Shown: in pieces, positions 1-64,000 of the stretch | How the letters are laid out: the number at the start of each line of letters is the position of its first letter | Numbering within the stretch: the stretch's first letter is position 1 | DNA from: Cyanidioschyzon merolae | Taxonomy: Eukaryota | Assembly: GCA_000091205.1 (NCBI GenBank) | Contig: AP006491.2 | Strand: one strand, 5' to 3' | DNA length: 64,000 bases | Program-made: the position numbers and the translations under genes | The notes under the pieces: model-generated | Seen by the model: the letters and a program-made list of their open reading frames with translations, nothing else | What the model was told of the DNA's origin: nothing | Databases searched by the model: none

Positions 1-24
1 TGTCGGGCATACTGTGTGGCACAC

Positions 25-2428
25 ATTCATATAGCAGCTCCATCGTTCACCAATTGCCCAGGAGAAGGTTCCCATTACATACATCTTTGTAGTGCTCCAG
101 CCTTTCCGGTTCGCTGACCCGTGCTACACCAGCGACTCGCCCAGGGCGGATATCCAATGCCCGCCCACCTGACCACCGATTCGTATTCATCGCAACGCAT
201 CAGCTTCCCAGCACAATACCTCCACTGAGCACTAGAGGATTCCCTCAAGAGTTCGCTCGACACAATGCCGCGGGACGCTCCGAACGCTCCCGGCATTTCC
301 GTAAGTTGATCGAGGCGCTCAGGTCTGGGTGCAGCAAGTGCATGCGCACTTGTTGCGGATCGAGCCGCGGCATAGCAAGTCTCCTATCTTCGATGGCCTC
401 GTCAACTGACGCCCGGTCAGTTTGCCGTTGACCAGCCCGTGCATCCGACACGCTTCTACGCTGTTCCTCTCTACCAGCTCCAGCGTGCACCCCTGCCTGT
501 GATGCGCGTACATCGCCCTGTTCGCATTGACAGCAATAGTGCAGAATCGACTCGTGCACTCGTTGCACGCCGCCGTCGAAGGCACGGGAGTACAGCCTGT
601 GCGCAGCACTGCGCGTCGAGCGCCACAGGCTACCGCCAAACGACGCGAATTGTCGATCATCTCCCTCTGCTCTCCATTGAAGAAGTGAGCTGGTGCGCGC
701 TCGTGGTTTCATCGCACCGAGCTGGTTGGCGATCTCAATGCGGTCTCATGAAAACCTGCCAGGGATAGCCCACGTGAGCCAGATACACGCTCTTGTACGC
801 TCTGTGAGTGGCGCGCACAACGCATCCCGCTCAACTCGTTCAGGTGCTCAGAGCGCCATCATCGGGTCTGACGCCGCTATTCCACCCGCTGGCATGCCGC
901 CTGGCGTCCATCACGCCCGACTCCAGATAATACAGAGCCATGGAAAAACTTGAGCAGCCTCATGTGCTTTCCATTCACTTCGTAGCGTCTGAGCGCTTCA
1001 CCCAGAGGTACGGCGATGTCCTTGAGGTTGATAGACCGGAGATTCACACCCGCCACGACGCTTGTCTCCTTCTCTCGGTTGAACTGTCGCAAAGCACCCT
1101 CTTTGCTCGATTCAAGCCTCCGTTTCACAAAGTGTGGGCAAATGGATATTCAGTGTGATCTTGACCCTCGGATAATTTCCCCCGGGTGCCCTCCCGGGTC
1201 CTCTTGTCATACGGATTCTGCTGTTCTGTAACCAACGGAATTTTCTCCATCTCCTAATGTTGGCGCGGTGCTATAGACGTGGACCCTATATCGCATGCCC
1301 GCTTTTCTTCCTCGGGGTTCAGAGGCACTGGATGGCCGCCGGCACTGAGACTTGCGTTTTCTGTGTATGTATCTCCAAGTCTTCGAGCGCTCTTCCTCAC
1401 CTGCTCTGTCGCGGGCACGCTCACGCACCGTAGTGCACCTGTCCGCCCCCTTGGTTTCACACGCGATCGGAGAAGCGGGAGTGCGGTTCAGGCCTGGTGA
1501 AGCAAGAGAACGAGTCGTCGTAGGACGGTGCTGCGGATGCAAACGAAGCGTCTATGGATCCGTGAAAGTAGAGACGGCGTTTGACGAAACAGAAGTCGCC
1601 TTCGGCTGGGTGCAACCAAAGAGCCTAGGTTGGAACGAGGGACAGCTCAACGCCAATCTCAATTGCAGACGCCCTGACCGCGTTTGACCGATGGAAAAGC
1701 GGCACTGCCGAAGAGCAGTGCAGAAGAATTCGGTACTGGGAGCTCACGAACCGCTTCGATGAGGAAATGGACCATTGAACGATCCTGTCTGTTTGGTGAT
1801 TTGAGGGCGATCCCAACTGAATCCGGGGGCGAGGCGCATGTCGTCACCGTACGCGCCTGTGCCATATTTACGACCAGCGGTGATCCGCTGTTTGAGCACC
1901 CATATCGAGGTCGACCATTTCGCTCGGATGATACCTCATCGAGTGAAACGGAGACCGGCCCGTTCTGTACTAACCGTGCGCGTTACAGCATGAGATCGGT
2001 AGCGCGTTATTCAACGCACGACGGTCTCCCGAAGAAGAGCGCTTTTTGCTCTGTCCATCCGTGTCTCTTGGTGGCCATTGTATCGAGGGCACGGAAGCTA
2101 CACATCCTGTTGGTTCGTTAGGAACGTTTCCGAGAGCACGTATGGAGTGGATTGGATTGACTGGGAGACAATTTTGTGTACCGAGTTTGATCGTTTCCGT
2201 CGTGATGCCCAGAACGCAGAATAAGTAGTATGAGGAGTGCGGCTCATGTACCAGCTCACCGTAGAACAACTGACTTGAGCAAGTAAGGCCGTGTGTCGGA
2301 AGCTGGCAGTCACAGCATAAAGCATTTCCGCGATCTTTCTCCGATCCACGAGATACGTTCCTCTTGGTGAATACCTGCGCGAAGAGAACAAAAGAGGGTG
2401 TGCTTGTAAAGATATCCTAGAACGTACT
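25..2428. repeat. Left arm of a ~2.4 kb inverted repeat. It is the reverse complement of 6156..8560, with the symmetry axis at x+y≈8584.
   Basis: Near-identical ORF pairs on opposite strands (75..296- = 8288..8509+; 245..712- = 7872..8339+, 1 aa difference in 155; 1684..2121+ ≈ 6355..6900-). I reverse-complemented 1..85 by hand and it matches 8497..8540, then decays. The inner boundary was checked at 2428/6156. Confidence 0.85.
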
Positions 2429-2808
2429 GCTCTGCATACGGCATTTCGCTTGGGCTACTACTAACTGCGAGAGGCTTGCTGTCGGATGCGCGCTTTAGTG
2501 CGCTGCCCATGCAGAAAAGCTAAAAGACTGTATTCGCTCTTTACAGAGCTGACTGCTGCTCCTCGTGTGGTTCGTGGACCCTCTCGCTTCTCGGGCACGA
2601 GTGTCTGCAGGCCGCGCGTTGCACGTACCGAGAACAGAAAGCAGAACTGCTCGTTTGAGACGCTAGGCGCGGCAGGGAAACGAAAACAGTCGGCACTGTC
2701 CTGTGGTAGTCCCTGCTCCAGGGACTTTTGGCGGTGGCTCTTGAGCCAGTCCACAAACACTGAGCGTTAGCTACGAGAAAAAAGTGTGTTCTGGAAAGCC
2801 GGTGTAAA

Positions 2809-3372
2809 ATGGCGGAGCATCGAAAGCGCAAGCCGACGAAGTGTCTGCGGAATCTTCTCCTCACTGGAACTCCGGGAACCGGCAAATCTACAGTTGCTGC
2901 GAAGTTTTGTGCGAGAATGCGGTTGAACGTACCTGCAAACGACTGGCCTGTTCATATAAACGTCTCTGAACTGATCAAGGAGAACCCGTCGCGGTTCGCT
3001 GAGGAGTTTGATAGCGAACGCGACTGCTTCGTTATCAACGAAGACGCCGTAGTTGAGCACCTAGAGCCCATAGTGCAAAAGTGTAATGTGGTCTTAGAGC
3101 ACCATTCCAGTGACTGGTTCCCGGAACGCTGGTTTTCCCGAGTTGTGGTCCTGGCCAGCGCGACTGATGTACTGTATCGACGACTCGAGGCGAGAGGATA
3201 CACGACGGAAAAAGTGCAAGAAAACGTAGAAGCAGAAATCATGCAAGTTTGTGCAGATGAAGCGATGACGAGTTATGACCGCAAGATTGTTGACATTTAC
3301 GAGAACAATACTGAGGACGATATGGAGCGAATCGTAGGGAACCTCTGCGAATGGTGGTTGATCAGAAGTTGA
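2809..3372 (+). CDS. AK6: Adenylate kinase isoenzyme 6 (AK6/hCINAP/Fap7 family).
   Basis: ATG at 2809. P-loop LLTGTPGTGKST, then ...DWFPERWF...VLYRRLEARGYTTEKVQENVEAEIMQV, co-linear with AK6/Fap7 over the whole 187 aa. Confidence 0.8.
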   Translation: MAEHRKRKPTKCLRNLLLTGTPGTGKSTVAAKFCARMRLNVPANDWPVHINVSELIKENPSRFAEEFDSERDCFVINEDAVVEHLEPIVQKCNVVLEHHSSDWFPERWFSRVVVLASATDVLYRRLEARGYTTEKVQENVEAEIMQVCADEAMTSYDRKIVDIYENNTEDDMERIVGNLCEWWLIRS

Positions 3373-4687
3373 TCTGTCGACAAGCAGCAACCTGCTGCTC
3401 ACTCGGGCAATATGGGCACTTGAATCTTGTGTTGCCCCTGGGCAGGCGGTTCACTGTTTCTTTGCAGAGCACGTGGCCACAGGGGAGCAAGTACGGCGGA
3501 TTCGTTGGAGTGCTCTGCTCTCTGGAAACTGGGCAGACGAATATAGAGTGGTATTTGTACTTCTTGCCCAGGTCTATCTCAACAGGAAGTTCTTCCCGTT
3601 GTGTCCAGGATTCACGCGTTGCGAGCAGTCGAGTAGCGCGCATCAAAACTGGCAGTGCTATCGTTCCGCACGCAACAACGCTGTACAGGGGACTCTCCTC
3701 GCTTAGATCGAGATGTGCCCAGAAACAACGCCGAAAGGATTGCTCGGCGTCATCGGATAGCGCAGAGGTAAAAAATGAGGCATATGGAGATTTTGCGATA
3801 CGCGATACGAAGGCAAAGCAACCCATAAGTTGCTGAATTTCCTTAGTCTGGGAACGCTGGAAACGAGCAAAATGCTGGCGGGCGTATGCCAGGGCCTCTG
3901 GTAGTCGCCTTTCCTGTAGATAATTGACGAATCGCAAACGATGAAGTTTGAATTCCAGTTCACGTAGTTTTTCGGCAAGCGCTTGACGTCCAGCGTTCGT
4001 GGGTACAGACGGGGTAGCGCTGTGCGGTATGTATGTCGAGTCCTGCATCCTTTGCGCCGCTGAGCTCTCCGAGGCGCCGTCCTGGCTATCGCTGCTTCGC
4101 TCTATCCAGGAAGAGACCCGCTGTGTCCAGAGAATAGCAGGCTCAAGCGTTCCGTGGCGAATATCGTTCAAAATAGCGTACAAATCCCTGAAAGGGAGTC
4201 GATACGTGTCCTCAAAGCTTTGGCCGGACTCTCTAGCGAAGGAGTCCGCGATATCGAAGTGACCTTCTCGATAGAGGTGCTCACCGATTGCTCGTTCAAG
4301 AAGTGTTTTCTCCAGCGGTTGAACATTGCATAGTTGAGAGATCTGTGGGTCAAAACAATTTTCCCCGCTTTTCGTGTACTTGGTAATTGCAGCTTTCAAC
4401 TCCTTCTCTCGTACAGACAGAGTCTCGAAGAGAGCCAAAACTTGTTGCTGAAACTCTGCCAACAGCAACTTGCGTGCTTCTACAGATGTCGTAGGCGACA
4501 GTATGGCGACTTGGAAGCGATCCAGAGCATCCTTCAGGTTCTGGCACGCGTCAAAACTGGAGCCCGAAAGTTTCTTCTGTTTCGCGACCAGCCGCACCAG
4601 GTCCGCCGCAACACTCACAAGTCCAGCGCCGCGTTCTTTTGGCAACTGGCCGCTCATCAGAGCCTGTGATGTCTCGGTGCCAGACAT
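3362..4687 (-). CDS. GID/CTLH-complex RING-like E3 subunit (RMD5/MAEA homolog). The ORF track starts at 4846 with a non-ATG codon; the first in-frame ATG is at 4687.
   Basis: C-terminal degenerate RING: FVCPVSREQSTPTNPPYLLPCGHVLCKETVNRLPRGNTRFKCPYCP, matching the RMD5/MAEA-type RING. Upstream is a helical LisH/CTLH/CRA-like region. The 3' end overlaps the AK6 3' end by 11 bp, convergent. Confidence 0.6.
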   Translation of the reverse strand: MSGTETSQALMSGQLPKERGAGLVSVAADLVRLVAKQKKLSGSSFDACQNLKDALDRFQVAILSPTTSVEARKLLLAEFQQQVLALFETLSVREKELKAAITKYTKSGENCFDPQISQLCNVQPLEKTLLERAIGEHLYREGHFDIADSFARESGQSFEDTYRLPFRDLYAILNDIRHGTLEPAILWTQRVSSWIERSSDSQDGASESSAAQRMQDSTYIPHSATPSVPTNAGRQALAEKLRELEFKLHRLRFVNYLQERRLPEALAYARQHFARFQRSQTKEIQQLMGCFAFVSRIAKSPYASFFTSALSDDAEQSFRRCFWAHLDLSEESPLYSVVACGTIALPVLMRATRLLATRESWTQREELPVEIDLGKKYKYHSIFVCPVSREQSTPTNPPYLLPCGHVLCKETVNRLPRGNTRFKCPYCPSEQQVAACRQINF

Positions 4688-6155
4688 GTCGCCTCCTGGG
4701 GGCCTTTTCCACAAGCGCCGACACGAGAGTAACGACCTCGTATACCAGCACAGGAACCGTTCCAGGACACGCACTCGATCTGCTTCGTCTGTTGATGAGT
4801 CGCAGTCGATCGCGGCCGTCGCCCCTGTTGCGGCCCCCAGCAGCAAAGGCGACAGCAGCAGCGTCGTGAAACAATACCGAGAGACGTCCCAGCGGGTATC
4901 AGTTGTTACTCCCCGAAATTACCATAGGAAATATGGCGCTGAAATATGCGGAAAAGAAAGCATCACGGTTGGCGCGACTTTTTCTGTCCGTGCTGACGCC
5001 CTGTTAAGCTTGGATGTTCATCGGAAGGGGCGCTGTGCTCCAGTAGATTCATGTTGCAGCGCTGCGGCTGTTGTATCTCTTTCCGAGAGATAAGATGTGG
5101 AAATTCTCGTTATGTGCCGCTCTTGTGCACTGAACATGCGTCTTGAAACTTGGCAATACATTGCCTTGGCTCGTGGGAGAGTGCATGCATTAGACGCCTT
5201 CAGCCGTGGTCAGTGCATGTCGATGGTGCCGTGGTGACTGGGAGCAATCCGCCATGGTGGCTGATAATTGCGCAAAACCCCGCTCAATACGGAGCAAAAT
5301 ACGTCTGGCGCTCGAATCCGCACCGTCACCACAGATATAGAGCCCGTTGGCAACAAGCGAGTCGCGATTATGTCCCACGTTTGGACTTGGTTGCATCGCG
5401 CCTGCGGTTAATGTGCATGCTTGCAGCTATTGCCGCGTTTGCGCCGGGCATGCGTGCCCGCCTGAGGCTTCCCCTCGTTATGCATTTCCAAAGCGCACTC
5501 GGGATTGCGCAGCTGCTACTTCAAGCACACACGAGCCCGAGGACGGCCGCCGCCATAGCATAGAGAAGTACCGCTGTTCGTGAATGCCGCCAGAGAGGTC
5601 CCCGAATGCAGCCTCTCTTCTGAACGAGGATTACTGTTCGGGAAGTCCAAAAGGATGCTCCTCTTGGGGGCTTGTATCGAGCGTTCGCAAGATTTCTCCT
5701 GACACGCGCTCGGAGGACAGCAATGCAACACCGGCCCGAGTGGTCAGCGATCTTTCAACTCCGGGGGCACTTTCGCTCTACCTACCAAACTGTCGATGGT
5801 CTGGACGCATGAATAAGCTGCTAGATTCCGGACTTTACGACGCAAAACAACAGGTTTGCGTCATGGTACAGAGGTGCGCCCTCGGTAGAGGTGCCTGAAG
5901 GACCCATTCCATGCCAGGCTGAACACCAGAACGATACGGCGCAGAAACAACCATCACGCGTTCAGATGATGCTGGTTAGATTCAGGAAGCCAGAAGTACC
6001 CACATCTGGGAAGCGGCTTGAGCTCCTTTGGACAGAGCTGCGTATGCTTTACTGGCAAGTGGGTCAATTAGAGTCCAGCCGAGCCAGTGACTCTCCAGCA
6101 GGACGTGCACACGATGCTGATTTCCGGTTTGTCGGTACGCGTTACATTCAAAGCA

Positions 6156-8560
6156 GTACGTTCTAGGATATCTTTACAAGCACACCCTCTTTTATTCTCT
6201 TCGCGCAGGTATTCACCAAGAGGAACGTATCTCGTGGATCGGAGAAAGATCGCGGAAATGCTTTATGCTGTGACTGCCAGCTTCCGACACACGGCCTTAC
6301 TTGCTCAAGTCAGTTGTTCTACGGTGAGCTGGTACATGGGCCGCACTCCTCATACTACTTATTCTGCGTTCTGGACATCACGACGGAAACGACCAAACTC
6401 GGTACACAAAATTGTCTCCCAGTCAATCCAATCCACTCCATACGTGCTCTCGGAAACGTTCCTAACGAACCAACAGGATGTGTAGCTTCCGTGCCCTCGA
6501 TACCAATGGCCACCAAGAGACACGGATGGACAGAGCAAAAAGCGCTCTTCTTCGGGAGACCGTCGTGCGTTGAATAACGTGCTACCGATCTCATGCTGTA
6601 ACGCGCACGGTTAGTACAGAACGGGCCGGTCTCCGTTTCACTCGATGAGGTATCATCCGAGCGAAATGGTCGACCTCGATATGGGTGCTCAAACAGCGGA
6701 TCACCGCTGGTCGTAAATATGGCACAGGCGCGTACGGTGACAACATGCGCCTCGCCCCCGGATTCAGTTGGGATCGCCCTCAAATCACCAAACAGACAGG
6801 ATCGTTCAATGGTCCATTTCCTCATCGAAGCGGTTCGTGAGCTCCCAGTACCGAATTCTTCTGCACTGCTCTTCGGCAGTGCCGCTTTTCCATCGGTCAA
6901 ACGCGGTCAGAGCGTATGCAATTGAGATTGGCGTTGAGCTGTCCCTCGTTCCAACTTAGGCTCTTTGGTTGCACCCAGCCGAAGGCGACTTCTGTTTCGT
7001 CAAACGCCGTCTCTACTTTCACGGATCCATAGACGCTTCGTTTGCATCCGCAACACCGTCCTACGACGACTCGTTCTCTTGCTTCACCAGGCCTGAACCG
7101 CACTCCCGCTTCTCCGATCGCGTGTGAAACCAAGGGGGCGGACAGGTGCACTACGGTGCGTGAGCGTGCCCGCGACAGAGCAGGTGAGGAAGAGCGCTCG
7201 AAGACTTGGAGATACATACACAGAAAACGCAAGTCTCAGTGCCGGCGGCCATCCAGTGCCTCTGAACCCCGAGGAAGAAAAGCGGGCATGCGATATAGGG
7301 TCCACGTCTATAGCACCGCGCCAACATTAGGAGATGGAGAAAATTCCGTTGGTTACAGAACAGCAGAATCCGTATGACAAGAGGACCCGGGAGGGCACCA
7401 GGGGGGAATTATCCGAGGGTCAAGATCACACTGAATATCCATTTGCCCACACTTTGTGAAACGGAGGCTTGAATCGAGCAAAGAGGGTGCTTTGCGACAG
7501 TTCAACCGAGAGAAGGAGACAAGCGTCGTGGCGGGTGTGAATCTCCGGTCTATCAACCTCAAGGACATCGCCGTACCTCTGGGTGAAGCGCTCAGACGCT
7601 ACGAAGTGAATGGAAAGCACATGAGGCTGCTCAAGTTTTTCCATGGCTCTGTGTTATCTGGAGTCGGGCGTGATGGACGCCAGGCGGCATGCCAGCGGGT
7701 GGAATAGCGGCGTCAGACCCGATGATGGCGCTCTGAGCACCTGAACGAGTTGAGCGGGATGCGTTGTGCGCGCCACTCACAGAGCGTACAAGAGCGTGTA
7801 TCTGGCTCATGTGGGCTATCCCTGGCAGGTTTCCATGAGACCGCATTGAGATCGCCAACCAGCGCGGTGCGATGAAACCACGAGCGCGCACCAGCTCACT
7901 TCTTCAATGGAGAGCAGAGGGAGATGATCGACAATTCGCGTCGTTTGGCGGTAGCCTGTGGCGCTCGACGCGCAGTGCTGCGCACAGGCTGTACTCCCGT
8001 GCCTTCGACGGCGGCGTGCAACGAGTGCACGAGTCGATTCTGCACTATTGCTGTCAATGCGAACAGGGCGATGTACGCGCATCACAGGCAGGGGTGCACG
8101 CTGGAGCTGGTAGAGAGGAACAGCGTAGAAGCGTGTCGGATGCACGGGCTGGTCAACGGCAAACTGACCGGGCGTCAGTTGACGAGGCCATCGAAGATAG
8201 GAGACTTGCTATGCCGCGGCTCGATCCGCAACAAGTGCACATGCACTTGCTGCACCCAGACCTGAGCGCCTCGATCAACTTACGGAAATGCCGGGAGCGT
8301 TCGGAGCGTCCCGCGGCATTGTGTCGAGCGAACTCTTGAGGGAATCCTTTAGTGCTCAGTGGAGGTATTGTGCTGGGAAGCTGATGCGTTGCAATGAATA
8401 TGAATCGGTGGTCAGGTGGGCGGGCATTGGATATCTGCCCTGGGCGAGTCGCTGGTGTAGCACGGGTCAGCGAACCGGAAAGGCTGGAGCACTACAAAGA
8501 TGTATGTAATGGGAACCTTCTCCTGGGCAATTGGTGAACGATAGAGGTGTTATATCATTG
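6156..8560. repeat. Right arm of the ~2.4 kb inverted repeat (partner of 25..2428).
   Basis: Same evidence as the left arm. ORFs 6087..6485+, 6355..6900-, 6897..7232-, 7042..7377+ and 7872..8339+ mirror left-arm ORFs at ~99% amino-acid identity. Confidence 0.85.
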
Positions 8561-10281
8561 GATACTAGTAAGAATACTCGGGATATAACGAGAGCGTTTG
8601 GTAGCATTGCTACAACGCAGGATCGGAGTCCTGGTTATGCATTGAAATATTAAATAACTCTCAGCGGAAACCTCCGAGGGCGTTTTCAAATCAAGAGGGA
8701 AAACGGTTCGCTCGGAGTCTACACCTGTGTGACACTAATACAGAAAACTGAAGAGCTCGCTCTCTTCATGCCTCGAGATTTTCCCGACCTTATTCAGCTG
8801 ACGTCCAATTACAAGGGTTCGTAAAGTAACCGATATCATCATCCTGTTCATACGGCCAGGCCAAGCGTCCACTCGCCTCGTTTTTTTTTCTGTTTAGCAT
8901 GCTCGAATCAAGCAGACTACAAGCTTTCGCTCTTTCTTTTTCAGAGGTAACTCGTGAGCGTAGTGATCTGTGCAACGGGATTGATGAGTAAAAATACTTG
9001 ACGTCGCCCATGCGCGACCTCTTCACAAGCTCATGCCGAAACTTCACTGAATTTCTCCCGTTAAATGATAAATTACGTTCGGATTACAAATTCAGCTCTT
9101 TTTGTGGCCATTTACGAAGCGGTATTCAATTGCTGTTGGATAGCTCTCACGGGATATGCTGCCAGAGGCTCCCGTCTCGTTGGTTTGCAGGGAAAAGAGT
9201 TTCGGACTGGGACTAGAGACATCGCTGCGGTCGCTCCCAGTGTAGGGAGTGTAACGATTTTGTACGACGCGAGCGTAGAACGGATCGAAATCCATCGATT
9301 TCTTCACCACCCTGGATTTTCGTTCCGGAACTTGTTTCAGTACGCAGAAAGTAGCGTTCCACAAATCCTCTATCCAATGGAGCAGCATGCGCTTACGTGT
9401 GCTGCGGACGGAGCATTCGCAATGGGAATCGCCCAGAAGAAGCCTTTGATCATGTGATAGGGCAGCAGGCGTCGAAAACAAAGACCGCATCAGGCGGAGC
9501 CTTCTAGACCGGTAAAGGGCGTGTACCGAGCGTTGAAGGAAGCGTTCACGCTTCACAAGGCAACCATCGGAGGAGCAGTAACGGCCGACACGTGGGATCA
9601 CTTCAACTCTGTTAAATGTTACCGCTACGAGGGGCGACTTGGGGCTGCGTTCGAATGTGATGAAAATAGCAAACAGACTGTAGATCGCTTCTTCCGCCTG
9701 TGTATGAAATGCATCACCAGCAGCAGCAAGCAGCAGAGTCGGGACTTGAGTAGCGCCATCCACATCCTTCCCCTGGTGACATCGAAGCTGATGGGAACGG
9801 AGAGACCACCATAGAAATCCGCATATTACAGTGGAAAAGTAAGTAGTGGCAGAACGAGCCTACAAGACTAATGTTGATGATAGCGCGAAGAGACCCAAAC
9901 GTCTGCTCGTACGTTCCTGTTAGCTAGACGGGACTCGTTCCGTTTTAGTGTGACATGGAGCCCATACTTTGCGTGGAGCTCTTGGAGGGATTGGACGTCT
10001 GGCATCCGGCAGGCCGCCGTTTAAGCTACGTGTATGGTTTTGTGCTGAAGTAGACGTGCGACGAGCTGCCTTCGTGTCCACTTGTACACATGCCTTCACT
10101 TGTTGGCGTCTAAGGAGCAAGCGGACGCGCACGGGTCGCGGACGCGAGTTGGCGCCAAACAACTTGAAAGTGTGCTCCTCCTCGTCGAGGTCGACGTTTT
10201 CGCAGCTCACAGAGAAGCGAAAAGTCTTTCCTGCAGAGTTCTCGCCGCTCCCTGATTCGATCTTTTGGGTGGAGCTTCGAC

Positions 10282-11706
10282 ATGAAGGTTCCATTCTGGC
10301 TATTTGCACTTATGGTTGCTTTGGTTTCGTTCAACGGGTGCAATATAGCGAAACCCGCTCAGTCTTGCCTTGGCTCGGGGCTCGCAGGCTGCTCGGCGCA
10401 GTTGTATTCTGGGAACCGGAAGGGTTGGTTCAGCGTATCCGGCTCCGTACAGGATACAATATTTACTCAGAATGAGCTTGCATCAAGCTTGGAGAGACTC
10501 GTCAGCCACATAATAGAACCTTTCCGAAATGCAACAGCGGAGGAGCTTCGCCACAGACTACGCACACTGTTCGAGCGCAAGACGTATCGCGTAACCCCGA
10601 ACGGTGCACGCAAAGCCGAAGGTTGTGTCGTCTGGTCGTGGCAGGGAGGAAACCTTACGTTCAACGCACCGACAGAGACGGAAACGATGATGCACCGCAC
10701 GAAACCTTTCTGGTACAATCGCTTACGCTGGACGTGGGAGCTGTTTGAAGCGATAAAAATGCCCAGAGACGACTTTGAGATAGCGCAGTGCCTGCATGAC
10801 TGTGTTCAGACTGTTCGAAAGGAGCCGCAGTTCGCCAAAATGCCTCGGTATCCCGAACCTGGACCGATTCCAATTCTCAGTCTCATCCAGTGCTGCGGCA
10901 TTAGCGATGATATTCCCGCACCAGTTTTTGAATCTGGCAGACCTGGCCCGAGAACGATTTTCTCAACTGGTCTTCGCGACTGGGATGTTGCTTGCGCGCT
11001 CCAAGCTGCTTCTGCTTTACCGTGGGCGTTTAGACTGCCCAAGGCAGTCTTCCGCGGCTCCGCTCGAGAATCTCTAGAGGAAACCAGACTTGCGACCGTC
11101 TCTGGGCGGAGAGGAATCCACGGACGCAGAGGGTCGAACGCGTATGGCCGGCGAGCCCTGGCAGAGCATGGCCGCCGACACCCAGCATTGCTGGATGTAC
11201 TTGTCACAGAATCCGGGGGCAACAGAAGTGCCGGCGGCTTTATGTCTGTCCGGAAGTTGGTGAACTACCGCTACTCTGTGCATGCTGAAGGCAACTGTGG
11301 CTGGGCAGACCGCTTATGGTGGCAGCTACACGCTCCGCAAGTGCTGCTAAAGCAGCGATCACCGTGCGGTCTGTACTTCGAACCCCTGATGAAGCCATAC
11401 AGAGATCACATCCCTGTCTCTGGGTCATTTGACGACCTCAGTCGCAAAGTAAAGTGGCTCCAGCGCCACGAGTCGGATGCTCTCGTAATGGCGACGAATG
11501 CAATGAGATTCGCGGAGGCGTACCTCGTTAGACGGAGCATACTCAAATACTTTGAGATGGTCCTAAACCAGTACGCACAAATTTGGCGACATCATTCTTA
11601 TGGAGATCGCGGGCACTTCCAATCAGGAGGTGGTGGCGCTGAATGCCTTCGACCTCGTTTCGACTTTTGGTTCTTAGAAGAAAAAAGGGATGCAGATGCG
11701 GGATAG
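10282..11706 (+). CDS. Secreted GT90-family glycosyltransferase (CAP10/POGLUT/KDELC-like).
   Basis: ATG at 10282. N-terminal signal peptide MKVPFWLFALMVALVSFNGC. The C-terminal half (WADRLWWQLHAPQVLLKQRSPCGLYFEPLMKPYRDHIPVS...FDDLSRKVKWLQRHESDALVMATNAMRFAEAYL) follows the conserved GT90/CAP10 domain pattern. Confidence 0.55.
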   Translation: MKVPFWLFALMVALVSFNGCNIAKPAQSCLGSGLAGCSAQLYSGNRKGWFSVSGSVQDTIFTQNELASSLERLVSHIIEPFRNATAEELRHRLRTLFERKTYRVTPNGARKAEGCVVWSWQGGNLTFNAPTETETMMHRTKPFWYNRLRWTWELFEAIKMPRDDFEIAQCLHDCVQTVRKEPQFAKMPRYPEPGPIPILSLIQCCGISDDIPAPVFESGRPGPRTIFSTGLRDWDVACALQAASALPWAFRLPKAVFRGSARESLEETRLATVSGRRGIHGRRGSNAYGRRALAEHGRRHPALLDVLVTESGGNRSAGGFMSVRKLVNYRYSVHAEGNCGWADRLWWQLHAPQVLLKQRSPCGLYFEPLMKPYRDHIPVSGSFDDLSRKVKWLQRHESDALVMATNAMRFAEAYLVRRSILKYFEMVLNQYAQIWRHHSYGDRGHFQSGGGGAECLRPRFDFWFLEEKRDADAG

Positions 11707-12593
11707 GGGCCCACCTCGTAAGCAAGCTTTCAAGTCGCGTTTACCGATCAGTATTGCCATGCATTCTGCACTGTCCATAAACGTACCCAGGAAGTGGCTG
11801 TCACTGCTGGTCGAGCAGGTTCCCGGAACGATGCTACGTCTTGCGTCTTGGACGATTATTGTTCCGGAGTATGGAACAGGCGGATCTTTTTTTGATTCGT
11901 CCATGATGTACAGAGAATCTACCATGATCATAATGGAAATCGTGCGCCCTGAGTAAATGTCGACAGCGGCCTGCGCGGAGCGCCGAGTTATAAACAGTAC
12001 CGGGTAATTCGACACTGGAGCGAATCAAATACAAAGGTCTAAGCGTTGCAAATGAACCCCACAGGAAGGCATGGGTATGCGCCGGCGTGCTGCAGCGGGC
12101 AACTGGACCCTTCTCATCTAGTCATGCGTGAAGGTTATCATCACGATGGCCGGTAGTAGAACCTGAAACGCTTTCATCGTGGATGCCACCTTCTCGGGCC
12201 AAGCCGGATGGCCCTCATCACAATGAATGGAAGCAAAAGCCCGGTATCCTTTTATCCCGAACAGGCAAGGCCAGCAGAAGCATCATGTTTCGTAACAGAC
12301 TGCTGCTCAACGAGCTTCGGATTCGACGGCGTACGATGCGAGCAGCCCCAGGCCATCTGCAAGCTGCAACGTGACAGAGATTATTCTCGCACAGCGAAAA
12401 AAGTCTTTCTCATTCGGGACGCCTGCATCCCTCGCAAGCGCTCGCAGCCACTTACGCGCAGTTTTGGAAGCTTCGTCTTCCACAAGCCGACTGCGAGGAT
12501 CGCTCGCAAAATCATGATAATTGAGCACCGATATTCAGTAAGCGTTCTGCGAAAGCCCAATCTTTCTTCCTAACAACCACCCACAAGGCGATG

Positions 12594-12989
12594 CTACGTG
12601 CAGGTCGCTACCCCCGTAAAAGTCGAGGTTGTCGTACCACCTGTTCCACAGGTAAAGCGGTACAGCAACCGACCTGCTTCCGCGCACTCGAGCACCAAGT
12701 TTCCATTCCCAGTCGTACCGGACGCACGAAGGAGTTCATTCAGATCAAACCGAGTAGTTTGTGAACGAATAGTCGCCAGGTTTTGGTCGTTCTGTTCCAA
12801 TGCAGACACGTGCGCCCGGAGTTGGGAAACAACAGCCCGCAACTCTGCGTTCTCAGCTGACGCTTTCCGCACAGCAACATCTAAAGAACTAGCCACCGTG
12901 CCAAAGCAGGTCCCGAAAGATCCTACAAAAAGACTTATCCCAATAAGTATGACGAGAGCCTGCCAAGGCTTGAGACTGAAAGTTTGCAT
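12594..12989 (-). CDS. Small type-II membrane/coiled-coil protein, paralog A of a divergent pair (hypothetical). Start taken at MQTFSL..., ATG at 12989.
   Basis: TM anchor (WQALVILIGISLFVGSFG), a coiled-coil segment, and a C-terminal ECAEAGRLLYRFTCG...TGVATC motif shared with the plus-strand neighbour. Confidence 0.4.
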   Translation of the reverse strand: MQTFSLKPWQALVILIGISLFVGSFGTCFGTVASSLDVAVRKASAENAELRAVVSQLRAHVSALEQNDQNLATIRSQTTRFDLNELLRASGTTGNGNLVLECAEAGRLLYRFTCGTGGTTTSTFTGVATCT

Positions 12990-13277
12990 CTTCGAACAAT
13001 ACTTGTCTTTACAAAACAGAGTAGGAAAAAGAATTTTAATGAGATGCAAGCGGCGTAAAGGTGCGTGTTGCGCGCCGTCACGCGGAGCATCCGTTGATCC
13101 CAGTGTCACGAATCGACGACACCAGTGCAACAAACAAGCGACGGCGGCCGGCGGCAACAACACATATCGATGGAAAAATTGCCACTACGTGCTGGAGATC
13201 ACTGGAGGGATCGGATCGCATCGATCGATCCGTGTCTGCTCTGCTCACCATCGCATCTAGCGTTGTTTCTCTCAAAA

Positions 13278-13712
13278 ATGACGCAACGGAGTTACCACCT
13301 TACGCCAGTATTCGTATGCTGCTTCTGGATTATGGCGTGGTTCGTTTGCATATTTACGTTAGGAGCGGTGGAGGCTTTGGGACGCTTTTCTCTGGGAAGT
13401 ACAAGGGAGGGCGTGCTTGCGGCACTTGTAGAGGACAATATTCGCCTGCGAAATGAAGCACGCATTCTGCTCAACCGCTTGAACCACTTTGAGGCTTCGA
13501 ACAGGCGTCAGATTTTGGTTTCCCACGGCAGCGTGCCAGGAGTCTATCCGTATGGAGGTATTTTCAATACCACCGTGCGTGCGAGCACGGGCAGCGGCGG
13601 AGCGGCGACTTCCGTGATTGAGTGCGCCGCGACCGAGAGAGTCCTGTACCGTTTTTCATGCCCAGCAGACGTTGTAGCCGCCACGACGATGACCGGTGTG
13701 ATTGACTGTTAA
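13278..13712 (+). CDS. Small type-II membrane/coiled-coil protein, paralog B of the divergent pair (hypothetical). Start taken at MTQRSY..., ATG at 13278.
   Basis: TM anchor (VFVCCFWIMAWFVCIFTLGAV), a coiled-coil segment, and C-terminal ECAATERVLYRFSCP...TGVIDC. Same architecture and motif as paralog A, 288 bp apart, head-to-head. Confidence 0.4.
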   Translation: MTQRSYHLTPVFVCCFWIMAWFVCIFTLGAVEALGRFSLGSTREGVLAALVEDNIRLRNEARILLNRLNHFEASNRRQILVSHGSVPGVYPYGGIFNTTVRASTGSGGAATSVIECAATERVLYRFSCPADVVAATTMTGVIDC

Positions 13713-13731
13713 CGGAACGCGCTTCGAGCGT

Positions 13732-14352
13732 TCACTGCGTTTCGAAAAAGTCAAGTGTTTGCCAACCGAGACGATCCCGAATTCGTTCCAAACGTTTTCT
13801 GTTGGACCCAAAGTCACCAAGCGGTTGATGGAAAGGATATATATAGGTGACCTTCTGTGACCTCGATCGGTAAAGTACAAGCTTCTCCTCAGGTCGGAGC
13901 AGAAACTCGATGTCGTCCTCGCCGCCCGGTGGAAATACACTCGGTGCAGTCGCATGTAGATAGAAACCATCCACTTCGCGGACAGCGACGCCAGGCTCCG
14001 CTCTTACCGCCGCCTCGAGTGCCGACCAGGCTTCTCGAGGACTATCAGTGACTGTAGCATACGACCACGGCGCGCCGTACTTGACGGGACTCCCGATTGC
14101 GGAAGAGGAGACACAGTTTTCTTCGCTGCCACAGCTCCCGAGCGACTTGATCTGCACCGCCGAGAAAATGCCACCATCGGCACTGGAAACTGGCACTCGA
14201 AAAGCCCCTTCAAGCGAAAGTGCAATCATGACAGCAGCGCAAGCTGACGATCGTCCCCAGGGAGTAGCGGCCGTGGCCGCTAGTCGGAAGCTGCGCCAGC
14301 TCCTGTGCAGGGCGAAACGGCGAGTTCTGACCCTGGAATTGACCACAAACAT
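13732..14352 (-). CDS. Hypothetical protein, possibly DUF1499-like.
   Basis: ATG at 14352. 206-aa ORF containing a ...GSCGSEENCVSSSA... motif. The DUF1499 family memory (PNCVSS-type motif) is weak; there is no other support. Confidence 0.25.
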   Translation of the reverse strand: MFVVNSRVRTRRFALHRSWRSFRLAATAATPWGRSSACAAVMIALSLEGAFRVPVSSADGGIFSAVQIKSLGSCGSEENCVSSSAIGSPVKYGAPWSYATVTDSPREAWSALEAAVRAEPGVAVREVDGFYLHATAPSVFPPGGEDDIEFLLRPEEKLVLYRSRSQKVTYIYPFHQPLGDFGSNRKRLERIRDRLGWQTLDFFETQ

Positions 14353-16346
14353 GTCTGTACCCTAGAAAATCCTACTTATTCCTAACGTTATTCGGAAGTG
14401 TATCTGACGTTCGCGCAGAGGTATCGTTTGACCACCACAGGAACCTAATGGTGATCGATAAGAGTCAGCGGCCAACTGTTTGCAAAAATTACAGCGCCGC
14501 TGTGTAGCCGGGTAACCCGTACCTCAACATAGTCGCTCTTGAAAGCGTTAAGTTGGCGTTACAGGCAGTTCGCTGACTCCGAATCGAGTACATCTTTGGT
14601 ACGAAAAGAATCAAGCAAGCTCTTATAGTCTTTAACGTCAATTCTGTTGAATCCTTAAGTGAAAGTAATCAACTGCTTTTTCGCGGTCCACGGCAAACGT
14701 GTTCGAAGTACGCTGTTTTTTAAGAATAGAAAATCCTAGGCTAAGTTATGGACTTGCAAGTCGCGAATCGAGGAAGGCCATCACCGCCGGCTGCCGACAG
14801 AAGAAAAAGCAAAAATCCTCTTCTCGCCGAACATCAAACGAAGAAAAGCAAGTGACGAAGAAGAAGAGCGGAGATATGCGAGAAAAGGCGTTCGTACGAC
14901 GGGGCGATGACGAGGCTGTAGTGGCATAGAGGTCGCGAACTCTAGGAATCTTTGCAATGGTACGTTCCACCAGCGGCAGCAAACGCATGCAGTTCGTGGA
15001 CCGAGACTTCAGCACCGCCATGAATATCAGACGATGTATGATGCTGAAGAAGAGAACTGAGGAGCTGACGCGATCCAACGTCGTGGTGCAGCCTCTCAGG
15101 CTCGAAGTGTGCCTGCGTAAACTGAAACCGATAGCAGTGGTCCGGTCACAAAAGTCTGGGAGACGTCTGCGCGTGGGTGTATCTGTATACACTCTATGGT
15201 CGTTGAACGTTTATCTTTTTGCCGATCACAAACAGAGACTGCGTGAATACGTTACGGGGCTGGCGCTGCGGATGAGCCAACTTCCATACGAGCTCGATGG
15301 AAGGGCCCGGAGACAAGGACACCGCAGCGTTCCAATGCACTCTGTAGGGTTTGTAACCCAACCTGTCTTTCACACAATGAACACATTTCCCACCATGCTC
15401 CACCAGATACGTATCTTTGTTTCCAATTTTTAAGAGACTTTGCAACAGATGCTGGATGCATCCAATTTTCTTTCCGTCAACAGGAGCTCGCTCGCATCAA
15501 TTCCCGGTACACACACATCCATCGCAGTGCTGTTAGAGCGGCTGATGCGATTTTTAATTTCGGTAATGAAGATGTTTCAAGCCGATGTGATCCTCCAAAG
15601 CAAAATGTCTTACAGAGTCCATTGCTGTGGGCCTGAAACCAACAACGCCTGCTTGACTGGTCGAATAACAGGGTAGAGGTGAGCGCGCCATCAACTCGCA
15701 TCTTGCGAAAGTTCTCCCCGCACCCGGAATTCGAAAACCAAGCGCATCACTGGTCGAACAGGCACCGAAACTCCGGCAAGGACAGCAAGATGTTAGATGT
15801 TGGAATGTCACCTTTGGCGTCGGTGACTCACGTGGGCAACGGCAGGTATTTGCACCTGCTGCGCATAAATTCTTGCCATTTTACTCGATGCATTAGAGAA
15901 GTGGCATTATTCAAAGCAATACGGCTGCGCACGATGTCTGCACCGAGAGCCCTCGTGCAGCAATTCCGAACATTAACGGAGAAAGACGTGCTTGAGCTTT
16001 TCAAGTAAGTACCGTACCAGTGTGAAACCTGTTTAGGCGACTCCTTCATGCGTTCGTCGCGCACCGCTTCGTTTTGAATAGTCCATCGTGCGGTTTGGTG
16101 CTATAGTCGTGATCAGCGGACACAAGCGAATTTTGAATCACGCAGCACCGCAGAAAAAGACAAGCCGTCGAAGCTCCGTGTCGACGACGTCTGCGCAGCG
16201 CTCAGCCGCTCCAACAAGTCATCGGTTGCAAGACCGATGGCCGTAATCGAGCTTTTCGCTCTTCTGCGCAGTGCGGGACAAGCGCTCGCAACGGATACAC
16301 GATGCGCCACGTAGTGCATCGAACTGCGGCGGAATGGGTGAAACCG

Positions 16347-18332
16347 TCAACAGGGAGCCCTTTTTCTCGTCAAGTCGGGGTCACTGCTATCTGCAGCATC
16401 CTGTGGAGTATATCGCCTGCGGAAAAATATCTCGAGTTCCCTTGTCGTGAGCTGGCGAAACGTTGGACGCCCATGCGGACACGTGCGAGGTGCTTTCGTT
16501 CGGAGCCATTGGTCCACCAATGACTGCATCCTCTCTCGATCCAATTGCGTTCCGTTCTTCACCGCTGCCCTGCAGGCGAGAAGCGCTAAGCGATCCTCCA
16601 GACTGGATGCAGAACCGAGTGCTTGTAGCAGGAATTGCATCTTTCGCTCAGACTGCGACCTGGGGCAATCATTCTCAGGGTCTAGGAGTCCCGCTTCGAT
16701 GAACATTTGCGGGGCGCGTTCCACTTTCCATTCCAATGGACCGATCATGGTCATGTGGATGCCCAGGGATTCTCGCAGCTCCTCGACCTGAGCTTGAGCG
16801 AACAGACCTCGCATAATAATTGGTTCGCGGAGCTCGACAATATTACGCGCCAGAGACGTATACTGGTCCCTGTACTTTTCGTAGAGCACGCGTTCGTGTG
16901 CGGTATGCTGTTCAATAATCCAAATATCACCGCTCTCCATATTGGTGGCGATGATGTAGGTCTTACCAATCTGGGTCATGGCTTCGAGTCTGAGCAGCTG
17001 GTTACTTTGGGGTTCATCAGCGGCACCGTTTAAGGCGCCTTCTTCCATATCGATAAGTTTCCGAAGATAGGTCGATGCAAATAAGTCTGCGGCGGATACC
17101 TCTGATAGCGGCATCGAGAAGCAACGATCGATGCCCTCTCGAAGTTTCTGAAACCAGTACTCGGGGTCACGTAAACGCATCATAGTTTTCATCGGGTGAA
17201 TATTCCAATCGACATCTCTTCCAGGGCATCTTATGTGAATGAAGATTATCGGGAAGCGACCGGAAGGTAACGTGTGCTGCACATGGCTCAGCGCCGCGTT
17301 CACGAGGTCCGCGTTCTGTACAGCTCTACCGTTCACAGCCACAATGACCGCATCCGCCCGTGAGCGATGGTGCCCCCGGTCCGGATACCCGAGCACACAG
17401 AGGACTTGATCGCTAGCGAAAGCACCACACTCCTCAGGCGCAATTTCCATGATCTGACTAAACATGCGGATAAGGGCGTGCTTAGCTCGCTCTGTCTCCG
17501 ATTCCTCGTCAGAGAATTCAAGTTTGCCGTATAGGGTAAGAAGATTGCGTCCGCTATCTCGAACTCTCCAAGAAACGTTCGGATGGCATAAAGCCGTTGC
17601 GCGGACGAAGGATAGGAGCTGTTGCCGCAGCTGCCTCTTGTGCGGCATGGCGGAACGCCGCGGGGCAAACTGTTCGTCGCAAAAGAGACCAGTGACCTGG
17701 ACAATGGTTCCCTGGGGAAGGCCGACAGGCTCAACCGGTTTCGTTTCAACTTGTTGTGGGCTGTATTGAATCATGTAACCACAGGGGCTGGTCTCCCCTT
17801 TCGAGCGAACCTCAATACACGCACAGAGCTGGGATATTGCCCAGAGACCCTGACCTCGAAAGCCGAGTGTGTGCACCCGTCCAGCAACGAGCTGCTCCAG
17901 TGAGGCGAGCTTACTCGTCGCGTTCTGCTGAAGACAACGTTCAAGGTCATTTGGCCTCATCCCTCGTCCATTATCTCGTACGACGATATTGCCAGCATCA
18001 AAGTCGATGTCGATCTCCACCGCGGTGGCCTCCGCGTCCAGCGCGTTCTCGACGAGCTCTCGCACAGCAGCGACGGGGCTATCAATGACTTCGCCACTCG
18101 CTATTCGCTGAATGACCTCTGTAGGCAAGACGGAGATCCGCAAGGTCAACGGTACTGACCTCCTTGGGGATGTTCGTCGATAAACGGATCTCGGACAGAG
18201 CTTCAACGGCGTTGACGACCAAGGCTGCGCTGGGCTCAGAACAACCCGTCGTGATGATGCGTCGCTTTGCTGCAGCTTGCCCACGTTGCTCGAGATATGC
18301 TTTCTTCTGATGAAACAATATGATATGAACAT
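16347..18332 (-). CDS. PMS1: DNA mismatch repair MutL homolog of the PMS1/PMS2 type (endonuclease-proficient).
   Basis: ATG at 18332. N-terminal GHKL ATPase (VIQRIASGEVIDSPVAAVRELVENALDAEATAVEIDID...VRDNGRGM). The C-terminal MutL endonuclease motif (IIEQHTAHERVLYEKY, i.e. DQHA(x)2E(x)4E) is found in PMS2/MLH3 but not MLH1. Confidence 0.8.
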   Translation of the reverse strand: MFISYCFIRRKHISSNVGKLQQSDASSRRVVLSPAQPWSSTPLKLCPRSVYRRTSPRRSVPLTLRISVLPTEVIQRIASGEVIDSPVAAVRELVENALDAEATAVEIDIDFDAGNIVVRDNGRGMRPNDLERCLQQNATSKLASLEQLVAGRVHTLGFRGQGLWAISQLCACIEVRSKGETSPCGYMIQYSPQQVETKPVEPVGLPQGTIVQVTGLFCDEQFAPRRSAMPHKRQLRQQLLSFVRATALCHPNVSWRVRDSGRNLLTLYGKLEFSDEESETERAKHALIRMFSQIMEIAPEECGAFASDQVLCVLGYPDRGHHRSRADAVIVAVNGRAVQNADLVNAALSHVQHTLPSGRFPIIFIHIRCPGRDVDWNIHPMKTMMRLRDPEYWFQKLREGIDRCFSMPLSEVSAADLFASTYLRKLIDMEEGALNGAADEPQSNQLLRLEAMTQIGKTYIIATNMESGDIWIIEQHTAHERVLYEKYRDQYTSLARNIVELREPIIMRGLFAQAQVEELRESLGIHMTMIGPLEWKVERAPQMFIEAGLLDPENDCPRSQSERKMQFLLQALGSASSLEDRLALLACRAAVKNGTQLDRERMQSLVDQWLRTKAPRTCPHGRPTFRQLTTRELEIFFRRRYTPQDAADSSDPDLTRKRAPC

Positions 18333-18485
18333 ACTTGACTACCCTGGTGGTCACTAAAACCGCACGACGACTCTCCACATCAGCGCAGCGGATTATCGGT
18401 GATGTGATATGGATATTCGTGTCTGAGAAGCCACGCCAACGCGTTCCCGCTGATCGCAGTCCGGTGCTTTTGTGGCGAAACCTGC

Positions 18486-19876
18486 ACCAGATTCAAAGGG
18501 AACAAAAAGCCACTCATTCTAAGACTGAATTTCGTTCTTTCCGAGCTTTTTGTCAGATGAGCAGCCTCGACATCCGAAGTGCATCAGTAAGGGCACTGCG
18601 GATTCATGCAAAGCTTGAGGAGTTTCGGGGGTGTTTTCGGAGTGACCCCTTCGACGCTCTGCAGCCAGAATTCGTCCGTCATCGGTACCAGGACGATTCG
18701 CGACGGCCTCGAAGAAGGACCCCTAAACTAAGCGACGGCACCATTGAATTCACATGTACGAGACTCCAGGCCGCTCGTTTCCATGCGTTCAGGGTGTCCT
18801 ACTCACGCATGCCTCGCACGCTCGACCTTTCTGTTCCAGGGCAACTCGTAGGCACAACAACTCGCGCTCCTTCGTTGACGGGTAAGTAAATCGACTTTAT
18901 GCGTTGGCGGCATGCTCACAATATCATGCGCAAACTTCACCGAAATTCTCGCTTCGAAAAAATAGACTCCGTTCAAACGACACATCCGGCTCTCTTTGGA
19001 GCCAACTAGGCATCGGCTTTGCACAGAAGCAGTTTCCCGTCGACGGGGCATGCTCCCAGAGGCTCCCGGCTCTTGTCATCGGAAACCGGACTCGGGCTCG
19101 GGCTCGGACTTTAGTCATCGCGGAGGTCGCTTCTGGTACGGTCTGCATCACTGCCTTGGACGAGCGCAGCGGACATAGATCGAATTCTCTGGGCTTGTTC
19201 ACCAACCGGGATTTCCCTTCCTGGGCTTGTTCACCATCGACATCATCGCATGGCACAAGTCCACTGTCGACTGGGACAGCGTGCGTCTGCGTGTCCAGCG
19301 CGCAGGGCACTTGCCCAGCGCATGACCCCGAAGAAGCCCGTGATCGTCGAGTGCAGCACCGGTCGCGCAAAAGCATGAGGGCATCGAGGCGAGCGTTCTG
19401 TGCACGCTCACGGCATGTATCTGGCGCAGGAACAAGTGCTCAAGCAACACAGGGCCTCTTGTCTGAAGAGACTGCGTTGTAGTCACATGGGATCACCTGA
19501 TGACGCAGACAGGTCACCGCTGCAACAAGGCGCACAGCGTCTGTATACAACGAGGATGGAAATGGCAAACGCAGCGTAGATCGCAACCTTTGCGTGTGCT
19601 CGAAAGACGTCAACAACGAGCCGGAAGCGGCGAAATCGGGACTTGAGCGCTGCTATCAACATGGTTCGTCTGTCGGCACCTGAGCTGGTGGGAAAAAGAT
19701 AGACCAGCGCGTTTGAAGCTGGATAGCAGAGTTAGGAACAGTAAACACGTGCAGAGACATCCCGTAGCGGCTTGTGTTGATGATAGCGAGAAGGGACCCA
19801 AACCTGAGCGTGTACTTCCGTGTTAGATAAGTTGGCCCGTTCCGTTCTATTCTGACATAGTTGTAGAGGCTGCCCC
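18486..19876. repeat. Dispersed repeat family A, copy 1 (~1.39 kb). It is a direct repeat of 32856..34246.
   Basis: Identical ORFs appear at a constant +14370 offset (18904..19482 = 33274..33852; 19199..19486 = 33569..33856; 19610..19801 = 33980..34171). Boundaries were read from sequence divergence at both ends. An internal (GGACTCGG[G/A]CTCGG) microsatellite lies near 19085/33455. Confidence 0.85.
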
Positions 19877-20878
19877 TGCCATTGATGCTTTCCTTTGAAA
19901 ACTTGAAACCCCGCTGACGCGGCCCATTCCCCAAGTTGCATGCAGCGTGATCTCCGATGGCTGCGAACGCAGTAGCTTGCGAACGGTACAGGAGCGATCT
20001 CTCTAAACGCCATTTTCCGCTGAATCGTTCCATAACCGCTCGCCTTCGAGACGGACGTGCGCCCCACAGCCATGATATCCAATCTTTCGCATTCTGGAGG
20101 CGGTGGGGGCGGGAGGCGGCTATACGCATCCAGAGGCGATAGTCTCCATGATACCTAGAAAAGCAAGGGTATTCGGGATGCCCTTCCAGGCGATGTCGTG
20201 ACGTATGCTAGTTGCGCTGAAAACAAGATGGTATGTACCACAAAGCAGATACATTACAGGTGGAAACGGACAATGCAGTGAATTCTACGTGAATTGCCAA
20301 CCAAACTAGCGGGGTTTTCACTGATCCATGTAAACTCAGAGGCATGCGAGCGCGCTTGTAGGCAGCGAAACACCCCAGAGCACCCCAAATGCATAATGTA
20401 TGGCGCTGTGCAACTCAAAAGGCCGCCCACTCTACTTTGCATCGCCACTTGGCCGGATGGTAAACGGAAGCTGTCTTCTTTTGCGCTCATGGTGCAAGTC
20501 AACTGGAGAATGAGGTTCATGTGCTAACTAAGGGCACCAGTAACCTATGCAGAGTGAAAGGATGCAAATGAGACAGTACTCATATGACACGTGTTGCGCG
20601 CAAAAACCGTTTTCCATGAGTAACGCATGTGGCTGAGCATCACAATCGAGACGAGCGCGATCATCTGGGAAGATCCTGCAGCGAAATCTGGCGCATGAAA
20701 ATGAACGCGATGATCAGTCGGCGGTAGCGCAGTTCCCGGCAAGCACAGCGCCACGATGCGTAGCGATCGCGTTGCCCCACCAGGAACGGAACCCTGAGAC
20801 CTGCCAGGAGGCGCGAGGAGAACACCTTTCGTTTAGACCTAAGACTGCCTGGCGCAGCGTTCACAACCGAACGCGCTT

Positions 20879-22675
20879 CTAGATGTTGATGTTGAACGAC
20901 ACACCAAGGTTCCCGGGCCCGACTCCGCTCGTGAACCCGTTCGGGCCCAGCAGACCCGCCTGCTCATCGGGTACCATGCTCAGCTGGACCTGCGTCCGGC
21001 CCTGCTGATGCAGCAGCGACATGTTCACATTCGTATCCGGAGGCCGGTACGCCAGCCCAATGTTCCAGTTGCCGAGCGCACCACCATACTGCTGCTGCTG
21101 AACCGCCTGCAGCTGCGCCTGCTGCAGCTGCATGTACTGCATTGCCTGACGCTGCTGCTCAGCCGCCTGGATCTGCACGTGAATAAGCTGCTTCCGCCGT
21201 GCAGAGATCTCCGCCATGGTCTGCTGCAGGTCGCTACGCTCATTCGCATAGGACCAGTCGGATCCGGGCCGCACGCTCTCCTCCGCCTCGCGCTGGAAAA
21301 GCGCATCCGCTGTGTAGAACGCAAAGTCGCCAGGAATCTCCTCAGATGAAGACGCAGTCTTAAAGTGCTGCAGCGCGTTCTCCCGAATTATCTGCAGCTG
21401 CTTCAGGAACAGCGACTGCAACGACGCATCGAGCACAGTCTCGAGCTCCGCCAGTTTCCGCTCGCGCACTTCAGTTCCCGCATACGCCTCCGTAGCCGAT
21501 TCAAAGCCACTCAGGTACTTTTGCAGAAGCTCCTCCGCCCGGCGTCCAAAACCACTGATCTTCTCGCCCTCGTCCAGTTGACTCGCAAGCTCCCCGAGCT
21601 CCTCGGCGCTGTTCCGAAGCGCCTCGGAGAAAGCGGCATCGCAGTGATACGCTGCTGCCAGTGCCTCTGGCGTGAGCGCTTCCCCAGCGGCTCCTTCATC
21701 CGCCGCCGCCGCCGCCGCCGCCGCCGTAGCGACACGCATGGCCAGCGGCTTCGCAGCACGCATCGCCCCAGCGGGCTGTGCACGAATGCCCTCCCAGAGG
21801 CGTCGACTGAAGGCACCGAATCCATCCGCAGGCAGACCCTTGCTGTATTGCGAGGACAGCAGGCCGCCATCGCCACTGCCACTGCCACTGCCGTCTAGGA
21901 GGTCCCGCCGCAGACGCTGCACAGCGGCGTCGTAGGCTGAACGCGACGTGCGCGGCGACGGCAGCAGAGCTACGCGCAGCTCGAGGGCAGCGCGCAGCGC
22001 CTCCACCGAGTGACTCGCTGCTGTCGGTGCTGATGCTGCTCCGTCGCCGATTTCGCGCTGCCAGTGCTCCTCGGCGTCCAGCCAGAGAGACTCCGCGATC
22101 AACGATGCAGTGCTCTCGGTGGTATCCGCGTCCGCGCCCGTATCCGCGTCTGCGTCGCGCACCACGAACACAACGCAGGTGCGCAGGAGAGGGCCCTCCG
22201 CGTGAGCCAACTCGCGCACGATCGTGCTCAAGTACCACTGTGGGTCTGCGTCGTAGCGTCCCAGGTCGTGGTACCAGACGTTGCACAGAACAACATCGGA
22301 CACACTGGACACGTAGCGGAGGCAGCGCTCCTGCAGCTGCTGCCCCGTCGCGCCTCCGTCCCCGCCGTCGATCTCCAGCACCAGAAGCGTCTCCTGGTTT
22401 GCTGCCAGTGCTGCAGAGACGCCGCGGGTCTTCCAGCGCCGACGCTCAGTCGCCCGCGCGTGCGACACCGCGAAACGCGTCCCGAAAATGTCATTCAAGA
22501 GACTCGACTTGCCTGATAGCGGGCTCCCGATGCACCCGACGACACGATAGCATTCAGCGCCGACATCGAGCTCGCTTGGGAACCAGGGCGTGCGCTCCAG
22601 CATCACGCCATGTTCATCAATGATCTGCAGCACGCCCGCTGGCGCACTGGCAGATTGCGCTGTTCCGTTGCTCAT
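20879..22675 (-). CDS. RHD3/Sey1-like (atlastin-type) dynamin-superfamily GTPase with a Gln/Ala-rich C-terminal region.
   Basis: ATG at 22675. The G1 P-loop VVGCIGSPLSGKSSLLNDIFGTRF, ...LVLEIDGGDG..., ...VVLCNVWYHDLG... and ...VVFVVRD... follow the Sey1/RHD3 GTPase-domain order. No C-terminal TM helices were seen, so this may be a divergent family member. A (GCC)n tract encodes poly-Ala. Confidence 0.5.
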   Translation of the reverse strand: MSNGTAQSASAPAGVLQIIDEHGVMLERTPWFPSELDVGAECYRVVGCIGSPLSGKSSLLNDIFGTRFAVSHARATERRRWKTRGVSAALAANQETLLVLEIDGGDGGATGQQLQERCLRYVSSVSDVVLCNVWYHDLGRYDADPQWYLSTIVRELAHAEGPLLRTCVVFVVRDADADTGADADTTESTASLIAESLWLDAEEHWQREIGDGAASAPTAASHSVEALRAALELRVALLPSPRTSRSAYDAAVQRLRRDLLDGSGSGSGDGGLLSSQYSKGLPADGFGAFSRRLWEGIRAQPAGAMRAAKPLAMRVATAAAAAAAADEGAAGEALTPEALAAAYHCDAAFSEALRNSAEELGELASQLDEGEKISGFGRRAEELLQKYLSGFESATEAYAGTEVRERKLAELETVLDASLQSLFLKQLQIIRENALQHFKTASSSEEIPGDFAFYTADALFQREAEESVRPGSDWSYANERSDLQQTMAEISARRKQLIHVQIQAAEQQRQAMQYMQLQQAQLQAVQQQQYGGALGNWNIGLAYRPPDTNVNMSLLHQQGRTQVQLSMVPDEQAGLLGPNGFTSGVGPGNLGVSFNINI

Positions 22676-24370
22676 GGGCAGTGTTCAATGCTTCGCTGAA
22701 GGCACCTGGTGTCCCCACAGTTCAGCTCTGTACCGTATGAGGCTTTGTAAAGACTTGACTCCGATCCACTGTGAAGTGTATTCGGTTGGGTTCCGGGCGC
22801 AGCACTGCGTGGGACGCCGTCCGCGTTTCCAGCTGTGTACGCGTTTCTAGCCACAAGAGCGCTGCTCGCCACGGTAGTGACTCCGGTTAGGCGCGAGGTG
22901 ACAGCACGTGCGCACGTTTGGTGTTATTTGGGCAGAGTTCCCGTCAGCAGGCTGCTGTGCCTTTAGGGCTGGGCCTTCTGGCTGCGCTGCAAACCCAACA
23001 GGAAGCTGAACTGCCGCAGTGCGCTCGAGTACGCCTAGGTCGTTGCGGTGCGCGCCGGCGTGTGCTGCTCGCGCTCAGGGTAGTTGCCGTAGACCGCGCT
23101 GGAAACCAACTAGGCACGCGCCTCGTCGTCCTTCTACTCGCAGGGGCCTCCTACCGCACTGCGCTTCTCGCTCGCGCTGCAGACTCGGGTAGGGTTCCGC
23201 GGCGCCGTGCTCAGAATTCGCACAGGCTATGAAACCTTGGTGCCTGAGAGCACGAACCTGTCTCCAGATGCGGTCGGGGCTCACCGGCTCAACGCGCTGG
23301 TGCTTTCCTCTCTTGTGGGTGCGCGCACGCGTAACTGGTCAATAGTGCTCGCAAGGCGTGTTGGTATGCAGCCCCTTCAAACTCCCCGTTTCACCGGGCA
23401 GAGACTCGGACTCGCTCACGCGTTTATGATCTGCGTACCACGGGCAAAGCGTCGAGTTGCACGCGCACCTAGCGCTCGAAGCTATCTATAAGAAAAGAAT
23501 GTTCACGACACAGCGCGACGCTAACGGCGACGTCCTGCAGCCTGGAGTCGTCTGCGCGCAGCCAGCGGTCATTTGGCGACGGCGGGGCGGGCGACGCGGC
23601 GGCTGCGCGCTGGTGCAGCGCCCTGCTGGTGTCCGTATTGTCGCAGAGCGCAATCGCCGCACCAGCGCAAGGCGCGCGCATCCCAGCGGCAGTGCACGCC
23701 ATCACTCAGGCAGGCAACCTGGCGCATCGTGCAGCGCACCCAGCGGCAGCGCACGTCTGTTGCCCATCCAGCTCGCTGAGCCTGTGAACGGCCAGGCCGC
23801 ATGCCGGACGCTTCGGGCGCGCGCCTCTCGCGATTCGCACGAGCGTTCCGTTTCGACGCGAGACGTCGACACTCGCGTCAGCACACGGTGAATTCCGCGT
23901 ACTGGACAGCATAAGGAGACGCTCGCTCTCGCTTGCTGGAGCCGTGTGCAGCGCACAAGTTGCGCAGCAGAAGAGCTGTCTTGTACAGACCGAGACAATA
24001 TCCGATACGTCGAGCAAGCCACAGAGCTGCCGGAAATACACAACGAGGAAGCAGTGTCGCGAGCTGTTATAGCGCTACACCTGACACGTCGAGCCTCGGG
24101 GGTGCTACGACCTGCACGAGGGCAACGACGGCGCACGGCATAACAAGCACGGGTAGACGGGTGCTGGGCACGTTCGGCTTGCTGCGACGCTGGTAGGAAC
24201 CGAACGGGGTGCTCGTACTCGCACCGCTCGCCACTCAGGGTCGCGATCGACACGAGAAGCGCCCACAGGGGAAACGATGGCACCACGAGCGCTGGACGCA
24301 TCGTCGGTGATCTCGGAACCGCTGACACTGCCGCTGACGGGCCGCGCCGCACGAGACCGGGACGCACTCT

Positions 24371-25531
24371 TTGGAGCAAGCGCGGGCACTGCGCCTAACC
24401 CTGCGCCTGTGTCGAGGCGCAAGCAGCCAGTCGCTGGTGCGGAGAAGCGCCCCGCGGCCCGGCCGACCGTTGAACGGAGCCGCTGATGCGGCCGTTCGCG
24501 GGCTGGAAGTCGCAGGGGAAGCGGCTCCACCTTCCACATTCGCAGCAAGCACCAGTGCGCCGGACGCCGAGCTGTTGCAGAGCCGCCAAACTCAGGTTGA
24601 GCAGCTGCGGCGCCAGGCTACGGACGCTGCGCTGCGGGGGCGTCAGTCATCGCGCCGGGCGCTGCAGCTTGCACGAGAGGCGCGAGCGATAGGCGTCGAC
24701 GTTACCATGAGGCTGGGCGAGCAGGACGAACAGCTGGATCGCGTGCAAAACGATCTGGACGAGATTCACGGCCACCTGACGCACAGCGACGAAATCATTC
24801 ACGACATGCAGAGTTTCTGGAAGAAGATGTGGCCTTGGGCGCGCGATCGGAATCGGCGGCACGAGCGCTACGCCCCGGTGCTGGGGGCAGACGGGCCCTC
24901 GACGTCAGCGACGCGGCACGAGATTGCATGCCTGCAGCGCCAGCGCGAGGCGGGGACACTGAACCTGCGGGAACGGCCGCCAGCTGCTTGCTCGTCTGAG
25001 CGTTCGGCGGATGAAGCGCGAGCAGCTGACGATGCGCAGGTCGGGTCATCGCCAGGGTCGGTACCGGCGCACGCGCTTCTACAGGACGCGGTGGATGGCG
25101 AGGCGGCGTCGCTCGATGGCGACAGCGAGCGTCGGCGGGGTCTGCTCTCGTCGCTGCGGCGCGTAACGCGGCGGGTACGCGGCGTCGACGAGCCCGAGGA
25201 CCGTGTGCGGCGCGAGCGGGCTGCGCTGCTCGCAGAGGGTACCGCTCCGACGGCTGCTGCTGGTGCTGCGGCAGCGTCGCCTGCGGACGCAACCGAATGC
25301 GCGGATGCGTCTGCGCAGGCCTCGGCGGCGCCGTGGGAAGAGCACGTTCAGGCACAGGATCGGGACCTCGACGAGCTGAGCGTTGTGGTGTCGGACCTGC
25401 GGACGCTTGCAGTTGGCATCGGAGAGCAGGTGCGCCACCAGAGCACCAAGATCGACGTGATTTCGAAGGACGTGGACTATGGGCGCGAGCGCATCCACGA
25501 GAATAACCGTCGCATTCGACGCATGCTCTAG
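24371..25531 (+). CDS. SNAP-25-family Qbc SNARE (two SNARE motifs). The start is uncertain because there is no in-frame ATG before the Qb motif.
   Basis: Qb motif LAREARAIGVDVTMRLGEQDEQLDRVQNDLDEIHGHLTHSDEIIHDM parallels SNAP-25 [33 protein letters not shown].... The C-terminal Qc motif is ...DLRTLAVGIGEQVRHQSTKIDVISKDVDYGRERIHENNRRIRRML. A long low-complexity linker separates the two. Confidence 0.65.
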   Translation: MEQARALRLTLRLCRGASSQSLVRRSAPRPGRPLNGAADAAVRGLEVAGEAAPPSTFAASTSAPDAELLQSRQTQVEQLRRQATDAALRGRQSSRRALQLAREARAIGVDVTMRLGEQDEQLDRVQNDLDEIHGHLTHSDEIIHDMQSFWKKMWPWARDRNRRHERYAPVLGADGPSTSATRHEIACLQRQREAGTLNLRERPPAACSSERSADEARAADDAQVGSSPGSVPAHALLQDAVDGEAASLDGDSERRRGLLSSLRRVTRRVRGVDEPEDRVRRERAALLAEGTAPTAAAGAAAASPADATECADASAQASAAPWEEHVQAQDRDLDELSVVVSDLRTLAVGIGEQVRHQSTKIDVISKDVDYGRERIHENNRRIRRML

Positions 25532-28500
25532 AGCTACGGATGTGGCGGCAGCGAATGCCGCCGCCACTGCCGCCGCCGCCGCCTGGACGCACGCACGCAC
25601 GCAGGTGTCTGTTCGTGTGCGCGGTGCGTGCGATCGAGGCCTGTATGTGAGGCCGGCGAGCGCTGCTGTTGTGTTTGACGGGAAGCGCGAAGCGCTGCAT
25701 GCGCGCAGCGCCTCATCGATCTCATCGAACGATGGACAGGCGCGCTTGCGCACTGTACGCCAATGCGGGAGATGGAGGATGAGCGGTGAGGCCAGGAGCG
25801 CCTCGGTGTCTTCGGGGTGCGTCTGGGGTGCAGAGCTGCGAGGCAAGCGGCTGGCGCGTCCAACGCGAGATCGTTGTGTGTCAGTGTCGGGCGTTTCGTG
25901 GCGTGACTTGGCGGTGCTTCAGGGAGTTATCCACGTGCGAGGTATCCGTTGTCGATCGGCGGAGGACGCTGGTTCTGGTTCGCGCTTCTCTCTGTGCGTC
26001 ACTGAGACAGGGGGCGGTACTGCATGGCATCGATATTTAATACCTGGATTGGCTGAATCACTTGAAATGAACTTCTGACCTGGCATTAGTCTGTGCGCCT
26101 CCAGTCCTGTTTGATAGACCATGATTGAATTGGATCCGATGTGAATGGGCAGAAGTGACTGACTCTATGAAGTTAATGATAAGACCTCACCCGCTGATCG
26201 AAGTTTTCGGTCAGTGAACACAGTATCTGTTCTAGCGGGGGGTCTTATGGGTTGAAATATACTCTGAGGAGTGAATTCCGGACCGAATGTAGCAGCACGT
26301 CCTCTTTGATTTTTATGTGTCTCTTTCGCAGGTATCCGACATAAGGAAAGTGTCACGCGGGCTGGAGAAAGGTCGCGGGACGTTTTATGCTGTTACTGCT
26401 AGTTTGCGAGAAAACATTCTTACTTGTCTATATCAGTTATTCAACGCTGAGTAGCTGGATAATCCACTCTTCTCGTCGTCCCTGTTCCGAACGTCGTGCA
26501 CCCAAAACGGTGCTTGACAGACGCGATCTACTCGACCCTATCATCGTCGATCCATTCTACGCCGTAACTTCTCTACGAAATGCGACTAGACAAGCCACAG
26601 GATGGCACGTTGCTGTACGGTCCGTGCGAACAGTAATGAAGTGCCACGGATGGATGAAGAACGAAGCGCGACTCTAGAGGAGAACACTGCGCGTTGAACA
26701 GCACGCCAGCGATTTAGCACGGAAACGCGAACGCGTATGCCGGGATTGACCGATGTTTGTCTCGGTCACCCTCGATGGGAGATTATGATGGGGGTCTATG
26801 TGGTATTCCTCCATATGCGTAATGCAAGACAGGGGCTAACCAGTATCCGTCAAGAAGAGACAAACAGCGTGCATGACAACGACACAAGTCCTACTGGCTT
26901 TGCTATCATCGTGTGGTCACTTCCATATCGCCAAACGGACTAGTCCGTTCAACACCTCGTGCACCATCGAAACAGTGTTTGGCTTCACCGCCTCACGCAT
27001 GCTTTTGTCCTGCTCTTTGACAACGTCGGTTTTCATCGCTCATGAGCGTTCAGGGCGCACACCGCTGGGGCTGCTGTTCAGCTGCGCTTCATACCAGCAT
27101 CGATATCCGGGTTCAAGGCAGTCGAAGGCGTCATCTGTGTTGCGGAGCGTCTTTTGCGGACTGGTGGATCAATAGACGAGTCGTTCGGATCTGTGGCCCC
27201 GTTCTTCGACGAATCTTTCTGTACGAGCCTCACCAGCGCTGAACAGCTCTGCTGCTCGTATGCTGTTGCGCAGCAGGGGGCGGAAAGGCGCGCGTCGGTC
27301 CGCGAGCACACTCGCGACAACGAAGGCGACCACGAGGTGCATAAGGAGAAATAGACGCACACGTCGATAGGAAGTGTGGGCTTCAATTCCGCCGCCCACC
27401 GTGTGCGTATGGACTCTCAGGGAAAAAACGTAGACGAACTGCCGCGAACGCCTGTTTGTTGTCGCACCAAGTTTCGGCGAAGGACAGGATACCAGGGACA
27501 CGGAGGTGAACGGTCCTCCAGAAGAGACGGCGAGCAGGTACCGGAAACAGACACCTCTGGAGCGGAAAGTCGAGTCTGAGCCGAACACCACGGCCGCAGT
27601 ACCGAACACACATCGTTTGGGAGGATCTCCCAGACAGTGCGGTGCAGGGTGCCTTGGCTAGTCGCGTGGCGTCTTTCTAGGATACGGTAGGCCTAGTGTC
27701 TCTCGCTTTGACGCCCCTCGTCAAGCAGTAGTTTGTTGGAGTTCCGGATGCGAGGCTGAGCTGCCAGCGATGCACATTCTGCGGGAATACTTGAATCCAA
27801 CCTTCGTGCGACGACACAGCTGGTACTCGGGACACAAGATGCACTGGGGCCTGATCGTGGAATCCGAGGACACCACAAACGCTTCCCAGCAAATACCCTG
27901 AGGTGTCGCTGCGCCAGTTCGGCGCTCGTGATATCGTCAGCGCAGGAGCAGAAACGTATGAGAAAATTACCGTCTAACGAACCGGAATCGTATGCGAGTC
28001 CGAGTCGAGCGCTGCATGAGGCGCATACTGTGTCCGTTGGGCCCGCTGTAGCTTCGCTTTACGAGTGGCGAAAATTGGGGACGGACACGAGCGGTATTTG
28101 GAGTGCGGCTGGAGACTGCGGACGAGCTGGCGGTGGCGGAAGAAGCCGAAGCTGTAGCGAGTGCGGAAGCGATCTCGCAAGGAGCGCGAGACTCGCTTCA
28201 GAGTGTCGGAGCATATCGAGTTAGTCTTGGCCTCGAGGTTACGGAAGTCGTACCTGGGGGCTGGTTGGAACGTGATGTCTGTCTGCGTTTCATCGTGGGG
28301 TAGAAGGTTTTCCGGAACAAAGCCCTGCAGAGCAAAGCCGACTACCTCATCGAGTGCGAGCGCCCTAGCCGCCTCAAGCATCTATCTGGTGTGATCCGCG
28401 TATCTCAGATCAAGGCGCATGACCGCACCGTAGACGCCCGTAGAGTGTATGACGGCAGGGATGAGCGACCACTGGTCTCTGAAGGCTGTGACGACACATG

Positions 28501-28754
28501 GAAACAGCTTTGCGAAGAGCGTCGGCCGATGTTGTCCAAAGCTTGTGGTTTGCAGGCAGGGCACGGGAAGCAGTTTACGGGGATGATGAAGTCCGACGGA
28601 ACATCAATCTGGGTGCGCTTTGTGAAACCTATAAAACTCTTGAAATTGTTGAAACCCGCGAAACCTAGATCTGTGCCGAGCAGCGATAATAATTCCGAGC
28701 CGTTCGAGGCGGATGAAGAGGACGACTCTGTAGCGGGCTTCGATTCTAGGTCGA

Positions 28755-29872
28755 GGTCGCTCGTAGTCGTTGCGGTATCTCCGAAAAGGAAGCAGACAGC
28801 GCCCAGATTCTGAACGGAAAACGAGTGACGCCGCTTAGTTTTTCCAGAGCTCATAATTCACGGGAGTCAGGTTCCATGGACAAGAGGAGTCATCCCCACA
28901 AATTGAATGACGGCATCAGGACCCGTTTTTGCGTGCCGAGCACCGTGCCGTGCAGAGGCGAATGCTCCGCACGCGGTTTTCAGAGCGTCCATGTGCGTGC
29001 GGACGACACTCAGCAAGCGAGCATGAGCATAATCATAAATATAAATAAGCTTGAGCACGAGCACGAGCACGAGCAAAAGCATGAGCATAATCATAAATAT
29101 AAATAAGCTTGAGCACGAGCTTGAGCTTGCACTGAGGCCGCCAACGATTTCGGTTGAACGGAGGCAAGCAGCGTGCACTCTCCTACTCTTTCACTGACTT
29201 GGCAACGTAACTGACCGATACTTCGCGTCGCGTGGTATGGTGGAGGTCGTGTATTGCGCGGCATGTTCTGTAGCACGCAATGGTTGCCCGCCTGCTCGCT
29301 CGATGGAGGCGCGCAACAAGTGGAGGCACCGATTCTGCTCGATTCTCGTTGATGCGCTCGGGACGGCATGTGTGCACGACGAGCACGAGTACACGCTGGA
29401 AAATATAGAGAGGAAGAGTGTGGAACGTTGATGGGCGCACGAGGTCTTGTGCGGGAAGTTTATCGAACGTCAGATGCCGAGCCAATCGCAGGCGTGATGC
29501 TCGCTATGATGCATCTCCATAAGCAAGGAGGCACGCGAGCACCCTCTGCACCACCGAGACGTCAACGCCTCGAAACAAGTCTGGAAATGTCTCGCGCTTG
29601 GGGACCATCCAACGACTGTGTGCTCGATGGAGCCTCCTGAGGGAGTCACTCTGCGCGCAGTGCGAGATTTGTGGTGAAACGCTGAGGAGCTCTGATGAAC
29701 AAGTCCGTGACCTGGAGAAAGGAGTTTTTTGATTCTCGCCTGGAGCAGAGCAGTGGTATTGAACTGTGCAGGAATGCAGAGAGCTCGGTATACCGCATAT
29801 TCAAGACCGCAACGGGTCTCCTGGGCAATTGTTGAAAGATAATGGTGGTCTGTTTGTCGATATCACAGAGTG
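28755..29872. repeat. Dispersed repeat family B, copy 1 (~1.1 kb). It is a direct repeat of 44915..46196 and contains a 2-unit minisatellite at ~29030..29135.
   Basis: Matching ORFs at +16150 to +16324 offset (28405..28854- N-terminus = 44807..45004-; 29183..29485- = 45507..45809-; 29237..29431+ = 45561..45755+). Boundaries were read from sequence divergence. Confidence 0.85.
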
Positions 29873-30324
29873 TAATGTGAAGGATTCGAGAATCATGAAG
29901 GGTTTCCAAACATTTGGTCTGCATGGTGAGGTAAATTTAGCAGTATAGCTAAAGATCCAGAGGACTCCGCCACGAAAAACCGTCAGGACAGGATAACACC
30001 CCTCGCCGCTTGGGTCGTGGTTTTCTCCACACTTGATAAAAACGTTTGACGTTCTGTATCCTACATGGATCCGACGGGGGATTTCTTCGGAGTCTGTCCA
30101 CCACGGAAGGAGAATAGAAAAATAGAGCCCTCGAACGAAGAACGCATTCGGATGATCATCTCAATCAGTGGAATCAAGTCACAGAGGCAACGGATACAGA
30201 TCGGGCTTCCTCGGCAATCATGTTGCAGTCGCTGCGTACGGAATGCAATGCGCGTTGCAGCGCAGAACTGTTGCTGACGCGCATGGCACGTAGGAAGGAC
30301 CTCTGCGAGAAGCAATGCAAGGCT

Positions 30325-31293
30325 TCATGCCAATTCTTCTTTATCGCGAATCCAGCCCAACGAAGAAAGCAAACCAACGCTCGTAAATAGTCCTTTCCTC
30401 GAAGCACGTCCTCGACGCCCAACCCGCGGCAACACTCTTGTGATCATGTACACCGTGTACCCGACGTAGACTGCTAGACCTGCATAGGCTATAGCGCCGA
30501 AAGAATCCCGCGTTAGCGCTCCTTGGAGTAGCATTCCAACATGAACATTATAAAAGTCAAAGGGTGGTTCAAGCCAGGCTGCACATTGCGGGTCGCTCAG
30601 TAGTTCATTCGGCGCGATGGTAAGGCATCGCAATGTGCTTAGTTGCGTGACAGCACCCGCGAGCGCTAAAATTGTTGCCAAGGGCCTCCATAACAAAAAG
30701 AGGCGCTCTAAAGAGCGTCCCTGGGTTGCGGAGACTCTAATTTCTTCTTCGAGATCACGCCACCAAAATAATGAGATTGGGATCATTACTTGCGCGACAA
30801 GCGCCGTCAAAAAGCCTATTGGCTGTTGCGCGATGTTAAAGAAAACAGTCAGCATGAGCATAGAGCTCGCTTGCCAGTAGCCAACCATAAGTCGACGGAG
30901 CGCTTCATGCGCGTCATCTTGCGTGAAGCTGCCGAAAAAGATCCCCAGAGGCGCCACAACGAAAAGCGGCACGGCTAGCTCGAAGTCCAGCCATACGAGA
31001 GTGCGCAACGCCGCTGGAGTGGCCTCGTTCAGCACAGTCGCAATCACAGGAGCACCTAAGAGAGTTGCTCGCAGAGCACGCCCATTACGTGGGCCTATGC
31101 GTTTCCGCCTGGAATCCGCAGGAGTGTAACGCCAAGCTACAGATCTTCTCACCGGTGACGTGCGTGAGTTACACAAGCAAAGCTTTTGCTGTTTGTGTGC
31201 GCCGTCTGCAAAGCTAAGCTCCTTTCCCTCAAAAGCTTTCTGATAAGTTGCTGCACTAACGAAGAACACTCTTTGAATGAGGCTGTTTGACAT
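30325..31293 (-). CDS. Hypothetical multi-pass membrane protein.
   Basis: ATG at 31293. 322-aa ORF with at least 5 hydrophobic helix-length segments (e.g. LAVPLFVVAPLGIFFGSF, SMLMLTVFFNIAQQPIGFLTALVAQVMIPISLFWW, LATILALAGAVTQL). No family recognised. Confidence 0.35.
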   Translation of the reverse strand: MSNSLIQRVFFVSAATYQKAFEGKELSFADGAHKQQKLCLCNSRTSPVRRSVAWRYTPADSRRKRIGPRNGRALRATLLGAPVIATVLNEATPAALRTLVWLDFELAVPLFVVAPLGIFFGSFTQDDAHEALRRLMVGYWQASSMLMLTVFFNIAQQPIGFLTALVAQVMIPISLFWWRDLEEEIRVSATQGRSLERLFLLWRPLATILALAGAVTQLSTLRCLTIAPNELLSDPQCAAWLEPPFDFYNVHVGMLLQGALTRDSFGAIAYAGLAVYVGYTVYMITRVLPRVGRRGRASRKGLFTSVGLLSSLGWIRDKEELA

Positions 31294-32855
31294 ATACAGC
31301 AGAGCAATCTGAGCTTTCTGTCGCGCAACACAGACAACGTCCTCTCTTTTCTGAAACTATTGCACTACATCAAACACATTGATCACTTGCTGATCCAAAG
31401 GGCCGGTACGGCGCCGTGCCTGCGGCCGTGAAACGCCATCCGCAGGCTGCGTACGCGCAATGTACCGAGTGCAATAGCAGTATGCCGATCCCGTCAGAGA
31501 AGAGGCTTTGCTCGTGATGCATATCGGTCGGGATTCTAGGTGAGTCGCTTCTCGGAAATCGATATGTTCGGAAGACTGGAGTGAGGACTTCCCGAGTGTA
31601 GGCGATCTTCATCGATGGCATGATGGCAACGCGACACGTGCCGATGCAGCGCCCGTATTCATGCCTGCGATACAAGACGGAGGCAGCAGCATGGATTGTA
31701 ATCACAGAGGCACGTGCTGCGTGTAGTTGGAGCTGTGTGAGATGGTTGGCTCAACCCCGGCCGTGAAGCTGCTCCATTTGGATCCCTTCGTTAGAATCTG
31801 CGGGATTAGAAAGATTCTTCATCGCAGTAACGTAAAATAGAGATCGGGAATCGCTGTGTAGCGGATTTTGCAACAACTCGCTTGCTGATTGTACACATAC
31901 TCATCGAGTTCAGATGTATACCTGCGCGGAGAAACGATGCATCCTGGAGTGCTATCGGCGTGCTCACCGCTGGAACCAGGCGCTCTCCGGGCCTGCGCTC
32001 CAGACATGGAATGCCTCCGGGCTCGTTGCCGCTCTCGTTTCTGCAGGGTAGGACGGCATGGGCGCACCGCTCGGAGCCGACGCATCGGAAAGCATGGCCT
32101 GTGTAGATCCCCGATGCACTGGGAACGGATGCGCGCCTCCGGAGGCCTCAGCATTATCAAAAGGAACCCGCACAGAGCAGAAGGTTAATGAAAGTTTCTT
32201 TAAATAAAACATTCCGATTTAATCTTGTTCAGGTCTAGGGTCAAATCGAGCAAGTTTCTGAGCAAACAGGTGCTCGTGAGCGAGCACGGCGCATGCTTTG
32301 CCCCGTGCAAGGCGTATACAGCGCGTGAAGCTGCACTGAAGCCGCGGAGCGATGCAGTGTTCGGCAGGCGCCGTCGCTTCCGATATTTGCAGCGCCACTT
32401 TCGGGTTTATTTTCCATAACGAACCGCTTTACCCTAACTTAAGTGGCATCCGGGCTGATTCACGTCGGATTCAAACCGTGTCCAAGCAGTTGCTTCGGGA
32501 AAACGAGGACTACGGCCCACCGCTCGCTTACGCTAATGGCGGCGTTTCCACGAAAGAAGCATATATTTCTCTGCCTAGCATGCCCTGGGCAGTATCTGCG
32601 CACATTTAACAATCTGAAAAGCTTCGCAGCTACATATCGGCGAGTGATACTCCGCGACACTCGTGCCGGACGACAGCCTCTGTCAACAACCGAGATCGTC
32701 TTCCGTGGATGCAGGATGTGCTCAAAGGCCAAAACTTCAACGATTCTCGGAGAGTGCTCATTGAGACCTGCTCGGGAGACTGAATAAAATGCTCACGGAC
32801 CATGCGAGCGGCCTCTGAGACGCTCGCGATTTCGTCAACCACTTCCATCAGTCGC

Positions 32856-34246
32856 GTCAGGTTCAAAGGGAACAAAAAGCCACTCATTCTAAGACTGAAT
32901 TTCGTTCTTTCCGAGCTTTTTGTCAGATGAGCAGCCTCGACACCCGAAGTGCATCAGTAAGGACACTGCGGATTCATGCAAAGCTTGAGGAGTTTCGGGC
33001 GTGTTTCCGGAGTGACCCCTTCGACGCTCTGCAGCCAGAATTCGTCCGTCATCGGTACCAGGACGATTCGCGACGGCCTCGAAGAAGGACCCCTAAACTA
33101 AGCGACGGCACCATTGAATTCACATGTACGAGACTCCAGGCCGCTCGTTTCCATGCGTTCAGGGTGTCCTACTCACGCATGCCTCGCACGCTCGACCTTT
33201 CTGTTCCAGGGCAACTCGTAGGCACAACAACTCGCGCTCCTTCGTTGACGGGTAAGTAAATCGACTTTATGCGTTGGCGGCATGCTCACAAGATCATGCG
33301 CAAACTTCACCGAAATTCTCGCTTCGAAAAAATGGACTCCGTTCAAACGACACATCCGGCTCTCTTTGGAGCCATCTAGGCATCGGCTTTGCACAGAAGC
33401 AGTTTCCCGTCGACGGGGCATGCTCCCAGAGGCTCCCGGCTCTTGTCATCGGAAACCGGACTCGGACTCGGACTCGGACTTTAGTCATCGCGGAGGTCGC
33501 TTCTGGTACGGTCTGCATCACTGCCTTGGACGAGCGCAGCGGACATAGATCGAATTCTCTGGGCTTGTTCACCAACCGGGATTTCCCTTCCTGGGCTTGT
33601 TCACCATCGACATCATCGCATGGCACAAGTCCACTGTCGACTGGGACAGCGTGCGTCTGCGTGTCCAGCGCGCAGGGCACTTGCCCAGCGCATGACCCAG
33701 AAGAAGCCCGTGATCGTCGAGTGCAGCACCGGTCGCGCAAAAGCATGAGAGCATCGAGGCGAGCGTTCTGTGCACGCTCACGGCATGTATCTGGCGCAGG
33801 AACAAGTGCTCAAGCAACACAGGGCCTCTTGTCTGAAGAGACTGCGTTGTAGTCACGTGGGATCACCTGATGACGGAGACAGGTCACCGCTGCAACAAGG
33901 CGCACAGAGTCTGTATACAACGAGGATGGAAATGGCAAACGCAGCGTAGATCGCAACCTTTGCGTGTGCTCGAAAGACGTCAACAACGAGCCGGAAGCGG
34001 CGAAATCGGGACTTGAGCGCTGCTATCAACATGGTTCGTCTGTCGGCACCTGAGCTGGTGGGAAAAAGATAGACCAGCGCGTTTGAAGCTGGATAGCAGA
34101 GTTAGGAACAGTAAACACGTGCAGAGACATCCTGTAGCGGCTTGTGTTGATGATAGCGAGAAGGGACCCAAACCTGAGCGTGTACTTCTGTGTTAGATAA
34201 GTTGACCCGTTCCGTTCTATTCTGACATAGTTGTAGAGGCTGCCCA
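32856..34246. repeat. Dispersed repeat family A, copy 2.
   Basis: Same evidence as copy 1. Confidence 0.85.
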
Positions 34247-34813
34247 CTTGGTTAATTGGATCATCCAAATTTATTCTCACGGTGATGGAAGCGCATCCAG
34301 GTGTGTGTTCGCAGCCGCGGCTTGACAGGCTTCATTAGGTGCATCCGCGAGTGCCGCATCAGTGTGCTTTGGGGCGCAGCAGCTGGTGGCGCAAAGCGGT
34401 GGAAATTAAACTGCCGCTGTGGATACAGGTATACCGTTCTATACCCCGTTTAGCGGACGCAGGTTGGCTTGCGAGCTTTTGAACTCTTAGTTTGAACAAT
34501 TTGCACGCCCACGGAAATTGGCCTTGTCTACTCTGGGGAACGCGGCTGGTTTTCACGCTGGCTGGTTTTCGTTCAAAGCCCCAGGTAACCTGGCGTGCTG
34601 CACGTTTTCACCTGGCTCACCGAGCGGGAGACGTTTAGCGAGGAGGAGTGCAAACGAGCAGTGTTCGCACCGCTCTGGCAGCGCCATCGTAAAGATTGCT
34701 TTCGGCGGTGAAACTGGGGTTGCGCTCGAGGCGAAGAGCGCTACCTTGTGACCAACTTGTATTCGTTTCTGAGCCAGGTTCACTTGTGGTTGCTCGCGCT
34801 GCAACGGCTACTT

Positions 34814-36781
34814 ATGAACACCCCAGAGCGCACAACGTCAGAGGTCGAACGGCGGCCGAGCGCCACCTCTTCTGTCTTTTTGGACGCTGAGGAGAGTGTC
34901 ACTGGTTGGGACTCGGAGACGGCTACCCCCAGGCAGCAACTATCCGTTGATGTCGAAAACCTGAACAATACGGAGCTGTTAGCGGACGAGAGAGCGACAT
35001 CAGTATCGAGTGCTCCTGAACAAGCTGAACGGCAGACCGCAGGATTTGCCTATGATGCCGAACTACACGACCAGTACGTGCAGCGCATGAACTGGTGGTG
35101 CATGATTTTCTGTTGTCAATGCGGTGGTGCATGCTGTGGCTGCTTCTCGAAGAGCGATGTGCGTAAGAGTCGCGAGAGTATTCGTCGGGAGACCTTGGAG
35201 CGCCAAGCGGTCATGATCGGTGAGTTGCTCTCAGCCTACGAATATGACTTATTCAACAAGGAGAAAGAGAACGAGACCTCCTCGACCCAGCGCACACCTT
35301 TTCTCTCGCTGTTTCCATTTTCGCCGCGTTCAGGTAGGCGCCAGGAACAGCCAGACGAGCTCGTCGTCCGCCGTGAGCTCATGAAGCGTTTTGCGCTTTT
35401 ATTCGATCGTTCCCCGGGTTCTCGAAAAACTCGCAAATCGTACCCTGTCTTGCTGCCGCAGGACTGGCTACGCGGCGTTCAGCTCTACATCCTGCTTGGT
35501 GCTTTTGCTGATGAACCTGACCGCATGCAGAGACTGTGCATGAACTTGCCCCCTGTTTCGGTTGCACGCATCCAGTGGCTTCATCACTGGATGCGATTTG
35601 CAGCAGCCCCGCTGGGTCAGTATCTCCTGATGTTGGAAAGGCCGGCATCGGCTTTCATGAACTACCCAAAGTCGATGATTCACGCTCTAAGGATGCGCTC
35701 CGTCCCAGACTCGGCATTGCTAGCGGTTGCGCGACGCTGCAGAGTCGGTCTTGACCGGATTCTGCTCGCCCAGATGCGGTCGCGTACCTTTCTACCCGCT
35801 TTCATCATCGTAGAAGATCCCGTGACGGACAGCTTGGTAGTTTCCGTGCGCGGAACAATGTCCGTCAGCGATGCCTTTACGGACCTTGAAGGAACCCCCG
35901 AGCACTTTGATGTGCGCTGCTGCGAGGGATCGCCCGTGGGCGCAGGCGTCACGATAACAGGTACTGCGCACGGTGGTCTACTGAGATCAGGCGGGAACCT
36001 CTGCAAACGAATCTTACCAGTTTTGAAGCGCGCCGTCGAACGCCGGGGCGGGAACACGCGCATTATCATCACTGGTCACTCTCTCGGCGGCGGTGCTGCT
36101 GCACTGCTTGCGATCATGCTGCAGGCCCACTTGCCGAATGTATATGCGGTTTGCTTCGCTCCACCGCCAGCAGTGAGTATTGAAGCGGCGGAGAAATGCA
36201 AGGCGTTCATGGAGTGCGTTGTACGGGGGAACGACAGCGTTCCAAGAATGTCTTTGCCTGCAATCGCTCACTTCTTGCGCATCGCTTATTTGGGGAAGTC
36301 TCGCCTGAGCCGGCTGCAGAAGCTGGCATTGTTTTTCCGTTGTGGCTGTTTGTGCAAGTTTCCACCAGAGATCCGCGACGCCGTCTCGCACGTGACGTAC
36401 TCGCTTGAGAACCGGCGCATGTTTGTGCCGGGCCGAGTATTTTACATAACAGAGCCGTCAACGAGAAACACATGTGGAGACAATTCATGCTGTGGGCCTG
36501 TCTGTCTCATTGGAGCATGTGAACGCCAGTCCGCCGAGGCTGAAGCACAGGAAAGCCTCCTCCACCGCCGTCTGATTCGCGAAATTGATGCCAAGGAGCT
36601 CCGATGTCTGGTTGGCAGGAATGGCATTATCGAGCATCACATGCCTTGGGGTTATGAACGCGCGTTGCGAGCGCTGCTTCGTGAGGCGAATGCACCATCC
36701 CTCCGACGAAAGGAGCTAGAGGAGCGCAAGCGGATCAGCGAGCCTGCGAATCCGGATGATCTCCCCCTGGAGTCTCGTTAG
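34814..36781 (+). CDS. Class-3 lipase, sn-1 diacylglycerol lipase-like. The ORF track begins at 34748 with GTG; the first ATG is at 34814.
   Basis: ...VVSVRGTMSVSDAFTDLEG... followed by the nucleophile elbow ITGHSLGGGAAALLAIMLQ and ...CFAPPPAVS... follows the Lipase_3/DAGL order. Putative TM segments lie at the N-terminus. Confidence 0.6.
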   Translation: MNTPERTTSEVERRPSATSSVFLDAEESVTGWDSETATPRQQLSVDVENLNNTELLADERATSVSSAPEQAERQTAGFAYDAELHDQYVQRMNWWCMIFCCQCGGACCGCFSKSDVRKSRESIRRETLERQAVMIGELLSAYEYDLFNKEKENETSSTQRTPFLSLFPFSPRSGRRQEQPDELVVRRELMKRFALLFDRSPGSRKTRKSYPVLLPQDWLRGVQLYILLGAFADEPDRMQRLCMNLPPVSVARIQWLHHWMRFAAAPLGQYLLMLERPASAFMNYPKSMIHALRMRSVPDSALLAVARRCRVGLDRILLAQMRSRTFLPAFIIVEDPVTDSLVVSVRGTMSVSDAFTDLEGTPEHFDVRCCEGSPVGAGVTITGTAHGGLLRSGGNLCKRILPVLKRAVERRGGNTRIIITGHSLGGGAAALLAIMLQAHLPNVYAVCFAPPPAVSIEAAEKCKAFMECVVRGNDSVPRMSLPAIAHFLRIAYLGKSRLSRLQKLALFFRCGCLCKFPPEIRDAVSHVTYSLENRRMFVPGRVFYITEPSTRNTCGDNSCCGPVCLIGACERQSAEAEAQESLLHRRLIREIDAKELRCLVGRNGIIEHHMPWGYERALRALLREANAPSLRRKELEERKRISEPANPDDLPLESR

Positions 36782-38913
36782 CTGGCTGGTGGCACCGCCG
36801 AACCAGCATATCGAATCGGTCTAGATGACCCAGCGCCTGGGGGCCTGTGTCCGCTGCAAGCAGCTGAACATTGACAGATTTTGGTGTGGATGCGAGAGCT
36901 TAAGCACACAAACCATTTCTGTGGAGTTCGCTTCGCAAGTCTAGCGAAAATGAACGGAGACTCCATATCTCTGCAGCGGCTTGGTGCAGTGACTCATCCG
37001 GCAGTCCGCGGGGCGTTCCAGTTACACCAGCCGCGTGCTGGAAAGGGTGCACATGGGCGAGCCGTCTTTATGGAGACGCTTTTTATTCACTCAAATGCGC
37101 GTTGGAACGCCGGAGAGGGTTTGCACGACGGCACCATTTCATCTTGGTGCATATGGACGGATTCTCAGAGAGATTCTGCGAAATTATTTTCATCGATGTT
37201 TCATGCTCGTGTTCGGAGCGCACACATGCATTGCTGGTACCGAGTTTCTGCGGCTGCGCATGCACTTATACGTTGCGAGCGTACAACATCATTGTGCACG
37301 GGCACATTCTTCGACATTGTGCGCCGTTTTCCTCTAGCATAGAAACATCTCGTCAAGTCGATCGTGAACGCTGACAGACATGCTTCATTTTGCATTGCTT
37401 TCATTCTATATTTTAATAATTTGGAACGAGTTAAAACTTGAATTTCAGGACCCGCTACCGTTGAACGGGTCAGCGAATACATCAGAAGCAGCGCGTGCCG
37501 CTACTTCGATGCGATCGCGGAGGATGAGCGCAGCTCAGCCTGAAACAGAGGCCCCGCACGACATGATGCGGTGGCAGGCTCGATCATAACAACGTGCTAT
37601 CGGGGCCTCGAAATGGTCTTATTTCGGACGCTCGGAATCGGAACCTAGACCCGGGAGCACGATTGCCATGACCATAATTTGACGCAGAGGGAGAGTTTCG
37701 ATTTGTGCCTTGTTCACTTTTCATGTGCGCCGCCGGGCGTGGCACCTTACTGGCCCGTGCACGCGATGGACACGCCTTGAATCGAGGCTCTGAATACTGA
37801 AGAAACCACGGACGCCTACTCGTGAGCGATGCGGTGAAAAGCTTTTGCATTGTGAACGTCTAGAATGGAGGTCATGCGCTGGCGGAAGCGTCCTTGATAT
37901 CAAGAGTGCTGCAGCATATATCTTCGCCCAGATTGCTGTCCGAAGCTTGCGTTTCAGGAACCGAAATGCTTCTCCGGCAACATCCATGTCTAGCGCTGCG
38001 TGGTGCCGGCGAGAATGTCGCAGTCGTCCGCTCGTACCATCAAGACAAAGAGCCTGTCGAGGCCCGTAATACTAGCGGATCCTGGTTCGTAGACTCGCGA
38101 CCAGTACCAAAAGTCAACGCTCTCGAAGACGCACCGAGGCTGCCTCGTTCCAGTGCGACAGGTGCGTCAAGCTTGGCGCCAGAAGTGCTATTGGTCGTAT
38201 CAAGCCTTGCATCCACGAGGATTGCTGCCCTGAAGCACAGATCTCGTTGAGGCATCCTTGAAGAAACGACGGTCTAATCTCTGGCAGACGGCAACAAGTT
38301 TGCTTTCGGAATCGTCTGATTCATGTCATCACGCATCCAGCATGGAAAAGAATGGACACGTACACAGACGCAATCCGCGGAAGCGAGCAGCGGGCAGCAA
38401 AGCTCCATCCTTGGTGTGCAGACACAGCACAGTTGGATCTTCCCATAGGGCGGGCTCAACGCATGCGCCCAGCGATTCACGGCACTGCATGCTGTATTTT
38501 TTTGTGGACAAAACGTTTACTTAGGCCAGCGTTCTCCGATTATGCGCTTTTTTCTTTTCTTCCTTTTTTGTGTGTTTTTCAGTGCGCGGTGAGGTATCCA
38601 TCAACCCCCTACTCCCATGTTCCATTACCTATACTTCGTCTCGGATATTCTGGTCGTTTCATACGTCCTATCGTGTGCCGAGCCTACCGAAAGCGACAGC
38701 AATAGCGCCTATAGCGCCGGTGCGGTCACTGCATGCTGTATGTGCGGCAAGTTACCGTTTGGATCGCATCCATCCCATATCAGACTAAAACTGTTAATAA
38801 TTAGATAAAGTGTATCAAATGGGAAACTCGGTCACTAAGCCGCGGCGCGCTCGAATTGGCGCGAAAACGCTCCGCAGTCGTTGCCGCAACATTTGGTTCT
38901 AACGCCAGTGGCC

Positions 38914-41900
38914 ATGCCAAGAGCCAGTCGAGGTGCAAACGGCAAAGCAGCTGAAGCGCTGCGGAGGCTTGCTGAAGCTCGTGAAAGCGGTAGGCGACCA
39001 AGTGAGGACTATGAGCTCGAAGAACCTGAGCGGGTATACGAGGCGGTGGACGAGGACACGTATCGATCGCGTCGGGCGGAAGAACGCCACCAGGTACGAA
39101 GCTTCATTGTCAAGGACCGGGCAACGTTCTCGGGCAGCTCCGAGGACGAAGACTGCTTGACGTATTCAGAGGAGGAGAGTGAAGGGCGAACAAGCGCTCG
39201 ATCACGTGTGCGCGCGGGACGACAGCGAAGCAGGGAGCGAGGCTCGAGTGCTACAGTGGCGCGGAACCTGCTCAAACCGACTCAAACTCGTTTCCTGGGG
39301 CAGCCTACAGTACCGGGGACGCTCAAAATTGAGCAAGCCGCTCTGGCTACTTCCGTTGCGTCACATGGGCGTGTGCAGTCAGCCTCAAGCTCTGGTCGAC
39401 GCAAAAGCTTGGTTGACGAACTGCTCGCTGAGCAAGATGAATGGGCAGCGGGCGAGGAACGCACGTTTGTCGCCTCGAGAGCGCGCGGAAACGATAGTCG
39501 CCCGCTAGATGCACAGCCAAATCAGCATCCGACATCGGGTGTGATATCGGCACCACGACGGCGACGTGGCGCCCAAGATCTGCTCGTGGAGAGTGGCCCG
39601 CAGATCCCACTCGAAAGCCGTTCAGATACGGATCACGATCACGAGCATGATCCGAGAACACCCAGTACCCAAGAAAAATCTTGGACGACTCTCCAGGCTG
39701 CAAATGCGAGCGATTCTGAAAATGACATGGAGGTGAACGACGTCGACGCCGACCTCCTCCTGGATCGCGTACTTGAACTCGAGGCCGAATACGCCCACGA
39801 GGCAACTGAAAACGGAGTAACTGCCGTAGAAGGCGATCTTCCTGGTGATCGCGTTCCCGCGCTAACCTTTTTCGCGCTCGACATGCAGGAAATTTTGGAC
39901 AAAGTCTTCGTGTTCGGTCGAGCTCTGTTGCCGGAAACAAGCTCTTCAACTGCGGTTTGTGTTCAAGTTTGCGGCATTGAAAGGGAAATCTTCTTCTTGC
40001 CTCGAATGTACGTAGACTGCCCCGACGACGAGCAGGCAACACCACGTCCCTACCCGATCCTTGCGTCCGAGCAGGAGCCAAGATTGGCCCCCATCTCAGA
40101 AGGCATTGCTTTCTCCTGTGTCTACGAGGAAGTCAAGTCAGTTTTGCTGGCTCGCGGCATCACCGAATTCACCGCCCGTCGCGAGGAACGTTGTTTCCTT
40201 ACGAACCAGATCGATCGTCGCCGGGCGGAAGTAACATCGTGTTTGCGTGTGCGATACCCGGCAAAGTATCGAGCTTTGGAAACTGCTCTCGAGGGCCAGA
40301 CTTTCTCCCAAATCGTTGGTTCAAGAAATTCACCGCTAGAGAATTTCATACTTGAGCGATGCGTGCCAGGTCCGTGTTGGGTACAAGTCTCGAACGCAAG
40401 CCGCGTCACTGGGATATCATCATGTCGTTGGAGCCTTAACGTGGACTCGCCAGCTCAGTTCAGAGTGCTCGCGGCGGAGGAGATTCCAGCGTCGCAACCG
40501 CCAGGGCTGCGCGTACTGACGTTTTCCTTGCGCACGATCGCTGAGGCATCTCCTACATCGTTCGAAATAGCGATAATCTGCGCGACTGTATTCGATAATG
40601 TGCCCACGAACCGGAACTTGGGCGAAACGCCGCACCCTTCCATGCAGTTTGGCATCGTTCGGCCGCCAGCGCATGAGGCATTCCCTTTCGGTTTCGAGCG
40701 AATGATTTCGGGAAGAAGAATTCTTCGCGAGCGGAACGAGCTCGCCATGATCGAGCGCTTTCTCCGCGAAATCAATCAGCTAGATCCAGATGTCATCATT
40801 TGCCACCAGCTCCTCACGAGCCAATTCGATGTGTTCTTGAAAAGAATGCGTGAGCTGCGTCTCCGTGACTGGTGGCAGCTCGGCCGGCTTGTTCAGCGAC
40901 GTCCTTTGCAAGATTTTCGAAGTCATATGCAAGCATCTGGTCGCGGTTTGAATCCTGCACTGGCTCGGCAAATTTTCGCCGGGCGGCTCTTATGCGACAC
41001 AGAGGAGGCGGCTCGAGAGTACTTGCACAAGGAGAAGGACTATGGGCTCCGTGTCCTCTGCCGGGCGCTCCTCGGCTCCTACAAAAGCGCCGCGACGGGT
41101 AGCGATGGTGAATGGTCAGCCCAAGCCATGCGTTCAGTTTATCGCGAGGCGAAGCATCTCGTGGGGGCCATCGACTCATGTCTGGAAGACGCCAAGCTCA
41201 GCTTCCTCTTGGCAGACCGACTGGCGGTCATTCCGCTTACGAATGAGCTCGCCAGCATATGTGGATACCCTTGGGGTAAGACGATGCTTGGAAATCGAGC
41301 TGAGCGCATTGAGTATCTGCTGCTGCACGAGATCCACCGTTCTGGCAAGTACGTTGCGCCTGATCGGAGTTCGGGCCAAAGAGCCAGCATCCGACCGAAA
41401 CGCCCAAGCTTCGACCCGACAGCGCAGGCAAGCGCCGACAAAAGGCTGGACGCTGCGAGAACTCCCTCCAGTACACAGAGAGGTGCCTCAACACCGACCA
41501 CAACTGAGGGCAGCGCACTCGAGCTTGCGTCTTCAGCCAAACGGCGCAAACCTGCCTACCAAGGGGGATATGTGCTCGAGCCAAAGCGCGGTCTTTACGG
41601 GACTTGCGTTCTGCAACTCGACTTTAGCTCCCTCTACCCGTCCATCATTCAGGAATACAACATAGACTTTACCACCGTCACATTGGACTCTGAGGGAAAC
41701 GCCCTCTTGCCCAAACATAGCAACGAGCTGGGCATTCTTCCAACCGTGCTTCGGAGGCTCGTTCAGCGACGAAGACAGGTTCGAGAAGCGGCTCGCAACG
41801 AGTCGAGCCCTGTCCGCCAGCAACAGCTGCACACCAGGCAGCTAGCGCTCAAACTGACAGCGAACGCCCTGTATGGTTGTTTGGGATACGTCCACTCGCG

Positions 41901-43497
41901 TTTCCACATTCGCGAACTTGCGGAACTGATCACACGAACTGGACGGGAAACGCTTGAGCGTACAGTAGAGCTCGCGGAACAAGTTTTGCTTCGAAAGCTC
42001 GACGACCTGGTTGCAGCGTCAAACGTACCGGATCGTGCTTCTGGGGTCCAGCCTCGCGTTATCTACGGCGATACGGACTCGATCTTCATCGACAGCGGGA
42101 TTCCTTTTTCCTCTGATTCCGTGCAGCGTATCATGGAGCTGGGCCATGCTATTCGCCGCGAGGTTAATAAGCAGTACCATACTTTGGAAATTGAAATCGA
42201 AGCGTTGTATGTGCGTATGTTATTACTGAACAAGAAGAAATATGCCGCGCTCAAGTACCAGATCGATACCGGCTCATTCAGCAAGGAGGTCAAAGGCATC
42301 GAAGTCGTTCGACACGACTGGTGCGCGCTCGTCGCCGCAGCGGGCAACTTTGCCCTGGATCAGATTTTGGACCCAACCTGTGTGGCCACGGAAGCGAAAG
42401 ACCGCATTTGCAAGTACTTGTCGGAGCTGGCGACGCGCATGCGGCAAGGACGCGTCGACCTAGATCAGTTCGTTATCACCAAACAGCTGACCCATGACCC
42501 GGATGCCTACGATGATGCAGCGATCCAGCCGCATGTGCAGGTCGCCCTGCGTCGGCGAGAACGTGGATACGTCGTCGCAGCTGGCACCTTTATCCAGTAC
42601 GTTGTGTGCCGGGAGCCGTGCGATACTCGGCTTCGACGAGGAGAGGCAATCGATGGTGCTCGCGCACCCATCGATACCGTTGCACGTCGGGCGTGCCATC
42701 CGGATGAGTACCGCGAAGCACAGGGCATGCTGCATCTCGATATCGACTGGTATTTAGAGAATCAGTTGCATGCGGTGCTGAGGCGTATAACGGAGTCTGT
42801 TCCAGGCCTTGATGCCGCTGCACTGGCGTGCTGTCTTGGTCTGAACGCCCAACCGTTCCTGCGAGCTCGAATCATGGCCGACCAGATGACACCCGGAAGC
42901 ACCGCGTCGAGTCAAGACCAACGTCGCAAGCTTCTTGTCGAGGATCTTTTTGGTGCGTTGTCCGATCCGCTCGTGGTGCCGTTCACAGCCCAGTGTCCCG
43001 CTTGTGATCAGCGGTTTCCCATCGATTTCCGCTTCGAAGGCGAACACATCAGACCGGCCATTCATATTGATCGTTGCCCACGACCAGCTTGCGGTGCCGT
43101 CATCCCAGTCACCGTGCTTAAGCAGCAGTTAATCGTGTTCATTCGCCACGTGATCCGTCGGTACTACACGAGTCCCGAACTGTTGAGAGGCCATGCTTGT
43201 CGAGCCGCCGACGACGACTGGCTCGCGCACCAAGACTCGGATGTTACGTCGTTCCCGTTGTCAAGTGAATCGCTTCTCCAGGAGGGAATCTCTGAACGCG
43301 AATATGGCGAACGCACGCTCTATGCGCAATTGGAGCGATTACAACTTGCCTTGGGCAAAAATTCCGACGATCCAGATGCGGAGAAGCCGTCCGGGGGTTC
43401 AGCATCCACAGCTGCTGTGGCGTTGCAAGCCCTTGTTCAGTCGTATCTAGATGCATGCGCGTACCAGTACGTTGAGCTCAGAGCCTTGTTCTCCTGA
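38914..43497 (+). CDS. POLA1: DNA polymerase alpha catalytic subunit (family B). The ORF track starts at 38881 with TTG; the first ATG is at 38914.
   Basis: Pol-alpha motifs: region II LQLDFSSLYPSIIQEYNIDFTTV; region III/motif B KLTANALYGCLGY; region I/motif C VIYGDTDSIFI. The C-terminal Cys-rich zinc modules (CPACDQRF...CPRPACG) are typical of Pol alpha. Confidence 0.92.
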   Translation: MPRASRGANGKAAEALRRLAEARESGRRPSEDYELEEPERVYEAVDEDTYRSRRAEERHQVRSFIVKDRATFSGSSEDEDCLTYSEEESEGRTSARSRVRAGRQRSRERGSSATVARNLLKPTQTRFLGQPTVPGTLKIEQAALATSVASHGRVQSASSSGRRKSLVDELLAEQDEWAAGEERTFVASRARGNDSRPLDAQPNQHPTSGVISAPRRRRGAQDLLVESGPQIPLESRSDTDHDHEHDPRTPSTQEKSWTTLQAANASDSENDMEVNDVDADLLLDRVLELEAEYAHEATENGVTAVEGDLPGDRVPALTFFALDMQEILDKVFVFGRALLPETSSSTAVCVQVCGIEREIFFLPRMYVDCPDDEQATPRPYPILASEQEPRLAPISEGIAFSCVYEEVKSVLLARGITEFTARREERCFLTNQIDRRRAEVTSCLRVRYPAKYRALETALEGQTFSQIVGSRNSPLENFILERCVPGPCWVQVSNASRVTGISSCRWSLNVDSPAQFRVLAAEEIPASQPPGLRVLTFSLRTIAEASPTSFEIAIICATVFDNVPTNRNLGETPHPSMQFGIVRPPAHEAFPFGFERMISGRRILRERNELAMIERFLREINQLDPDVIICHQLLTSQFDVFLKRMRELRLRDWWQLGRLVQRRPLQDFRSHMQASGRGLNPALARQIFAGRLLCDTEEAAREYLHKEKDYGLRVLCRALLGSYKSAATGSDGEWSAQAMRSVYREAKHLVGAIDSCLEDAKLSFLLADRLAVIPLTNELASICGYPWGKTMLGNRAERIEYLLLHEIHRSGKYVAPDRSSGQRASIRPKRPSFDPTAQASADKRLDAARTPSSTQRGASTPTTTEGSALELASSAKRRKPAYQGGYVLEPKRGLYGTCVLQLDFSSLYPSIIQEYNIDFTTVTLDSEGNALLPKHSNELGILPTVLRRLVQRRRQVREAARNESSPVRQQQLHTRQLALKLTANALYGCLGYVHSRFHIRELAELITRTGRETLERTVELAEQVLLRKLDDLVAASNVPDRASGVQPRVIYGDTDSIFIDSGIPFSSDSVQRIMELGHAIRREVNKQYHTLEIEIEALYVRMLLLNKKKYAALKYQIDTGSFSKEVKGIEVVRHDWCALVAAAGNFALDQILDPTCVATEAKDRICKYLSELATRMRQGRVDLDQFVITKQLTHDPDAYDDAAIQPHVQVALRRRERGYVVAAGTFIQYVVCREPCDTRLRRGEAIDGARAPIDTVARRACHPDEYREAQGMLHLDIDWYLENQLHAVLRRITESVPGLDAAALACCLGLNAQPFLRARIMADQMTPGSTASSQDQRRKLLVEDLFGALSDPLVVPFTAQCPACDQRFPIDFRFEGEHIRPAIHIDRCPRPACGAVIPVTVLKQQLIVFIRHVIRRYYTSPELLRGHACRAADDDWLAHQDSDVTSFPLSSESLLQEGISEREYGERTLYAQLERLQLALGKNSDDPDAEKPSGGSASTAAVALQALVQSYLDACAYQYVELRALFS

Positions 43498-43644
43498 CTC
43501 GGGGCCAGGAGCCGGCTGCTCCTTCGTGCCATTATGGCAGTGCTAGCACGACGGTGCTGCGATCGCACACCAGTATGCGAGACCGGTCGTGTACGCGCTC
43601 AGTGGTTCACGTTGATGACTTGATACATAGCTGGTCGTGCCGCG

Positions 43645-44817
43645 CTACCTCGAGAAGCTGATTCCCTCGCTCTCGAGGAACCGCATTAACAGCTGGGTCG
43701 ATACGCTGACGTGCTTTGCTGCCAGCGTTTCCATAATTGCTCGTAACGGCACGCAGTCAAGTAAAAGAATACGCTCGTAGAGTGCAGAATCGGCTTTGAT
43801 TGCATCGCGAATGCTTCGGAAGCGGATGCTGTCTCGGTCGAGAGAAGCAGGCACTGCAGCATCTGGGGCAGTCGATGGCGCCTCGGTCGCACTGCAGTCC
43901 GATATCGGGTTCTCGGTGTGCTCCAGCGAACTTGAATGGAGTGCCGCCTCAGTGCTCGCCTCGTGCCCAGAAAGGTCACTGGCGTCGTCGCAGAGGTCGA
44001 CAACCTCGACGGCGTCTTCAGGGCGTGTCGGGATCGTCTCCGTTGGAGCGGGTAGCGTGGCGCCTCCGGTACCAGTGCGGAGCATGTCCCGCCCGATTTG
44101 AAGCGCACCCGCCAGTTGTGTATAGCCATTTCGATACAGTTCTATATCCTCGCATGAATCACTGGCGCAAACAGTCTCACGCTCACATGACTCCTGTGCA
44201 CTGCATCCGTCGTGGTCGCTCGAGTAACGTGGCATCCGCCGCTTCTTCACGCACGCGAGCCGATCCAGTGCAGGTTCCTCGACAAAGCAAAGCGTTTGCT
44301 TTCGCCGCTTCTCGTTCTGTTTCCCCAGGTTTGCAAGGGAAATACGGTATGCAGGTGTACGTAGTGCTTCCCAGAGCCGTTCGGCGCTTGATCGCGGAAT
44401 CTTCAGAAGCTCCAGGTCCGGCTGTTTGAGCAGGAAGAGCCGCTCGAGCGTCAGCTTCTCGCTGACAAGCAGTTCTGCGTAGCGTGCGACACCGTGTGCA
44501 GCCAGAAAGCGTCTCAGTGGTCCAAAAAGTCGCTCTTTTTGAATGCGTCTTTTCAAAAGCTTTTTCTCTTCCAGGGCACGTAGACGTTCGAGATCTGCGC
44601 GAAAACTGCAGCGATCGACGTGACGCCAGCGCCAGTCGAGCGCCCACGAACCAATCTCACGTCCACAGAACGGACACTTGACCTCCTCGTTACCAGAAAC
44701 TTCCTCGGTTTCGGAAACTGATGCAGGTGCTGTAGTAGGACAACAGGTTTCCAAGTGGTGCAGCTGCTCGTAGAGGCACAGAGAATCCAGCGGTGTCTGG
44801 CACTTGCTACAGTGCAT
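43645..44817 (-). CDS. SLX4-like structure-specific endonuclease scaffold (UBZ4 finger plus C-terminal Slx1-binding-like domain). Tentative.
   Basis: ATG at 44817. UBZ4-type finger VKCPFCGREIGSWALDWRWRHVDRCS (CPxC...HVDxC). The C-terminal tail ...ALYERILLLDCVPLRAIMETLAAKHVSVSTQLLMRFLESEGISF resembles the conserved SLX4 C-terminal domain, which ends ...FLDSxGITF. Confidence 0.4.
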   Translation of the reverse strand: MHCSKCQTPLDSLCLYEQLHHLETCCPTTAPASVSETEEVSGNEEVKCPFCGREIGSWALDWRWRHVDRCSFRADLERLRALEEKKLLKRRIQKERLFGPLRRFLAAHGVARYAELLVSEKLTLERLFLLKQPDLELLKIPRSSAERLWEALRTPAYRISLANLGKQNEKRRKQTLCFVEEPALDRLACVKKRRMPRYSSDHDGCSAQESCERETVCASDSCEDIELYRNGYTQLAGALQIGRDMLRTGTGGATLPAPTETIPTRPEDAVEVVDLCDDASDLSGHEASTEAALHSSSLEHTENPISDCSATEAPSTAPDAAVPASLDRDSIRFRSIRDAIKADSALYERILLLDCVPLRAIMETLAAKHVSVSTQLLMRFLESEGISFSR

Positions 44818-44914
44818 ACATGAAAGGAAACCACACTCGCGCTGGGACGAACACCGGACTTGAATTTTTTTGAACGGCAGCGATTGGCAGCGACTCGGCA
44901 GGCGCCGAACTCGT

Positions 44915-46196
44915 AGTCGTTGCGGTATCTCCGAAAAGGAAGCAGACAGCGCCCAGATTCTGAACGGAAAACGAGTGACGCCGCTTAGTTTTTCCAGAGC
45001 TCATAATTCACGGGAGTCAGGTTCCATGGACAAGAGGAGTCATCCCCACAAATTGAATGACGGCATCAGGACCCGTTTTTGCGTGCCGAGCACCGTGCCG
45101 TGCAGAGGCGAATGCTCCGCACGCGGTTTTCAGAGCGTCCATGTGCGTGCGGACGACACTCAGCAAGCGAGCATGAGCATAATCATAAATATAAATAAGC
45201 TTGAGCACGAGCACGAGCACGAGCATAATTCTAAATATAGACATAAGCACGAGCATGAGCATGAGCATAATCATAAATATAAATAGAAACATAAGCACGA
45301 GCACGAGCATAATTCTAAATATAGACATAAGCATGAGCGTGAGCATGAGCATAATCATAAATATAAATAGAAACATAAGCACGAGCACGAGCACGAGCAA
45401 AAGCATGAGCATAATCATAAATATAAATAAGCTTGAGCACGAGCTTGAGCTTGCACTGAGGCCGCCAACGATTTCGGTTGAACGGCGGCAAGCAGCGTGC
45501 ACTCTCCTACTCTTTCACTGACTTGGCAACGTAACTGACCGATACTGCGCGTCGCGTGGTATGGTGGTGGTCGTGTATTGCGCGGCATGTTCTGTAGCAC
45601 GCAATGGTTGCCCGCCTGCTCGCTCGATGGAGGCGCGCAACAAGTGGAGGCACCGATTCTGCTCGATTCTCGTCGATGCGCTCGGGACGGCATGTGTGCA
45701 CGACGAGCACGAGTACACGCTGGAAAATATAGAGAGGAAGAGTGTGGAACGTTGATGGGCGCACGAGGTCTTGTGCGGGAAGTTTATCGAACGTCAGATG
45801 CCGAGCCAATCGCAGGCGTGATGCTCGCTATGATGCATCTCCATGAGCAAGGAGGCACGCGAGCACCCTCTGCACCACCGAGACGTCAACGCCTCGAAAC
45901 AAGTCTGGAAATGTCTCGCGCTTGGGGACCATCCAACGACTGTGTGCTCGATGGAGCCTCCTGAGGGAGTCACTCTGCGCGCAGTGCGAGATTTGTGGTG
46001 AAACGCTGAGGAGCTCTGATGAACAAGTCCGTGACCTGGAGAAAGGAGTTTTTTGATTCTCGCCTGGAGCAGAGCGGTAGTATTGAACTGTGCAGGAATG
46101 CAGAGAGCTCGGTATACCGCATATTCAAGACCGGAACGGTTCTCCTGGGCAATTGTCGAAAGATAATGGTGGTCTGTTTGTCGATATCACCGAGTA
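44915..46196. repeat. Dispersed repeat family B, copy 2 (~1.28 kb), with the minisatellite expanded (~45170..45455, ~5 units of ~55-60 bp).
   Basis: Same evidence as copy 1. The extra ~174 bp relative to copy 1 lies entirely in the AT-rich/(CACGAG)n tandem array. Confidence 0.85.
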
Positions 46197-47222
46197 TAGC
46201 CTTATACCATTCGTGGACGCTGACTAGATCCATTCCTCACTTACCATAAACAATACCTGCCCAAGTCCAGCAGTATTCCATGCCACCTGCGGCGCGTTGA
46301 ACCACAAGATACGCGGCATTTGGCGTCGTGTCAACAATCGTGCGCCCACAGAGAGCTGATTTCGACCTCTCCAATGTTTCGGAGCGGTGCCGATGCCGGA
46401 GCAGATGACAGCGCTCTCGGCTGCGGTGCTTGTCCACAAGGCATCACCCTGGCACTCTTCCTGGTACGCGTGATCCGAATAGAAGGCTACAAAGGATCAA
46501 ATGCGCTGGCGATGTTCTGCATTGCTTCCTGTCCACCTGCGTTCGATGCAGCGAAAAGTGCAGAAGCGCATCGCGCTGTCACTACGTTCGGTGCATTCGC
46601 CTGTATCCGGACACATGGGCACAAGATTTCGTCTGATGGTGGATATTTCGCAAATATCGATACATGCGTTCATGAGTGGTTTGCGAGCTCACCGCGCACG
46701 CATTCGCTAGCGGACTTTGCGGTGTTCACACGCAAGAAGCGCCCTGAGTGTCAAACATGCACGTACTGAACGCGATCTCAGGGTGCTCTCTAAGCGTACA
46801 CAAATGATCATCTTTGCGATCTTGTGACGGAATTGGGATGTTGACGCGGACGCCTGCCCTCTGGAGGCATCAAAACAGCGGTGCTCGTTTCATACAGGTA
46901 ATGATTGCAACAGAATAGCCCATACACCGTCGTAATTCCCACCTGCGGCTTTCACCGCGTAATAGGTTACAGATTCGAACAGCGAGATCGCCACTGCCTG
47001 GTATCGGTGCGGATTGAATGTTTTCAACAAGAGCGCACTCGCTGTTCGAGCTCCCGCGGAAAATCCTCGATCTGGATTCCGCGAAGTTGACCAAGCGCTT
47101 TGAGCGAATCGGCTGGAGACAAGCTCAAGTGCTCATTGATGAGCCCGTCTGCCTCTCTGTGGCACAAGATAACTGCACCGACAGCGTATCGTTCCGCGTA
47201 GGAGACTCTTTCCACGAAATAG

Positions 47223-49607
47223 ATGGTGCTTATTTCGTTCGTGCTCCACAGGCAGCGAACGACACGTCATGAGAAGAAACTGCAGCTGGATGAACGCCAG
47301 CGCTGCAGTCGGCGCGTATCGACCGCTGTCGTGGCCGGGCGCCGCTGCCTGCCGGCGCTGTGCGGCGCTGACGCGAAGATCGCTTTTCTTTCCGGTACTC
47401 AGGAGCACGACGTGGTGTGTGTTGGGTGGATGGGAGCTTCATGGACGCTCTGGCGGGCGGAATACCTGTCCGATAACCGACTTCACTTTGGATTTGTGCC
47501 TGTTGGCTTCCCTTGCCGTTCCCGGCAGCGATGCGTCGGGAAGAGTCTGCGCCAGTGCGGTGCTTTGCGAACGCGACAGCGGCTGCTGCAGCCGCCACCG
47601 CCGCTCGACTACACCAGCGTTGCTGCGCTGGTTCACTCTGTAAAGCAGCGGACTGTTCCCGGTAGACTGGAAACTGTTCTACAACCGGACGCTCGAACCC
47701 TTTACCTTGGCCTGAGAACGCTCGAGATCCCACGGGTGTGGTTGACACTGTCGTGGCACCCGCAGCTCGCGCGTCTAACTGCGGTTCCGGAGCGCAAGGG
47801 CTCCGGCAACCAGAACGACGCACTACGGTATGGTGTGCCCAAGGCGTTCCAAGCCGAGAGCATGCCGTATTCGGTGTCGAACGTGCTGCGCTCAAGAGAG
47901 TTCCGAGACTTGATTCTCTGCGATTGTCGCGCCCCACTTGCTTTTGAGCGCCTCGTGGAGTTCGACTTGGCACGACGACCTGGAGAAGAGCCCATTTTGC
48001 GCATAATTCTGGAACTTGTTGGAACTAGAAGCAACCTCGTTGTACTTGGTGGCATGGATCGACTGGGCGGTCGCGATTCTGGCGATATCCTCGCGTGCGG
48101 TTACCAGCTGGCTGAGGGCAAGAGTGATCGGCCGTTTCGAGTCGGCGATCGTTACGTGTATCCTGCAACAGTACAGGCGAGTTCATCACGTATGCCATCG
48201 GTTTATCGGGACGAGGAGCCGTGGCGCGAGCGACTTGTGGCGACTGCGAGCGGGGATCTCATCTGGCGGGGCCTCACGCGAGCCTTCGTCGGACTCAGTA
48301 GTGCACTGGCGCAGGATATGGTTTCCAGTGCGCTCGGGTCGGATGCACTCGAGCGTTGCACTGAAGAGCTTGAGGCGTCTGAGTGGCACGCGCTGTTTTC
48401 AAACTGGCTTGCGTGGTTAAGTGCGTTGGAGCGTCACGACTTTGCTCCTCATCGAAAAGTTGGCGGCGCTCTTGCAGAAAAAGCATCGGGCCGCACCTCT
48501 TACTCTATGGTGCGTTGGCCAAATGAGGCTCCGTTTGTTCCCACTGATGCGTCTGATCTCATCGCAGACCTGTTCGATCGCTATGAGGTTTGCGTCTACG
48601 CGGAATCTATGGGGAAACGACTGCGCCGAGAACTCGCCCCAAAGCTGAAGCGGGTGCGCAATGCTCTCGCCCAGTATACGAATCGACTCGCTGAAGCGGA
48701 GCACGCTGACCAGTTGCGGGCACGTGGAGACTTGCTCATGGCGTGGCAGCATCTGTGGCAACCTGGCGAGACCTCCCTGAGACCTCCGTCCGAGGCCGCA
48801 TCGGCGTTCGAGTCATGGAAGGGAGACGGCCTGAACGCGGTGTTGGAGATCGCTCCGGGGCGGACGCCCGTGGAAGAGGCTCAAGCGTGTTACCAGCGCA
48901 GTCGCAAACTGCGTCGGGCGGTGCAGGCGCTCGCTCCACTGGAACAGGCCGCGCGCAGAGAGCTTGAACACCTGGAACATTTAGAGTACATGATTTCCGT
49001 AGCGCTTGACTACGGGCAGGATCCAGACTTGGAGCTGCTTCAAGAAGTTTTCAATGAATTACACCTTGCGCAGGCACCAAAATCCGGCAAGTCTGTACCG
49101 TCCAAGCGTGGCTCGCCGACCCGTCGTGACGCAAAGGCTAAGGGCGCATCGAACGCCCGTCTGCTAGACCGTTGCATCCAGTTGCAAGCTGCAACCGAAG
49201 GTTCGAGAATCCTGTGTGGCAAGAGCCAGCACCAGAATGATTACTTGACATTTCGGGTTGCAACGGAGAGTGATCTGTGGTTCCATGCGCAGGGATGTGC
49301 GGGATCGCATTGTATTCTGCGAATGCCGCCCGGATTTGTAGCCTCCACGGACGATGTGCAGCTCGCCAGCGACGTCGCTGCCTACTTTAGCAAGGCACGA
49401 CTCCAAAAATCCGTGCCGGTCGTTTACACTCAGATCAAGTACGTGCGCAGAGCCGATGCCCCGGGTACTGTGAAATATGCAAATGAACGAGTCATTTTCG
49501 GTGAGCCGGATCGAGCTCGGGCGTTCGTGGAGGAACGCAGCGCCATTGAGTTGAGCTCTGCGAGCTCTTCAGCGTCCAGCGCTGTTGAGTCCGGAGACGA
49601 AACGTGA
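47223..49607 (+). CDS. Bacterial-type ribosome-quality-control protein (RqcH/FbpA/Tae2 family, NFACT-N plus coiled coil plus NFACT-R) with a ~140-aa N-terminal extension that may be an organellar transit peptide.
   Basis: ATG at 47223. The NFACT-N-like segment ...VPGRLETVLQPDARTLYLGLRT...LTLSWHPQLARLTAV...ILRIILELVGTRSNLVVLGG parallels FbpA GGRIQKIHQP...LLLSAHP..RIQLT...ELMGRHSNIIL. The C-terminal NFACT-R/DUF814 segment is WFHAQGCAGSHCILRMP...VAAYFSKA.... Confidence 0.6.
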   Translation: MVLISFVLHRQRTTRHEKKLQLDERQRCSRRVSTAVVAGRRCLPALCGADAKIAFLSGTQEHDVVCVGWMGASWTLWRAEYLSDNRLHFGFVPVGFPCRSRQRCVGKSLRQCGALRTRQRLLQPPPPLDYTSVAALVHSVKQRTVPGRLETVLQPDARTLYLGLRTLEIPRVWLTLSWHPQLARLTAVPERKGSGNQNDALRYGVPKAFQAESMPYSVSNVLRSREFRDLILCDCRAPLAFERLVEFDLARRPGEEPILRIILELVGTRSNLVVLGGMDRLGGRDSGDILACGYQLAEGKSDRPFRVGDRYVYPATVQASSSRMPSVYRDEEPWRERLVATASGDLIWRGLTRAFVGLSSALAQDMVSSALGSDALERCTEELEASEWHALFSNWLAWLSALERHDFAPHRKVGGALAEKASGRTSYSMVRWPNEAPFVPTDASDLIADLFDRYEVCVYAESMGKRLRRELAPKLKRVRNALAQYTNRLAEAEHADQLRARGDLLMAWQHLWQPGETSLRPPSEAASAFESWKGDGLNAVLEIAPGRTPVEEAQACYQRSRKLRRAVQALAPLEQAARRELEHLEHLEYMISVALDYGQDPDLELLQEVFNELHLAQAPKSGKSVPSKRGSPTRRDAKAKGASNARLLDRCIQLQAATEGSRILCGKSQHQNDYLTFRVATESDLWFHAQGCAGSHCILRMPPGFVASTDDVQLASDVAAYFSKARLQKSVPVVYTQIKYVRRADAPGTVKYANERVIFGEPDRARAFVEERSAIELSSASSSASSAVESGDET

Positions 49608-50898
49608 CCAGCGTAGCCAGATGCTTATCGTCAGGTCAGGAAAAGTGCATGTCGATGTGTGTCTGTTGAGAACCAGTGACTGGGCGTGGTATCGTGAGCT
49701 CAGCATGACCAACTCTTTCGGCAGATGCTGCACGAGGCGCATCGATACAAAAACTGTTCGGGTCCATCAGAAGCATAAGGAAGCTGACTGGCACTCTCCT
49801 TTTAGTGAATTCGTGGGAGACTGGGTGTCAAATGATCTCTGGGTGACCGTGGGACGTATCAGCGAGAAAGCACGTGACTTTGCCACTGGTTTCTCTGCTT
49901 CCAGCGTTCAACGCGGAACCCGCGAAAGGGTTTTATTTCGGATACCGCCGCATCTAGGCGTCAGCGGCTGCACGGATGTAATAGTCCCCCCGCCAGCGTC
50001 GTGCCCCATGCTTCGCACGCTTTGGCGCTGTGCTGAAATCCACGCTCTGTCGTTGCCCTTGTCGTTTGCGAAAAGCCCATCTATTGGACGAGGCCTGTTC
50101 ATCCTGGCAATGATGTTTCAGGAGCCAATCTTGATGTGCGGGTGCAGGAGCGCGCCGCCACTTCATGAAACGCGCCTGGCATGTCGACTGCGATGCACCG
50201 GCATCAGCGTAGCGAGATCGGCGATAGATATGCACGCTGGGGCACCCAGCGCGACATACCACCGACTGATGCAACACCAGCGCAGAGGTTACGAGTTTAA
50301 CGCAAAGCCCGGCACAGAAGACGTTCACTATGATACTCGGTACAGGGGGGGGGGCGCGTGCCTAAACCAACGAGTTTCCCCTCAGTGGTGCGACGCGCGC
50401 GTCTGGGGTCTCTTCACCGGAAGCGCATTGCCCCGCCTAAACCTGCCGTCCATCGTTCACGCAATGGATCAACCTGCCGTTCACGCATCACTGCCGCGAG
50501 CGCGTGCATCCATGCATGCAATCTGCTGTCCATCTTTTACCCCATCGATCAATATCGCCGTGCACGCATGCGTCGTCGCTTTGCATCACCGGGCGCGCGC
50601 ACGAAGCAGATGCTCCAAATGTGCATCATCTTCGATCGATGCGTGTGCATTGTGCGGACACGTTGCGTAGATCGCGATCGGCAGCGCGCGGCTGCGGCTG
50701 CGGCTGCGGCTGCGGCTGCGGCGGCCGTGCGGAGATACGGCGGTATCCAGGCTGGCGCAGCGTGTCTGCGTGTGCGAAACGCGCACCATCCCGAGGCGAA
50801 CTGTCAGACAAACGCGGTGACGTCGACTCAAGGAACCGGGCTGTGAGTATAGCGCTCTTTTGTGCTCTGGTATAGTAGGCGCAGACTTGGCTTAGCGA

Positions 50899-52509
50899 AT
50901 GCGTGAGCGCCTCCCCAGTCCAGGCCGTTCGGGAACGCCTGCGCTGCAGTCTACGCGTGGGCACGATTCGCTGCAGCGGCTGCGCGTTCGGCCGGCGAGT
51001 TTTTCACAAACTAGCAGTGCAGCCGACGTACCAACTAGTCCTTTAGTGCTACCACCACTCGTTGGTGGCATGCAGCAAGGTGTTTCGGATTTTGGAAGAG
51101 CCTCAACTGGTCGGGGCCCTCTGTCTAGTGACGCGCCGCCTCCAAGCAATCGAACCGTCGGAATAGGCGGATCCGAAGGGGTACAGAAAGGCGATGACGA
51201 GGGCCAGGACGGCTTTTTCATAGGTAACAACCTGTTTCTCGCAAAAGGCCTCACAACAGCCGCCGCTTTGGCGGACGAACAACTGACGGGCGCGGCGCCT
51301 AGCCGGCTGGGCCCCAGCGGAAACGGCGAAAATAACCCACTGACGCTGAGACGAACGCTTTCCTGTATAGAGATAGACCCGTTTGGAAAAGCACAAGTAC
51401 GCGTTTACACTCGAGAGGAACTCATTCGAGAGCTGCGTTCAGAGTCCGTTACCGGGAACACTGCGGTCGACGTGGTCGAGCTTGCCTTCATCCGAGGCGA
51501 TGCCCGCGAAGAGTCGCAAATGTCTGGCGCGCTGGATCTGGCGCCGGTGACTGGTGGAAATCGACGCACCAAGTCATCAAAATCGAAGAAGAGGACCAAG
51601 TACGGCCCGATCCAGTCTCGCGATCTACGGTTGTTGGACCCGGCGTTCAGTGTGGAGCCGGCCTTGCATGTACGCGATCACGTCATTCTCGCGGTTTTCG
51701 ATAATCATATCCGAGCTGCAATCCAGTCGCATCGCCTGTTTATTTTTGATCACGAGTCCAAAAGAGCGCGACGGGCTACTGAGTTCGTTGTGCAACGACT
51801 CTCCCGAGTGTCAGCCGAGGAGGCGGTGCCCTTTGAGTTCGTTGCGCTGGAGGCGCTTCTCATGGCCACTTGTGCGGACATAGAATGGATGATGAGAAAC
51901 GTGGAGCCATTAATTGAGCGTGAACTAGGAGTTCTTTCAAGAGATCTGCGACGGAGTAATATCGAACGGCTCCGGGTCGATGAGCGCAGGCTCTCTCTTC
52001 TGCTTTCCCGAGCGCGGAATTTCGAGCACCTGCTCGAGGACATCCTCGACGAGGACGAGGACATGAGCCACATGTACTTGACCGAAATGCGTTACCATCC
52101 GGAAAAGTATCGTCTTCCTACCGATCACGAAGATGTGGAGCTGTTGCTCGAGAACGCGCTGCAGACGGTGCAGAGTCAGGTTCGTCGATTGGAGCTGCTC
52201 GATGCCGGCATCAATAACCTTGAGGAGATTCTGGAAATCAAACTGGATATATCTCAGAATCGCATCTGGTCGTTTAATATTTTCGTGCACCTTTGCGTGG
52301 CGACATTCTTCTTAGCTGCAATACCTGCTGATTTTTTCGGAATGAACTTGCAAATACCGCCTGACAAGGATCCGAATGTATTCTGGCCGTGGTTGCTGGT
52401 TTTTGGATTGAATATGGGCTTGGCGGTGGCCTTCTTTTCGCTTGCCATGCTGTTTCTTAAGCGACGACGATTGCTCTTTGGTCTCTTTAAGCGCCATCCG
52501 AGTGACTAG
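50899..52509 (+). CDS. Mrs2/CorA-family Mg2+ transporter, paralog 1 (GMN type).
   Basis: ATG at 50899. Two C-terminal TM helices flank the signature FFGMNLQ (VHLCVATFFLAAIPADFFGMNLQIPP...LLVFGLNMGLAVAFFSLAMLFL). The upstream helical domain carries the DEDMSHMYLTEMR block shared with the neighbouring paralog. Confidence 0.75.
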   Translation: MRERLPSPGRSGTPALQSTRGHDSLQRLRVRPASFSQTSSAADVPTSPLVLPPLVGGMQQGVSDFGRASTGRGPLSSDAPPPSNRTVGIGGSEGVQKGDDEGQDGFFIGNNLFLAKGLTTAAALADEQLTGAAPSRLGPSGNGENNPLTLRRTLSCIEIDPFGKAQVRVYTREELIRELRSESVTGNTAVDVVELAFIRGDAREESQMSGALDLAPVTGGNRRTKSSKSKKRTKYGPIQSRDLRLLDPAFSVEPALHVRDHVILAVFDNHIRAAIQSHRLFIFDHESKRARRATEFVVQRLSRVSAEEAVPFEFVALEALLMATCADIEWMMRNVEPLIERELGVLSRDLRRSNIERLRVDERRLSLLLSRARNFEHLLEDILDEDEDMSHMYLTEMRYHPEKYRLPTDHEDVELLLENALQTVQSQVRRLELLDAGINNLEEILEIKLDISQNRIWSFNIFVHLCVATFFLAAIPADFFGMNLQIPPDKDPNVFWPWLLVFGLNMGLAVAFFSLAMLFLKRRRLLFGLFKRHPSD

Positions 52510-52668
52510 GGTACTGGCACGAGACATGCGCCAGCACCAGACCTCTGCGGGACAACGCGTGGTACCGCAAGACGCGCGACCGTTGCCGTGCTCGGGCGCT
52601 CTCGTCGACGTTAATCGGCGGATTCGTGGTGATGCTTCCCGAAGGACGCAGTTGATCTCGCTGAAACT

Positions 52669-54783
52669 TCATACGGTAAGGATACCAACCCGCCGCGCCC
52701 ACCAAAACATACACAGAATCGTGAGCGGCACCGTGAATGCCGTGATTGCCACAAAGCCGATGAACCACGAAGCATTGGTGCCGTAGATCGGCAGTTGCAG
52801 ATTCATGCTAAAGAATCGATTCACAACACCAGCGCCAGCGAAGACACAGGTCAGGACGGTCATTAACACACTGATGCGCAAAAGGCGATTTCGCATCGAG
52901 TCCAGTTGCAGATCCACTAAACCCTCGGTATCATCGATGGTGGCACCGAGGAGCCGTGCTCGGCCCGCCAGATAGTCCAGCACCCGCAGGTACGACTCGA
53001 GCAGCTCCTCCACCTGTGTGTGGGCTTTTGTCGGGCGCTCAGTGTCGGGGTGCTTCCGCATTTCGGTTAAATACATTCGAGCCATATCTTCGTCCTCGCT
53101 GAGCAGGTCTTGGAGCGCGTCTCGCACTCCGTCTACTCGAGATGAAAAGTTGCTCAACATTTGCTTCAAATAGAGCATTTCTTCCAGCTTCCTGCCGCTG
53201 ATCTTGTGTGTCAACTCATTCAGGAGGCGCGTGAGACTCGGCTCGATACACGCGAGATCTCGTTCGAGTGCGACGCACACCTCGATCAAAACGGATTCCA
53301 GCGCGTGAAGTTCAAAGGGAATCTCCTGTTCCTCATCACTCTGGGCAGCGATGAGCCGCTCTTCGATGGATCGGGCACTCTGACGCACACTCTGATCATT
53401 GGGATTGAAGAGCAACATATGATCAGCGAAAATGACGGCGCGCAGATGCGCAAGACTCACAATGATCACATGTCGCCGTACGAGAATAACGGGCCGCGGT
53501 TTTGTGGTCGGATGGATTTGTCTCAGGTCGCGGCTTTGAAGGATACCACGCAGCTCAGCCTGGAGCTTTCTGCGTTCCTTCTTGCGCTGTCGCCATACCG
53601 CGTGATGAAGCGTCTCTTCGGACTGGGAGTCTGCTGGAATGCAGTTGGCGCTGCTCGGTGCACGGATCTGATCGTTCGCCCGCGCTGCCGCCAGAATCTC
53701 TGTTGTGGTGATTTTCTCAACCGTGGCATGTCCGTTAAACCCAAACCGGAAACAAAGCAATGTGTTCAGGGCGCGTTTTGGTTTCTTTTGCTCGGCAGGA
53801 GTGTGTTGTCCAAATCCGGCGTATGGTGTTGTCGCGATGGGTTCCGGCGCCTGGCCCCGAGCACGCCCGCTAGGGCGCAACGTCGGTGGCTGCGGAAACT
53901 CCTCATCGTGGCTGTCGCGGTGCTCAGGAGACACGTTTTCCGCACTCGAGGGCAGCGCGCCTTGTCTACGCTCACTTACAGGCGAATCCTCCGCACGGCC
54001 AGAATCTCTGTACAAGTCCCGCTCGTTCGTTGTAAGCGCTCCGTGCAGGTTCGTCTCGTGTTCGGGTCCGGAACTACTGCTAGGTTCAGCGTTGTCTGGG
54101 CGTTCGCGTGTGTGCAAGCTATCCGGGGTCGCGCGTTGCGTCGCACGCTGCAACAAAAGTTGGTTGCGAATCGACTGCTGAAAGAGTTCCAGAGTCTGGT
54201 TTCGAGATCGGAGGCCCTCGAGCGCACCGCTCGAAAGAGAACGTCGGAAATTCGTTTCCTTCGACGAGTACAGTCCCGACTCTGGAGCAGGCTCGAAAGG
54301 TTCCGCGGCAACTGGTGGCGGGCCAGTCTCGAGCAGGGGCGAAGAACCCGCCACCGCCACCGTCACCGCGGACTCCCGAGCGTTCGCCTCGCTCTCGGAG
54401 CAAGGTGGCGCCGGGTGCAAAATCGTCTCATCGTCCAGGCCTTCAGAAGCGTTTAGCGGTAGAATGGGAACTCCACCGTCGCTTTCAGAGTCTGACGCTT
54501 CCATGTTGCCGAGGCGCGAGCAGCGTGTGCCCGAATGCCAACCTCGATGCGCCAGCAGCCTTGCATAGCCGCATTTGGAGCAGGGGCAATGGAGCGGGCG
54601 CGAGGGCCGGGCATGTAGACGAAGCTGCATATTTTGGGACTCTGTGGACAGGGTAGCATACAGCTGATCGTTCTGCTGCGGCACGACAGCGTTGCTGGAC
54701 TTGTGAGCACTGGGCCTTAGGCAAACAGCGCTATGCGCATGCACGTGGGTGCACAGCACCGCAAACCCATGAAAAGACTCCAT
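52669..54783 (-). CDS. Mrs2/CorA-family transporter, paralog 2, with the signature altered to SMN.
   Basis: ATG at 54783. C-terminal ...LMTVLTCVFAGAGVVNRFFSMNLQLPIYGTNASWFIGFVAITAFTVPLTIL. It is co-linear with paralog 1 (DEDMARMYLTEMR; LHALESVLIEV ~ FVALEALLMAT). The Ser codon AGC was read directly on the minus strand at ~52805..52807. The true start may be an internal ATG, since the N-terminus is low complexity. Confidence 0.65.
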   Translation of the reverse strand: MESFHGFAVLCTHVHAHSAVCLRPSAHKSSNAVVPQQNDQLYATLSTESQNMQLRLHARPSRPLHCPCSKCGYARLLAHRGWHSGTRCSRLGNMEASDSESDGGVPILPLNASEGLDDETILHPAPPCSESEANARESAVTVAVAGSSPLLETGPPPVAAEPFEPAPESGLYSSKETNFRRSLSSGALEGLRSRNQTLELFQQSIRNQLLLQRATQRATPDSLHTRERPDNAEPSSSSGPEHETNLHGALTTNERDLYRDSGRAEDSPVSERRQGALPSSAENVSPEHRDSHDEEFPQPPTLRPSGRARGQAPEPIATTPYAGFGQHTPAEQKKPKRALNTLLCFRFGFNGHATVEKITTTEILAAARANDQIRAPSSANCIPADSQSEETLHHAVWRQRKKERRKLQAELRGILQSRDLRQIHPTTKPRPVILVRRHVIIVSLAHLRAVIFADHMLLFNPNDQSVRQSARSIEERLIAAQSDEEQEIPFELHALESVLIEVCVALERDLACIEPSLTRLLNELTHKISGRKLEEMLYLKQMLSNFSSRVDGVRDALQDLLSEDEDMARMYLTEMRKHPDTERPTKAHTQVEELLESYLRVLDYLAGRARLLGATIDDTEGLVDLQLDSMRNRLLRISVLMTVLTCVFAGAGVVNRFFSMNLQLPIYGTNASWFIGFVAITAFTVPLTILCMFWWARRVGILTV

Positions 54784-57096
54784 GTGAACTGAGGTGTTGG
54801 CAAGAACAAGACTAAAAGTAAGAGCGTCTGCGAAAGTCCGCTGGGTGGAAGCCTCTGCCCACCGAGCGATCGAGAAAACTGCAAGAGGGATGCGGGCCTC
54901 CGTCGCGCTCTACCTGCACGCACCGACAACCGGGGCGGTGCTTCGCTAGACGAGCGGGTGGAGCAGCGGCGCGCTCGATGTCGCAACACACACAGACCAA
55001 AGCATGCTGTATCCGTTAAGCGCTAGGAATTTCGTATGCACGTTCAGATGCCAACATGTCGCGGGGTGGTAGAGTCGAATGCGCTGCTGGCCGGACGGCA
55101 CAGCATCGCCGCATGATCGCGGAAACGGCGACGGCCAGCAGCTTCAATCTGTAACCTGTCTCCGTTTTGATGAATTCGCGCCAACTTGCAACGAGTTTCT
55201 GTTCTCTTTAAGCCTATGATAGAACAAAACGGAACAGGTTGTCCAATTCGCAGGTACACGCAAAAATTCTGGGTCTCCTCCCGCTGCGATCAACGCTGGC
55301 ATTTTAGGGTATTATTCGGGGTCCGCTTCCTTTTCCTCTCTAGTCTCCGGTTCAAAATACGCTGGACTCTTCTGTCACTCCTGCGCCGTGCTCACCATTC
55401 GAAGGACGCTGATGGCAGCGTGAGAGCACCGATGTCGCTGGATATGGCTGTTGTCGACTCTTTCCATGAAGAGACGGGAGCAGCGGTCGACCTATCGCTT
55501 GCAATTCTCGGCTTTATACACAGCCTGTCGATGTGCGCTTCGCAGCGGTGATACAAGAATGTGGAGAGGTGATTCTACATGTCCACTACATGTCGTCCTC
55601 CGGGGGCCACTATGCGACATACGAATGCTTGCTTGATCGCTCGGTACATGGCCTTGACGGGTACAGAAGGCGCCGCTCGATGCCCCACGCCATAACCGTG
55701 CCCGATGCGGTTCGCGACGATCACGGGCTTCATCTGGAGGATGTCTTCGAACATTACTCCGGTCGCTGTACGTAGAAGCGCACACTGTTCAACTAGATTC
55801 AAGATCTGAGGAACGCGATGTTGTTCATGTTGCAGCGAGTACCGGAAAGAGAATGCGTGTTGGAGAATACGTCGAGAGATTGACATGCCTCTAGGTTCCA
55901 GTCGCGTCAATCGGCGACCTACGATTCAACGTTAGAGAGACAGCTGCGATAACACAAGCCGAGTCCGCGACCATTTTCGATGCAAAAAGAAACAACGGGA
56001 GTCTCTCGAAGCATAACTCGTGCGGCCTAACATGCTACTTCCGTCGAATGCCGCTCCGTAGCTTGCCAAAAAAAGACAAGGATTCGGCTCTCGATTCTCT
56101 GACGTGAGACGCTCGATGAACTTCCGCAACGCACTTGTAAAGAATGCGTCAAGGGGCGTTGTCTGCTTTTTTTCTTCGTCAGTCGTGCAATACGAATTGC
56201 AGCGCCCACGAGTTGCATTGAAAGACGTAGATAGAAAACTGAACTAATGCGAGATTTGAGCGTGCTACACGTAAGTAAAGAACAAGTCTGGAGGCTTTTT
56301 AGTACGCTTTGGGTAATCATATCGGTTCGTTTACGCACCCTTTCTCAAGCGCGTCATGAATCAGCTTGATTCCGGTGACCTAACGGATTCCGGTGCGAAC
56401 GAGTCGCAGGAGCCACTTCGCAAAGACAACCGAGAATCCTAAAAGTACCCACGAACCAGTACACTCGTAATAGTGCATGTCGTACGTCGAGGCTGTACAT
56501 CTAAGAAATATAGGTCGGAAAAATTCGAAAGATGGGAAGGAATCGAGCTGCTCCGTGTTTCATTCTAATCTGGCATGGCTGCAGCGGGGAATCGCTCACG
56601 GTTGCGTGCCTTGTATACGGCGCTCATCGTCAGCTGACATCGACACGTGCCCTATGACGACAGCGGCCTTGGCGCGGGCACGAGCTCGGGACCCTCTCGA
56701 CTATTCCTTGAAGGCATTCTCGCACAAGCAGGCAAGGTCCCCTGGCGTAGTGTCATCAGAGCATTCACTACGTATGCCGTGCGGTATGACGCAGGCGCTG
56801 CGACGTGCGTGCTCTGCCTGCGTTCCCCGAAATGCAGGCCGGGAGGCGCGCTCGCGGATCGCCAGTAGCAGCACAGCAGCGTCTCACCGTTGTTGTGCTG
56901 TCCAAATATATCTTATTTATTACATGATTGATCTCTAGCGTTCAGGCTGCATCGTTGCCGCCGTCGACCTCTTCGCCATAAAGGCGACCGCAACGCGCGA
57001 AACTCGGCCAGCACCCGCCAGGAGCTGCAGTCCCAGTAGCCGAATGCTGTCTCTTGATCGCTACTATCCAAACAAAAACAGTGGTCGTTTTTTCTG

Positions 57097-57687
57097 ATGC
57101 GCCAGCGCGGATCGTTCGTTCGTGGTGGAGCGTTCTCAGCGCGAGCGACAGGGCGCGGCCACGGCGGTGCAGGGCGCACTAGCCGTGCCGCAGATCCCGC
57201 GGACGCGGACCTCCTGTGCTTCGGAAGTTTCGTTCATGCCTGCGAAGGCGAACTTGTATACAAAGCGATCGTACCGGATAAAGTTCCGTATTTCAATGCG
57301 CCGATTTTTCTCGAGAACAAGGCGCAGATCGGACGCGTGGAGGAAGTTTTCGGTCAACTTAGTCAAGTTATGTTTAGCGTCAAACCTGTGCCGGGTGTAA
57401 TTCCTGAGAGCGTTCGGCCTGACGACCGAGTCTACATATCTAGCAATAAACTCCTACCCGCTGCTGTGTTTACCAAGAAGGGACAGCAGGGCAACGCCTC
57501 AGGTGGCGCAAAGGCGAAACAGCGCAGGCCACTGAGGACACCCGCGACCCGCGGCGGGCGTGGCGGCTCTCGGCCATATCGCGGACGCGGCGGTGCCATG
57601 AGCACTCGGGGTGCGGGCTTTCGTCGACCGTCGTCCAGCTTTAGTGGTGGTGGTGGTGGTATCTCAAAGCGCCCGTACCGCCGGTGA
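57097..57687 (+). CDS. GAR1: H/ACA snoRNP subunit GAR1.
   Basis: ATG at 57097. Core ...FVHACEGELVYKAIVPDKVPYFNAPIFLENKAQIGRVEEVFGQLSQVMFSVKP... closely parallels the GAR1 core ([49 protein letters not shown]). It is flanked by Gly/Arg-rich GAR tails. Confidence 0.85.
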   Translation: MRQRGSFVRGGAFSARATGRGHGGAGRTSRAADPADADLLCFGSFVHACEGELVYKAIVPDKVPYFNAPIFLENKAQIGRVEEVFGQLSQVMFSVKPVPGVIPESVRPDDRVYISSNKLLPAAVFTKKGQQGNASGGAKAKQRRPLRTPATRGGRGGSRPYRGRGGAMSTRGAGFRRPSSSFSGGGGGISKRPYRR

Positions 57688-58149
57688 TATGGTGAAGCGG
57701 GCTCGCGATGCGTCTGTCAAGAACGGCGCTCAGCGTCTGTGCGTATTCCACGTATGTGCCTGTGCCTGCCGTGCAATCCCTCGACGCATAGGATTTTGCG
57801 TGACAGGAAGCGTGCGGTCTCGGACAGGAAGCATCGACGCAGACGAGGAATATCTCCTTCTCTTACGCAGGACAGCTTCCCGAAGCATCCAGGACTCTTG
57901 TGGGGTCTGAGTTCCAGCACCCGCGATTCGACTTTGCGAACAGACCTCGACGTGTGTCTCGACACGAGCGGTGCGGTTGCACTGCTGATGCTGGTTGCTG
58001 AAACACGCGCTGTCCCAGTTGCTCGAGAATGCTCTCATTTACGCCTATCCATTTGATCGGTGATATACTCGATATGCCAGTGTTGCGCATTGTTCGGTGC
58101 GTTTTGCAGAATACCTTTCGAAACGTTCATGGAATTCGGGTTCACCTGA

Positions 58150-59924
58150 TCAACCACGGGCGATTCCTTCGACGAACTCGACAAGCGTACGAGTAGGAAC
58201 ACCTGTCGCCATGCTCTGCTTCTCATTCCACACGGTTCCCGCGATATCCAAATGTGCCCAGGGGACTTCCTTTTTCACAAATTCCTGAAGGAAGAGGGCG
58301 GCGATAATTGCCCCGCCCCATCGACCTCCTGTGATATTCTTGAGATCGCTAATTTTGCCCTTCAGTCCCTCGCGGTACTCAGGTGCAAGTGGCATACGCC
58401 AGACGCGCTCGCCGACAAGTTTGGCGGCAGAATCCAGCCGTGCGGCGATATCATCATGAGCGGTCCACATGCCCGAGTACTCCGTGCCGAGCGCGACAAT
58501 GCAGGCCCCGGTCAGCGTCGCAATGTCGACCAGGGCATCCAAGTTAGGAATATTCTGCTGGGCGTAGAGAAGTGCGTCCGCCAGCGTTAGGCGACCCTCG
58601 GCATCCGTATTCAACACTTCAATGGTTTTCCCATTGCTCGCCGTTAGAATGTCCCCGGGATGGTACGCTTTCCCCGAGATCATGTTTTCACAGCATGCCG
58701 TAATGACGGAAAGCTCTAAATTGGGCGGCTCCAATGCCATGATGGCCTTCATCGTGCCGAAGCAAGCCGCCGCGCCGCCGCAGTCGAACTTCATCAGTTC
58801 AATCATCGAGCCGGCGGTCTTGAGGTTGTAACCGCCAGTGTCATGCGTTATGCCCTTACCAACGAGACACACGCGCTTTTGAGTCTTTCCCGGTGTCACG
58901 ACGGGTGAGGTATATTTCATATGGATAAACTTGGGAGGGAGCTCAGAGCCCTGGGCAACTCCTAGAAAAGCGCCCATGCCGAGGCGCTCGCAATCCTCCT
59001 TCTCGAGGATGGTGCAGGTTATCGATCCTCGGGAGCTTTCGGCGAGGCTCCTTGCGGTTTCCGCGAAGAACTCCGGCGTCGCTACGTTTGGTGGCGCGTT
59101 CACGATCTCGCGCGTGAGGATAACGCCGCTGGCCATCGCTTCGCCGCGCTTCACTGCGGTCTCGTCCGCACCGAGGAGATCGATGAAGGCACCGCTGGGT
59201 TTCGTTGCTGCGCCCTTTGTCGCGCCGTCCTCTTCCTCCGATGAACGGAATCGATCATCGGTAAAAGCTGCGAGCAGAACGGCTTCCGCGAGGCGCTGCG
59301 TGAGTACTTCCGGCGCTAGCGATGCCTTTCCTTGCGGCGAAGCGATGACGACGCCCAAACGATCCGGTTGGGAGCTGTCGGATTTCAACTGCGTGCTCAC
59401 AAAGGCACCAAACTGTTCAAAATATCAGTGTTGAAGTCGTCGTCCTTTCCAAGACAGTAAACGGCCACGCGCCGCACTCGCACGGTGATGGTATTGCTAT
59501 CTCCCAGCACCAGGAGGTGTGTTGTGACAGAGCTTCCGGACTTTAACCTCGGCTCCGCGTCTTCAACGAGCTTTTTCACGATTCGAGCAAGATCTGGGCC
59601 CAGTAAACGATTCGCCCGTTCAGAAAGCTCGTATATCGTGGCACCAGTTCCGCCGCTGGCACTGGATGCACTGCCAGCCGCAGCGCCACGGGTCAAGTCA
59701 GCCGAGAAGAGGCCAATGACCAAGGTTTCCCCTTCGAAGGCGTGCGAGCCCTCCGACGGCAGCGGTCTCGCTCTCAACGTCGGTAGTTGCCGTCGCTCGG
59801 ACGCCGGCCTCGGTCTCGTGGGTACAGTCATAGCCAGTGATCGGATAGGCGCAAATGGAAAGACGCTTCGCCGAGCAGCGGGACGCAAACGAGCTCTCTC
59901 CCAGCACGGCCCAGCCACAAACAA
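58150..59924 (-). pseudogene. M17 leucyl aminopeptidase split into two frames (N-domain ORF 59397..59924; catalytic-domain ORF 58150..59400). This is either a frameshift or an assembly error.
   Basis: The catalytic domain has ...NAPPNVATPEFFAE..., ...VCLVGKGITHDTGGYNLK..., and the signature NTDAEGRLTLADAL. The upstream ORF has an N-domain-like ...ETLVIGLFSADL...AVYCLGKDDD.... The two frames overlap without stops only across 59397..59424, which is too short for an intron. Confidence 0.7.
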
Positions 59925-60705
59925 ACAATTGCAGAGTGCGTCCCCTTTGGTGCTAGGGCGAAAACCAGCGATGAATTCCTGTCCGGAAGCAACGTTGCAA
60001 CAGGAAAGATAAACCTATTGAAACGAGTCGCTGCTTCATGGGAGCGATAGCTTCAGCAGCGGGCGCAGCTGCCTCCAGCGACGACGCCCTGGCGCGCATC
60101 GACGCGCTCTGTTGGCCGCGGCGTTGCAGCGCTGCTGCCGATCCGGCCGTCGGTTCGTGAAGGCGTTCCCGGGGGGGCGGTGCGCGCGGCGCGGCTGTGC
60201 AGCATCACCGCGATGCATTTCCCTAGGAGCGGGGCTAGTCGAGCGAGCCTGTGTGTGAACGGTGTATGCGGCTGTATACTTGTCGTGTGGTTGCTCTTTG
60301 ATAGGGTCGAACCGGTGTCGTGACAGTTGCTGGTACGGCTTTTCGTGCATTCGTTTTCGTGCAAAAGCACGGTCTGATTTGGCTCAATTCTCCTGCGTGC
60401 TGTGTGATCATAGGCAGTGAGCGTGCTGGAACGAGGCAGGGCAACGGAGGTGTAGCGCACGCGAGGCTGGGCGGTGTGCTCGGTGCAGCCGGCTCGATAC
60501 CCTGGGGTGGCGAAACTATTAAGCTGTTGGAGCACGGTTCTCTGTTCTGGACTATCCGAACGCACGCGGGAGCTGTCGGGCTCGAGCGGGAAACTTTTTG
60601 AGCTTGGGAACTGCGAAAATGGCCATACGGCTTTCCTGAACCTGTTGCAGTAGAAGTTTGTACTGAACGCAGTTGAAGCTTGAAACAGACATCGTTTCTA
60701 GCAGA

Positions 60706-61458
60706 ATGCGGTTTGCCTGCTGGGAGCGACTCCTCGCAAGCGCGAGACAGTCTGTGAACGTGCTTACGTCCGCTCGAGGTACGCGGTTTTGTCACAGACG
60801 TGCCTTCTCTGGACGCATGCCTGTCGGTTGGGACACAACGGCACGCAAGGCACTTGCGATGAACGACATGTTTATGAGGTTTCGTTTTCAGTATCGGAGT
60901 GGCGCTATGTACAGTTCCTTCTCGACATCACAAGGAGAAACCCTATTCAGTGCAGAGCGAGTTTCAGACGCAGCAGTCTGGCGACGACGTCTGGAGCAGC
61001 GTCGGCGCCGACAGTTTTACAGCGCGTTGGGCGGCGTTGTTGGCGCAGCGTTGATGACGTTCGCGGTGATAAAAACAATGGAAGACAGCATGATCTTCTT
61101 TTACACGCCGACGCAAGTATTGGAAGAATTGCCGCCAACAACTGCAAACAGACGGATGCGTCTGGGCGGGCTGGTTGTCAGCGGTAGCCTGCAGCGCCAT
61201 GGCAACGGAGATGTTGAATTTGAGATCACGGACTTGGAGAACGAAGTTCTTGTCACGTTTAATGGGTTTCTACCAGACTTGTTCCGCGAAGGTCAGAGCG
61301 CTGTGGTTGAAGGATATATTTTGGAGCGGGAGAACGATGGACGACCGCTGCGATTCAAGGCCACTAGCGTCCTTGCAAAACACGATGAGAAGTACATGCC
61401 GGCTCAGGTTCGCAGTATGCTGGAAAAGAACCGGCCGACTCGCAGTGACACGCCCTAG
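60706..61458 (+). CDS. ccmE: Cytochrome c-type biogenesis protein CcmE (system I heme chaperone) with an N-terminal presequence. The ORF track starts at 60673 with TTG; the first ATG is at 60706.
   Basis: TM anchor YSALGGVVGAALMTFAVI, then FFYTPTQVLE...RMRLGGLVVSGSLQR...FEITDLENEVLVTFNGFLPDLFREGQSAVVEGYIL...ATSVLAKHDEKYMPAQV. This is co-linear with bacterial and plant CcmE, including the heme-binding His in LAKHDExY. Confidence 0.85.
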   Translation: MRFACWERLLASARQSVNVLTSARGTRFCHRRAFSGRMPVGWDTTARKALAMNDMFMRFRFQYRSGAMYSSFSTSQGETLFSAERVSDAAVWRRRLEQRRRRQFYSALGGVVGAALMTFAVIKTMEDSMIFFYTPTQVLEELPPTTANRRMRLGGLVVSGSLQRHGNGDVEFEITDLENEVLVTFNGFLPDLFREGQSAVVEGYILERENDGRPLRFKATSVLAKHDEKYMPAQVRSMLEKNRPTRSDTP

Positions 61459-62082
61459 TGTCGACATCTCGCACTCCATGAAAGCTTAAATGCACAAGAG
61501 CACGGGAGAAGGAAGCAGCGTGAACCCCGAATGGTGAGCATTGCGTGCCGCTACTGGCGTTCTGCTGCTATGGAGCCAAATCCGCAGCCACGGAACCTAT
61601 TCCGGCTGCATCCTCTGAAACATATGTCGCTCACACAGCACTAGTTCTCAAGGAGAGGCCTGCGTCCTCAAACAGCGACAGCGCGTATTTTCTTAGAAAA
61701 CATCCGGACTTTCGACTGATCAGCACCGCGGGATCGCTGGCGAACTGCTGGTATTCTGCGCCCGGCTTGATCGTTATCAACTGCATCCGCAAATCTCTTT
61801 ATTCGATGTGACGCCATGCGTAGAGCAGTTTCAAATAGGAAACTTTGCGGATACCTAGAGTAAGCCGAAACTTGTTGGGCGTATTCGCGCAGAAAATAGC
61901 GGTATCCAATGCTTTCAGGGCTGTAATCTTTCAAGTGTTTCTCAGCGTGGCTTCAGAACGACAGGAATATGCAGGGCAAACGAATGATTAGGGTTGCAGA
62001 GCACAAGGAAAGGCCTCTGTGCTGTTTCCGCTGTGCGTGGATGCCTCGCGCACGGGCCATGCTTTCCGCGCCGACGCAAACA

Positions 62083-62574
62083 CTATCGTTCGTCGCGGGT
62101 CACCGCTGTCGCACTTGTTGGAGAAAACGGCGTATTTTCCTCGTCACGCACTGGAACCGAACGAACCACGTTTGGAATCGCTGGCGCGACGCTCCCAGAC
62201 GCAACAAACTTGATGGGAAACCTTCGAAAGGCTCCGCAAATTTTGCAGTGAAGCACTAGTCGTTGTCGGCGAACGCGTACAAACGTGTTTCTTCCAGGTT
62301 GGAAGATGCTGCCACAGCGCTTACAGGTGTGCCGCTTGACATTCTCACAGTCCAGTTGAAGGTTCACCCTCGTAGCGATCTTTCGCATGAGCAGCACATA
62401 CGAGCGCGAGACCGCCGATAGGCTCTGTTGCAACGCCCTGGCAGCGCGCCACAAGTGTGCGACTCGGGCTTCTGCATCCCGTGAACGAGTGTTTTTGTAG
62501 TTGTTCTGCTTGTTCTGCTTGTTCTGCTTGTTCTGCTTGTTCTTCTGGGATGAAGAAGAGCATTGCTTCGCCAT
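62083..62574 (-). CDS. RNase P/MRP protein subunit Rpr2/Rpp21 (zinc-ribbon) with an N-terminal (KQN)n repeat.
   Basis: ATG at 62574. ...VAHLWRAARAL...SRSYVLLMRKIATRVNLQL...KRHTCKRCGSIFQPGRNTFVRVRRQRLVLHCKICGAFRRF shows the Rpr2 pattern with two CxxC pairs. The N-terminal QKNKQNKQNKQNKQNN is encoded by the (CTTGTTCTG)5 9-bp tandem repeat at ~62500..62550. Confidence 0.55.
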   Translation of the reverse strand: MAKQCSSSSQKNKQNKQNKQNKQNNYKNTRSRDAEARVAHLWRAARALQQSLSAVSRSYVLLMRKIATRVNLQLDCENVKRHTCKRCGSIFQPGRNTFVRVRRQRLVLHCKICGAFRRFPIKFVASGSVAPAIPNVVRSVPVRDEENTPFSPTSATAVTRDER

Positions 62575-62767
62575 GCAGTGTCCCTACTGAGCGGACTAGA
62601 AGCGGCAGTTTTCAAAGCGTCGTTGGTGGTCACAGCGAAACGCTGTTCGAAAGTCGCACGTCGCCGACCGTGCACGGTAGTAGCGGGAAACGCGCGTTCG
62701 ACATAGCGTTTCCAGCTGACGTGTAGACGCCTCCCCGTCTTTCTCGACCGGCCACCGACTACTGGTT

Positions 62768-63997
62768 TCAACTTTTTCTCATATAGTTCCACTTTGAGAG
62801 GTTGCCCCACAAGTCCGCTCTTGTCGTCTCTGGAGGTCTTCTCTCCAGCACCGCACATCTCCTTACATTGATAGCGGCATTAAAGTCAAGATTCACGAAC
62901 TCCATACGTTTCTTGCCATCGTTCGTTGTACTTACTAGTGCAAGTAGCCCTCGCACTTTCGCCCTCCTTTCCATTTGCTCTTCGGTCAGCGGTCCGTACT
63001 TTTTTATATCCTCAGGGCTCCGCTGACACTTTTCCATCTCGACCCTTTGAAGTGTACATCCCAGTTCATGGTGTGTATAGGATGTTCGGAACTCATCTAC
63101 AGTTACTGTGACGAAACGCCATGCACACTCTTTGTACGTTCTTGTCGTTGGAGCTGGTGTAGTTCCTTTTTGGGTCATCAAGCGCCCTGCTCCGTACGCT
63201 ATTACAAGCCTCTGACTTTAATCCTCCTTCAAGGCGCTCAACTCATTGAAACAATTCACGAATGAACGCTGCTTCTGACAATACAAGTTCATACGCAGAC
63301 GAGCCCACCGGGGCTTTGTATACTCTTTCCACAGGGCATCCCAATGCGCCATGCGAACTTCCATGAATTTCCAAAAAGCATCAAGGTCCGCTCCTCGGCT
63401 CGTCACCTCGCTCAAAGCTTCCAGGTGCTCCTTCATTCCTGCATTCCATGTCTCAGTTTTTTTCCTTGCATTCATGATTTCCGATTCTCGATCGTATCTC
63501 GCTCTCGAGAAGCTCAAAATTCGCATGTCTTTCTGACGTAAGTTACCATCAGTATCATCTTCCACACGCCTGGGCAAAGCGATGGTTATGATATTTGTGT
63601 TTCCAGGGTCCGCGTCAACGACAAGGTCGTTATGCTCCACCTCCTGCGTCGCAAGTTCCGCTTCCTTCTTATCTTCATGCTTCGCCGCGGCAGCCATACA
63701 GTCGTTATCCTCCACTTTCTGTGTGGCAGGATCCGCCGTCTTCATATCTTCATGGTTCGCCGAGGACGGAACTGGACGATCTCTCTTCAACCGCCGATAG
63801 TGTATACACAAGGCTACTCCATCGGTTTCGATCAACCCAGTAAGTACCTTTTGTTTGCTGGCTTTGAGACGTTTGAAATCGAAGAGACTCTTCCAGTACG
63901 TCTCCCGGTTTTCACCGGAGAATTCCTCCCTGCTAACACTGAACTCCGGACTGATCCCCTTCATGATGCCGTAAAGGATTCTGGAGTCGACAGTCAC
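62768..63997 (-). mobile_element. TnpB/Fanzor-like RuvC-fold nuclease ORF (IS200/IS605 OrfB superfamily). It is truncated by the window edge and split by a frameshift, so it is probably a decayed transposon-associated gene.
   Basis: Downstream ORF 62768..63181 has RuvC-II-like ...VTVDEFRTSYTHH... (DE.[YF]TS, cf. TnpB EAYTSQxC) followed by RuvC-III-like ...VNLDFNAAINVRRC (D.NAAxNI). Upstream ORF 63218..63997 has a RuvC-I-like [16 protein letters not shown] followed by helical spacer segments in TnpB order. The frames differ between 63181 and 63218. The zinc-finger Cys pairs are degenerate. Confidence 0.5.
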
Positions 63998-64000
63998 AAA

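Follow-up and report, generated by a model that had tools for sequence, protein, structure and literature searches.

Several described systems bear on a locus in which two nearly identical inverted arms enclose a short gene-bearing segment. In human Xq28, the segment carrying FLNA and EMD lies between 11 kb inverted repeats, and Small and colleagues are said to have demonstrated both of its orientations in 1997. The palindromes of the human Y chromosome, with gene-bearing arms of 10 kb to 1.5 Mb, reportedly undergo gene conversion from arm to arm, as described by Rozen and colleagues in 2003. Gene conversion also takes place ectopically between dispersed repeats: Ty elements in yeast as well as Alu and L1 copies in humans are examples, and we know of no such description for the repeats of Cyanidioschyzon merolae. 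Finally, in the recombinase-driven systems yeast 2-micron FLP/FRT, Hin, and Gin, inverted repeats bracket an invertible segment. C. merolae serves both as a minimal photosynthetic eukaryote model and as a gene-targeting chassis that relies on homologous recombination, the usual route of DNA integration in its nucleus (PMC3764038). From the same red alga, Nozaki et al. (2007; PMC1955436) reported a "novel interspersed repetitive element" of 253 copies with a mean length of 3.2 kb that makes up ~5% of the genome, is transcribed, and carries a truncated ORF with weak similarity to wsv486 of WSSV.

The locus studied here belongs to a 64 kb stretch (in the following: the window) of an 810,151-bp chromosome of C. 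merolae 10D. It shares with Xq28 the ~99% identical inverted arms around a short segment with two housekeeping genes, an arrangement in which an arm-to-arm crossover would turn the segment around and leave both genes intact; it differs in that the C. merolae orientations are read from short-read assemblies unable to bridge an arm and in that its arms are copies of a dispersed repeat. As in the Y palindromes, arm identity is high despite an apparently older origin and divergence rises at the arm edges, a combination that fits concerted evolution through conversion within one chromosome, whereas the arms of C. merolae are 2.4 kb long, non-coding, and leave the genes to the spacer. The likeness to Ty, Alu, and L1 lies in a repeat copy at a third locus, which carries a 0.9 kb near-identical, in-register patch within an alignment of 40–68% identity; in contrast to those cases, this patch is known from metagenome-derived contigs only. 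Unlike FLP/FRT, Hin, and Gin, the structure has no recombinase gene in it or next to it, and its arms offer 2.4 kb of general homology in place of short specific sites. Any inversion would proceed via general homologous recombination. The structure is of a known type: it is an ordinary outcome of repeat insertion and recombination and bears no sign of a dedicated function.

The inverted arms and the genes between them

A repeat search returned two gapless inverted blocks, 24–2080 with 6504–8560 (2,057 nt, 99%) and 2080–2437 with 6146–6503 (358 nt, 98%), which are split by a single 1-nt indel. The left arm (24–2437, minus strand, outer end 24, inner end 2437) and the right arm (6146–8560, plus strand) are thus reverse complements with an arm length of 2,414 nt. 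They enclose a unique spacer of 3,708 nt (2438–6145), the non-coding parts of which (2438–2808 and 4688–6145) have no match elsewhere in the compared data. Pairwise alignment of 42–2431 with the core of the right arm (6152–8542) yields 22 substitutions and one indel, so that the 2,390-nt core is 99.0% identical. Chance cannot account for such a match across 2.4 kb, and elsewhere in the 64 kb window a further copy as similar as the arms is absent. The sequence-only reading, which had placed the arms at 25–2428 and 6156–8560 with ~99% identity, is borne out, with inner ends extending ~9 nt further in. The gradual decay it described at the outer end of the right arm (8540–8560) is real as well and amounts to five mismatches in the outermost 18 nt (24–41/8543–8560). 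Its description of the arms as non-coding also held, with no Pfam, Rfam, or tRNA match inside them; searches of the region with ARAGORN and with Rfam (E up to 1) returned nothing, and neither did Pfam on the ORFs of the arms and of the two repeat families introduced below. In the literature we found no relevant description of the inverted repeat 24–2437/6146–8560, nor long-read structural data for C. merolae.

An artefact of the reference assembly, for instance a chimeric or falsely duplicated arm, is exceedingly improbable, and we found nothing in its favor: each arm carries its own variants at the 22 substitutions and the indel, and the reference is a finished telomere-to-telomere sequence (PMC1955436). 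Moreover, all four junctions (left flank to arm, arm to AK6 side, RMD5 side to arm, and arm to right flank) are present in independent JGI, ENA, and Logan assemblies, which argues against an artefact. The metagenome assemblies with these junctions are 99.2–99.8% identical to the window, and three metagenome contigs (L012, L014, L015) end at or within ~175 nt of the two ends of the spacer, as expected beside a repeat.

Pfam and exact protein matches confirm that the spacer holds two conserved genes in convergent arrangement, as the sequence had suggested. The AK6 gene (2809–3372, plus strand) encodes a broad-specificity NMP kinase of 187 aa (Pfam AAA_18, 7.6e-27; exact match to BAM80044.1 and to the UniRef entry "Adenylate kinase isoenzyme 6 homolog"). 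Its 3′ end overlaps by 11 nt that of a gene for an RMD5/GID2-type CTLH-RING E3 ligase of 441 aa (3362–4687, minus strand; CTLH 3.7e-26, zf-RING_UBOX 5e-08; exact match to BAM80045.1), the best named relatives of which are RMD5 and GID complex subunit 2 proteins. The right flank contains a GT90 glycosyltransferase gene (10282–11706, plus strand; Pfam Glyco_transf_90; exact match to BAM80046.1), the ancestral neighbor of RMD5 in the relatives. AK6, RMD5, and GT90 are the only genes found between or beside the arms, and no site-specific recombinase lies in or beside the structure. In five contigs (L041–L045) from three more distant Cyanidiophyceae, the gene order is MutL-DUF1499-GT90-RMD5-(AK6)-PFK, with AK6 called in L041–L044 and not in L045. 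GT90 and RMD5 are 0.35–1.4 kb apart in these contigs, and the RMD5 locus contains neither an inverted repeat nor sequence of either repeat family. Because the three relatives keep GT90-RMD5-AK6 without the repeats, the AK6-RMD5 pair stands at its ancestral site; the repeats themselves are lineage-specific insertions. The gene to the left of the left arm, for which we had considered PFK as in the relatives, is not PFK: a different ORF, for which we obtained no Pfam match, ends 7–9 nt before window position 1.

Dispersed repeat families in the window

Judged by sequence comparison, the arms are units of a dispersed, non-coding repeat specific to the C. merolae lineage, which we call family A and the unit of which measures ~2.4 kb here. 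Besides the arms, the window holds at least four copies or fragments of family A, and related contigs hold more, mostly at 40–68% identity. Matches of the arm obtained with nhmmer lie in the window at 26254–27493 together with 28559–29873, at 44910–46199, and at 62796–63429, and at other loci in L034–36 and L046. In the longest window copy (26254–29873, plus strand), the first of the paired segments corresponds to arm positions 6139–7347 and the second to 7393–8575, with ~1.07 kb extra between these modules; identity to the arm is 25–63% per 100-column window and mostly 50–63%. A partial copy (44910–46199, plus strand) comprises the 3′ module only (arm 7558–8577) and is 94–98% identical to 28760–29874, while 62796–63429 (minus strand) is a diverged partial fragment corresponding to arm 7736–8350. 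Several copies are incomplete and have the 3′ module in common, a pattern that 5′ truncation could explain.

The limits of family homology, at arm positions 6136–8567 in L034 and 6139–8575 in the longest window copy (~6136 to ~8577 for the right arm altogether), coincide with the arm ends. Since the homology between the arms has the same limits as their homology to other family copies, each arm represents a whole family unit, and the decayed edge would be residual family-level similarity outside a homogenized core. A 181-aa ORF of the arm has only nine relatives among 1.84 billion representatives (31–48% identity), all of them metagenome ORFs without a name, and a 155-aa arm ORF retrieved only itself in the protein homologue search. 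No reverse transcriptase domain was detected in the selected ORFs scanned, and the arm termini have no A-run. Family A resembles the element of Nozaki et al. in that it stems from the same organism and is dispersed, multi-copy, and intergenic, with units of 2.4–3.6 kb without an intact ORF. However, that element is defined by its wsv486-like ORF, and the window also contains an unrelated dispersed repeat, family B, so that either of the two families, or neither, may be the published element. A diverged copy of family B (~64%; 8800–9958, plus strand) lies between the right arm and GT90, outside the inverted repeat, and is homologous to 18703–19860, 33072–34230, and 55216–56362 (minus strand).

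Origin of the arm identity

We consider it probable, at roughly 65%, that the arms are two members of family A which flank the ancestral RMD5-AK6 pair, probably as separate and diverged insertions, and which were later homogenized by gene conversion. They occupy the two intergenic regions on either side of the pair in opposite orientation and had probably already diverged from each other before conversion set in. Arm-to-arm gene conversion would then have raised the interior to 99% identity and spared the last ~10–40 nt at each arm end, which would keep the older divergence typical of the family. When inverted arms of the same chromosome convert each other, a crossover can result, and this could flip the 3.7 kb spacer; a flip would place identical arm sequence beside each gene and should therefore be nearly neutral. 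The structure would probably be a passive by-product of repeat insertion and active homologous recombination and not a dedicated device.

Two observations point to homogenization by gene conversion, namely the edges outside the core and the patch at the third locus. Just beyond the 99% core, the similarity of the arms falls to ~60%, the level found between unrelated family A copies: identity is 13/18 and then 11/23, in total 24/41 (~59%) compared to ~11 expected by chance, and the outer stretch can also be aligned to other family A copies. At the third locus, that of XPD helicase and PRS7, a family A copy recovered from three samples is 31–68% identical to the arms over 6183–7644 and 93–100% identical over 7645–8540, in register. 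Positions 7636 and 8542 are exact break points of short contigs, and the endpoints of the high-identity tracts vary by pair (~8522, 8542, and ~8568). The arm ends on which the case for conversion between the arms rests are short, ~40 nt on the outer and ~8 nt on the inner side, and offer few sites, and the assemblies containing the third-locus patch are of metagenomes and not of 10D itself.

The main competing explanation dispenses with conversion and attributes the 99% identity to youth: an active family A element inserted twice in recent times, or one insertion was transposed as a copy to the other side. Both arms span the complete unit, family termini included, and their divergence of 0.9% is close to that between 10D and the metagenome strains (0.2–0.8%), so that a single master copy giving rise to both insertions just before the strains split would yield the same figure. 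Recent mobility could also be reflected in two other near-identical pairs in the window, 18488–19875/32858–34245 (98.7%) and 28760–29874/44910–46198 (94–98%). However, transposition should leave the copies identical right to their termini, whereas the last 18–40 nt of the arms agree at only ~59% and yet align to the family. Moreover, transposition cannot produce an in-register patch within an old copy as seen at the third locus, and neither an ORF, reverse transcriptase, transposase, TIR, and poly-A tail nor a target-site duplication was seen. We thus regard recent insertion as unlikely. Very improbable, in our view, is an origin of the structure as a local inverted duplication of unique sequence or as a composite or foldback mobile element with AK6 and RMD5 as cargo, both of which the sequence-only reading had listed among several possibilities, with no choice between them. 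The geometry, with a short unique segment between long inverted arms, would fit either, but the arms belong to a dispersed family and are not local unique sequence, and their ends are the ends of family units, which speaks against a recent segmental duplication with a decayed edge. A composite or foldback element is contradicted by the relatives, in which the gene pair is syntenic with GT90, DUF1499, and MutL in the absence of repeats; furthermore, there are no tandem sub-repeats (TRF, 1–10000), the ORFs include no transposase or recombinase, and no direct repeat was seen to flank the 8.5 kb unit. Extrusion of a cruciform, also proposed initially, is not expected with a 3.7 kb spacer.

Orientation of the spacer

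Inversion of the enclosed genes, suggested at the outset as something the arms could drive, is possible but unproven: the part concerning the substrate stands, as the arms are long and near-identical (2,414 nt with a core at 99.0%), while the junctions of both types stem from short-read assemblies and are not decisive. In its stronger form, crossovers between the arms would invert the AK6-RMD5 spacer so frequently that natural populations, or even a single strain, contain both isomers, a scenario that we hold to be possible, though less probable than not. In two samples (L005/L026, L027), contigs spanning a whole arm connect the spacer's AK6 end with the left flank, and in four (L001/L024, L028, L030, L031) with the right (GT90) flank; these arm-crossing contigs agree with their flanks at both the outer and the inner diagnostic sites, and one spacer haplotype was found with both flanks. 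The arrangement in 10D is ancestral, so the alternative would be derived. However, read pairs cannot bridge 2.4 kb at 99% identity and the path chosen by the assembler may be arbitrary; a large number of further contigs terminate at the arm ends, and no contig links the RMD5-upstream end to either flank. In addition, the contigs sought from the GT90 side inward all stop short of the spacer, at the arm edge or in family B (~8950–9070).

Possible, but on balance improbable, is the wider notion that the 3.7 kb AK6-RMD5 segment flip-flops in C. merolae populations and, at the same time, frequent ectopic conversion drives concerted evolution of the dispersed repeats. If both were true, repeat recombination would still be actively reshaping a very small, repeat-poor nuclear genome. 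Coexisting orientations would give a haploid alga with a nuclear inversion polymorphism that is simple and can be followed by PCR. The inverted pair and the shared near-identical patches are potential error spots for targeting constructs, short-read assemblies, and variant calls, and they offer a natural read-out of the frequency of mitotic or ectopic recombination in C. merolae.

Metagenome contigs also contain mosaic arm haplotypes, which merging of the arms by the assembler may create and which we did not count as evidence. Five arm-diagnostic sites (2004–2244) that appeared reciprocally swapped had been taken as proof of a crossover; this was withdrawn, as the haplotypes come from different samples. 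Both lie on the AK6 side, so that gene conversion or assembler merging suffices to explain them. A scan of metagenome contigs with one 23-mer of the arm returned three contigs, one of which was new.

Extent of the inverted repeat and its recovery in independent assemblies

A repeat search of the window returned two gapless inverted blocks, 24-2080/6504-8560 at 99% and 2080-2437/6146-6503 at 98% identity, which combine into a single 2,414-nt arm pair with one 1-nt indel and a 3,708-nt spacer in between. In the alignment, the core (42-2431) is 99.0% identical, with 22 substitutions and 1 indel between the arms, while the outermost 18 nt (24-41/8543-8560) hold a cluster of five more mismatches and the innermost 6 nt another three. 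The sequence-only reading was right about the arm coordinates, the identity of ~99%, the symmetry x+y = 8584 and the 'decaying' outer edge, which corresponds to the five clustered mismatches; the inner ends, however, lie ~9 nt deeper inwards than it had placed them. The 64-kb window holds no further high-identity match to the arms. Arm-to-arm differences show a bias, with G/C on the left versus A/T on the right at 16 sites and the reverse at 6, a count based on few sites and unpolarised by an outgroup.

The same locus is present in public metagenome and SRA-derived contigs that are 99.2-99.8% identical to the window. These contain the junctions of left flank and arm (L005, L027), of arm and AK6 side (many contigs), of RMD5-upstream side and arm (L003, L004, L006, L033), and of arm and right flank (L001, L028, L030, L031). 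Many contigs, such as L015 (2433-6150) and L008 (from 8513), terminate precisely at the boundary of an arm, which is the behavior expected of a genuine repeat in short-read assembly. As all four arm junctions were found and the reference is finished telomere to telomere (PMC1955436), we rejected an assembly artefact. The inverted repeat is genuine and clearly non-random, yet structures of this kind are known, a close parallel being the repeat-mediated inverted pair at human FLNA-EMD. Literature searches found no published description of this particular locus.

Two dispersed-repeat units around two ancestral genes

Searches of the arms for tRNAs, Rfam families (E up to 1), Pfam domains and tandem repeats were all negative. 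Six-frame tblastn of the arms against the rest of the window gave weak matches in several frames and on both strands, which indicates likeness at the DNA level and not a common protein. With nhmmer, the right arm matched 26254-27493 (from 6139-7347) and 28559-29873 (from 7393-8575), and partial copies of this dispersed repeat, family A, were found at 44910-46199 and 62796-63429 (minus strand). A copy at a third locus, between genes for an XPD-like helicase and the proteasome ATPase PRS7 (L034, L035, L036; three samples), aligns with the arm end to end (6136-8567; L034 8186-10698), and the contig L046 carries the 5' module only. A search of 1.84 billion representative proteins with a 181-aa arm ORF yielded only 9 relatives, 31-48% identical and all unnamed metagenome ORFs that represent other repeat copies; the homologue search with a 155-aa arm ORF returned itself alone. 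The limits of arm-to-arm homology coincide with those of family A homology, so that each arm is one complete family A unit rather than arbitrary duplicated local sequence. Two 3' modules of the family (28760-29874 and 44910-46198) form a direct pair, 94-98% identical and 16 kb apart, with a hexamer/12-nt periodic tract (ATAAGCACGAGCACGAGC...) at 29039-29122 and 45189-45416 whose length differs between the copies.

The spacer holds AK6 (2809-3372, plus strand; Pfam AAA_18; identical to BAM80044.1) and a 441-aa CTLH-RING ORF (3362-4687, minus strand; identical to BAM80045.1) whose named homologues are RMD5/GID complex subunit 2; a GT90 ORF (10282-11706, plus strand; identical to BAM80046.1) lies beyond the right arm. 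All three are C. merolae 10D proteins from the 810,151-bp record. We compared the locus with three more distant Cyanidiophyceae: L041-L043 (RMD5 59% identical), L044 (63%) and L045, Cyanidium caldarium GCA_026184775.1 (49%). The order in these relatives is MutL - DUF1499 - GT90(-) - RMD5(+) - AK6(-) - PFK, with AK6 not called in L045, and the GT90-RMD5 gap is only 0.35-1.4 kb; the inverted repeat and sequence of family A or of family B, a second dispersed repeat, are absent from the locus in 3/3 of them. Consequently, the RMD5-AK6 pair is at its original site, the repeats are insertions particular to the C. merolae lineage, and the GT90-RMD5 adjacency makes the 10D orientation ancestral. This rules out the composite or foldback element that the sequence-only reading had considered, including a composite transposon carrying AK6 and RMD5, and, since the arms are whole family A units, also its local inverted segmental duplication. 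The locus consists of two ancestral genes bracketed by dispersed-repeat units in inverted orientation.

The AK6 and RMD5-type genes are convergent and overlap by 11 nt (3362-3372), compared with 62 nt in the relative L041 (10419-10480), so their tail-to-tail coding overlap is conserved.

Family B is unrelated to the arms and occupies 8800-9958 (beside the right arm), 18488-19875, 32858-34245 and 55216-56362 (minus strand); one pair of copies shares 98.7% identity across 1,388 nt, the others being ~64% identical, and Pfam gave no match to its ORFs of 192-223 aa. Families A and B together make up about a quarter of the 64-kb window, a share well in excess of the 5% that C. merolae repeats are reported to average over the genome (PMC1955436). 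The element of Nozaki et al., defined by a wsv486-like ORF (PMC1955436), is a candidate for, and probably corresponds to, family A or family B.

Origin of the near-identity between the arms

Near-identity is restricted to the interior of the family A units. Other copies are only ~40-68% identical to the arms, and just outside the 99% core the arms themselves fall to this family level: at the outer end they match at 13/18 and then 11/23 positions, 24/41 altogether with ~11 expected by chance, in a stretch to which other family A copies also align, and the last 8 nt of the inner end repeat the pattern. Against the arms, the third-locus copy shows 31-68% identity over 6183-7644 and 93-100% over 7645-8540, the latter a 0.9 kb patch in register with family-level similarity persisting on both sides. 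Positions 7636 and 8542 are exact breakpoints of short contigs, which indicates that the assembly graphs fork three ways there. High-identity tracts end at different points in different pairs, the third locus at ~8522, the arms at 8542 and the 29873/46199 pair at ~8568; such variation is expected of conversion tracts and not of element termini.

These observations favor gene conversion over youth as the source of the 99% arm identity, and the third-locus patch looks like ectopic gene conversion among dispersed repeats, for which such conversion elsewhere is a close parallel, as are palindrome arms with arm-to-arm conversion for the C. merolae arms. The arms would have been homogenised by both intrachromosomal and ectopic conversion. 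C. merolae takes DNA up into its nuclear genome via homologous recombination (PMC3764038), so the recombination machinery is plainly active. Similar arms would also result if one master copy had given rise to two insertions at nearly the same time, and the arm divergence of 0.9% is indeed close to between-strain divergence, while the terminal stretches that speak for conversion are short; we nevertheless consider this unlikely, because the arms drop to family-level identity directly outside the core and because transposition cannot produce an in-register patch within an old copy, which conversion can.

Spacer orientation and neighboring genes

Under gene conversion, occasional crossover resolution would flip the spacer. 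Of the contigs that cross the whole arm from the AK6 end, L005/L026 and L027 (two samples) enter the left flank, and L001/L024, L028, L030 and L031 (four samples) enter the right, GT90-side flank, the inverse of the 10D arrangement; flank-specific sites (20-41) and spacer-specific sites (2432-2445) agree with these assignments. A flip-flop population would join the AK6 end to either flank in this way, and one spacer haplotype does occur with both; yet an assembler walking through a 2.4 kb repeat unspanned by read pairs gives the identical picture, and the mosaic arm haplotypes in metagenome contigs are ambiguous in the same manner, which leaves inversion a plausible but tentative reading. A five-site block taken as a reciprocal swap between the arms was dropped after a larger contig set. 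A flip would probably be neutral, as either gene retains its upstream region within the spacer (AK6 372 nt, RMD5 1,458 nt) and beyond it meets identical arm sequence. With a 3.7 kb spacer, a cruciform is unexpected.

A second C. merolae-like metagenome lineage (L011-L020, L032) is ~99% identical and has its own arm haplotype; AK6 is called there as 212 aa versus 187 aa here, via an upstream in-frame start. An ORF (…GPAGMSSIGQM*) stops 7-9 nt left of window position 1 (L005 1-250/L027 4888-5260), so that no more than ~30 nt separate the stop codon of this neighboring gene from the left arm's outer end; this ORF has no Pfam match and is different from PFK, the neighbor in related species. The region 22000-26000, which directly precedes the 26254 copy of family A, has a GC content of 63-67% versus ~55% elsewhere and long overlapping ORFs on both strands, with V-SNARE_C, below threshold, as sole Pfam signal. 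The remaining genes of the window are ordinary nuclear ones: MutL, RHD3/Sey1, DNA polymerase alpha, NFACT, an M17 peptidase, Gar1, and two MRS2/CorA-like magnesium transporter genes arranged tail to tail (50899-52509, plus strand; 52669-54783, minus strand).

Follow-up and report, generated by a model that had tools for sequence, protein, structure and literature searches.

A divergently transcribed pair of small, diploid-biased proteins with a zipper-like segment and a three-cysteine module in Cyanidioschyzon merolae

The Cyanidiales have been a genetically tractable sexual model only since 2022-2026, and the make-up of their diploid wall, free of cellulose and rich in protein, is poorly understood. 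Cells of the diploid phase are walled and those of the haploid phase are not (Hirooka et al., 2026; PMC13353863), and the same paper cites an older study for a wall that is 50-55% protein in Cyanidium caldarium, in a strain whose number is not on record. The closest described systems are the diploid-specific secretory proteins of the Cyanidiophyceae: FAS1-domain proteins, lysyl oxidase (LOX) and TFF-like proteins (PMC13353863), to which our reading of Data Set S8 of that study adds the cupin-family CMA024C.

The two genes described here, A and B, have in common with these proteins a predicted secretory entry and a strong diploid bias in several genera, and their distribution, like that of LOX, excludes Galdieria. 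They differ from the FAS1, lysyl oxidase, TFF-like and cupin proteins in domain content (none is shared), in their much smaller size and in forming a bidirectional paralog pair.

Two kinds of better known proteins help in thinking about how A and B are built. Collectins and tetranectin are secreted oligomers with a coiled-coil neck and a small C-terminal head, and the yeast Aga2 is a small, disulfide-linked wall subunit. The order of parts in A and B (a predicted signal peptide, a short coiled coil and a C-terminal head) follows that of collectins and tetranectin, and a possible disulfide attachment to a cell-surface partner would recall Aga2. The analogy is architectural only, as no sequence or fold relationship to these proteins was detected and the A/B head has just about 45 residues. 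Zippers of the GCN4, Jun and C/EBP type likewise show an a/d pattern of 3-4 heptads in which d is Leu and just one a position holds a conserved Asn, and in A and B, as in those zippers, g/e charges could set partner choice. This too is an analogy, of mechanism and not of descent: A and B are without the basic DNA-binding region, and their N-terminal secretory signal would place the zipper outside the cytosol, unlike in GCN4, Jun or C/EBP.

The gene pair and its family

The window is a 64-kb stretch of C. merolae chromosome 9. Gene A (12594..12989, minus strand) runs from an ATG at 12989 to a stop at 12594-12596 and encodes 131 aa; gene B (13278..13712, plus strand) runs from an ATG at 13278 to a stop at 13710-13712 and encodes 144 aa. 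The earlier note had described two divergent ORFs of about 130-145 aa separated by 288 bp, and its coordinates are exact. The translation of A is identical to the 131-aa CYME_CMI166C (BAM80047.1, labelled "hypothetical protein"), and the genes around the pair match the order CMI164C to CMI169C and CMI176C. Neither Rfam nor a tRNA scan gave any match in the window.

Gene B is a different case. Its identical protein was found solely in Logan/JGI assemblies, without an NCBI accession. The 2026 re-annotation table lists CMX068C, an id without a GenBank accession, and Data Set S8 (PMC13353863) places it between CMI166C and CMI167C, where the plus-strand ORF is the only one that fits the gap. Gene B thus corresponds by position to CMX068C, by gene order in the table rather than by published coordinates. 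GenBank's annotation of strain 10D lacks it, and that of Cyanidiococcus yangmingshanensis lacks its ortholog, likewise an unannotated ORF. No paper came up in a full-text literature search for CMI166C, CMX068C or BAM80047, and Hirooka et al. (2026; PMC13353863) name neither CMI166C nor CMX068C in their main text.

In pairwise BLASTP, A and B align across their last 49 residues with 43% identity (E = 3e-9). The similarity sits in a block of the form V-x-E-C-A...R-h-L-Y-R-F-x-C...T-G-V-x-x-C, outside the Thr/Gly stretches, and the motif columns are invariant in nine sequences (five A-type, four B-type) from 4-5 lineages. The earlier proposal of a paralogous pair with a common Cys-containing C-terminal block is thereby upheld, and low-complexity sequence does not account for the likeness. 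Within the window, tblastn with A and B found no further paralog; each matches just the other (E = 5.6e-7). Nonsynonymous divergence lies well below synonymous divergence (pN 0.19-0.35 vs pS 0.65-0.84), and dN/dS is about 0.14-0.15 in the closest ortholog pairs. A and B are genuine genes under purifying selection. That they could be chance ORFs, or their similarity a coincidence, has virtually no standing: small size and the gap in the GenBank annotation at gene B are all that speak for it, and it is contradicted by the paralog E-value, by orthologs in at least four lineages with pN well below pS, and by hundreds of TPM for both genes.

Identity is 24-34% between A and B types and 35-77% inside one type (60-66% for the A orthologs in Cyanidiococcus-like genomes). 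Every lineage examined has both types, with exactly two members per genome. Judged from this pattern of identities and from the presence of both types throughout, the duplication is ancient rather than recent. An exhaustive HMM search returned six family matches among 1.84 billion representatives. Those with names come from Cyanidioschyzon, Cyanidiococcus and Cyanidium, and the others are unnamed metagenome or read-assembly sequences. The only non-family matches below E = 1e-3 were GloVer proteins and one long coiled-coil protein. The family thus appears to be an uncharacterised one, confined to the Cyanidiales and conserved across three genera. The lineage restriction suggested earlier is borne out; with two conserved members per genome, this is not an expanding surface-gene family.

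That the family is unrecognised, as first reported, also holds for the profile and structure searches. Pfam and NCBIfam searches with A, B and their orthologs gave sub-threshold noise only (DUF2576, Rab11-FIP3, LegC2/C7, DUF3084, DUF6491), and Pfam found no FAS1, LOX, TFF-like, Hog or cupin domain in them. A PDB sequence profile search yielded nothing significant (best E = 0.012, a coiled coil), and Foldseek of an AF2 model with a pLDDT of only 64 gave no PDB match at E <= 0.001. Outside the specialist field, this is an ordinary orphan secreted-protein family.

Layout of the two proteins

Both proteins begin with a hydrophobic segment. In A (residues 1-33; 12891..12989, minus strand) it holds a 29-residue uncharged run with a KD19 of 2.24 and a possible cleavage site after T-V-A; in B (residues 1-33; 13278..13376, plus strand) the run has 27 residues, the KD19 is 2.36 and cleavage may follow A-V-E-A. 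Across the family the runs span 19-31 residues, with a mean Kyte-Doolittle value of 1.95-2.94 over the best 19-residue window. An n/h/c signal layout with AxA-like sites is present in all nine sequences, each with a small-x-small site just past the hydrophobic run (CEA, AEA, VRA, VGA, GDA or TVA); in the A orthologs the segment ends in VCEA or VGA. It is the least conserved part of the proteins and varies in length. Low conservation and variable length are typical of signal peptides. The published SignalP-5 calls are SP(Sec/SPI) with 0 TM for both Cyanidium orthologs and no signal peptide for either C. merolae protein, and Phobius gives 1 TM for CMX068C and 0 for CMI166C (PMC13353863). Taken together, the N-terminal sequences support entry of A and B into the secretory pathway.

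Whether the segment stays on the protein bears on an earlier description of A and B as membrane-anchored, of which the hydrophobic N-terminus is real and the anchoring not established, given the small-x-small sites and the Cyanidium calls. An uncleaved anchor is possible because SignalP-5 makes no call in C. merolae and the runs there are long (27-29 residues); positive charges lie solely N-terminal of them. A and B could then be type II surface proteins with the zipper as a stalk that presents the Cys module on the plasma membrane of diploid cells, acting for example as a membrane-to-wall tether, a surface receptor or an adhesin. The Phobius TM in CMX068C and the continuous helix that AF2 predicts from the hydrophobic segment into the zipper would suit such an arrangement. 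It is harder to reconcile with the signal peptides and 0 TM called for both Cyanidium orthologs, the 0 TM for CMI166C, the small-x-small motif in 9/9 sequences and the signal-peptide-like variability of the segment, and we consider it possible though on the unlikely side.

Next comes a short, leucine-zipper-like segment of 3.5 heptads with an Asn at an a position in both types. In A (residues 40-64; 12798..12872, minus strand; register from the alignment) the a positions are V40, N47, V54 and V61 and the d positions A43, L50, L57 and L64; in B (residues 47-71; 13416..13490, plus strand) they are L47, N54, A61 and L68, and L50, L57, L64 and F71. The a/d positions (V/L, L/A, N, L, V/A, L, V/L, F/L) keep a single register in all nine sequences, so that the heptad pattern proposed at the outset is real. 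AF2 predicts a helix at residues 7-78 of A (6 sequences; mean pLDDT 64) and at residues 8-74 of B (9 sequences; mean 58, in parts up to 82-88). In both models the helix is followed by 3-4 strands, and both are too unreliable for fold assignment. Sub-threshold PDB profile matches on the A zipper (E >= 0.012) are mostly to short coiled coils, namely GCN4, Jun, C/EBP and VBP, also NUDEL, lamin and Lpp. A bZIP or leucine-zipper transcription factor was considered and rejected: there is no Pfam bZIP match, and the residues before the zipper are the hydrophobic signal and then neutral or acidic ones.

In parallel dimeric coiled coils, g-e' pairing follows the i to i'+5 rule. By this rule the g1 (D/E) and e2 (R/Q/H) residues would attract in any dimer combination. 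The g2/e3 residues are E/L in 4/4 B sequences and V/I/L with R in 5/5 A sequences, so only an A/B dimer would pair E with R and V/I with L. The pairing, a rule of thumb only, would favour an A/B heterodimer.

After a variable Ser/Thr/Gly-rich linker, both proteins end in a module of about 45 aa, whose invariant columns include three Cys. It covers residues 88-131 of A (12597..12728, minus strand; R88 ... C102, C114, C130) and 101-144 of B (13578..13709, plus strand; R101 ... C116, C128, C144). Counted from the C-terminus, the Cys lie at -30, -18 and -2 in 5/5 A-type and at -29, -17 and -1 in 4/4 B-type sequences; any other Cys in family members are confined to the N-terminal hydrophobic segment. 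AF2 places four short strands in the A module (pLDDT about 65) and strands of low pLDDT in that of B.

The module has one suggestive resemblance, to the bacterial GloVer repeat (NCBIfam TIGR03803, "choice-of-anchor tandem repeat GloVer-containing protein"). Its core, x-G/E-R-h-L-Y-R-F-x-C/G-x-x-G/D, is like the first half of the GloVer unit, S-G-x-E-R-V-L-Y-R-F-K-G-G-x-D-G, and both groups are extracellular, by prediction in the case of A and B. In hhalign the A/B module aligned to GloVer with a probability of 91% and a score of 32 over 20 columns of one unit; 40 column shuffles reached at most 14 and reversed profiles 9-10. These 20 columns are too short for telling homology from convergence. 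The differences are considerable: GloVer proteins have 6-10 tandem units of about 50 residues and A and B one motif copy each; A and B lack the sequence L-h-x-x-N-G-x-L-Y-G-T-T that makes up the rest of the unit; and GloVer repeats are not characterised by the three Cys. Against the TIGR03803 model (cutoff 44 bits), A and B gave no match at E <= 0.1, and the bacterial GloVer proteins P0012, P0013 and P0015 scored 167-303 bits. Membership in the GloVer repeat family was set aside on these grounds, the cutoff and the missing tandem array. A bolder idea is that the module is a single GloVer blade acquired by horizontal transfer from a bacterial surface repeat and joined to a signal peptide and zipper of eukaryotic origin, that dimers or oligomers rebuild a multi-blade beta structure, and that the heterodimeric complex is central to building or organising the unusual, protein-rich wall of the diploid phase; we hold this to be highly speculative and improbable.

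Diploid-biased expression and a proposed wall role

Published RNA-seq (Hirooka et al., 2026; PMC13353863, Data Sets S8 and S9) shows that both genes are transcribed, a point that the earlier note had wanted confirmed, and that C. merolae diploids, which are walled, have 13- to 140-fold more of their transcripts than the wall-less haploids. CMI166C stands at 301/299/309 TPM in 2n cells, 25/19/37 in MS1 Ha3 haploids and 8/13/17 in 10D (logFC 3.7 and 4.8); CMX068C at 631/564/637 TPM in 2n cells and 18/18/14 and 4/5/6 in the haploids (logFC 5.5 and 7.1; PMC13353863). The adjacent Cyanidium orthologs g253 and g254 reach about 770 and 810 TPM in 2n and about 5 and 13 in n cells (logFC 7.6 and 6.3), and the flanking CMI165C (logFC 0.7) and CMI167C (-0.5 and +0.4) are not phase-specific (PMC13353863). 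A and B are thus, by the published RNA-seq, co-regulated and specific to the cell-walled diploid phase, and belong to the roughly 3% of genes with a strong diploid predominance (a figure from Cyanidiococcus). This bias fits a wall role without proving one. The haploid transcript levels of both genes are low, yet above zero.

Our best reading, to which we give a probability of roughly one half, is that A and B form a co-regulated secretory pair that acts in the wall or matrix of diploids as a zipper heterodimer held together by disulfides, of which the dimer and the wall role are the conjectural parts. Co-expressed in the walled diploid phase, the two genes would share one bidirectional control region of 288 bp. 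Their products would be taken into the ER by the hydrophobic N-terminus, which is most likely cleaved off, and the remaining roughly 100-110 residues would consist of a parallel zipper with a buried a-position Asn, the Ser/Thr/Gly-rich linker and a beta-rich Cys module. A and B may then zip into a parallel heterodimer, in which the odd Cys count of each chain may be accommodated by disulfides between the chains or with wall partners. Such a complex would serve as a structural or assembly component of a protein-rich wall or ECM made only by diploid cells.

Small size, a secretory signal, conserved Cys and phase-specific expression would also befit secreted signalling ligands, a small disulfide-bonded dimer that signals phase, density or the onset of meiosis or haploid formation; in these algae, environmental conditions trigger the change from diploid to haploid. 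We find this very doubtful, as 300-800 TPM in steadily proliferating diploids suits an abundant constituent better, neither a link to a receptor nor processing sites can be seen, and conservation is strongest in an oligomerisation zipper and a beta module rather than in a short peptide.

Cyanidiococcus yangmingshanensis, a Cyanidium-like contig and a metagenome contig from JGI all keep the gene order GT90, A(-), B(+), DUF1499, MutL. Since synteny is kept for all genes of the region, the adjacency of A and B alone says little. For the same reason, and for want of the POGLUT-type C-x-S-x-P/A-C sequon, a functional link to the neighbouring GT90 was set aside. Such uninformative adjacency, together with g1-e2 pairs that would be attractive in homodimers too, gives some room to two independent homodimers whose adjacency is a relic, or to service in an internal secretory compartment (ER, Golgi or vacuole) remodelled in diploids. 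Both are rather improbable: the proteins end in ...TCT or ...IDC rather than in a KDEL/HDEL-type retrieval motif, and A and B are tightly co-regulated when their neighbours are not, with complementary g2/e3 residues kept in all lineages. Diploid predominance, transcript abundance, conservation in three genera and the lack of known homologs make the pair a cheap, well-defined wall or matrix candidate.

The shared spacer

The 288 bp between the two start codons (12990..13277) are a putative bidirectional diploid-phase promoter, and would offer a compact, phase-specific candidate of potential use as a genetic tool. A scan for sigma-70 promoters and terminators, inapplicable to a eukaryote, returned nothing, and no conserved palindrome was common to the spacers of four lineages. 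CMI165C, CMI166C and CMI167C are absent from three supplementary lists of H3K27me3 targets in 10D (Mikulski et al., 2017), an absence from which nothing follows, as these lists may not be complete. Patches of the spacer are conserved with Cyanidiococcus-like loci, for example GTSACGMATCGACG and TCGCATC...CGATCCG.

A divergently transcribed pair of paralogs

The window is eukaryotic (~54% GC), with introns nearly absent and housekeeping genes on both strands, including those for DNA polymerase alpha, a MutL homolog and RHD3/Sey1. Gene A (12594-12989, minus strand) encodes 131 aa identical to CYME_CMI166C of Cyanidioschyzon merolae 10D (BAM80047.1, "hypothetical protein"). Gene B (13278-13712, plus strand) encodes 144 aa, is without an NCBI accession and is known solely from Logan and JGI assemblies. 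An earlier note, made from the sequence alone, had described the two as a head-to-head pair; its start codons, ORF lengths and 288-bp spacer all proved exact. The pair is genuine and lies where the note placed it; a chance origin is excluded.

The gene order of chromosome 9 agrees with the neighbors: CMI164C (CTLH-RING), CMI165C (GT90), CMI166C, CMX068C, CMI167C (DUF1499) and CMI169C (MutL), with CMI176C (Pol alpha) farther along. Because the plus-strand ORF is the sole one that fits between CMI166C and CMI167C, we equate gene B with CMX068C on the basis of gene order, and not of published coordinates. The CMX068C entry in Data Set S8 of Hirooka et al. (2026; PMC13353863) carries no GenBank accession; presumably it is among the 219 genes that the 2026 re-annotation introduced. 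B is not annotated in GenBank for C. merolae 10D, nor has its ortholog been called in the two Cyanidiococcus yangmingshanensis assemblies (GCA_026122185.1, GCA_013995675.1), where the ORF is intact; the un-annotated gene is placed at 13278-13712 (+) in the window and at 5285-5890 (-) in L002.

The two proteins are 43% identical over their last 49 residues (E = 3e-9, pairwise alignment), and in a search of the window with either one, each matches the other alone. The earlier note had named a likeness confined to low-complexity stretches as refuting it, a test that the pair passes. The common columns are those of the Cys motifs (V-x-E-C-A, R-h-L-Y-R-F-x-C and T-G-V-x-x-C), without involvement of the Ser/Thr/Gly filler, and are invariant in all nine aligned sequences (five A-type, four B-type).

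Diploid-biased expression and a putative shared promoter

Published triplicate TPM values (Hirooka et al., 2026, Plant Cell; PMC13353863, Data Sets S8 and S9) establish that both genes are transcribed, predominantly in diploids. CMI166C stands at 301/299/309 TPM in 2n cells and at 25/19/37 (MS1 Ha3) and 8/13/17 (10D) in n cells (logFC 2n/n 3.7 and 4.8), and CMX068C at 631/564/637 in 2n and 18/18/14 and 4/5/6 in n, respectively (5.5 and 7.1). The adjacent Cyanidium orthologs behave likewise: g253 (A) has ~770 TPM in 2n and ~5 in n (logFC 7.6), and g254 (B) ~810 and ~13 (6.3). Diploid-predominant genes make up only ~3% in Cyanidiococcus (PMC13353863). The flanking genes are not phase-specific: CMI165C has 94/105/103 TPM in 2n and 72-75 and 71-72 in n (logFC 0.7 in both comparisons), and CMI167C 34/34/39 in 2n and 59-67 and 29-32 in n (-0.5 and +0.4). 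Phase-specific control is thus local to the pair, which points to the spacer as a putative bidirectional promoter. The spacer shares conserved patches with Cyanidiococcus-like loci; no palindrome common to the compared spacers was found. Neither gene is mentioned in the text of PMC13353863 or in other papers covered by a literature search.

CMI165C, which adjoins A (10282-11706, plus strand), encodes a POGLUT/KDELC-like GT90 protein with a signal peptide, and its diploid bias is mild; a second Cyanidium GT90 paralog has a strong haploid bias (logFC -4.0; PMC13353863).

Secretory entry, zipper and cysteine module

The best-supported reading is that A and B are a co-regulated secretory protein pair of the diploid phase. 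Each N-terminus has one or a few basic residues followed by an uncharged run of 19-31 residues, closing with a small-x-small motif (CEA, AEA, VRA, VGA, GDA or TVA). SignalP-5 assigns SP(Sec/SPI) to both Cyanidium orthologs and none to C. merolae A or B, and Phobius gives CMX068C one TM (PMC13353863). Cleavage of the signal is likely. The main rival, and the wording of the earlier note, is an uncleaved anchor that would make A and B type II surface proteins; the Phobius and C. merolae SignalP results are in line with it, the closing motif and the Cyanidium predictions with cleavage, and we consider it rather improbable. Signal peptide or anchor alike would place the C-terminal part in the lumen or outside the cell. 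The Cyanidium caldarium GenBank model KAK4534193.1 (102 aa) is without a signal peptide; a closely related contig has a 146-aa ORF in which one is present.

All nine sequences can be read in a single 3.5-heptad register (a = V/L, N, V/A, V/L; d = L/A, L, L, F/L), and the a-position Asn is retained in eight. Such an Asn typifies parallel dimeric zippers whose helices are in register. Here the PDB profile search gave non-significant matches, mostly to short coiled coils such as those of GCN4, Jun, C/EBP, VBP, lamin and Lpp. Positions g1 (D/E) and e2 (R/Q/H) are identical between the types; g2/e3 are E/L in all B sequences and V/I/L / R in all A sequences, so that E-R and V/I-L pairing would arise solely in an A/B dimer. 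By this rule of thumb the g/e pairing argues for a heterodimer, and independent homodimers, which the shared g1/e2 positions would also allow, are a lesser alternative.

After a variable linker (AF2 confidence <50) comes a C-terminal module of ~45 residues, for which AF2 gives 3-4 short strands at low confidence; a fold search with the predicted model returned no significant match. Its three Cys lie at -30/-18/-2 in A and -29/-17/-1 in B, all others being in the N-terminal hydrophobic segment. Three Cys per chain suggest at least one intermolecular disulfide, and A and B probably form a disulfide-stabilized parallel zipper dimer. Diploids are cell-walled and haploids wall-less, and an older study of a Cyanidium caldarium strain, its number unrecorded, put wall protein at 50-55% (cited in PMC13353863). 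The probable place of A and B is the wall or matrix of diploid cells; a secreted signaling dimer and residence in an internal compartment are lesser possibilities.

Distribution, a bacterial resemblance and other loci

Among 1.84 billion representative proteins, a profile HMM search matched six family members, one long coiled-coil protein and five bacterial repeat proteins. Named family matches are from Cyanidioschyzon, Cyanidiococcus and Cyanidium caldarium, the remainder being metagenome or read-assembly sequences; none in this set bears the label of Galdieria or other red algae. The divergent pair occupies the same site between GT90 and DUF1499 in a JGI metagenome contig, a Logan contig, a 65%-GC Cyanidium-like contig and two C. 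yangmingshanensis assemblies. Since identity is lower across types (24-34%) than within them (35-77%), the inverted duplication is older than the divergence of these genera. At synonymous sites saturation has been reached or almost reached (pS 0.65-0.84; pN 0.19-0.35), and the dN/dS of ~0.14-0.15 for the closest ortholog pairs indicates purifying selection on both genes. P0008, a protein on the 1479-bp SRR31152685 contig L005, is a very divergent, Ala-rich A-type sequence (35-43% identity to other A sequences) whose gene model is extended by a long stretch at the N-terminus; its existence hints that the family holds more diversity than has been sampled. The family is uncharacterized, Cyanidiales-restricted and two-membered, with a clear architecture and expression phenotype. 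Those who study the cell walls and life cycles of red algae should find it moderately interesting; beyond that field it is ordinary.

The earlier note did not recognize the family, and membership in known families was not established for A or B. The bacterial matches, proteins of the GloVer repeat (TIGR03803), are the sole non-family, non-coiled-coil matches of the exhaustive search (E = 2e-5 to 3e-4, summed over many repeats). Profile-profile alignment joins 20 columns (A-x-x-G/E-R-h-L-Y-R-F-x-C-x-x-G) at 91% probability and a score of 32, against at most 14 for forty column shuffles and 9-10 for reversed profiles, and a GloVer-unit HMM scores 8-16 bits on eight of the nine sequences. However, A and B fall below membership of the curated TIGR03803 model, and each has one partial unit lacking the second half of the repeat, whereas GloVer proteins are tandem arrays. 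The resemblance may reflect convergence or homology through transfer of a single blade; it is a lead and not a classification.

Elsewhere in the window, a 2.4-kb inverted repeat (24-2437 and 6146-8560; 98-99% identical) flanks a 3.7-kb segment with an AAA_18 kinase-like gene (2809-3372, plus) and a CTLH-RING gene (3362-4846, minus); the arrangement resembles a segment that can invert or a recent inverted duplication. Dispersed direct repeats form two families (18488-19500 vs. 32858-33900 and 28760-29338 vs. 44910-45662; 97-100% identical), probably interspersed repeat elements of this genome; the first family bears pairs of ORFs of matching size (192 and 150 aa), which have no Pfam match. A GC-rich island at 22000-26000 (63-67% vs. 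~54% elsewhere), has several long ORFs that overlap, on both strands, and a weak V-SNARE_C match alone; a gene or repeat of biased composition may account for it. The Cyanidium-like contig L006 has two extra Gly_transf_sug genes between MutL and DUF1499, with a fasciclin gene close by. Two MRS2/CorA-like Mg2+ transporter genes (50899-52509, plus; 52669-54783, minus) form another local paralog pair in the window, tail-to-tail with 160 bp between them.

What the first reader, a model, noticed from the sequence alone, without database searches (positions are those of the whole stretch)
47223..49607. Bacterial-architecture RqcH/FbpA (NFACT-N ... NFACT-R) with a long basic, Cys/Arg-rich N-terminal extension
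Eukaryotic cytosolic NEMF/Rqc2 proteins are larger and have a different linker. This ORF has the compact bacterial RqcH layout preceded by ~140 residues lacking acidic residues (MVLISFVLHRQRTTRHEKK...), which is consistent with an organellar transit peptide. That implies Ala-tailing-type ribosome rescue in an organelle. Together with nuclear ccmE, this also gives a phylogenetic hint toward a plastid-bearing lineage.
Basis: partly seen in the sequence, partly recalled or inferred. Interest (0 to 1): 0.5.

Follow-up and report, generated by a model that had tools for sequence, protein, structure and literature searches.

The report
Red-algal plastid RqcH ribosome-rescue gene
This nuclear gene of the red alga Cyanidioschyzon merolae encodes a cyanobacterial-type RqcH ribosome-rescue factor behind a short import-type leader, which suggests that algal chloroplasts still tag stalled proteins with alanine tails; the step is unidentified in plant plastids and no such gene was found in Arabidopsis.

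Summary
The ORF at 47223-49607 (+) is real. It is 100% identical to C. merolae 10D BAM80056.1, annotated as "probable fibronectin-binding protein". It has the bacterial RqcH layout (NFACT-N, HhH, CC-M, NFACT-R, no NFACT-C).

- **Family:** sequence, profile and predicted fold all match B. subtilis RqcH far better than NEMF or Rqc2.
- **Origin:** its closest bacterial relatives are cyanobacteria. One clade holds every named cyanobacterium and every alga sampled and excludes all 20 Bacillota (200/200 bootstraps).
- **Homologs:** they occur in red algae, green algae (Chlamydomonas) and algae with complex red plastids. All carry acid-poor N-terminal extensions, and 11 of 47 begin like a signal peptide.
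- **Correction 1:** the extension is not free of acidic residues (8 D/E in 128).
- **Correction 2:** its first 69 codons are probably not translated. ATG1 is ATT in 6 of 7 environmental contigs, and those codons diverge like intergenic DNA. The start is most likely M70 (47430), which leaves a 56-59 aa disordered leader, similar to the orthologs (51-60 aa).
- **Caveat:** published TargetP2 calls the annotated model "noTP".

Most likely reading: a plastid-imported RqcH that adds alanine tails on stalled plastid 50S subunits. Localisation and activity are untested. It is a new member of a known kind and is moderately interesting.

The parts
47223..49607 (+). Annotated ORF (794 aa plus stop). It equals C. 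merolae 10D BAM80056.1 / XP_005536342.1, 'probable fibronectin-binding protein'. The locus tag is probably CMI179C.
   Evidence: ORF list. 100% identity to P0016. The locus tag is inferred from gene order next to CMI180C.
47220..47225 (+). In-frame TAG immediately followed by the annotated start ATG1. ATG1 is polymorphic: it is ATT in 6 of 7 environmental contigs.
47223..47429 (+). Codons 1-69. Most likely a 5' leader or non-coding DNA rather than part of the protein.
   Evidence: 11 variable sites in 207 nt among 8 sequences, against 1 in the next 177 nt. Divergence from L084 is 3.9%, against 0.5% for the rest of the ORF, p = 9e-5. Out-of-frame ATGs lie at 47269 and 47290.
47430..47597 (+). 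Probable true start (M70) and presequence, aa 70-125: MGASWTLWRAEYLSDNRLHFGFVPVGFPCRSRQRCVGKSLRQCGALRTRQRLLQPP. It is acid-poor (1 D and 1 E in aa 70-128; net charge +8). Its first 45 residues (aa 70-114) are predicted disordered.
   Evidence: Composition. AF2 pLDDT is below 50 for model residues 1-45 and no helix is predicted. The length matches the ortholog extensions of 59, 60 and 51 aa, and two of those are bounded by an in-frame stop 6 codons upstream. The motif HFGFVPVGF / CAFLTIIPNF / MAFLGTVPFF is shared.
47598..48134 (+). NFACT-N lobe (aa 126-304), beta-rich. It includes a Cyanidiales-specific insertion at about aa 190-215.
   Evidence: Pfam NFACT_N. Alignments A1 and A3. AF2 model.
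47946..47951 (+). E242-R243, the counterpart of the B. subtilis RqcH D97/R98 'DR' tRNA(Ala)-recognition motif. R is invariant. E replaces D in most of the aligned cyanobacterial and algal sequences.
   Evidence: Residue mapping. Invariant R243. Motif function from PMC8373112 and bioRxiv 10.1101/2020.09.03.281279.
48012..48020 (+). E264-L265-V266, the counterpart of the 'EIM' motif (E121/I122/M123). E is invariant.
48213..48434 (+). Helix-hairpin-helix region (aa 331-404).
   Evidence: AF2 helices H262-335 in model numbering, which is ORF numbering minus 69. Architecture as described.
48549..49010 (+). CC-M: two long antiparallel helices (aa 443-492 and 549-596) around a small middle domain.
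   Evidence: AF2 helices H374-423 and H480-527. Full-length profile match to RqcH.
49194..49466 (+). NFACT-R domain (Pfam, aa 658-748).
49272..49286 (+). D684-L-W686-F-H688, the intact 'DWH' motif (B. subtilis D482/W484/H486) that RqcH needs to bind the 50S subunit.
   Evidence: Mapping. W686 and H688 are invariant in 82 sequences. Function.
49518..49604 (+). C-terminal Ser/acid-rich tail (aa 766-794). It is mostly unmatched in the four other Cyanidiales sequences aligned.

Best explanation
The gene is the nuclear copy of a cyanobacterial rqcH that moved to the host nucleus after the primary plastid endosymbiosis.

- **Shown:** it is an intact RqcH under purifying selection. It has the bacterial domain order and the DR-like, EIM-like and DWH motifs. 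It sits in a conserved nuclear neighbourhood (PolA, Slx4, RqcH, MRS2) in four Cyanidiales.
- **Inferred, start:** translation begins at M70 (47430), giving a 725-aa precursor.
- **Inferred, import:** the disordered, acid-poor N-terminal 56-59 residues act as a plastid transit peptide and are removed after import.
- **Inferred by homology to B. subtilis RqcH, binding:** in the stroma the mature protein binds plastid 50S subunits that still hold peptidyl-tRNA after a stalled 70S ribosome has been split. The NFACT-R domain (DWH motif) and the CC-M domain would make the 50S contacts.
- **Inferred by homology, tailing:** the NFACT-N domain (E242/R243, E264) selects plastid tRNA-Ala. Template-free addition of a C-terminal alanine tail follows.
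- **Inferred, partners and fate:** the S4-domain partner is probably YlmH-like, as in cyanobacteria. The tail then marks the truncated protein for stromal Clp proteolysis.
For: **Identity and integrity**
- The ORF is identical to C. merolae 10D BAM80056.1.
- Against three environmental strains, codons 129-794 show 3-5 non-synonymous and 6 synonymous differences.
- Nuclear neighbours are DNA polymerase alpha, Slx4, MRS2, MutL and RHD3.
- Synteny is conserved in Cyanidiococcus-like strains and in Cyanidium.

**RqcH type**
- Pfam finds NFACT_N plus NFACT-R and no NFACT-C.
- The family profile hits RqcH at 3e-182 over its full length, NEMF at 2e-33 and Rqc2 at 1e-12.
- The AF2 model has pLDDT 87.5 and pTM 0.83. 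Its top Foldseek hits are ribosome-bound B. subtilis RqcH chains, 8s1u_H at 4e-30 and 7aqc_R at 3e-29.

**Cyanobacterial descent**
- The best non-Cyanidiales representatives out of 1.84e9 proteins are red algae, Vitrella and cyanobacteria.
- In the GTDB scan the strong full-length matches (E from 1e-59 to 1e-87, 29-34% identity) are cyanobacteria, apart from one Sericytochromatia MAG, one unclassified MAG and one contig labelled Rhizobium. Bacillota follow at E of 1e-37 or weaker.
- In the NJ tree, all 25 named cyanobacteria and all algal sequences form one clade that excludes all 20 Bacillota, with 200/200 bootstraps.
- A profile built only from algal sequences retrieves cyanobacteria at about 1e-160. 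The best named bacterium of another group scores 3e-95.

**Targeting**
- All 47 algal homologs carry 30-576 residues ahead of the domain, while most bacterial ones carry 3-4.
- The extensions have a median 3.6% D+E, against 12.0% in the mature parts. The value is lower in 46 of 47.
- Eleven begin with a signal-peptide-like hydrophobic stretch, including Vitrella and Mallomonas, as expected for complex plastids.
- Rhodophyte plastid transit peptides use an N-terminal F/W/Y/L motif (PMC2222254 and PMC12531127). The M70 leader begins MGASWTLW and contains HFGFVPVGF.

**Start at M70:**

**Cyanobacterial precedent:** about half of cyanobacterial genomes, including Synechocystis 6803, encode RqcH plus YlmH without RqcP (bioRxiv 10.1101/2024.03.03.583159).
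Against: - No localisation, expression or activity data exist for this protein or for any algal homolog that I could find.
- Published TargetP2.0 output for the annotated model is noTP: CMI179C 0.966, with cTP 0.012 and mTP 0.021. CMI177C, the alternative assignment, is also noTP.
  - This was run on the ATG1 N-terminus, which I argue is not used.
  - TargetP recovers only 41% of known C. merolae plastid proteins.
- A leader of 56-59 aa is nearer the C. merolae mitochondrial mean (59 +/- 23) than the plastid mean (78 +/- 17).
- The DR motif reads ER and EIM reads ELV. These changes are conservative, but their effect on tRNA-Ala choice is untested.
- The partners (YlmH or RqcP, MutS2) and the protease that reads the tail were not looked for in this genome.
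- In the NJ tree the algal sequences group together only weakly (52/200).
Confidence: 0.7

Rival explanations
1. The same cyanobacterial-type RqcH is imported into the mitochondrion, or into both organelles, and rescues mitoribosomal large subunits.
For: - The leader from M70 is 56-59 aa, at the mean length of C. merolae mitochondrial presequences.
- It is Arg-rich with net charge +8.
- A C. merolae plastid protein N-terminus has been shown to carry mitochondrial targeting information when taken alone (PMC11298712).
Against: - Descent is cyanobacterial, not alpha-proteobacterial.
- Homologs in complex-plastid algae start with signal peptides, which excludes mitochondria there.
- AF2 predicts no helix in the leader, whereas 75% of C. 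merolae mitochondrial presequences are helical.
- Aromatic residues lie near the N-terminus, as in rhodophyte plastid transit peptides.
Confidence: 0.1
2. In strain 10D the annotated ATG1 is used. The precursor is 794 aa with a 125-128 aa presequence.
For: - ATG1 is present in 10D and in one environmental contig, L092.
- The frame stays open across codons 1-69 in all 8 sequences, with no indels.
- The region is basic and Cys/Arg-rich.
Against: - ATG1 is ATT in 6 of 7 environmental contigs. These strains keep the rest of the gene under constraint, so they must start at M70.
- Codons 1-69 diverge about 8-fold faster than the rest, with 5 non-synonymous and 3 synonymous changes.
- Ortholog extensions are 51-60 aa, and two are bounded by an upstream in-frame stop.
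- TargetP2 gives noTP for the annotated N-terminus.
- A TAG lies directly before ATG1, so the ORF start is simply the first codon after a stop.
Confidence: 0.12
3. The protein stays in the cytosol. It would be either a bacterial-type RqcH acquired by horizontal transfer that acts on cytosolic ribosomes, or the alga's only NFACT protein.
For: - TargetP2 gives noTP for the annotated model.
- I did not verify that C. merolae has a separate NEMF/Rqc2 gene.
- Cyanidiophyceae are known for bacterial gene acquisitions (my own knowledge).
Against: - The protein lacks NFACT-C.
- Its closest relatives are specifically cyanobacteria, and the family is shared by red algae, green algae and complex-plastid algae, not only Cyanidiales.
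- No in-frame Met lies between M70 and M214, so a non-domain leader of at least 56 aa is obligatory.
- That leader is conserved within the species: 1 variable site in 177 nt.
Confidence: 0.04
4. It is a fibronectin-binding adhesin, as the database name says.
For: Only the inherited annotation ('probable fibronectin-binding protein') and the NCBIfam similarity to EfbA, which scores 114 bits against a cut-off of 1025.
Against: - The FbpA/PavA 'adhesins' are the RqcH family. Their solved fragments match as parts of RqcH.
- RqcH is a ribosome-bound factor.
- The N-terminus does not look like a signal peptide: the maximum 12-residue hydropathy is 1.32, against at least 2.0 in the signal-peptide-like homologs.
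Confidence: 0.01

Closest known systems
Bacillus subtilis RqcH (YloA), PDB 7AS8 / 7AQC / 8S1U
   Same: - Same domain order: NFACT-N, HhH, CC-M, NFACT-R, without NFACT-C.
- Full-length profile match at 3e-182 and the top structural matches.
- DWH motif intact. The R of DR and the E of EIM are invariant.
   Different: - About 20-23% identity.
- DR reads ER and EIM reads ELV.
- The mature part is about 100 aa longer because of insertions (aa ~190-215, ~276-290 and the linker ~620-655).
- It is nuclear-encoded in a eukaryote and has an N-terminal leader.
- The partner (RqcP or YlmH) and the ClpXP link are unknown here.
Cyanobacterial RqcH (for example Geitlerinema PCC 9228, Thalassoporum PCC 7367, Synechocystis-type RqcH+YlmH systems)
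   Same: - Closest bacterial relatives: 29-35% identity over the full length.
- Shared clade with 200/200 bootstraps.
- Shared PWERV and SWHPQxAR signatures.
   Different: - Cyanobacterial proteins start at MQPVDFTTL with no leader.
- The algal copy is nuclear, carries a presequence and has lineage-specific insertions.
Eukaryotic cytosolic NEMF / Rqc2 (Tae2, Caliban, Arabidopsis EMB1441)
   Same: Same superfamily and the same general job on the large subunit (CAT or Ala tailing). The NFACT-N, HhH and coiled-coil core is recognisably similar (NEMF 2e-33; Foldseek 9e-21).
   Different: - No NFACT-C.
- Much shorter: 725-794 aa, against 1038-1076 aa for yeast Rqc2 and human NEMF.
- Far weaker similarity than to RqcH.
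- No expected link to Listerin and ubiquitin.
Plant plastid RQC as currently described (MutS2A/MutS2B, bioRxiv 10.1101/2025.09.02.673837)
   Same: It would act in the same compartment and pathway, downstream of ribosome splitting.
   Different: That study found no bacterial-type RqcH in Arabidopsis and calls the downstream players entirely uncharacterised. The algal gene is a candidate for the missing step, and it appears absent from at least that land plant.

Membership tests
Bacterial RqcH (NEMF-family, bacterial architecture) | Domain order NFACT-N, 2x HhH, CC-M coiled coil, NFACT-R | tested here: met
   Pfam. Full-length profile alignment to RqcH residues 1-563. AF2 secondary-structure layout. 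Foldseek. Definition.
Bacterial RqcH (NEMF-family, bacterial architecture) | Absence of the archaeo-eukaryotic NFACT-C (DUF3441) domain | tested here: met
   No NFACT-C hit at E <= 0.01. The protein ends 46 aa after the Pfam NFACT-R match. Definitions.
Bacterial RqcH (NEMF-family, bacterial architecture) | DR motif (D97/R98), required for tRNA-Ala selection | tested here: inconclusive
   The query has E242-R243. R is invariant in 82 sequences, and E is the usual residue in the cyanobacterial and algal sequences aligned. The change is conservative, but its effect on specificity is untested.
Bacterial RqcH (NEMF-family, bacterial architecture) | EIM motif (E121/I122/M123) | tested here: inconclusive
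   The query has E264-L265-V266. E is invariant, and the I-to-L and M-to-V changes are conservative.
Bacterial RqcH (NEMF-family, bacterial architecture) | DWH motif in NFACT-R, required for 50S binding | tested here: met
   D684, W686 and H688 are present. W and H are invariant and D is conserved in at least 90% of sequences.
Bacterial RqcH (NEMF-family, bacterial architecture) | Binds 50S-peptidyl-tRNA and drives poly-alanine tailing | not testable with these tools
   This needs pull-downs or cryo-EM and mass spectrometry of tails.
Bacterial RqcH (NEMF-family, bacterial architecture) | S4-domain co-factor (RqcP or YlmH) in the same compartment | not tested
Cyanobacteria use YlmH.
Eukaryotic cytosolic NEMF/Rqc2 | NFACT-C domain, length of about 1000 aa, closest similarity to archaeo-eukaryotic members | tested here: not met
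Nucleus-encoded plastid protein of endosymbiotic origin | Nuclear gene whose closest prokaryotic relatives are cyanobacteria | tested here: met
   Nuclear neighbours. Cyanobacterial affinity.
Nucleus-encoded plastid protein of endosymbiotic origin | Cleavable N-terminal transit peptide (acid-poor, unstructured, with an aromatic residue near the N-terminus in rhodophytes) | tested here: inconclusive
   A leader of 56-59 aa from M70 is present, acid-poor and disordered. The same holds for 46 of 47 homologs. However, published TargetP2 on the annotated ATG1 model gives noTP, and no predictor was run on the M70 model.
Nucleus-encoded plastid protein of endosymbiotic origin | Protein found in the plastid | not testable with these tools
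   I found no localisation or proteomic record.

The most novel reading that the evidence does not exclude
- Alanine-tailing ribosome quality control is an ancestral plastid pathway. It was inherited from the cyanobacterial endosymbiont and is still run by a nucleus-encoded RqcH in red algae, green algae and complex red plastids.
- It has been lost in at least some land plants. That would explain why the step after MutS2 splitting has no known factor in Arabidopsis.
- In algae the tail would have to be read by a stromal Clp system that differs from bacterial ClpXP, so there may be a new degron reader.
Probability: 0.5. Interest if true: 0.6.

Novelty: new member of a known kind. Interest (0 to 1): 0.45.

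Why it matters
- RQC by C-terminal tailing is established for the eukaryotic cytosol and for bacteria, but not for any organelle.
- The only plastid RQC study I found (2025 preprint) identifies the splitting factor MutS2. It states that the downstream players are unknown and that Arabidopsis has no bacterial-type RqcH.
- A conserved cyanobacterial-type RqcH with targeting leaders across algae supplies a concrete candidate for that step. It also makes organellar Ala-tailing testable in tractable algae: C. merolae allows homologous recombination, and Chlamydomonas has CHLRE_14g627150v5.
- It flags a probable loss in land plants.
- It corrects two database points: the 'fibronectin-binding protein' name and, probably, the annotated start codon of the C. 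merolae gene.

Tried and rejected
1. **Word-indexed protein searches.** The search with the whole protein gave 7 hits. The search with a 48-sequence alignment gave 6, probably because low-complexity words crowded out real homologs. A search with trimmed algal sequences worked.
2. **GTDB scan.** The 11-sequence alignment worked.
3. **P0008 as evidence for M70.** The 725-aa gene call starting at M70 turned out to start there only because its contig ends there.
4. **Kozak context.** ATG1 and M70 have the same -3 T and +4 G, so context does not discriminate between them.
5. **Literature on algal or plastid RqcH.** Searches for RqcH or NFACT with chloroplast, plastid, cyanobacteria or algae, for Cre14.g627150, and for Cyanidioschyzon with fibronectin-binding protein found no description of an algal or plastid RqcH. 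The 2014 NFACT survey does not mention it.
6. **HGT from non-cyanobacterial bacteria.** Rejected on the tree and the E-value gap.
7. **RNA features.** No Rfam family or tRNA was found in the window.
8. **Not achieved.**
   - I did not test whether land plants other than Arabidopsis lack the gene.
   - I did not search for C. merolae NEMF, YlmH or MutS2.
   - The gene ID was assigned only by order next to CMI180C, not by a sequence match.
Full report
**What is there.** A single uninterrupted ORF runs from 47223 to 49607 on the + strand and encodes 794 aa.
- Its product is identical over all 794 residues to BAM80056.1 / XP_005536342.1, 'probable fibronectin-binding protein' of Cyanidioschyzon merolae 10D. 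The window is therefore a piece of a C. merolae nuclear chromosome.
- The neighbours are ordinary eukaryotic nuclear genes: DNA polymerase alpha at 38881-43497, Slx4 at 43645-44817 (-), two MRS2 genes, an M17 aminopeptidase, RHD3/Sey1 and MutL.
- The next ORF downstream (50899-52509) matches the published N-terminus of CMI180C. By gene order this ORF is CMI179C, or less likely CMI177C.

**Family.**
- Pfam finds NFACT_N (aa 129-614, 8e-51) and NFACT-R_1 (aa 658-748, 7.7e-10), with no NFACT-C.
- The only solved relatives found by plain sequence search are B. subtilis RqcH and streptococcal FbpA fragments.
- A profile of 82 family members aligns to B. subtilis RqcH over its whole length at 3e-182. 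Human NEMF scores 2e-33 and yeast Rqc2 1e-12.
- An AlphaFold2 model of the M70-start protein is confident (pLDDT 87.5, pTM 0.83). It shows a beta-rich N lobe, a helical HhH region, two ~50-residue antiparallel helices around a small middle domain, and a C-terminal alpha/beta domain. This is the NFACT-N / HhH / CC-M / NFACT-R order described for RqcH.
- Foldseek ranks ribosome-bound RqcH chains first (4e-30 to 1e-25), ahead of NEMF (9e-21) and Rqc2 (1e-16).
- The three motifs defined by mutagenesis in B. subtilis map as follows:
  - DR (D97/R98) maps to E242-R243. R is invariant, and E is the usual residue in the cyanobacterial and algal sequences aligned.
  - EIM maps to E264-L265-V266, with E invariant.
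  - DWH (D482/W484/H486) maps to D684/W686/H688 and is intact.

**Origin.**
- A profile of the five Cyanidiales sequences was run against 1.84 billion representative proteins. It gave 10,616 hits.
- The best hits outside Cyanidiales are Porphyridium and Rhodosorus (red algae), Vitrella (a chromerid), an MMETSP alga, and then cyanobacteria (Thalassoporum PCC 7367, a Gloeobacterales MAG).
- In one genome per GTDB species, the strong full-length matches are cyanobacteria, apart from one Sericytochromatia MAG, one unclassified MAG and one contig labelled Rhizobium. They have E from 1e-59 to 1e-87 and 29-34% identity. Bacillota follow at E of 1e-37 or weaker.
- I built a neighbour-joining tree (175 sequences, 538 columns, 200 bootstraps). 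All 25 named cyanobacteria, all 8 named algal sequences and all 39 unnamed extension-bearing sequences fall in one clade. It excludes all 20 Bacillota and most (59 of 83) of the unnamed bacterial-length representatives, with 200/200 support. The algal sequences group together only weakly (52/200).
- As an independent check, a profile built only from 14 algal sequences retrieves cyanobacteria first (Geitlerinema PCC 9228 at 7.6e-166). The best named bacterium of another group (Anoxybacter) scores 3e-95.
- Further named members are Chlamydomonas CHLRE_14g627150v5, a pedinophyte and the synurophyte Mallomonas.
- The gene therefore belongs to a family spread across primary and secondary algae and derived from the cyanobacterial endosymbiont.
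- Gene order PolA, Slx4, RqcH, MRS2 is conserved in two Cyanidiococcus-like strains and in Cyanidium.

**The N-terminal extension.** Cyanobacterial proteins begin MQPVDFTTL, aligned to query residues 126-133.
- From ATG1 the extension is 125-128 aa. It is basic and Cys/Arg-rich but contains 8 acidic residues, so 'lacking acidic residues' is wrong.
- ATG1 follows an in-frame TAG directly.
- ATG1 is ATT in six of seven environmental C. merolae contigs, which represent four haplotypes.
- Among the eight sequences there are 11 variable sites in codons 1-69 (207 nt), 1 in codons 70-128 (177 nt) and 2 in the 72 nt upstream.
- Against strain L084, divergence varies by region:

| Region | Divergence from L084 |
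|---|---|
| Codons 1-69 | 3.9% (5 non-synonymous, 3 synonymous) |
| Codons 70-128 | 0.56% |
| Codons 129-794 | 0.50% |
| Flanking intergenic DNA | 1.4-2.1% |

  Codons 1-69 differ from the rest of the ORF at p = 9e-5 (Fisher). They do not differ significantly from intergenic DNA.
- The ATT strains keep the rest of the gene under constraint, so they must initiate at the next in-frame ATG, M70 (47430).
- Two out-of-frame ATGs at 47269 and 47290 open ORFs of 124 and 117 codons. They would intercept scanning ribosomes. The transcript start is therefore predicted between 47291 and 47429 (inference).
- From M70 the leader is 56-59 aa, like the orthologs (59, 60 and 51 aa). Two of those are bounded by a stop six codons upstream of their Met.
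- The next in-frame Met is M214, inside the domain, so a leader cannot be avoided.

**Is the leader a plastid transit peptide?**

Evidence for:
- It has 1 D and 1 E in 59 residues and a net charge of +8.
- Its first 45 residues are predicted disordered, and no helix is predicted before the domain.
- It is strongly conserved within the species.
- It shares an F-x-F/L-x-x-P-x-F motif with Cyanidiococcus.
- Bulky aromatic residues lie near its N-terminus, the feature that marks rhodophyte and glaucophyte plastid precursors (PMC2222254, PMC12531127).
- Across the family, 46 of 47 extensions are poorer in acidic residues than their mature parts (median 3.6% against 12.0%).
- Eleven extensions start with a signal-peptide-like hydrophobic stretch, some followed by F at the predicted cleavage site. 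This is the bipartite signal of complex red plastids and is incompatible with mitochondria.

Evidence against, or neutral:
- TargetP2.0 results published for all C. merolae ORFs give noTP for CMI179C (0.966) and for CMI177C. That run used the ATG1 N-terminus, and the same paper reports only 41% recall for known plastid proteins.
- The leader length sits at the mitochondrial mean.

I rate plastid targeting as likely, at about 0.8, but not shown.

**Mechanism proposed.** The steps below are inferred by homology to the B. subtilis RqcH structures and biochemistry and from the cyanobacterial distribution of partners.
1. A stalled plastid 70S ribosome is split.
2. RqcH docks on the 50S-peptidyl-tRNA complex through the NFACT-R (DWH) and CC-M domains.
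3. NFACT-N presents tRNA-Ala.
4. With an S4-domain partner, probably YlmH-like, the nascent chain is extended with alanines and then degraded.

None of these steps was tested here.

**Novelty.** The gene model is in public databases under a misleading name, and its homologs are labelled YloA or NFACT.
- I found no paper in the held library that describes an algal or plastid RqcH.
- The 2014 NFACT survey does not mention one.
- The 2025 preprint on plastid RQC reports no bacterial-type RqcH in Arabidopsis and calls the downstream players uncharacterised.

This is therefore a new member of a known family in a new compartment. It is not a new kind of system.

Noticed in passing
window 60673-61458 (+): Nuclear ccmE gene. 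Pfam CcmE scores 3.7e-28, with the domain at aa 141-244 and the KHDEKY haem-binding motif. About 140 residues precede the domain.
   Followed up: partly
window 30325-31293 (-): DUF3177 protein (1.7e-43), a family I recall as cyanobacterial/plastid. It carries about 96 aa ahead of the domain and may be another nucleus-encoded plastid protein in the same window.
   Followed up: no
window 50899-52509 (+) and 52669-54783 (-): Two MRS2-like Mg2+ transporter genes lie tail to tail (CMI180C and CMI181C). The published CMI181C N-terminus (MEASDSE...) is an internal Met of a longer ORF that stays open 94 codons further upstream. This is another case where ORF start and annotated start differ.
   Followed up: partly
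window 45168-45420: Imperfect tandem repeat (period 42/84, about 5 copies, plus a CATAAG microsatellite) in the 2.4-kb Slx4-RqcH intergenic region.
   Followed up: no
window 24000-26000: Local GC peak (66.8% against about 55%) with long overlapping ORFs on both strands (24371-25531 +, 24795-25700 -, 25079-25846 -). The only hit is a sub-threshold V-SNARE_C match.
   Followed up: partly
window 49585-50670 (+): A 361-codon TTG-start ORF between RqcH and MRS2. It is called as a gene on metagenome contigs, but it has no Pfam hit and diverges like intergenic DNA (2.1-2.3%). It is probably not a gene.
   Followed up: partly
P0006 (EukProt model of the Cyanidium caldarium ortholog; locus L090 4001-6139): The EukProt protein model is frameshifted after about 270 aa. 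The NCBI model P0004 reads through correctly.
   Followed up: no
P0032 (Vitrella), P0047, P0045, P0048 (Mallomonas): Homologs from complex-plastid algae begin with a hydrophobic signal-peptide-like stretch. In P0047 and P0045 an F appears to follow the likely cleavage point (...HISHA|FRL, ...QISEP|FNN), as in ASAFAP-type bipartite plastid signals.
   Followed up: partly

Follow-up and report, generated by a model that had tools for sequence, protein, structure and literature searches.

The Gly-x-Asn motif gives the 2-TM-GxN superfamily of cation channels its name and is intolerant of change by mutagenesis. Here we describe an Mrs2-like gene of Cyanidioschyzon merolae, a red alga of hot springs, gene B, in which the glycine of this selectivity filter is replaced by serine (SMN rather than GMN), and comparisons across strains and species indicate that the replacement is fixed and old. 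We consider the chances about even that gene B, in the nuclear genome, is functional and encodes a CorA/Mrs2-type pentameric channel subunit with an SMN filter. It lies in a window of 64,000 nucleotides, the whole stretch of DNA analyzed, next to a GMN-bearing relative, gene A. Both genes had already been annotated as Mrs2-like, and their identity is unchanged by the present finding.

Two convergent Mrs2-like genes

In the list of open reading frames, gene A occupies positions 50899..52509 on the plus strand (536 aa and a stop codon) and is a canonical GMN Mrs2-like channel gene with the motif FFGMNLQ. Gene B, on the minus strand, has the motif FFSMNLQ and a long open frame at 52669..54783 (704 aa), of which 52669..54504 is annotated (611 aa and a stop codon, starting at Met94 of the long frame, window position 54504). 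An exact-sequence look-up returned identical C. merolae 10D proteins for gene A (BAM80057.1 / XP_005536343.1) and for the annotated protein of gene B (BAM80058.1 / XP_005536344.1). The genes are arranged tail-to-tail, as an earlier note on this DNA had stated, but the spacer between the two stop codons, where both 3' ends meet (52510..52668), measures 159 bp and not the 160 bp given there. Spacers of comparable length separate the two genes in another C. merolae strain (159 bp), Cyanidiococcus (154 bp), and SRR17356570 (151 bp).

The two proteins align over ~400 residues with 28% identity (E = 1e-43), and each matches the Pfam family PF22099 (MRS2-like) above the gathering score (E 7.7e-35 for A, 1.5e-46 for B). 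They also share the Mrs2 helical-domain block that had been noticed before, which reads DEDEDMSHMYLTEMR in A and SEDEDMARMYLTEMR in B. Judged by these alignments, the Mrs2-like similarity of both genes is far above chance level.

In gene A, the filter can be read directly as GGA ATG AAC at 52339..52347 (G481 M482 N483), within the stretch TTT TTC GGA ATG AAC TTG; the glycine codon at 52339..52341 confirms the FFGMNLQ first reported for this gene. The filter is preceded by the TM1 pore helix (52264..52338, residues ~456-480), which aligns with TM1 of gene B and of the solved CtMrs2 structure and ends at the filter. TM2 follows at 52384..52458 (residues ~496-520), a hydrophobic stretch, WPWLLVFGLNMGLAVAFFSLAMLFL, that aligns with TM2 of relatives. 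The loop between them carries an Asp at Gly+8, and Gln stands where CtMrs2 has R413. The N-terminus is basic and rich in Ser/Thr, a presequence-like composition. Orthologues of gene A are present in Cyanidiococcus, SRR17356570, and Cyanidium.

The corresponding minus-strand stretch of gene B reads TTC TTT AGC ATG AAT CTG CAA (F F S M N L Q). Its filter codons AGC ATG AAT, again read directly, occupy 52801..52809 and encode S659 M660 N661 of the long frame, the serine being S566 of the 611-aa protein. The AGC codon itself had been called correctly, but its position, previously put at ~52805..52807, was about two bases off: serine lies at 52807..52809 and methionine at 52804..52806.

The conserved Mrs2 core of gene B (52669..53766) comprises an alpha/beta N-terminal domain, a stalk helix, TM1, the filter loop, and TM2. 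An RDLR motif, named in the CtMrs2 paper, is found at 53521..53532 (residues 418-421 of the 704-aa frame), and its R79, D80, and R82 are invariant in alignment A1. The core is preceded by an acidic, fast-evolving N-terminal extension of ~246 aa (53767..54504) that falls outside the Mrs2-like match, as the Pfam match spans residues 400-631. Further upstream, the in-frame part of the long frame at 54505..54783 has no counterpart in orthologues and does not belong to the GenBank model, and between strains it shows three nonsynonymous changes and one synonymous change (dN/dS ~1, from these small numbers); it is probably 5' UTR rather than coding sequence. The start of the orthologues, at the homologous MEASDSESDGGVPILP / MSDSEHENDGSVPILP, matches Met94. 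Since both the orthologues and BAM80058.1 start there, the sequence evidence indicates that the 704-aa frame is too long and that the protein is 611 aa.

Fold and residue mapping

A phmmer comparison of gene B with CtMrs2 (8q8p) gave an E-value of 2.8e-37 and aligned the serine exactly with G441, which places it, as first proposed, at the glycine position of GMN. The equivalents of R413, N414, T427, and N443 are retained, as is the filter methionine. The MRNR on TM1 aligns with R413/N414, so that R631/N632 sit just upstream of the mapped TM1 pore helix (52810..52884), in which the T427 equivalent is present. The single-chain AF2 model of the core (pLDDT 81.8) has helices at 250-320 and 332-360, the latter corresponding to TM2 (52699..52767), and Foldseek scored this model at TM 0.80 to CtMrs2 and 0.79 to human MRS2. 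The claimed two-TM C-terminus of gene B is thus supported: the AF2 helices, joined by a short loop, align with CtMrs2 TM1/TM2. The N-terminal domain and long stalk characteristic of the CorA/Mrs2/Alr1 superfamily were likewise found, in both profile and fold. The glycine that opens the GxN signature where TM1 ends (CorA/Mrs2/Alr1, 2-TM-GxN; PF22099, PF01544) is absent from gene B, which has Ser there.

The overall architecture, an alpha/beta domain with a long stalk running into TM1, a loop, and TM2, is that of CtMrs2 (8q8p/8q8q), human MRS2 (8ip3/8tul), and yeast Mrs2 (3rkg). With CtMrs2, gene B shares the RDLR motif, the gate arginine (R413), N414, the pore threonine (T427), and the last two filter residues, Met and Asn. 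Unlike CtMrs2, it has Ser for G441, Leu for M417, and Ser for D420; it also lacks the acidic loop pair, adds ~250 acidic N-terminal residues, and has no presequence-like N-terminus.

In CtMrs2, E449/E450 in the TM1-TM2 loop attract hydrated Mg2+ (CtMrs2 paper). The loop of gene B, SMNLQLPIYGTNASW, holds zero Asp/Glu in C. merolae, a point against conduction by its product, and B orthologues hold at most one, elsewhere in the loop. Acidic loop residues are missing from many GMN algal relatives too, so loop acidity is a weak criterion of membership.

Age and conservation of the filter serine

All 14 strain and metagenome variants of gene B that were compared (members of the protein cluster) carry SMN, and so do three further species-level lineages, namely Cyanidiococcus yangmingshanensis, SRR17356570, and a Cyanidium-like assembly; such orthologues in related species were the check that the earlier note had called for. 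Across eight independent assemblies the serine codon is AGC or AGT while neighboring codons differ synonymously, and the reading frame is intact in every variant and assembly compared. These sequences show the serine to be fixed and old.

The core of gene B evolves under what its substitution rates identify as strong purifying selection (dN/dS 0.059; 0.05-0.08 in the TM region), with synonymous sites near saturation, compared with ~0.4-0.5 in the N-terminal extension. Constraint is strongest on TM1 and the filter, the most conserved segment in the B orthogroup (mean identity 82%, against 57% for TM2), and the GMN paralog A has the same profile (77% and 57%).

A single-base sequencing or assembly error, which the earlier note had offered as an alternative, has in its favor only one base separating AGC from GGC. 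It is rejected by the unanimous serine in variants and assemblies, the differing synonymous neighbors, and a core dN/dS of ~0.06. This low ratio and the intact frames speak equally against a decaying pseudogene, as do the sister paralogs described below, whose codons at this position are ACG (Thr) and CAC (His). We regard either explanation as extremely improbable.

Paralogs, phylogeny, and gene order

The C. merolae genome holds four Mrs2-like genes, and only A carries GMN; BAM81115.1 has TMN and BAM81010.1 has HMN. The description of A and B as a paralog pair therefore needs qualification: they are convergent Mrs2/CorA paralogs, but the nearest relatives of gene B are the TMN and HMN genes on another chromosome. 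The SMN, TMN, and HMN genes group with bootstrap values of 92 and 78 in two trees, and each orthogroup receives 99-100. These trees are neighbor-joining only, left out plant sequences, and are weak at deeper nodes (37-78%). On this evidence, the SMN, TMN/TVN, and HMN paralogs form one cyanidiophyte-specific clade that lacks the filter glycine (hereafter xMN). The signature Asn, and the Met typical of Mg2+-type members, are invariant throughout the clade except in the Cyanidium-like paralog P0218, whose TVN makes it the only member to differ at both Gly and Met. None of the four C. merolae paralogs falls within the fungal clade or within the clade of the Porphyridium protein named 'mitochondrial Mrs2'.

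Among 150 representative relatives, 141 carry GMN, and the only non-Gly filters outside the cyanidiophyte clade were those of two oomycete proteins (AMN, AIN). The earlier statement that the filter glycine is almost invariant is slightly too strong, as natural AMN filters are described in monocot MRS2 genes (PMC4613352, PMC9948656).

The block SMC-Rpr2-CcmE-M17-Gar1-[SMN]-NFACT-Slx4-PolA is conserved, which gives gene B positional orthology. The convergent SMN and GMN-A genes adjoin in C. merolae, Cyanidiococcus, and SRR17356570. This adjacency was not found in the Cyanidium-like genome, where NFACT is the immediate neighbor of the SMN gene and the orthologue of A lies elsewhere; that assembly has instead a tandem TVN->GMN-A2 arrangement, 96 bp apart. 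The tree topology ((B,C),(A,A2)) is compatible with duplication of a two-gene block. Most simply, then, the tail-to-tail placement of B and A would be a relic of an ancient [xMN][GMN] gene-pair duplication kept by slow gene-order change, and not a co-regulated unit.

Putative function and alternative readings

Cyanidiophyte red algae inhabit metal-rich water at pH 0.5-3. In canonical channels the glycine presents only its backbone carbonyl to the pore, and in CtMrs2 the pore is narrowest, and its selectivity determined, at a site made up of the Gly backbone and the side chain of Asn. We propose that the product of gene B is still pentameric and conducts divalent cations, and that a ring of five serine side chains would narrow or re-coordinate this narrowest point (site S), altering selectivity, conductance, or pH sensitivity without abolishing the pore. 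Extended to the whole clade, the idea is of a cyanidiophyte Mrs2/CorA subfamily in which the filter glycine was swapped for ligand-capable Ser, Thr, or His, one per paralog, with hydroxyl or imidazole rings retuning the filter; we put this forward tentatively, as a rather improbable reading. If true, it could mean that these channels favor other cations (e.g., transition metals or Al3+), keep protons out, or are gated by pH at a pore mouth exposed to acid, and it would be natural proof that filters other than 'GxN' can work in the CorA/Mrs2 fold. The loss of the filter glycine itself has a bearing on the handling of Mg2+ and toxic metals by acidophilic algae.

The composition of the N-termini, a proxy for targeting, points to different destinations for the two proteins. 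That of gene A resembles an organellar presequence. The first 40 residues of gene B contain 0 K/R and 10 D/E, and the gene falls outside the fungal clade, unlike a mitochondrial inner-membrane Mrs2; its acidic, presequence-free N-terminus and ~250-aa extension suggest that the protein sits in a membrane of neither the mitochondrion nor the plastid (plasma membrane, vacuole, or ER).

Where assayed, substitutions of the filter glycine are harmful. PMC4613352 reports that changing Gly to Ala in yeast Mrs2 abolishes Mg2+ permeation, and growth is poor with a ScMrs2 triple mutant in which GMN is replaced by AAA (CtMrs2 paper). The AMN proteins OsMRS2-4 and OsMRS2-5 of rice fail to complement a yeast mutant in Mg2+ uptake, and ZmMGT6 of maize complements only weakly (PMC9948656). 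Because of these precedents, a homopentamer of gene B may not pass Mg2+ at all. Such loss or weakening of homomeric transport, together with the description of CorA-family proteins as homo- or hetero-pentamers (PMC6972854), leaves room for gene B as a modulatory subunit, non-conducting alone, whose serine subunits tune or restrict conductance in heteropentamers with GMN paralog A, much as yeast Lpe10 joins Mrs2; in such a pore, the GMN subunits would provide the coordination of Mg2+. An xMN gene does adjoin a GMN gene at two loci (SMN><GMN-A and TVN->GMN-A2), but an old tandem duplication accounts for this equally well, the B-A adjacency is missing from the Cyanidium-like genome, and convergent genes share no common promoter. 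The contrast between the two N-termini suggests different membranes, three xMN genes face a single GMN gene in C. merolae, and TM1 of B is as constrained as in the pore-forming paralog. We therefore see a heteromeric role as possible but somewhat doubtful.

Loss of both the hallmark glycine and the acidic loop residues could also mean that gene B no longer conducts ions and that its Mrs2 scaffold serves another role, such as sensing Mg2+ or other metals, or regulation from the membrane by way of the N-terminal domain. In Mrs2 this domain is known to bind Mg2+ and to have a regulatory function, and the extension before it is long and fast-evolving. Yet constraint peaks on TM1 and the xMN loop rather than on the N-terminal domain, and the Met, Asn, gate Arg, and pore Thr are all retained; because a scaffold-only role does not predict these features, it is disfavored, and we judge it unlikely.

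Comparison with known systems

For a regulatory partner, the earlier note had pointed to yeast Mrs2 and Lpe10, with altered selectivity of the serine-bearing subunit as the other option. Both yeast proteins carry GMN and both are mitochondrial. C. merolae resembles yeast in having more than one Mrs2 paralog in the same genome, but A and B differ in their filter and probably in their targeting. Members with GIN or GVN, such as ZntB and OsMRS2-8, have filter variants tied to other divalent cations, e.g., Zn2+ (PMC4613352, PMC9948656); these alter the middle residue and keep the glycine, whereas gene B alters the glycine and keeps the methionine.

Closer parallels are the natural AMN paralogs of monocots: OsMRS2-4, OsMRS2-5, ZmMGT6, and TaMGT1A/B/D (PMC4613352, PMC9948656). 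Like these, gene B is a retained family member in which the first GMN residue is replaced and Met-Asn is kept, with a GMN paralog in the genome. Since the xMN clade is confined to cyanidiophytes among the sequences compared, the two kinds of filter are presumed to have arisen independently, one in these red algae and the other in land plants. For structural biologists probing why GMN is conserved, the cyanidiophyte genes offer natural, evolution-vetted filter variants: Ser, Thr, and His are retained at the glycine site in three paralog lineages under strong purifying selection, over divergences deep enough to saturate synonymous sites. Because C. merolae is amenable to genetic work, localization and knock-outs are feasible. 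Unlike the small, apolar Ala of monocots, the cyanidiophyte residues are polar potential ligands, and three of the four C. merolae genes, a majority, carry a non-Gly form.

A convergent pair of Mrs2-like genes

The two Mrs2-like genes of the window are convergent, one retaining the Gly of the GMN filter motif (A) and the other carrying Ser in its place (B). Gene A is an open frame of 536 aa (50899..52509, + strand; BAM80057.1 / XP_005536343.1), with its filter Gly codon at 52339..52341 (+) within TTT TTC GGA ATG AAC TTG (FFGMNL). Gene B is annotated on the − strand as a 611-aa protein (52669..54504; BAM80058.1 / XP_005536344.1), and its filter reads TTC TTT AGC ATG AAT CTG CAA (FFSMNLQ). The earlier note had described the pair as tail to tail and the Ser codon as AGC. 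Both descriptions hold on direct reading, with two small corrections: the stop codons are separated by 159 bp instead of 160, and the Ser codon lies at 52807..52809 (−), two bases from where it had been placed. Both proteins match Pfam PF22099 (MRS2-like) far beyond threshold (E 7.7e-35 for A and 1.5e-46 for B), and both are annotated in GenBank as ‘similar to mitochondrial magnesium transporter Mrs2p’. They align with 28% identity over about 400 residues (E = 1e-43), and the DEDM(S/A)(H/R)MYLTEMR block that had been noticed in both falls inside this alignment. An exact-sequence look-up placed them in C. merolae strain 10D, on an 810,151-bp record, surrounded by ordinary housekeeping genes of eukaryotes (DNA polymerase alpha, Slx4, NFACT, M17 aminopeptidase, MutL, and RHD3/Sey1).

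The open frame of B can be extended to 704 aa (52669..54783, −), in which the annotated protein begins at codon 94 (window 54504). The 93 codons upstream of this orthologue-supported M94 (54505..54783, −) are probably non-coding, since the B orthologues of other species start at the homologous MEASDSESDGGVPILP and since two C. merolae strains differ in the extension by three nonsynonymous and one synonymous changes (dN/dS about 1, from small counts), versus one nonsynonymous and three synonymous changes, likewise small counts, in the conserved core. Several metagenome gene callers adopted the long, 704-aa form.

Three features of the surrounding DNA were also recorded. Roughly 180 bp upstream of the A start codon, at 50690..50722 (+), the hexanucleotide GGCTGC is repeated about 5.5 times as a microsatellite. 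The G+C content of window 22001..26000 is 0.63-0.67, versus about 0.55 elsewhere, and a long ORF inside this stretch (24371..25531, +) is overlapped by antisense ORFs and matched no Pfam family.

The filter serine is real and fixed

The motif NRFFSMNLQ was found in all 14 members of B’s 90% cluster, which comprises various strains and hot-spring metagenomes. As the earlier note had proposed to check, SMN orthologues exist in related species: in Cyanidiococcus yangmingshanensis (P0003), in a relative from sequencing run SRR17356570 (P0002), and, as RWFSMNLQ, in the Cyanidium-like assembly ERZ1300892 (P0012). Across eight independent assemblies the Ser codon is AGC or AGT, while the Phe, Asn, Leu, and Gln codons around it vary synonymously. 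In all eight, B is a positional orthologue within a kept block (SMC-Rpr2-CcmE-M17 peptidase-Gar1-[SMN gene]-NFACT-Slx4-DNA polymerase alpha). By Nei-Gojobori estimates, dN/dS is 0.059 for the B core when the two Cyanidiococcus-like genomes are compared (dS 1.56) and 0.05-0.08 for the TM region when the window is compared with these two, synonymous sites being otherwise saturated. The cluster, the eight assemblies, and the purifying ratio together rule out a pseudogene as well as a sequencing error, the alternative that had been raised for the AGC codon.

The GenBank-derived model of the Cyanidiococcus SMN gene (L001 10001..11816) cannot be translated uninterrupted: a gap of 40 nt, either an intron or a frameshift patch, is needed within its variable N-terminal region. 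The gap is irrelevant to the motif, and the conserved core, which is single-frame, was used as such.

A cyanidiophyte clade without the filter glycine

Searched in full with the B core in HMMER, a set of 1.84 billion representative proteins yielded 2097 relatives. Among the best 150 of these that span the motif, 141 carry GMN; the others are one GMV, two Aphanomyces proteins (AMN and AIN), and the cyanidiophyte SMN/TMN/HMN set. C. merolae 10D encodes four Mrs2-like genes, three of which lack the filter Gly (collectively, xMN). In addition to A and B, these are C (BAM81115.1, P0159; 434 aa), with TMN and a Thr codon of ACG, and D (BAM81010.1, P0231; 470 aa), with HMN and a His codon of CAC. C and D share an 866,983-bp chromosome, which is not that of A and B. 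Metagenome loci with the TMN and HMN paralogs are L007/L008 and L009/L010. The same four paralogs recur in Cyanidiococcus. The Cyanidium-like genome carries the SMN gene, the Thr paralog in a TVN version, and two genes with GMN (A and a second paralog, A2). Beyond C. merolae-like SMN, TMN, and HMN loci, a metagenome scan for further xMN genes yielded nothing but distant GMN/AMN genes, although its two peptide patterns make it weak as evidence of absence.

B shares 40-41% identity with the TMN and HMN paralogs, compared with 28-33% with A. In neighbour-joining trees with bootstrap, each orthogroup was recovered at 98-100%, A+A2 at 100%, and SMN+TMN at 80%; SMN+TMN+HMN received 78% or 92% in two trees, and deeper nodes were weak. 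Identity and tree thus rule out a recent local duplication that would make A and B each other’s closest paralogs. The sister relation of SMN and TMN fits the codons, as Gly (GGY) to Ser (AGY) to Thr (ACY) requires only single steps.

Two further observations concern individual family members. The TMN paralog C has Glu at a pore position that is Thr in B and in the Chaetomium thermophilum structure CtMrs2 (T427). The Mrs2p of the red-alga-derived nucleomorph of the cryptophyte Guillardia theta (P0048 / AAK39715.1) has GMN and was placed in the broad algal group that includes the C. merolae paralogs, away from the Mrs2 proteins of fungi and animals, its exact position having a low bootstrap of 25.

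Gene order and the origin of the pair

The convergent A/B arrangement is kept in Cyanidiococcus, the SRR17356570 relative, and other C. merolae strains. The Cyanidium-like genome differs: its SMN gene directly adjoins NFACT at 70 bp with no A between them (L029 8001..12095, ERZ1300892), and the A orthologue is placed elsewhere, with an unrelated neighbour. Either A entered the Cyanidioschyzon/Cyanidiococcus lineage by insertion, or it was removed from the Cyanidium-like genome. We also considered a degenerate Mrs2 partner beside the Cyanidium caldarium A orthologue; this was ruled out, the 401-aa neighbour (L002) being unrelated.

The Cyanidium-like genome contains a second xMN-GMN adjacency, in which the TVN gene precedes A2 in tandem at a distance of 96 bp (L028 8001..11300, ERZ1300892), an orientation different from that of the A/B pair. 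A2 clusters at ≥ 90% with Cyanidium caldarium KAK4536057.1. Given two such adjacencies and a tree of the form ((B,C),(A,A2)), the simplest account would be that an ancestral [xMN][GMN] block of two genes was duplicated. In the TVN paralog, both the Gly and the Met of GMN are replaced.

More broadly, the order DNA polymerase alpha, Slx4-like, NFACT, Mrs2 gene(s), Gar1, M17 aminopeptidase, CcmE, Rpr2, and SMC is shared by three cyanidiophyte genera despite saturated synonymous sites (window 38881..49607 and 58150..59400 versus L001, L003, and L029).

Fold, pore, and putative function of B

A phmmer search of B against PDB returned CtMrs2 (8q8p/8q8q, E 2.8e-37), and the B Ser aligns exactly with G441, with no gaps through TM1. 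B keeps the Arg, Asn, Thr, Met, and Asn corresponding to CtMrs2 R413, N414, T427, M442, and N443, as well as the RDLR motif; M417 is replaced by Leu, D420 by Ser, and T434 by Gly, the last matching human MRS2. An AlphaFold2 model of the B core, based on a 22-sequence alignment (mean pLDDT 81.8), predicts a single continuous helix up to the Ser, then a short loop and the second TM helix. By Foldseek, this model resembles CtMrs2 (TM 0.80) and human MRS2 (0.79), with bacterial CorA far behind. Conservation among the B orthologues peaks in TM1 plus filter (mean identity 82%) and is lowest in TM2 (57%); the A orthogroup has the same profile (77% and 57%). B is a descendant of the Mrs2 channels and putatively works like them.

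CtMrs2 holds Mg2+ through the G441 main chain together with the N443 side chain (PMC11919701). The pore ring of B would keep the Asn and the backbone and add five Ser side chains, and those of its sister paralogs would add Thr or His. All other pore hallmarks are kept and constraint is strongest on the pore helix, which argues that the pore of B is still used. Our best estimate, held with about even confidence, is that B forms a conducting pentamer with altered filter properties; that it is instead a non-conducting scaffold or sensor ranks third and appears improbable. Against Mg2+ conduction by a B homopentamer count two lines of evidence from other species: Gly to Ala abolishes Mg2+ flux in yeast Mrs2, according to PMC4613352, and the AMN paralog of maize complements only weakly and those of rice not at all (PMC9948656).

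The same observations favour a role for B as a modulator within heteromers, our second-ranked and rather doubtful reading, and the xMN-GMN adjacency could have a functional reason of this kind, for example if the neighbours encode heteromer subunits. The N-termini mildly disfavour it. The first 40 residues of A are Ser/Thr-rich and presequence-like (K+R 7, D+E 2), whereas those of B are strongly acidic (K+R 0, D+E 10) and open a fast-evolving extension of about 250 aa. C is also acidic (K+R 3, D+E 5), and D is mixed (K+R 5, D+E 6), with basic first 20 residues; A thus stands apart from B and C. This composition, as distinct from a targeting prediction, points to A and B residing in different membranes.

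Comparison with known Mrs2 variants

A literature search found no mention of SMN, TMN, or HMN filters, nor of the C. merolae Mrs2 genes. The genes as such are already annotated; what seems to be undescribed is a conserved clade with polar-residue filters that makes up three quarters of the family in the C. merolae genome. Within the 2-TM-GxN superfamily, B lacks the one name-giving feature, the Gly. The closest known parallel, a natural substitution of this residue that has been retained, is the monocot AMN group (OsMRS2-4, OsMRS2-5, ZmMGT6, and TaMGT1); in GIN and GVN variants it is the middle residue that differs. Further afield, the filter of oomycete Mrs2-like proteins from Aphanomyces stellatus / A. 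astaci (P0077, P0095) is AIN or AMN, and contigs from freshwater-sediment eukaryotes include some that encode GFLAMNL (L022, L023, and L025); these are further independent losses of the filter Gly.

Follow-up and report, generated by a model that had tools for sequence, protein, structure and literature searches.

The edge of the window analyzed here, a 64,000-nt stretch of Cyanidioschyzon merolae 10D chromosome 9, raises the question whether the minus strand between an RNase P subunit gene and the window border encodes a Fanzor, and whether such a gene could still be active. Of six window ORFs that were looked up, five match C. merolae 10D proteins exactly. The original prediction, made from the letters of the sequence, had proposed a RuvC nuclease gene of the Fanzor/TnpB superfamily in a eukaryotic nuclear genome, carried by a transposon copy in decay, with its 3′ end next to Rpr2. 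The core of this reading is right: the gene is a member of CMe-1A, a Fanzor1 family already in the literature, and it carries several disabling lesions. Of this CMe-1A copy, the 3′-terminal 1.37 kb lie in the window, on the minus strand from 64000 to 62631, where the element ends. The main features are:

62631 to 64000, minus strand: 3′ part of a CMe-1A copy, corresponding to 1869 to about 3169 of the consensus; the remainder, on the 5′ side, is past the window edge.
62768 to 64000, minus strand: disrupted Fanzor1 reading frame, a single frame throughout, corresponding to residues 322-700 of CMe-1, a protein of 734 aa.
62575 to 62630, minus strand: 56-bp spacer between the element end and the Rpr2 ATG, with flank identity to L001, the orthologous locus in another strain.
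62083 to 62574, minus strand: gene for the RNase P subunit Rpr2/Rpp21 (Pfam PF04032, E=1.9e-14), immediately downstream of the element on the same strand.

CMe-1A has been described as a C. merolae transposon family without terminal inverted repeats (TIRs) and without detectable target site duplications (TSDs), with a 3169-bp consensus, about 150 copies that are ~80% identical to it, and a 734-aa Fanzor1 protein as the product of its sole ORF (Bao and Jurka, 2013, Mobile DNA 4:12; PMC3627910). The DNA of the locus is colinear with consensus positions 1869-3145 at 84-87% identity (blastn: 87.3% over 1030 nt, consensus 2116-3145, and 84.1% over 328 nt, consensus 1869-2196), and the translated ORF matches residues 322-700 of the published CMe-1 protein far beyond chance, with 314 of 400 identities in BLASTP (79%). 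As had been noted, the ORF continues past the window edge at 64000. The window protein is also 94% identical to P0001, a protein from the syntenic locus. The 3′ limit at 62631 was set by the match of a covariance model, R1. The copy resembles the CMe-1A consensus in organism, family and absence of TIRs, and its DNA identity lies within the published ~80% range, but it differs from the consensus by its truncation at the window edge, a nonsense codon, a frameshift, an RD→LD exchange and a degraded 3′ hairpin. The stretch from 64000 to 62631 is thus very probably the 3′ two-fifths of one CMe-1A copy of the Fanzor1 family, now an old, fixed pseudogene.

A mobile origin would have been less likely for a sequence without relatives, and these were found in hundreds: 206 close proteins, 1138 cluster representatives at E≤1e-3, at least 517 confirmed stretches of related sequence on metagenome contigs, and five further remnants inside the 64-kb window. 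The metagenome stretches and window remnants, together with the ~150 published copies, agree with the multi-copy mobile nature of Fanzor1 elements. An ORF of at least 600 aa with all three RuvC motifs is kept by only one of 82 related loci, and the CMe-1A family may have died out for the most part or altogether.

The assignment to Fanzor1 rests in part on the RuvC motifs, whose order on the minus strand is, as predicted, that of TnpB:

63578 to 63625, minus strand: RuvC-I motif, which includes DADPGNTN, with the catalytic Asp of DPG at 63608-63610, invariant in alignment A1 and aligned to SpuFz1 D383.
63185 to 63211, minus strand: canonical RuvC-II β-strand RLVIAYGAG, with Gly at the position of the TnpB catalytic Glu.
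63080 to 63100, minus strand: VDEFRTS motif with the shifted catalytic Glu at 63092-63094, invariant in A1 and aligned to SpuFz1 E541.
62864 to 62893, minus strand: RuvC-III motif NLDFNAAINV, with the Asp at 62885-62887 kept and aligned to SpuFz1 D606, and a conserved Arg changed to Leu at 62888-62890.

The active site of Fanzors is rearranged, the catalytic Glu being shifted from its canonical RuvC-II position (PMC10530073); the signature consists of a DPG motif and a Glu ~40-45 residues downstream of the canonical position, just before [TS][TS], with a non-acidic residue at the canonical position itself. In the window copy, the shifted Glu follows the Gly-bearing VIAYGAG strand at a distance of ~35 residues. 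DEFRTS, which had been taken as RuvC-II-like, therefore does contain the catalytic Glu, but it does not occupy the canonical position, which is that of VIAYGAG.

When a clade profile (alignment A1, 20 relatives) was run against the PDB with hmmsearch, it matched PpFz1 (9cf0, E=6.7e-20), SpuFz1 (8gkh, E=5.2e-14) and GtFz1 (9cer, E=3.5e-4). In the profile alignment, the DPG, DE.RT and RD residues fall on SpuFz1 D383/N385, E541 and D606, i.e., on the Mg ligands of SpuFz1, and the expected D/E/D correspondence (D383, E541, D606) holds. This homology is visible only with a profile, since single-sequence searches remained empty: the repaired translation of the window protein had no match in Pfam or NCBIfam, six close homologs had no relevant Pfam match, and phmmer with the CMe-1 consensus protein against the PDB returned noise only. 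A search with HMMs, proposed as a check on the original reading, accordingly failed with the Pfam models and succeeded with the clade profile. The TnpB Pfam models stay below threshold: the score of PF07282 in one distant relative is 18.5 bits (E=0.002), where 26.3 bits would be required. The precomputed label of the protein is DUF8286, marked as weak. An AlphaFold2 model of P0001, built from a 40-sequence alignment of low diversity, was unusable (mean pLDDT 41, pTM 0.28).

The solved Fanzor1s (SpuFz1, 8GKH; PpFz1, 9CF0; GtFz1, 9CER), whose profile similarity to the CMe-1 clade spans E-values from 7e-20 to 3.5e-4, share with this clade the three acidic residues at the SpuFz1 Mg ligands (the Asp of DPG, the Glu shifted into DE[FY].TS and the Asp of RD), as well as a long N-terminal/REC extension and a multi-copy transposon context; a conserved, structured 3′ region overlapping the ORF end may be a further common trait. 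Unlike them, the CMe-1 clade is without a CCCC zinc finger in the NUC/TNB region, and CMe-1A lacks TIRs, whereas Spu-1 has inverted repeats of 30 nt. The TnpB proteins of IS200/IS605 and IS607 elements (ISDra2 TnpB; the rearranged “TnpB2”/pro-Fanzor clade) have a three-part RuvC domain with a motif order identical to that of CMe-1A, and their elements likewise have no TIRs or TSDs, a structured right end, and a guide RNA expected from that end. In contrast to bacterial and archaeal TnpB, CMe-1A has a eukaryotic nuclear host, ~330 extra N-terminal residues, the shifted catalytic Glu, and no TnpA partner. Fanzor1 proteins are eukaryotic homologues of TnpB and act as RNA-guided RuvC endonucleases, whose cleavage of DNA depends on a TAM. 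By analogy with these characterized relatives, live CMe-1A members would be active nucleases.

Whether the window copy could itself encode such a nuclease depends on its reading frame, in which the following features are relevant:

63218 to 63220, minus strand: in-frame TAA nonsense codon; GAA (Glu) in L001 and in the consensus.
62700 to 62813, minus strand: C-terminal end of the family ORF, which a 1-nt deletion puts out of frame (alignment with the consensus; tblastn of P0008).
62364 to 62858, minus strand: alternative-frame ORF, which covers the out-of-frame C-terminal tail.

A frameshift had been assumed at 63181/63218, but the ORFs 63218..63997 and 62768..63181 share one frame and are split by the single TAA. 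The reading frame is shifted further downstream, by a 1-nt deletion near 62812 that is common to the window copy and L001 and accounts for what looks like a stop at 62768; were it absent, the family frame would run on (GQPLKVELYEKKLKPVVGGRSRKTGRRLHVSWKRYV) to 62700. Moreover, the family stop codon is changed from TAG to GAA at 62697-62699, and the RD of RuvC-III is LD in the window copy, with Arg in L001 and the consensus. L001 itself carries frameshifts and a stop within its N-terminal 140 codons. Between the window copy and L001, changes are clustered and pN/pS is 0.47, a pattern that does not look like purifying selection at this locus. Owing to the TAA, the C-terminal frameshift, the Arg→Leu exchange, the lost stop and the degraded terminal hairpin, the window copy is dead: it can neither encode a complete protein nor act as a Fanzor1.

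Two other features that had been counted among the signs of decay do not belong there. The zinc-finger Cys pairs are indeed missing, as no CxxC pair occurs in the interval that separates the Glu and RD motifs of the window ORF, but two CxxC are present in this interval in 0 of 123 clade members, and 120 of the 123 have none at all; conserved Cys residues there number at most one in the clade and zero in the C. merolae copies. A CCCC zinc finger between RuvC-II and RuvC-III has been treated as conserved (Bao and Jurka, PMC3627910; SpuFz1 structure). Judging from the aligned relatives, its absence is a loss of the whole clade and not a defect of the window copy. The second feature is a tandem repeat:

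63608 to 63757, minus strand: two tandem 75-bp (25-aa) units, directly upstream of, and into, the RuvC-I strand.

The predicted duplication is real, with 55 of 75 positions identical between the units 63683-63757 and 63608-63682 in a direct comparison, while TRF gave no report of it. The consensus has one unit where the window copy has two, and the unit number varies from 1 to at least 5 across family copies, including those with long predicted proteins. Zinc-finger loss and repeat are thus no signs of decay, being a clade trait and a family-wide copy-number variation, respectively.

Two readings that would overturn this account find little room. That the motifs are a chance resemblance, or that the ORF stems from an unrelated RuvC/RNase H-fold family, would suit the empty Pfam, NCBIfam and single-sequence PDB searches, but this reading is already refuted by the profile matches to three solved Fanzor1s with aligned catalytic residues and by the 79% identity to a published Fanzor1, which leave it a negligible probability. 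Very improbable, too, is a functional gene for an active Fanzor1, with the TAA put down to a sequencing error, a strain-specific polymorphism or read-through. It could draw on the GAA of L001, on the D, E and D residues that are all kept, and on a dN/dS of 0.19 between the window copy and the consensus; against it stand the lesions independent of the TAA (the shared deletion near 62812, the lost stop, and R→L in RuvC-III), the broken N-terminal part of L001, the decay of the 3′ hairpin, and the clustered differences from L001 described above.

Further evidence on how the family might have worked comes from its 3′ region, which in the window copy ends in

62631 to 62672, minus strand: terminal hairpin in degraded form, marking the element 3′ end (model R1 match of 49.4 bits, a score reached partly by construction, as the window sequence is one of the R1 seeds; non-standard pairs are marked in its alignment).

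An omega-RNA-like structure had been expected at this end. The 3′ 200 nt of the window copy fold weakly (z=-1.2), with an MFE fold that is missing the long stem seen in other copies, compared to z=-4.5 for the less-decayed copy L034. In less-decayed copies, a 3′ region of ~195 nt folds significantly on the sense strand and ends in a hairpin of ~19 bp, for which model R1 has 62 matches. The 195-nt tails of 36 copies have a median z of -2.1 against mononucleotide shuffles; in 35 of them, the sense strand gives a more stable fold than the antisense strand. For the terminal segments, sense folds are more stable in 43 of 55, with 166 G·U pairs in sense versus 58 in antisense. Along the 195-nt tail, 88% of cells are paired versus 39-59% in slid controls. 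Its covariation is marginal, the score being reached by 32 of 500 shuffles, and covariation in the terminal hairpin is not above shuffles. Rfam at permissive thresholds had no match between 61800 and 64000, and RNAalifold predicted no structure from a gappy 73-sequence alignment that included the flanks. A reading of hairpin B as a 10-bp stem with a conserved “TTGATGGTG” flank was rejected, as folding makes this flank the 3′ arm of a longer stem. A putative long-range helix within the 3′ 200 nt would pair CAGTAGT.GGTGGC with GCCACTACTG. On these folds, the 3′ region of the less-decayed copies looks like an omega-RNA, with weak covariation, and an omega-RNA role in live copies would follow by analogy.

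Characterized Fanzor1 and TnpB systems suggest how a live CMe-1A member might have operated. Transcription would run through its 3′ end, and the last ~175-195 nt, consisting of the ORF tail and ~65 nt of non-coding sequence ending in the ~19-bp hairpin, would form the omega/fRNA scaffold. The flanking DNA directly past the element would provide the guide, and matching DNA would be cut by the protein via the Asp of DPG, the shifted Glu of DEFRTS and the Asp of RD.NAA. Were the window copy active, the spacer 62575..62630 would be the place of the guide segment.

This spacer connects the element to Rpr2, a gene whose predicted identity was confirmed by its Pfam match. A gap of ~190 bp had been proposed, but since the family frame reaches 62700 and the element ends at 62631, only 56 bp separate it from the ATG, and the 5′ control region of Rpr2 therefore lies within or right beside transposon sequence. 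The arrangement of element and Rpr2 is conserved in a second strain, with ~99% identity in the flank of L001, which implies an old and tolerated insertion.

Both the hairpin and the junction allow other interpretations. Instead of being part of a guide RNA, the terminal hairpin could be a DNA-level transposition signal, comparable to the sub-terminal hairpins of IS200/IS605 elements or the 3′ hairpin of Helitrons. This would fit the lack of TIRs and detectable TSDs, the position of the hairpin exactly at the element end with flanks diverging directly past it, the absence of significant covariation, and the Helitron-like tag of Chlamydomonas Fanzor1 elements in the table of Bao and Jurka (PMC3627910). 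However, the family has no associated Y1 or Rep/helicase transposase (PMC3627910), and the pairing is strongly strand-asymmetric in G·U content and stability, in keeping with an RNA in ORF orientation, even though a G+T-rich sense strand could contribute to this asymmetry. A DNA signal is possible but rather doubtful; the two roles are not mutually exclusive. Still less probable, and in our view unlikely, is that the dead element was co-opted, with its 3′ end now providing the essential gene Rpr2 with a promoter or 5′ UTR: the short same-strand distance to the ATG and the conservation in a second strain speak for it, but intergenic regions in the window are short anyway, so that proximity alone is weak.

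The locus itself, whose family identity, Fanzor1 homology, lesions and boundaries are documented here, matters little, since it is a dead copy, one of ~150, of a family already known since 2013. What it illustrates is that a Fanzor can be recognized in raw sequence from motifs alone, and that its decay shows in the premature TAA, the loss of 1 nt, the R→L exchange and the degraded hairpin rather than in zinc-finger loss or the repeat. The family shows traits for which the 2013 paper had no interpretation to offer, as Fanzors were not yet known to be RNA-guided: a clade without zinc finger, a dN/dS of ~0.2, and a sense-biased, structured 3′ end with a long hairpin. C. merolae is an acidophile that grows at 42-50 °C. 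A possible, but tentative and not the likelier, reading is that the CMe-1 clade, whose members occur in red and green algae and on many metagenome contigs, is a Fanzor1 lineage that works without the CCCC zinc finger and has a 3′ guide-RNA scaffold of ~175-195 nt, closed off exactly at the element boundary by a long, G·U-rich hairpin. In C. merolae it would live in a thermoacidophile host, its copies being kept alike by purifying selection on active lineages and by gene conversion between copies, with the window copy as a dead member ending in the Rpr2 5′ region. These family-level observations could guide the testing of a Fanzor from an acidophile growing at 42-50 °C. At the syntenic locus, the 5′ module differs from the TE-N2_CMe-like 5′ module of the CMe-1A consensus; several alternative modules at this end occur in the family.

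Fanzor1 and Fanzor2 are eukaryotic homologs of TnpB (Bao and Jurka, 2013; PMC3627910). For C. merolae, one Fanzor1 family, CMe-1A, was reported in the same study: it comprises about 150 copies, each ~80% identical to a 3169-bp consensus, has no TIRs and no determinable TSDs, encodes a protein of 734 aa (CMe-1), and shares its 5′ 635 bp with another repeat, TE-N2_CMe (PMC3627910). Aligned with the consensus from the supplement of that study (PMC3627910), the window copy is 84–87% identical in DNA over consensus positions 1869–3145, and its translated ORF matches CMe-1 residues 322–700 at 314 of 400 positions (79%). Judged by these identities, the region belongs to a single CMe-1A copy and makes up its 3′ part. 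The original prediction of a decaying Fanzor-type transposon copy was right, given this match and the lesions described below; the element belongs to an already described family and is present here as a pseudogene.

From 64000 to 62768 on the minus strand, the copy forms one reading frame with a sole interruption, a TAA at 63218–63220 (…LSALKED*SQRLVIAYGAG…). A frameshift had been claimed at 63181/63218, but there is none, because the ORFs 63218..63997 and 62768..63181 share a frame and are split by this in-frame TAA. The three RuvC motifs lie where they had been placed. The features of the locus are:

63683–63757 and 63608–63682, minus strand: two tandem 75-bp units, 55/75 identical, the second terminating within the RuvC-I strand
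63578–63625, minus strand: RuvC-I motif
63185–63211, minus strand: canonical RuvC-II strand VIAYGAG, with the catalytic Glu ~35 residues downstream
63080–63100, minus strand: VDEFRTS motif, containing this Glu
62864–62893, minus strand: NLDFNAAINV (RuvC-III) motif
62083–62574, minus strand: Rpr2, an RNase P subunit gene (Pfam PF04032, E = 1.9e-14)

In single-sequence searches, the window protein matched no Pfam or NCBIfam entry, six close homologs likewise matched no relevant Pfam entry, and phmmer with the CMe-1 consensus protein against the PDB gave no match. At E ≤ 1e-3, an exhaustive phmmer search with P0001, the predicted protein of the syntenic metagenome locus L001, yielded 1138 cluster representatives. 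Many are 600–700 aa long and 30–41% identical, and proteins from Tetrabaena socialis and Haematococcus lacustris, both green algae, are among them. A profile (A1) built from an alignment of 20 of these relatives and searched against the PDB matched the solved Fanzor1 structures of Parasitella (PpFz1, 9cf0, E = 6.7e-20), Spizellomyces (SpuFz1, 8gkh, E = 5.2e-14) and Guillardia (GtFz1, 9cer, E = 3.5e-4). The invariant D (DPG), E (vDEfRT) and D (nRDlNAA) of A1 align to positions 777, 935 and 1000 of chain 8gkh_P, which become SpuFz1 D383, E541 and D606 after subtraction of the MBP-tag offset of 394; two Mg ions in SpuFz1 are coordinated by D383, N385, E541 and D606 (Saito et al., 2023). The published Fanzor signature comprises the DPG motif and a Glu displaced by ~45 residues toward the C-terminus from a canonical RuvC-II position that is itself inert (Jiang et al., 2023, PMC10530073; Yoon et al., 2023); in the window copy the Glu lies ~35 residues beyond VIAYGAG. 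The proposed Fanzor/TnpB membership was thus borne out by profile, and, given these matches and the D/E/D alignment, homology to Fanzor1 stands at the level of sequence.

The window copy is dead. L001, a JGI contig 99.0% identical to window 52766–64000 over 11.2 kb, represents this locus in a second strain; it extends beyond the window edge and supplies the missing 5′ part of the element, where the N-terminal 140 codons carry frameshifts and a stop. The predicted decay is evident from several lesions: the TAA at 63218–63220 is GAA in L001 and in the consensus, the Arg of RD.NAA is replaced by Leu at 62888–62890 (Arg is retained in L001), and several pairs are lost from the 3′ terminal hairpin. 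A 1-nt deletion near 62812, common to both strains, puts the ORF out of frame and gives rise to the apparent stop at 62768; the family ORF goes on in another frame to 62700, and its stop codon TAG has become GAA (62697–62699). Two other proposed signs of decay are real features that do not indicate decay. The Zn-finger Cys pairs are indeed missing, but two CxxC between the Glu and RD motifs occur in 0 of 123 relatives carrying both motifs, and 120 of these have no CxxC there at all; conservation extends at most to the Cys of “LLWC”, which the C. merolae copies lack as well. The CCCC zinc finger of this interval, a defining feature of Fanzor1, is missing from the whole CMe-1 clade, and its absence is a lineage trait, no evidence of decay in the window copy. 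Likewise, the 75-bp duplication is present, but family copies contain anywhere between 1 and at least 5 units, long predicted proteins included.

Within the Fanzor ORF (62750–64000 vs. L001 2312–3560), the two strains differ at 42 of 1233 sites (3.4%; pN/pS = 0.47), compared with ~0.7% over the other ~10 kb aligned, i.e., 5-fold more in a dead ORF. Because the differences come in tight clusters, e.g., 14 changed codons within 62866–62932, the simplest reading suggests patchy (ectopic) gene conversion from paralogous copies. The 3′ end adjoins Rpr2 on the same strand, as predicted, but the spacer between the element end (62631) and the Rpr2 ATG is 56 bp (62575–62630) rather than ~190 bp. This arrangement is identical in L001, and the insertion is thus old and has become fixed in the two strains sampled. 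Transcription of Rpr2 may begin either in the spacer or within the element. Within the Rpr2 coding region itself, a 9-bp unit, TTGTTCTGC, is repeated perfectly in tandem (4.8 copies, 62501–62543) and encodes a (KQN)n stretch close to the N-terminus. Of six other window ORFs compared with database proteins, five are identical to annotated proteins of C. merolae strain 10D (BAM80046 to BAM80057, on an 810,151-bp chromosome); the Rpr2 translation is the sixth, for which no such match was found.

Related copies amount to at least 517 confirmed metagenome stretches. For 80 distinct copies, the best of these by protein similarity, a choice that biases dN downward, the median dN/dS relative to the consensus is 0.20 across the final 303 codons (range 0.10–0.36), at a dS of ~0.34. 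Only 11 of the 80 are free of stops and frameshifts over these codons, and an ORF of at least 600 aa with all three motifs was found in 1 of 82 loci. Low dN/dS together with few intact copies implies that the divergence arose largely while purifying selection was acting, presumably in lineages that were active, and that most present copies were broken recently. At the 5′ ends of the 82 loci (consensus ~600–730), at least four alternative modules occur upstream of position ~650, so that the published 5′ 635 bp appears to be one among several pieces that can replace each other or were inserted independently; TE-N2 is sometimes inverted beside the Fanzor unit (L072, L078).

When the 3′ ends of 73 copies are aligned, homology passes the stop codon by ~65 nt and ceases abruptly. 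The last ~41 nt form a long hairpin, e.g., CACCGTTGGCGTCGTTCGA-CTT-TCGAACGGCGTTGATGGTG with 19 pairs, and the flanks diverge directly beyond its 3′ arm. Three loci (L069, L006, L002) have very different sequence at this site and still form a long hairpin. A covariance model found 62 instances in the loci and, in the window, only the expected match at 62672–62631, which sets the element end and is partly by construction, the window hairpin being a seed of the model. The 3′ 200 nt of L034, a less-decayed copy, fold at z = −4.5 into a local hairpin, a long-range helix between CAGTAGT.GGTGGC (coding) and GCCACTACTG (3′ UTR), and the terminal hairpin; the median over 36 distinct copies is −2.1, and the window copy reaches −1.2. 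The sense fold is more stable than the antisense fold in 35 of the 36, and the terminal segments contain 166 G·U pairs in sense vs. 58 in antisense folds. This asymmetry, to which base composition may contribute, favors an RNA with the sense of the ORF, as in Fanzor/TnpB guide RNAs.

Covariation in the terminal hairpin is no better than in shuffles. In the 195-nt structure as a whole, the share of paired cells is 88%, a value attained by 4/500 shuffles, and 32/500 shuffles attain its covariation score; both were scored on the alignment from which the structure was derived. Covariation is thus weak, and Rfam matched nothing in 61800–64000. An omega-RNA at the 3′ end of live family members is a plausible reading and no more, with action of the terminal hairpin at the DNA level as a serious alternative. 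In four loci (L009, L016, L020, L024), the ORF ends at Gly700 (CAA→TAA/TAG, consensus ~3006), before a 34-codon tail that overlaps the predicted RNA structure and may be conserved for RNA or DNA structure, not as protein. The structured, sense-biased 3′ end and the zinc-finger-less clade are mildly new points, at family level only.

Further remnants are scattered over the window. A 2.4-kb inverted repeat (24–2437 and 6146–8560; 98–99% complementary, arms ~3.7 kb apart) carries in each arm a decayed, divergent Fanzor1-like ORF remnant (209–1194, minus; 7435–8453, plus), 29–42% identical to CMe-1-family proteins and with AVNANRAM in place of the DEFRTS Glu motif. Two plus-strand remnants (27817–29623 and 44924–45947), neither with an ORF of at least 250 aa, are only 26–36% identical to family proteins (best P0195), which suggests that C. 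merolae has at least one more divergent Fanzor1 lineage besides CMe-1, the only family listed in 2013. A CMe-1A-like remnant at 14624–15265 (plus; ~69% DNA identity) joins consensus 786–969 to ~2809–3088 by internal deletion and has no terminal hairpin by covariance model. A 104-bp fragment at 38608–38711 (plus) is 81% identical to consensus 84–189, within the TE-N2_CMe-like 5′ module. Finally, a GC-rich island (22001–26000; 63–67% GC vs. ~55% in the rest of the window) contains overlapping long ORFs on both strands at 24371–25846.
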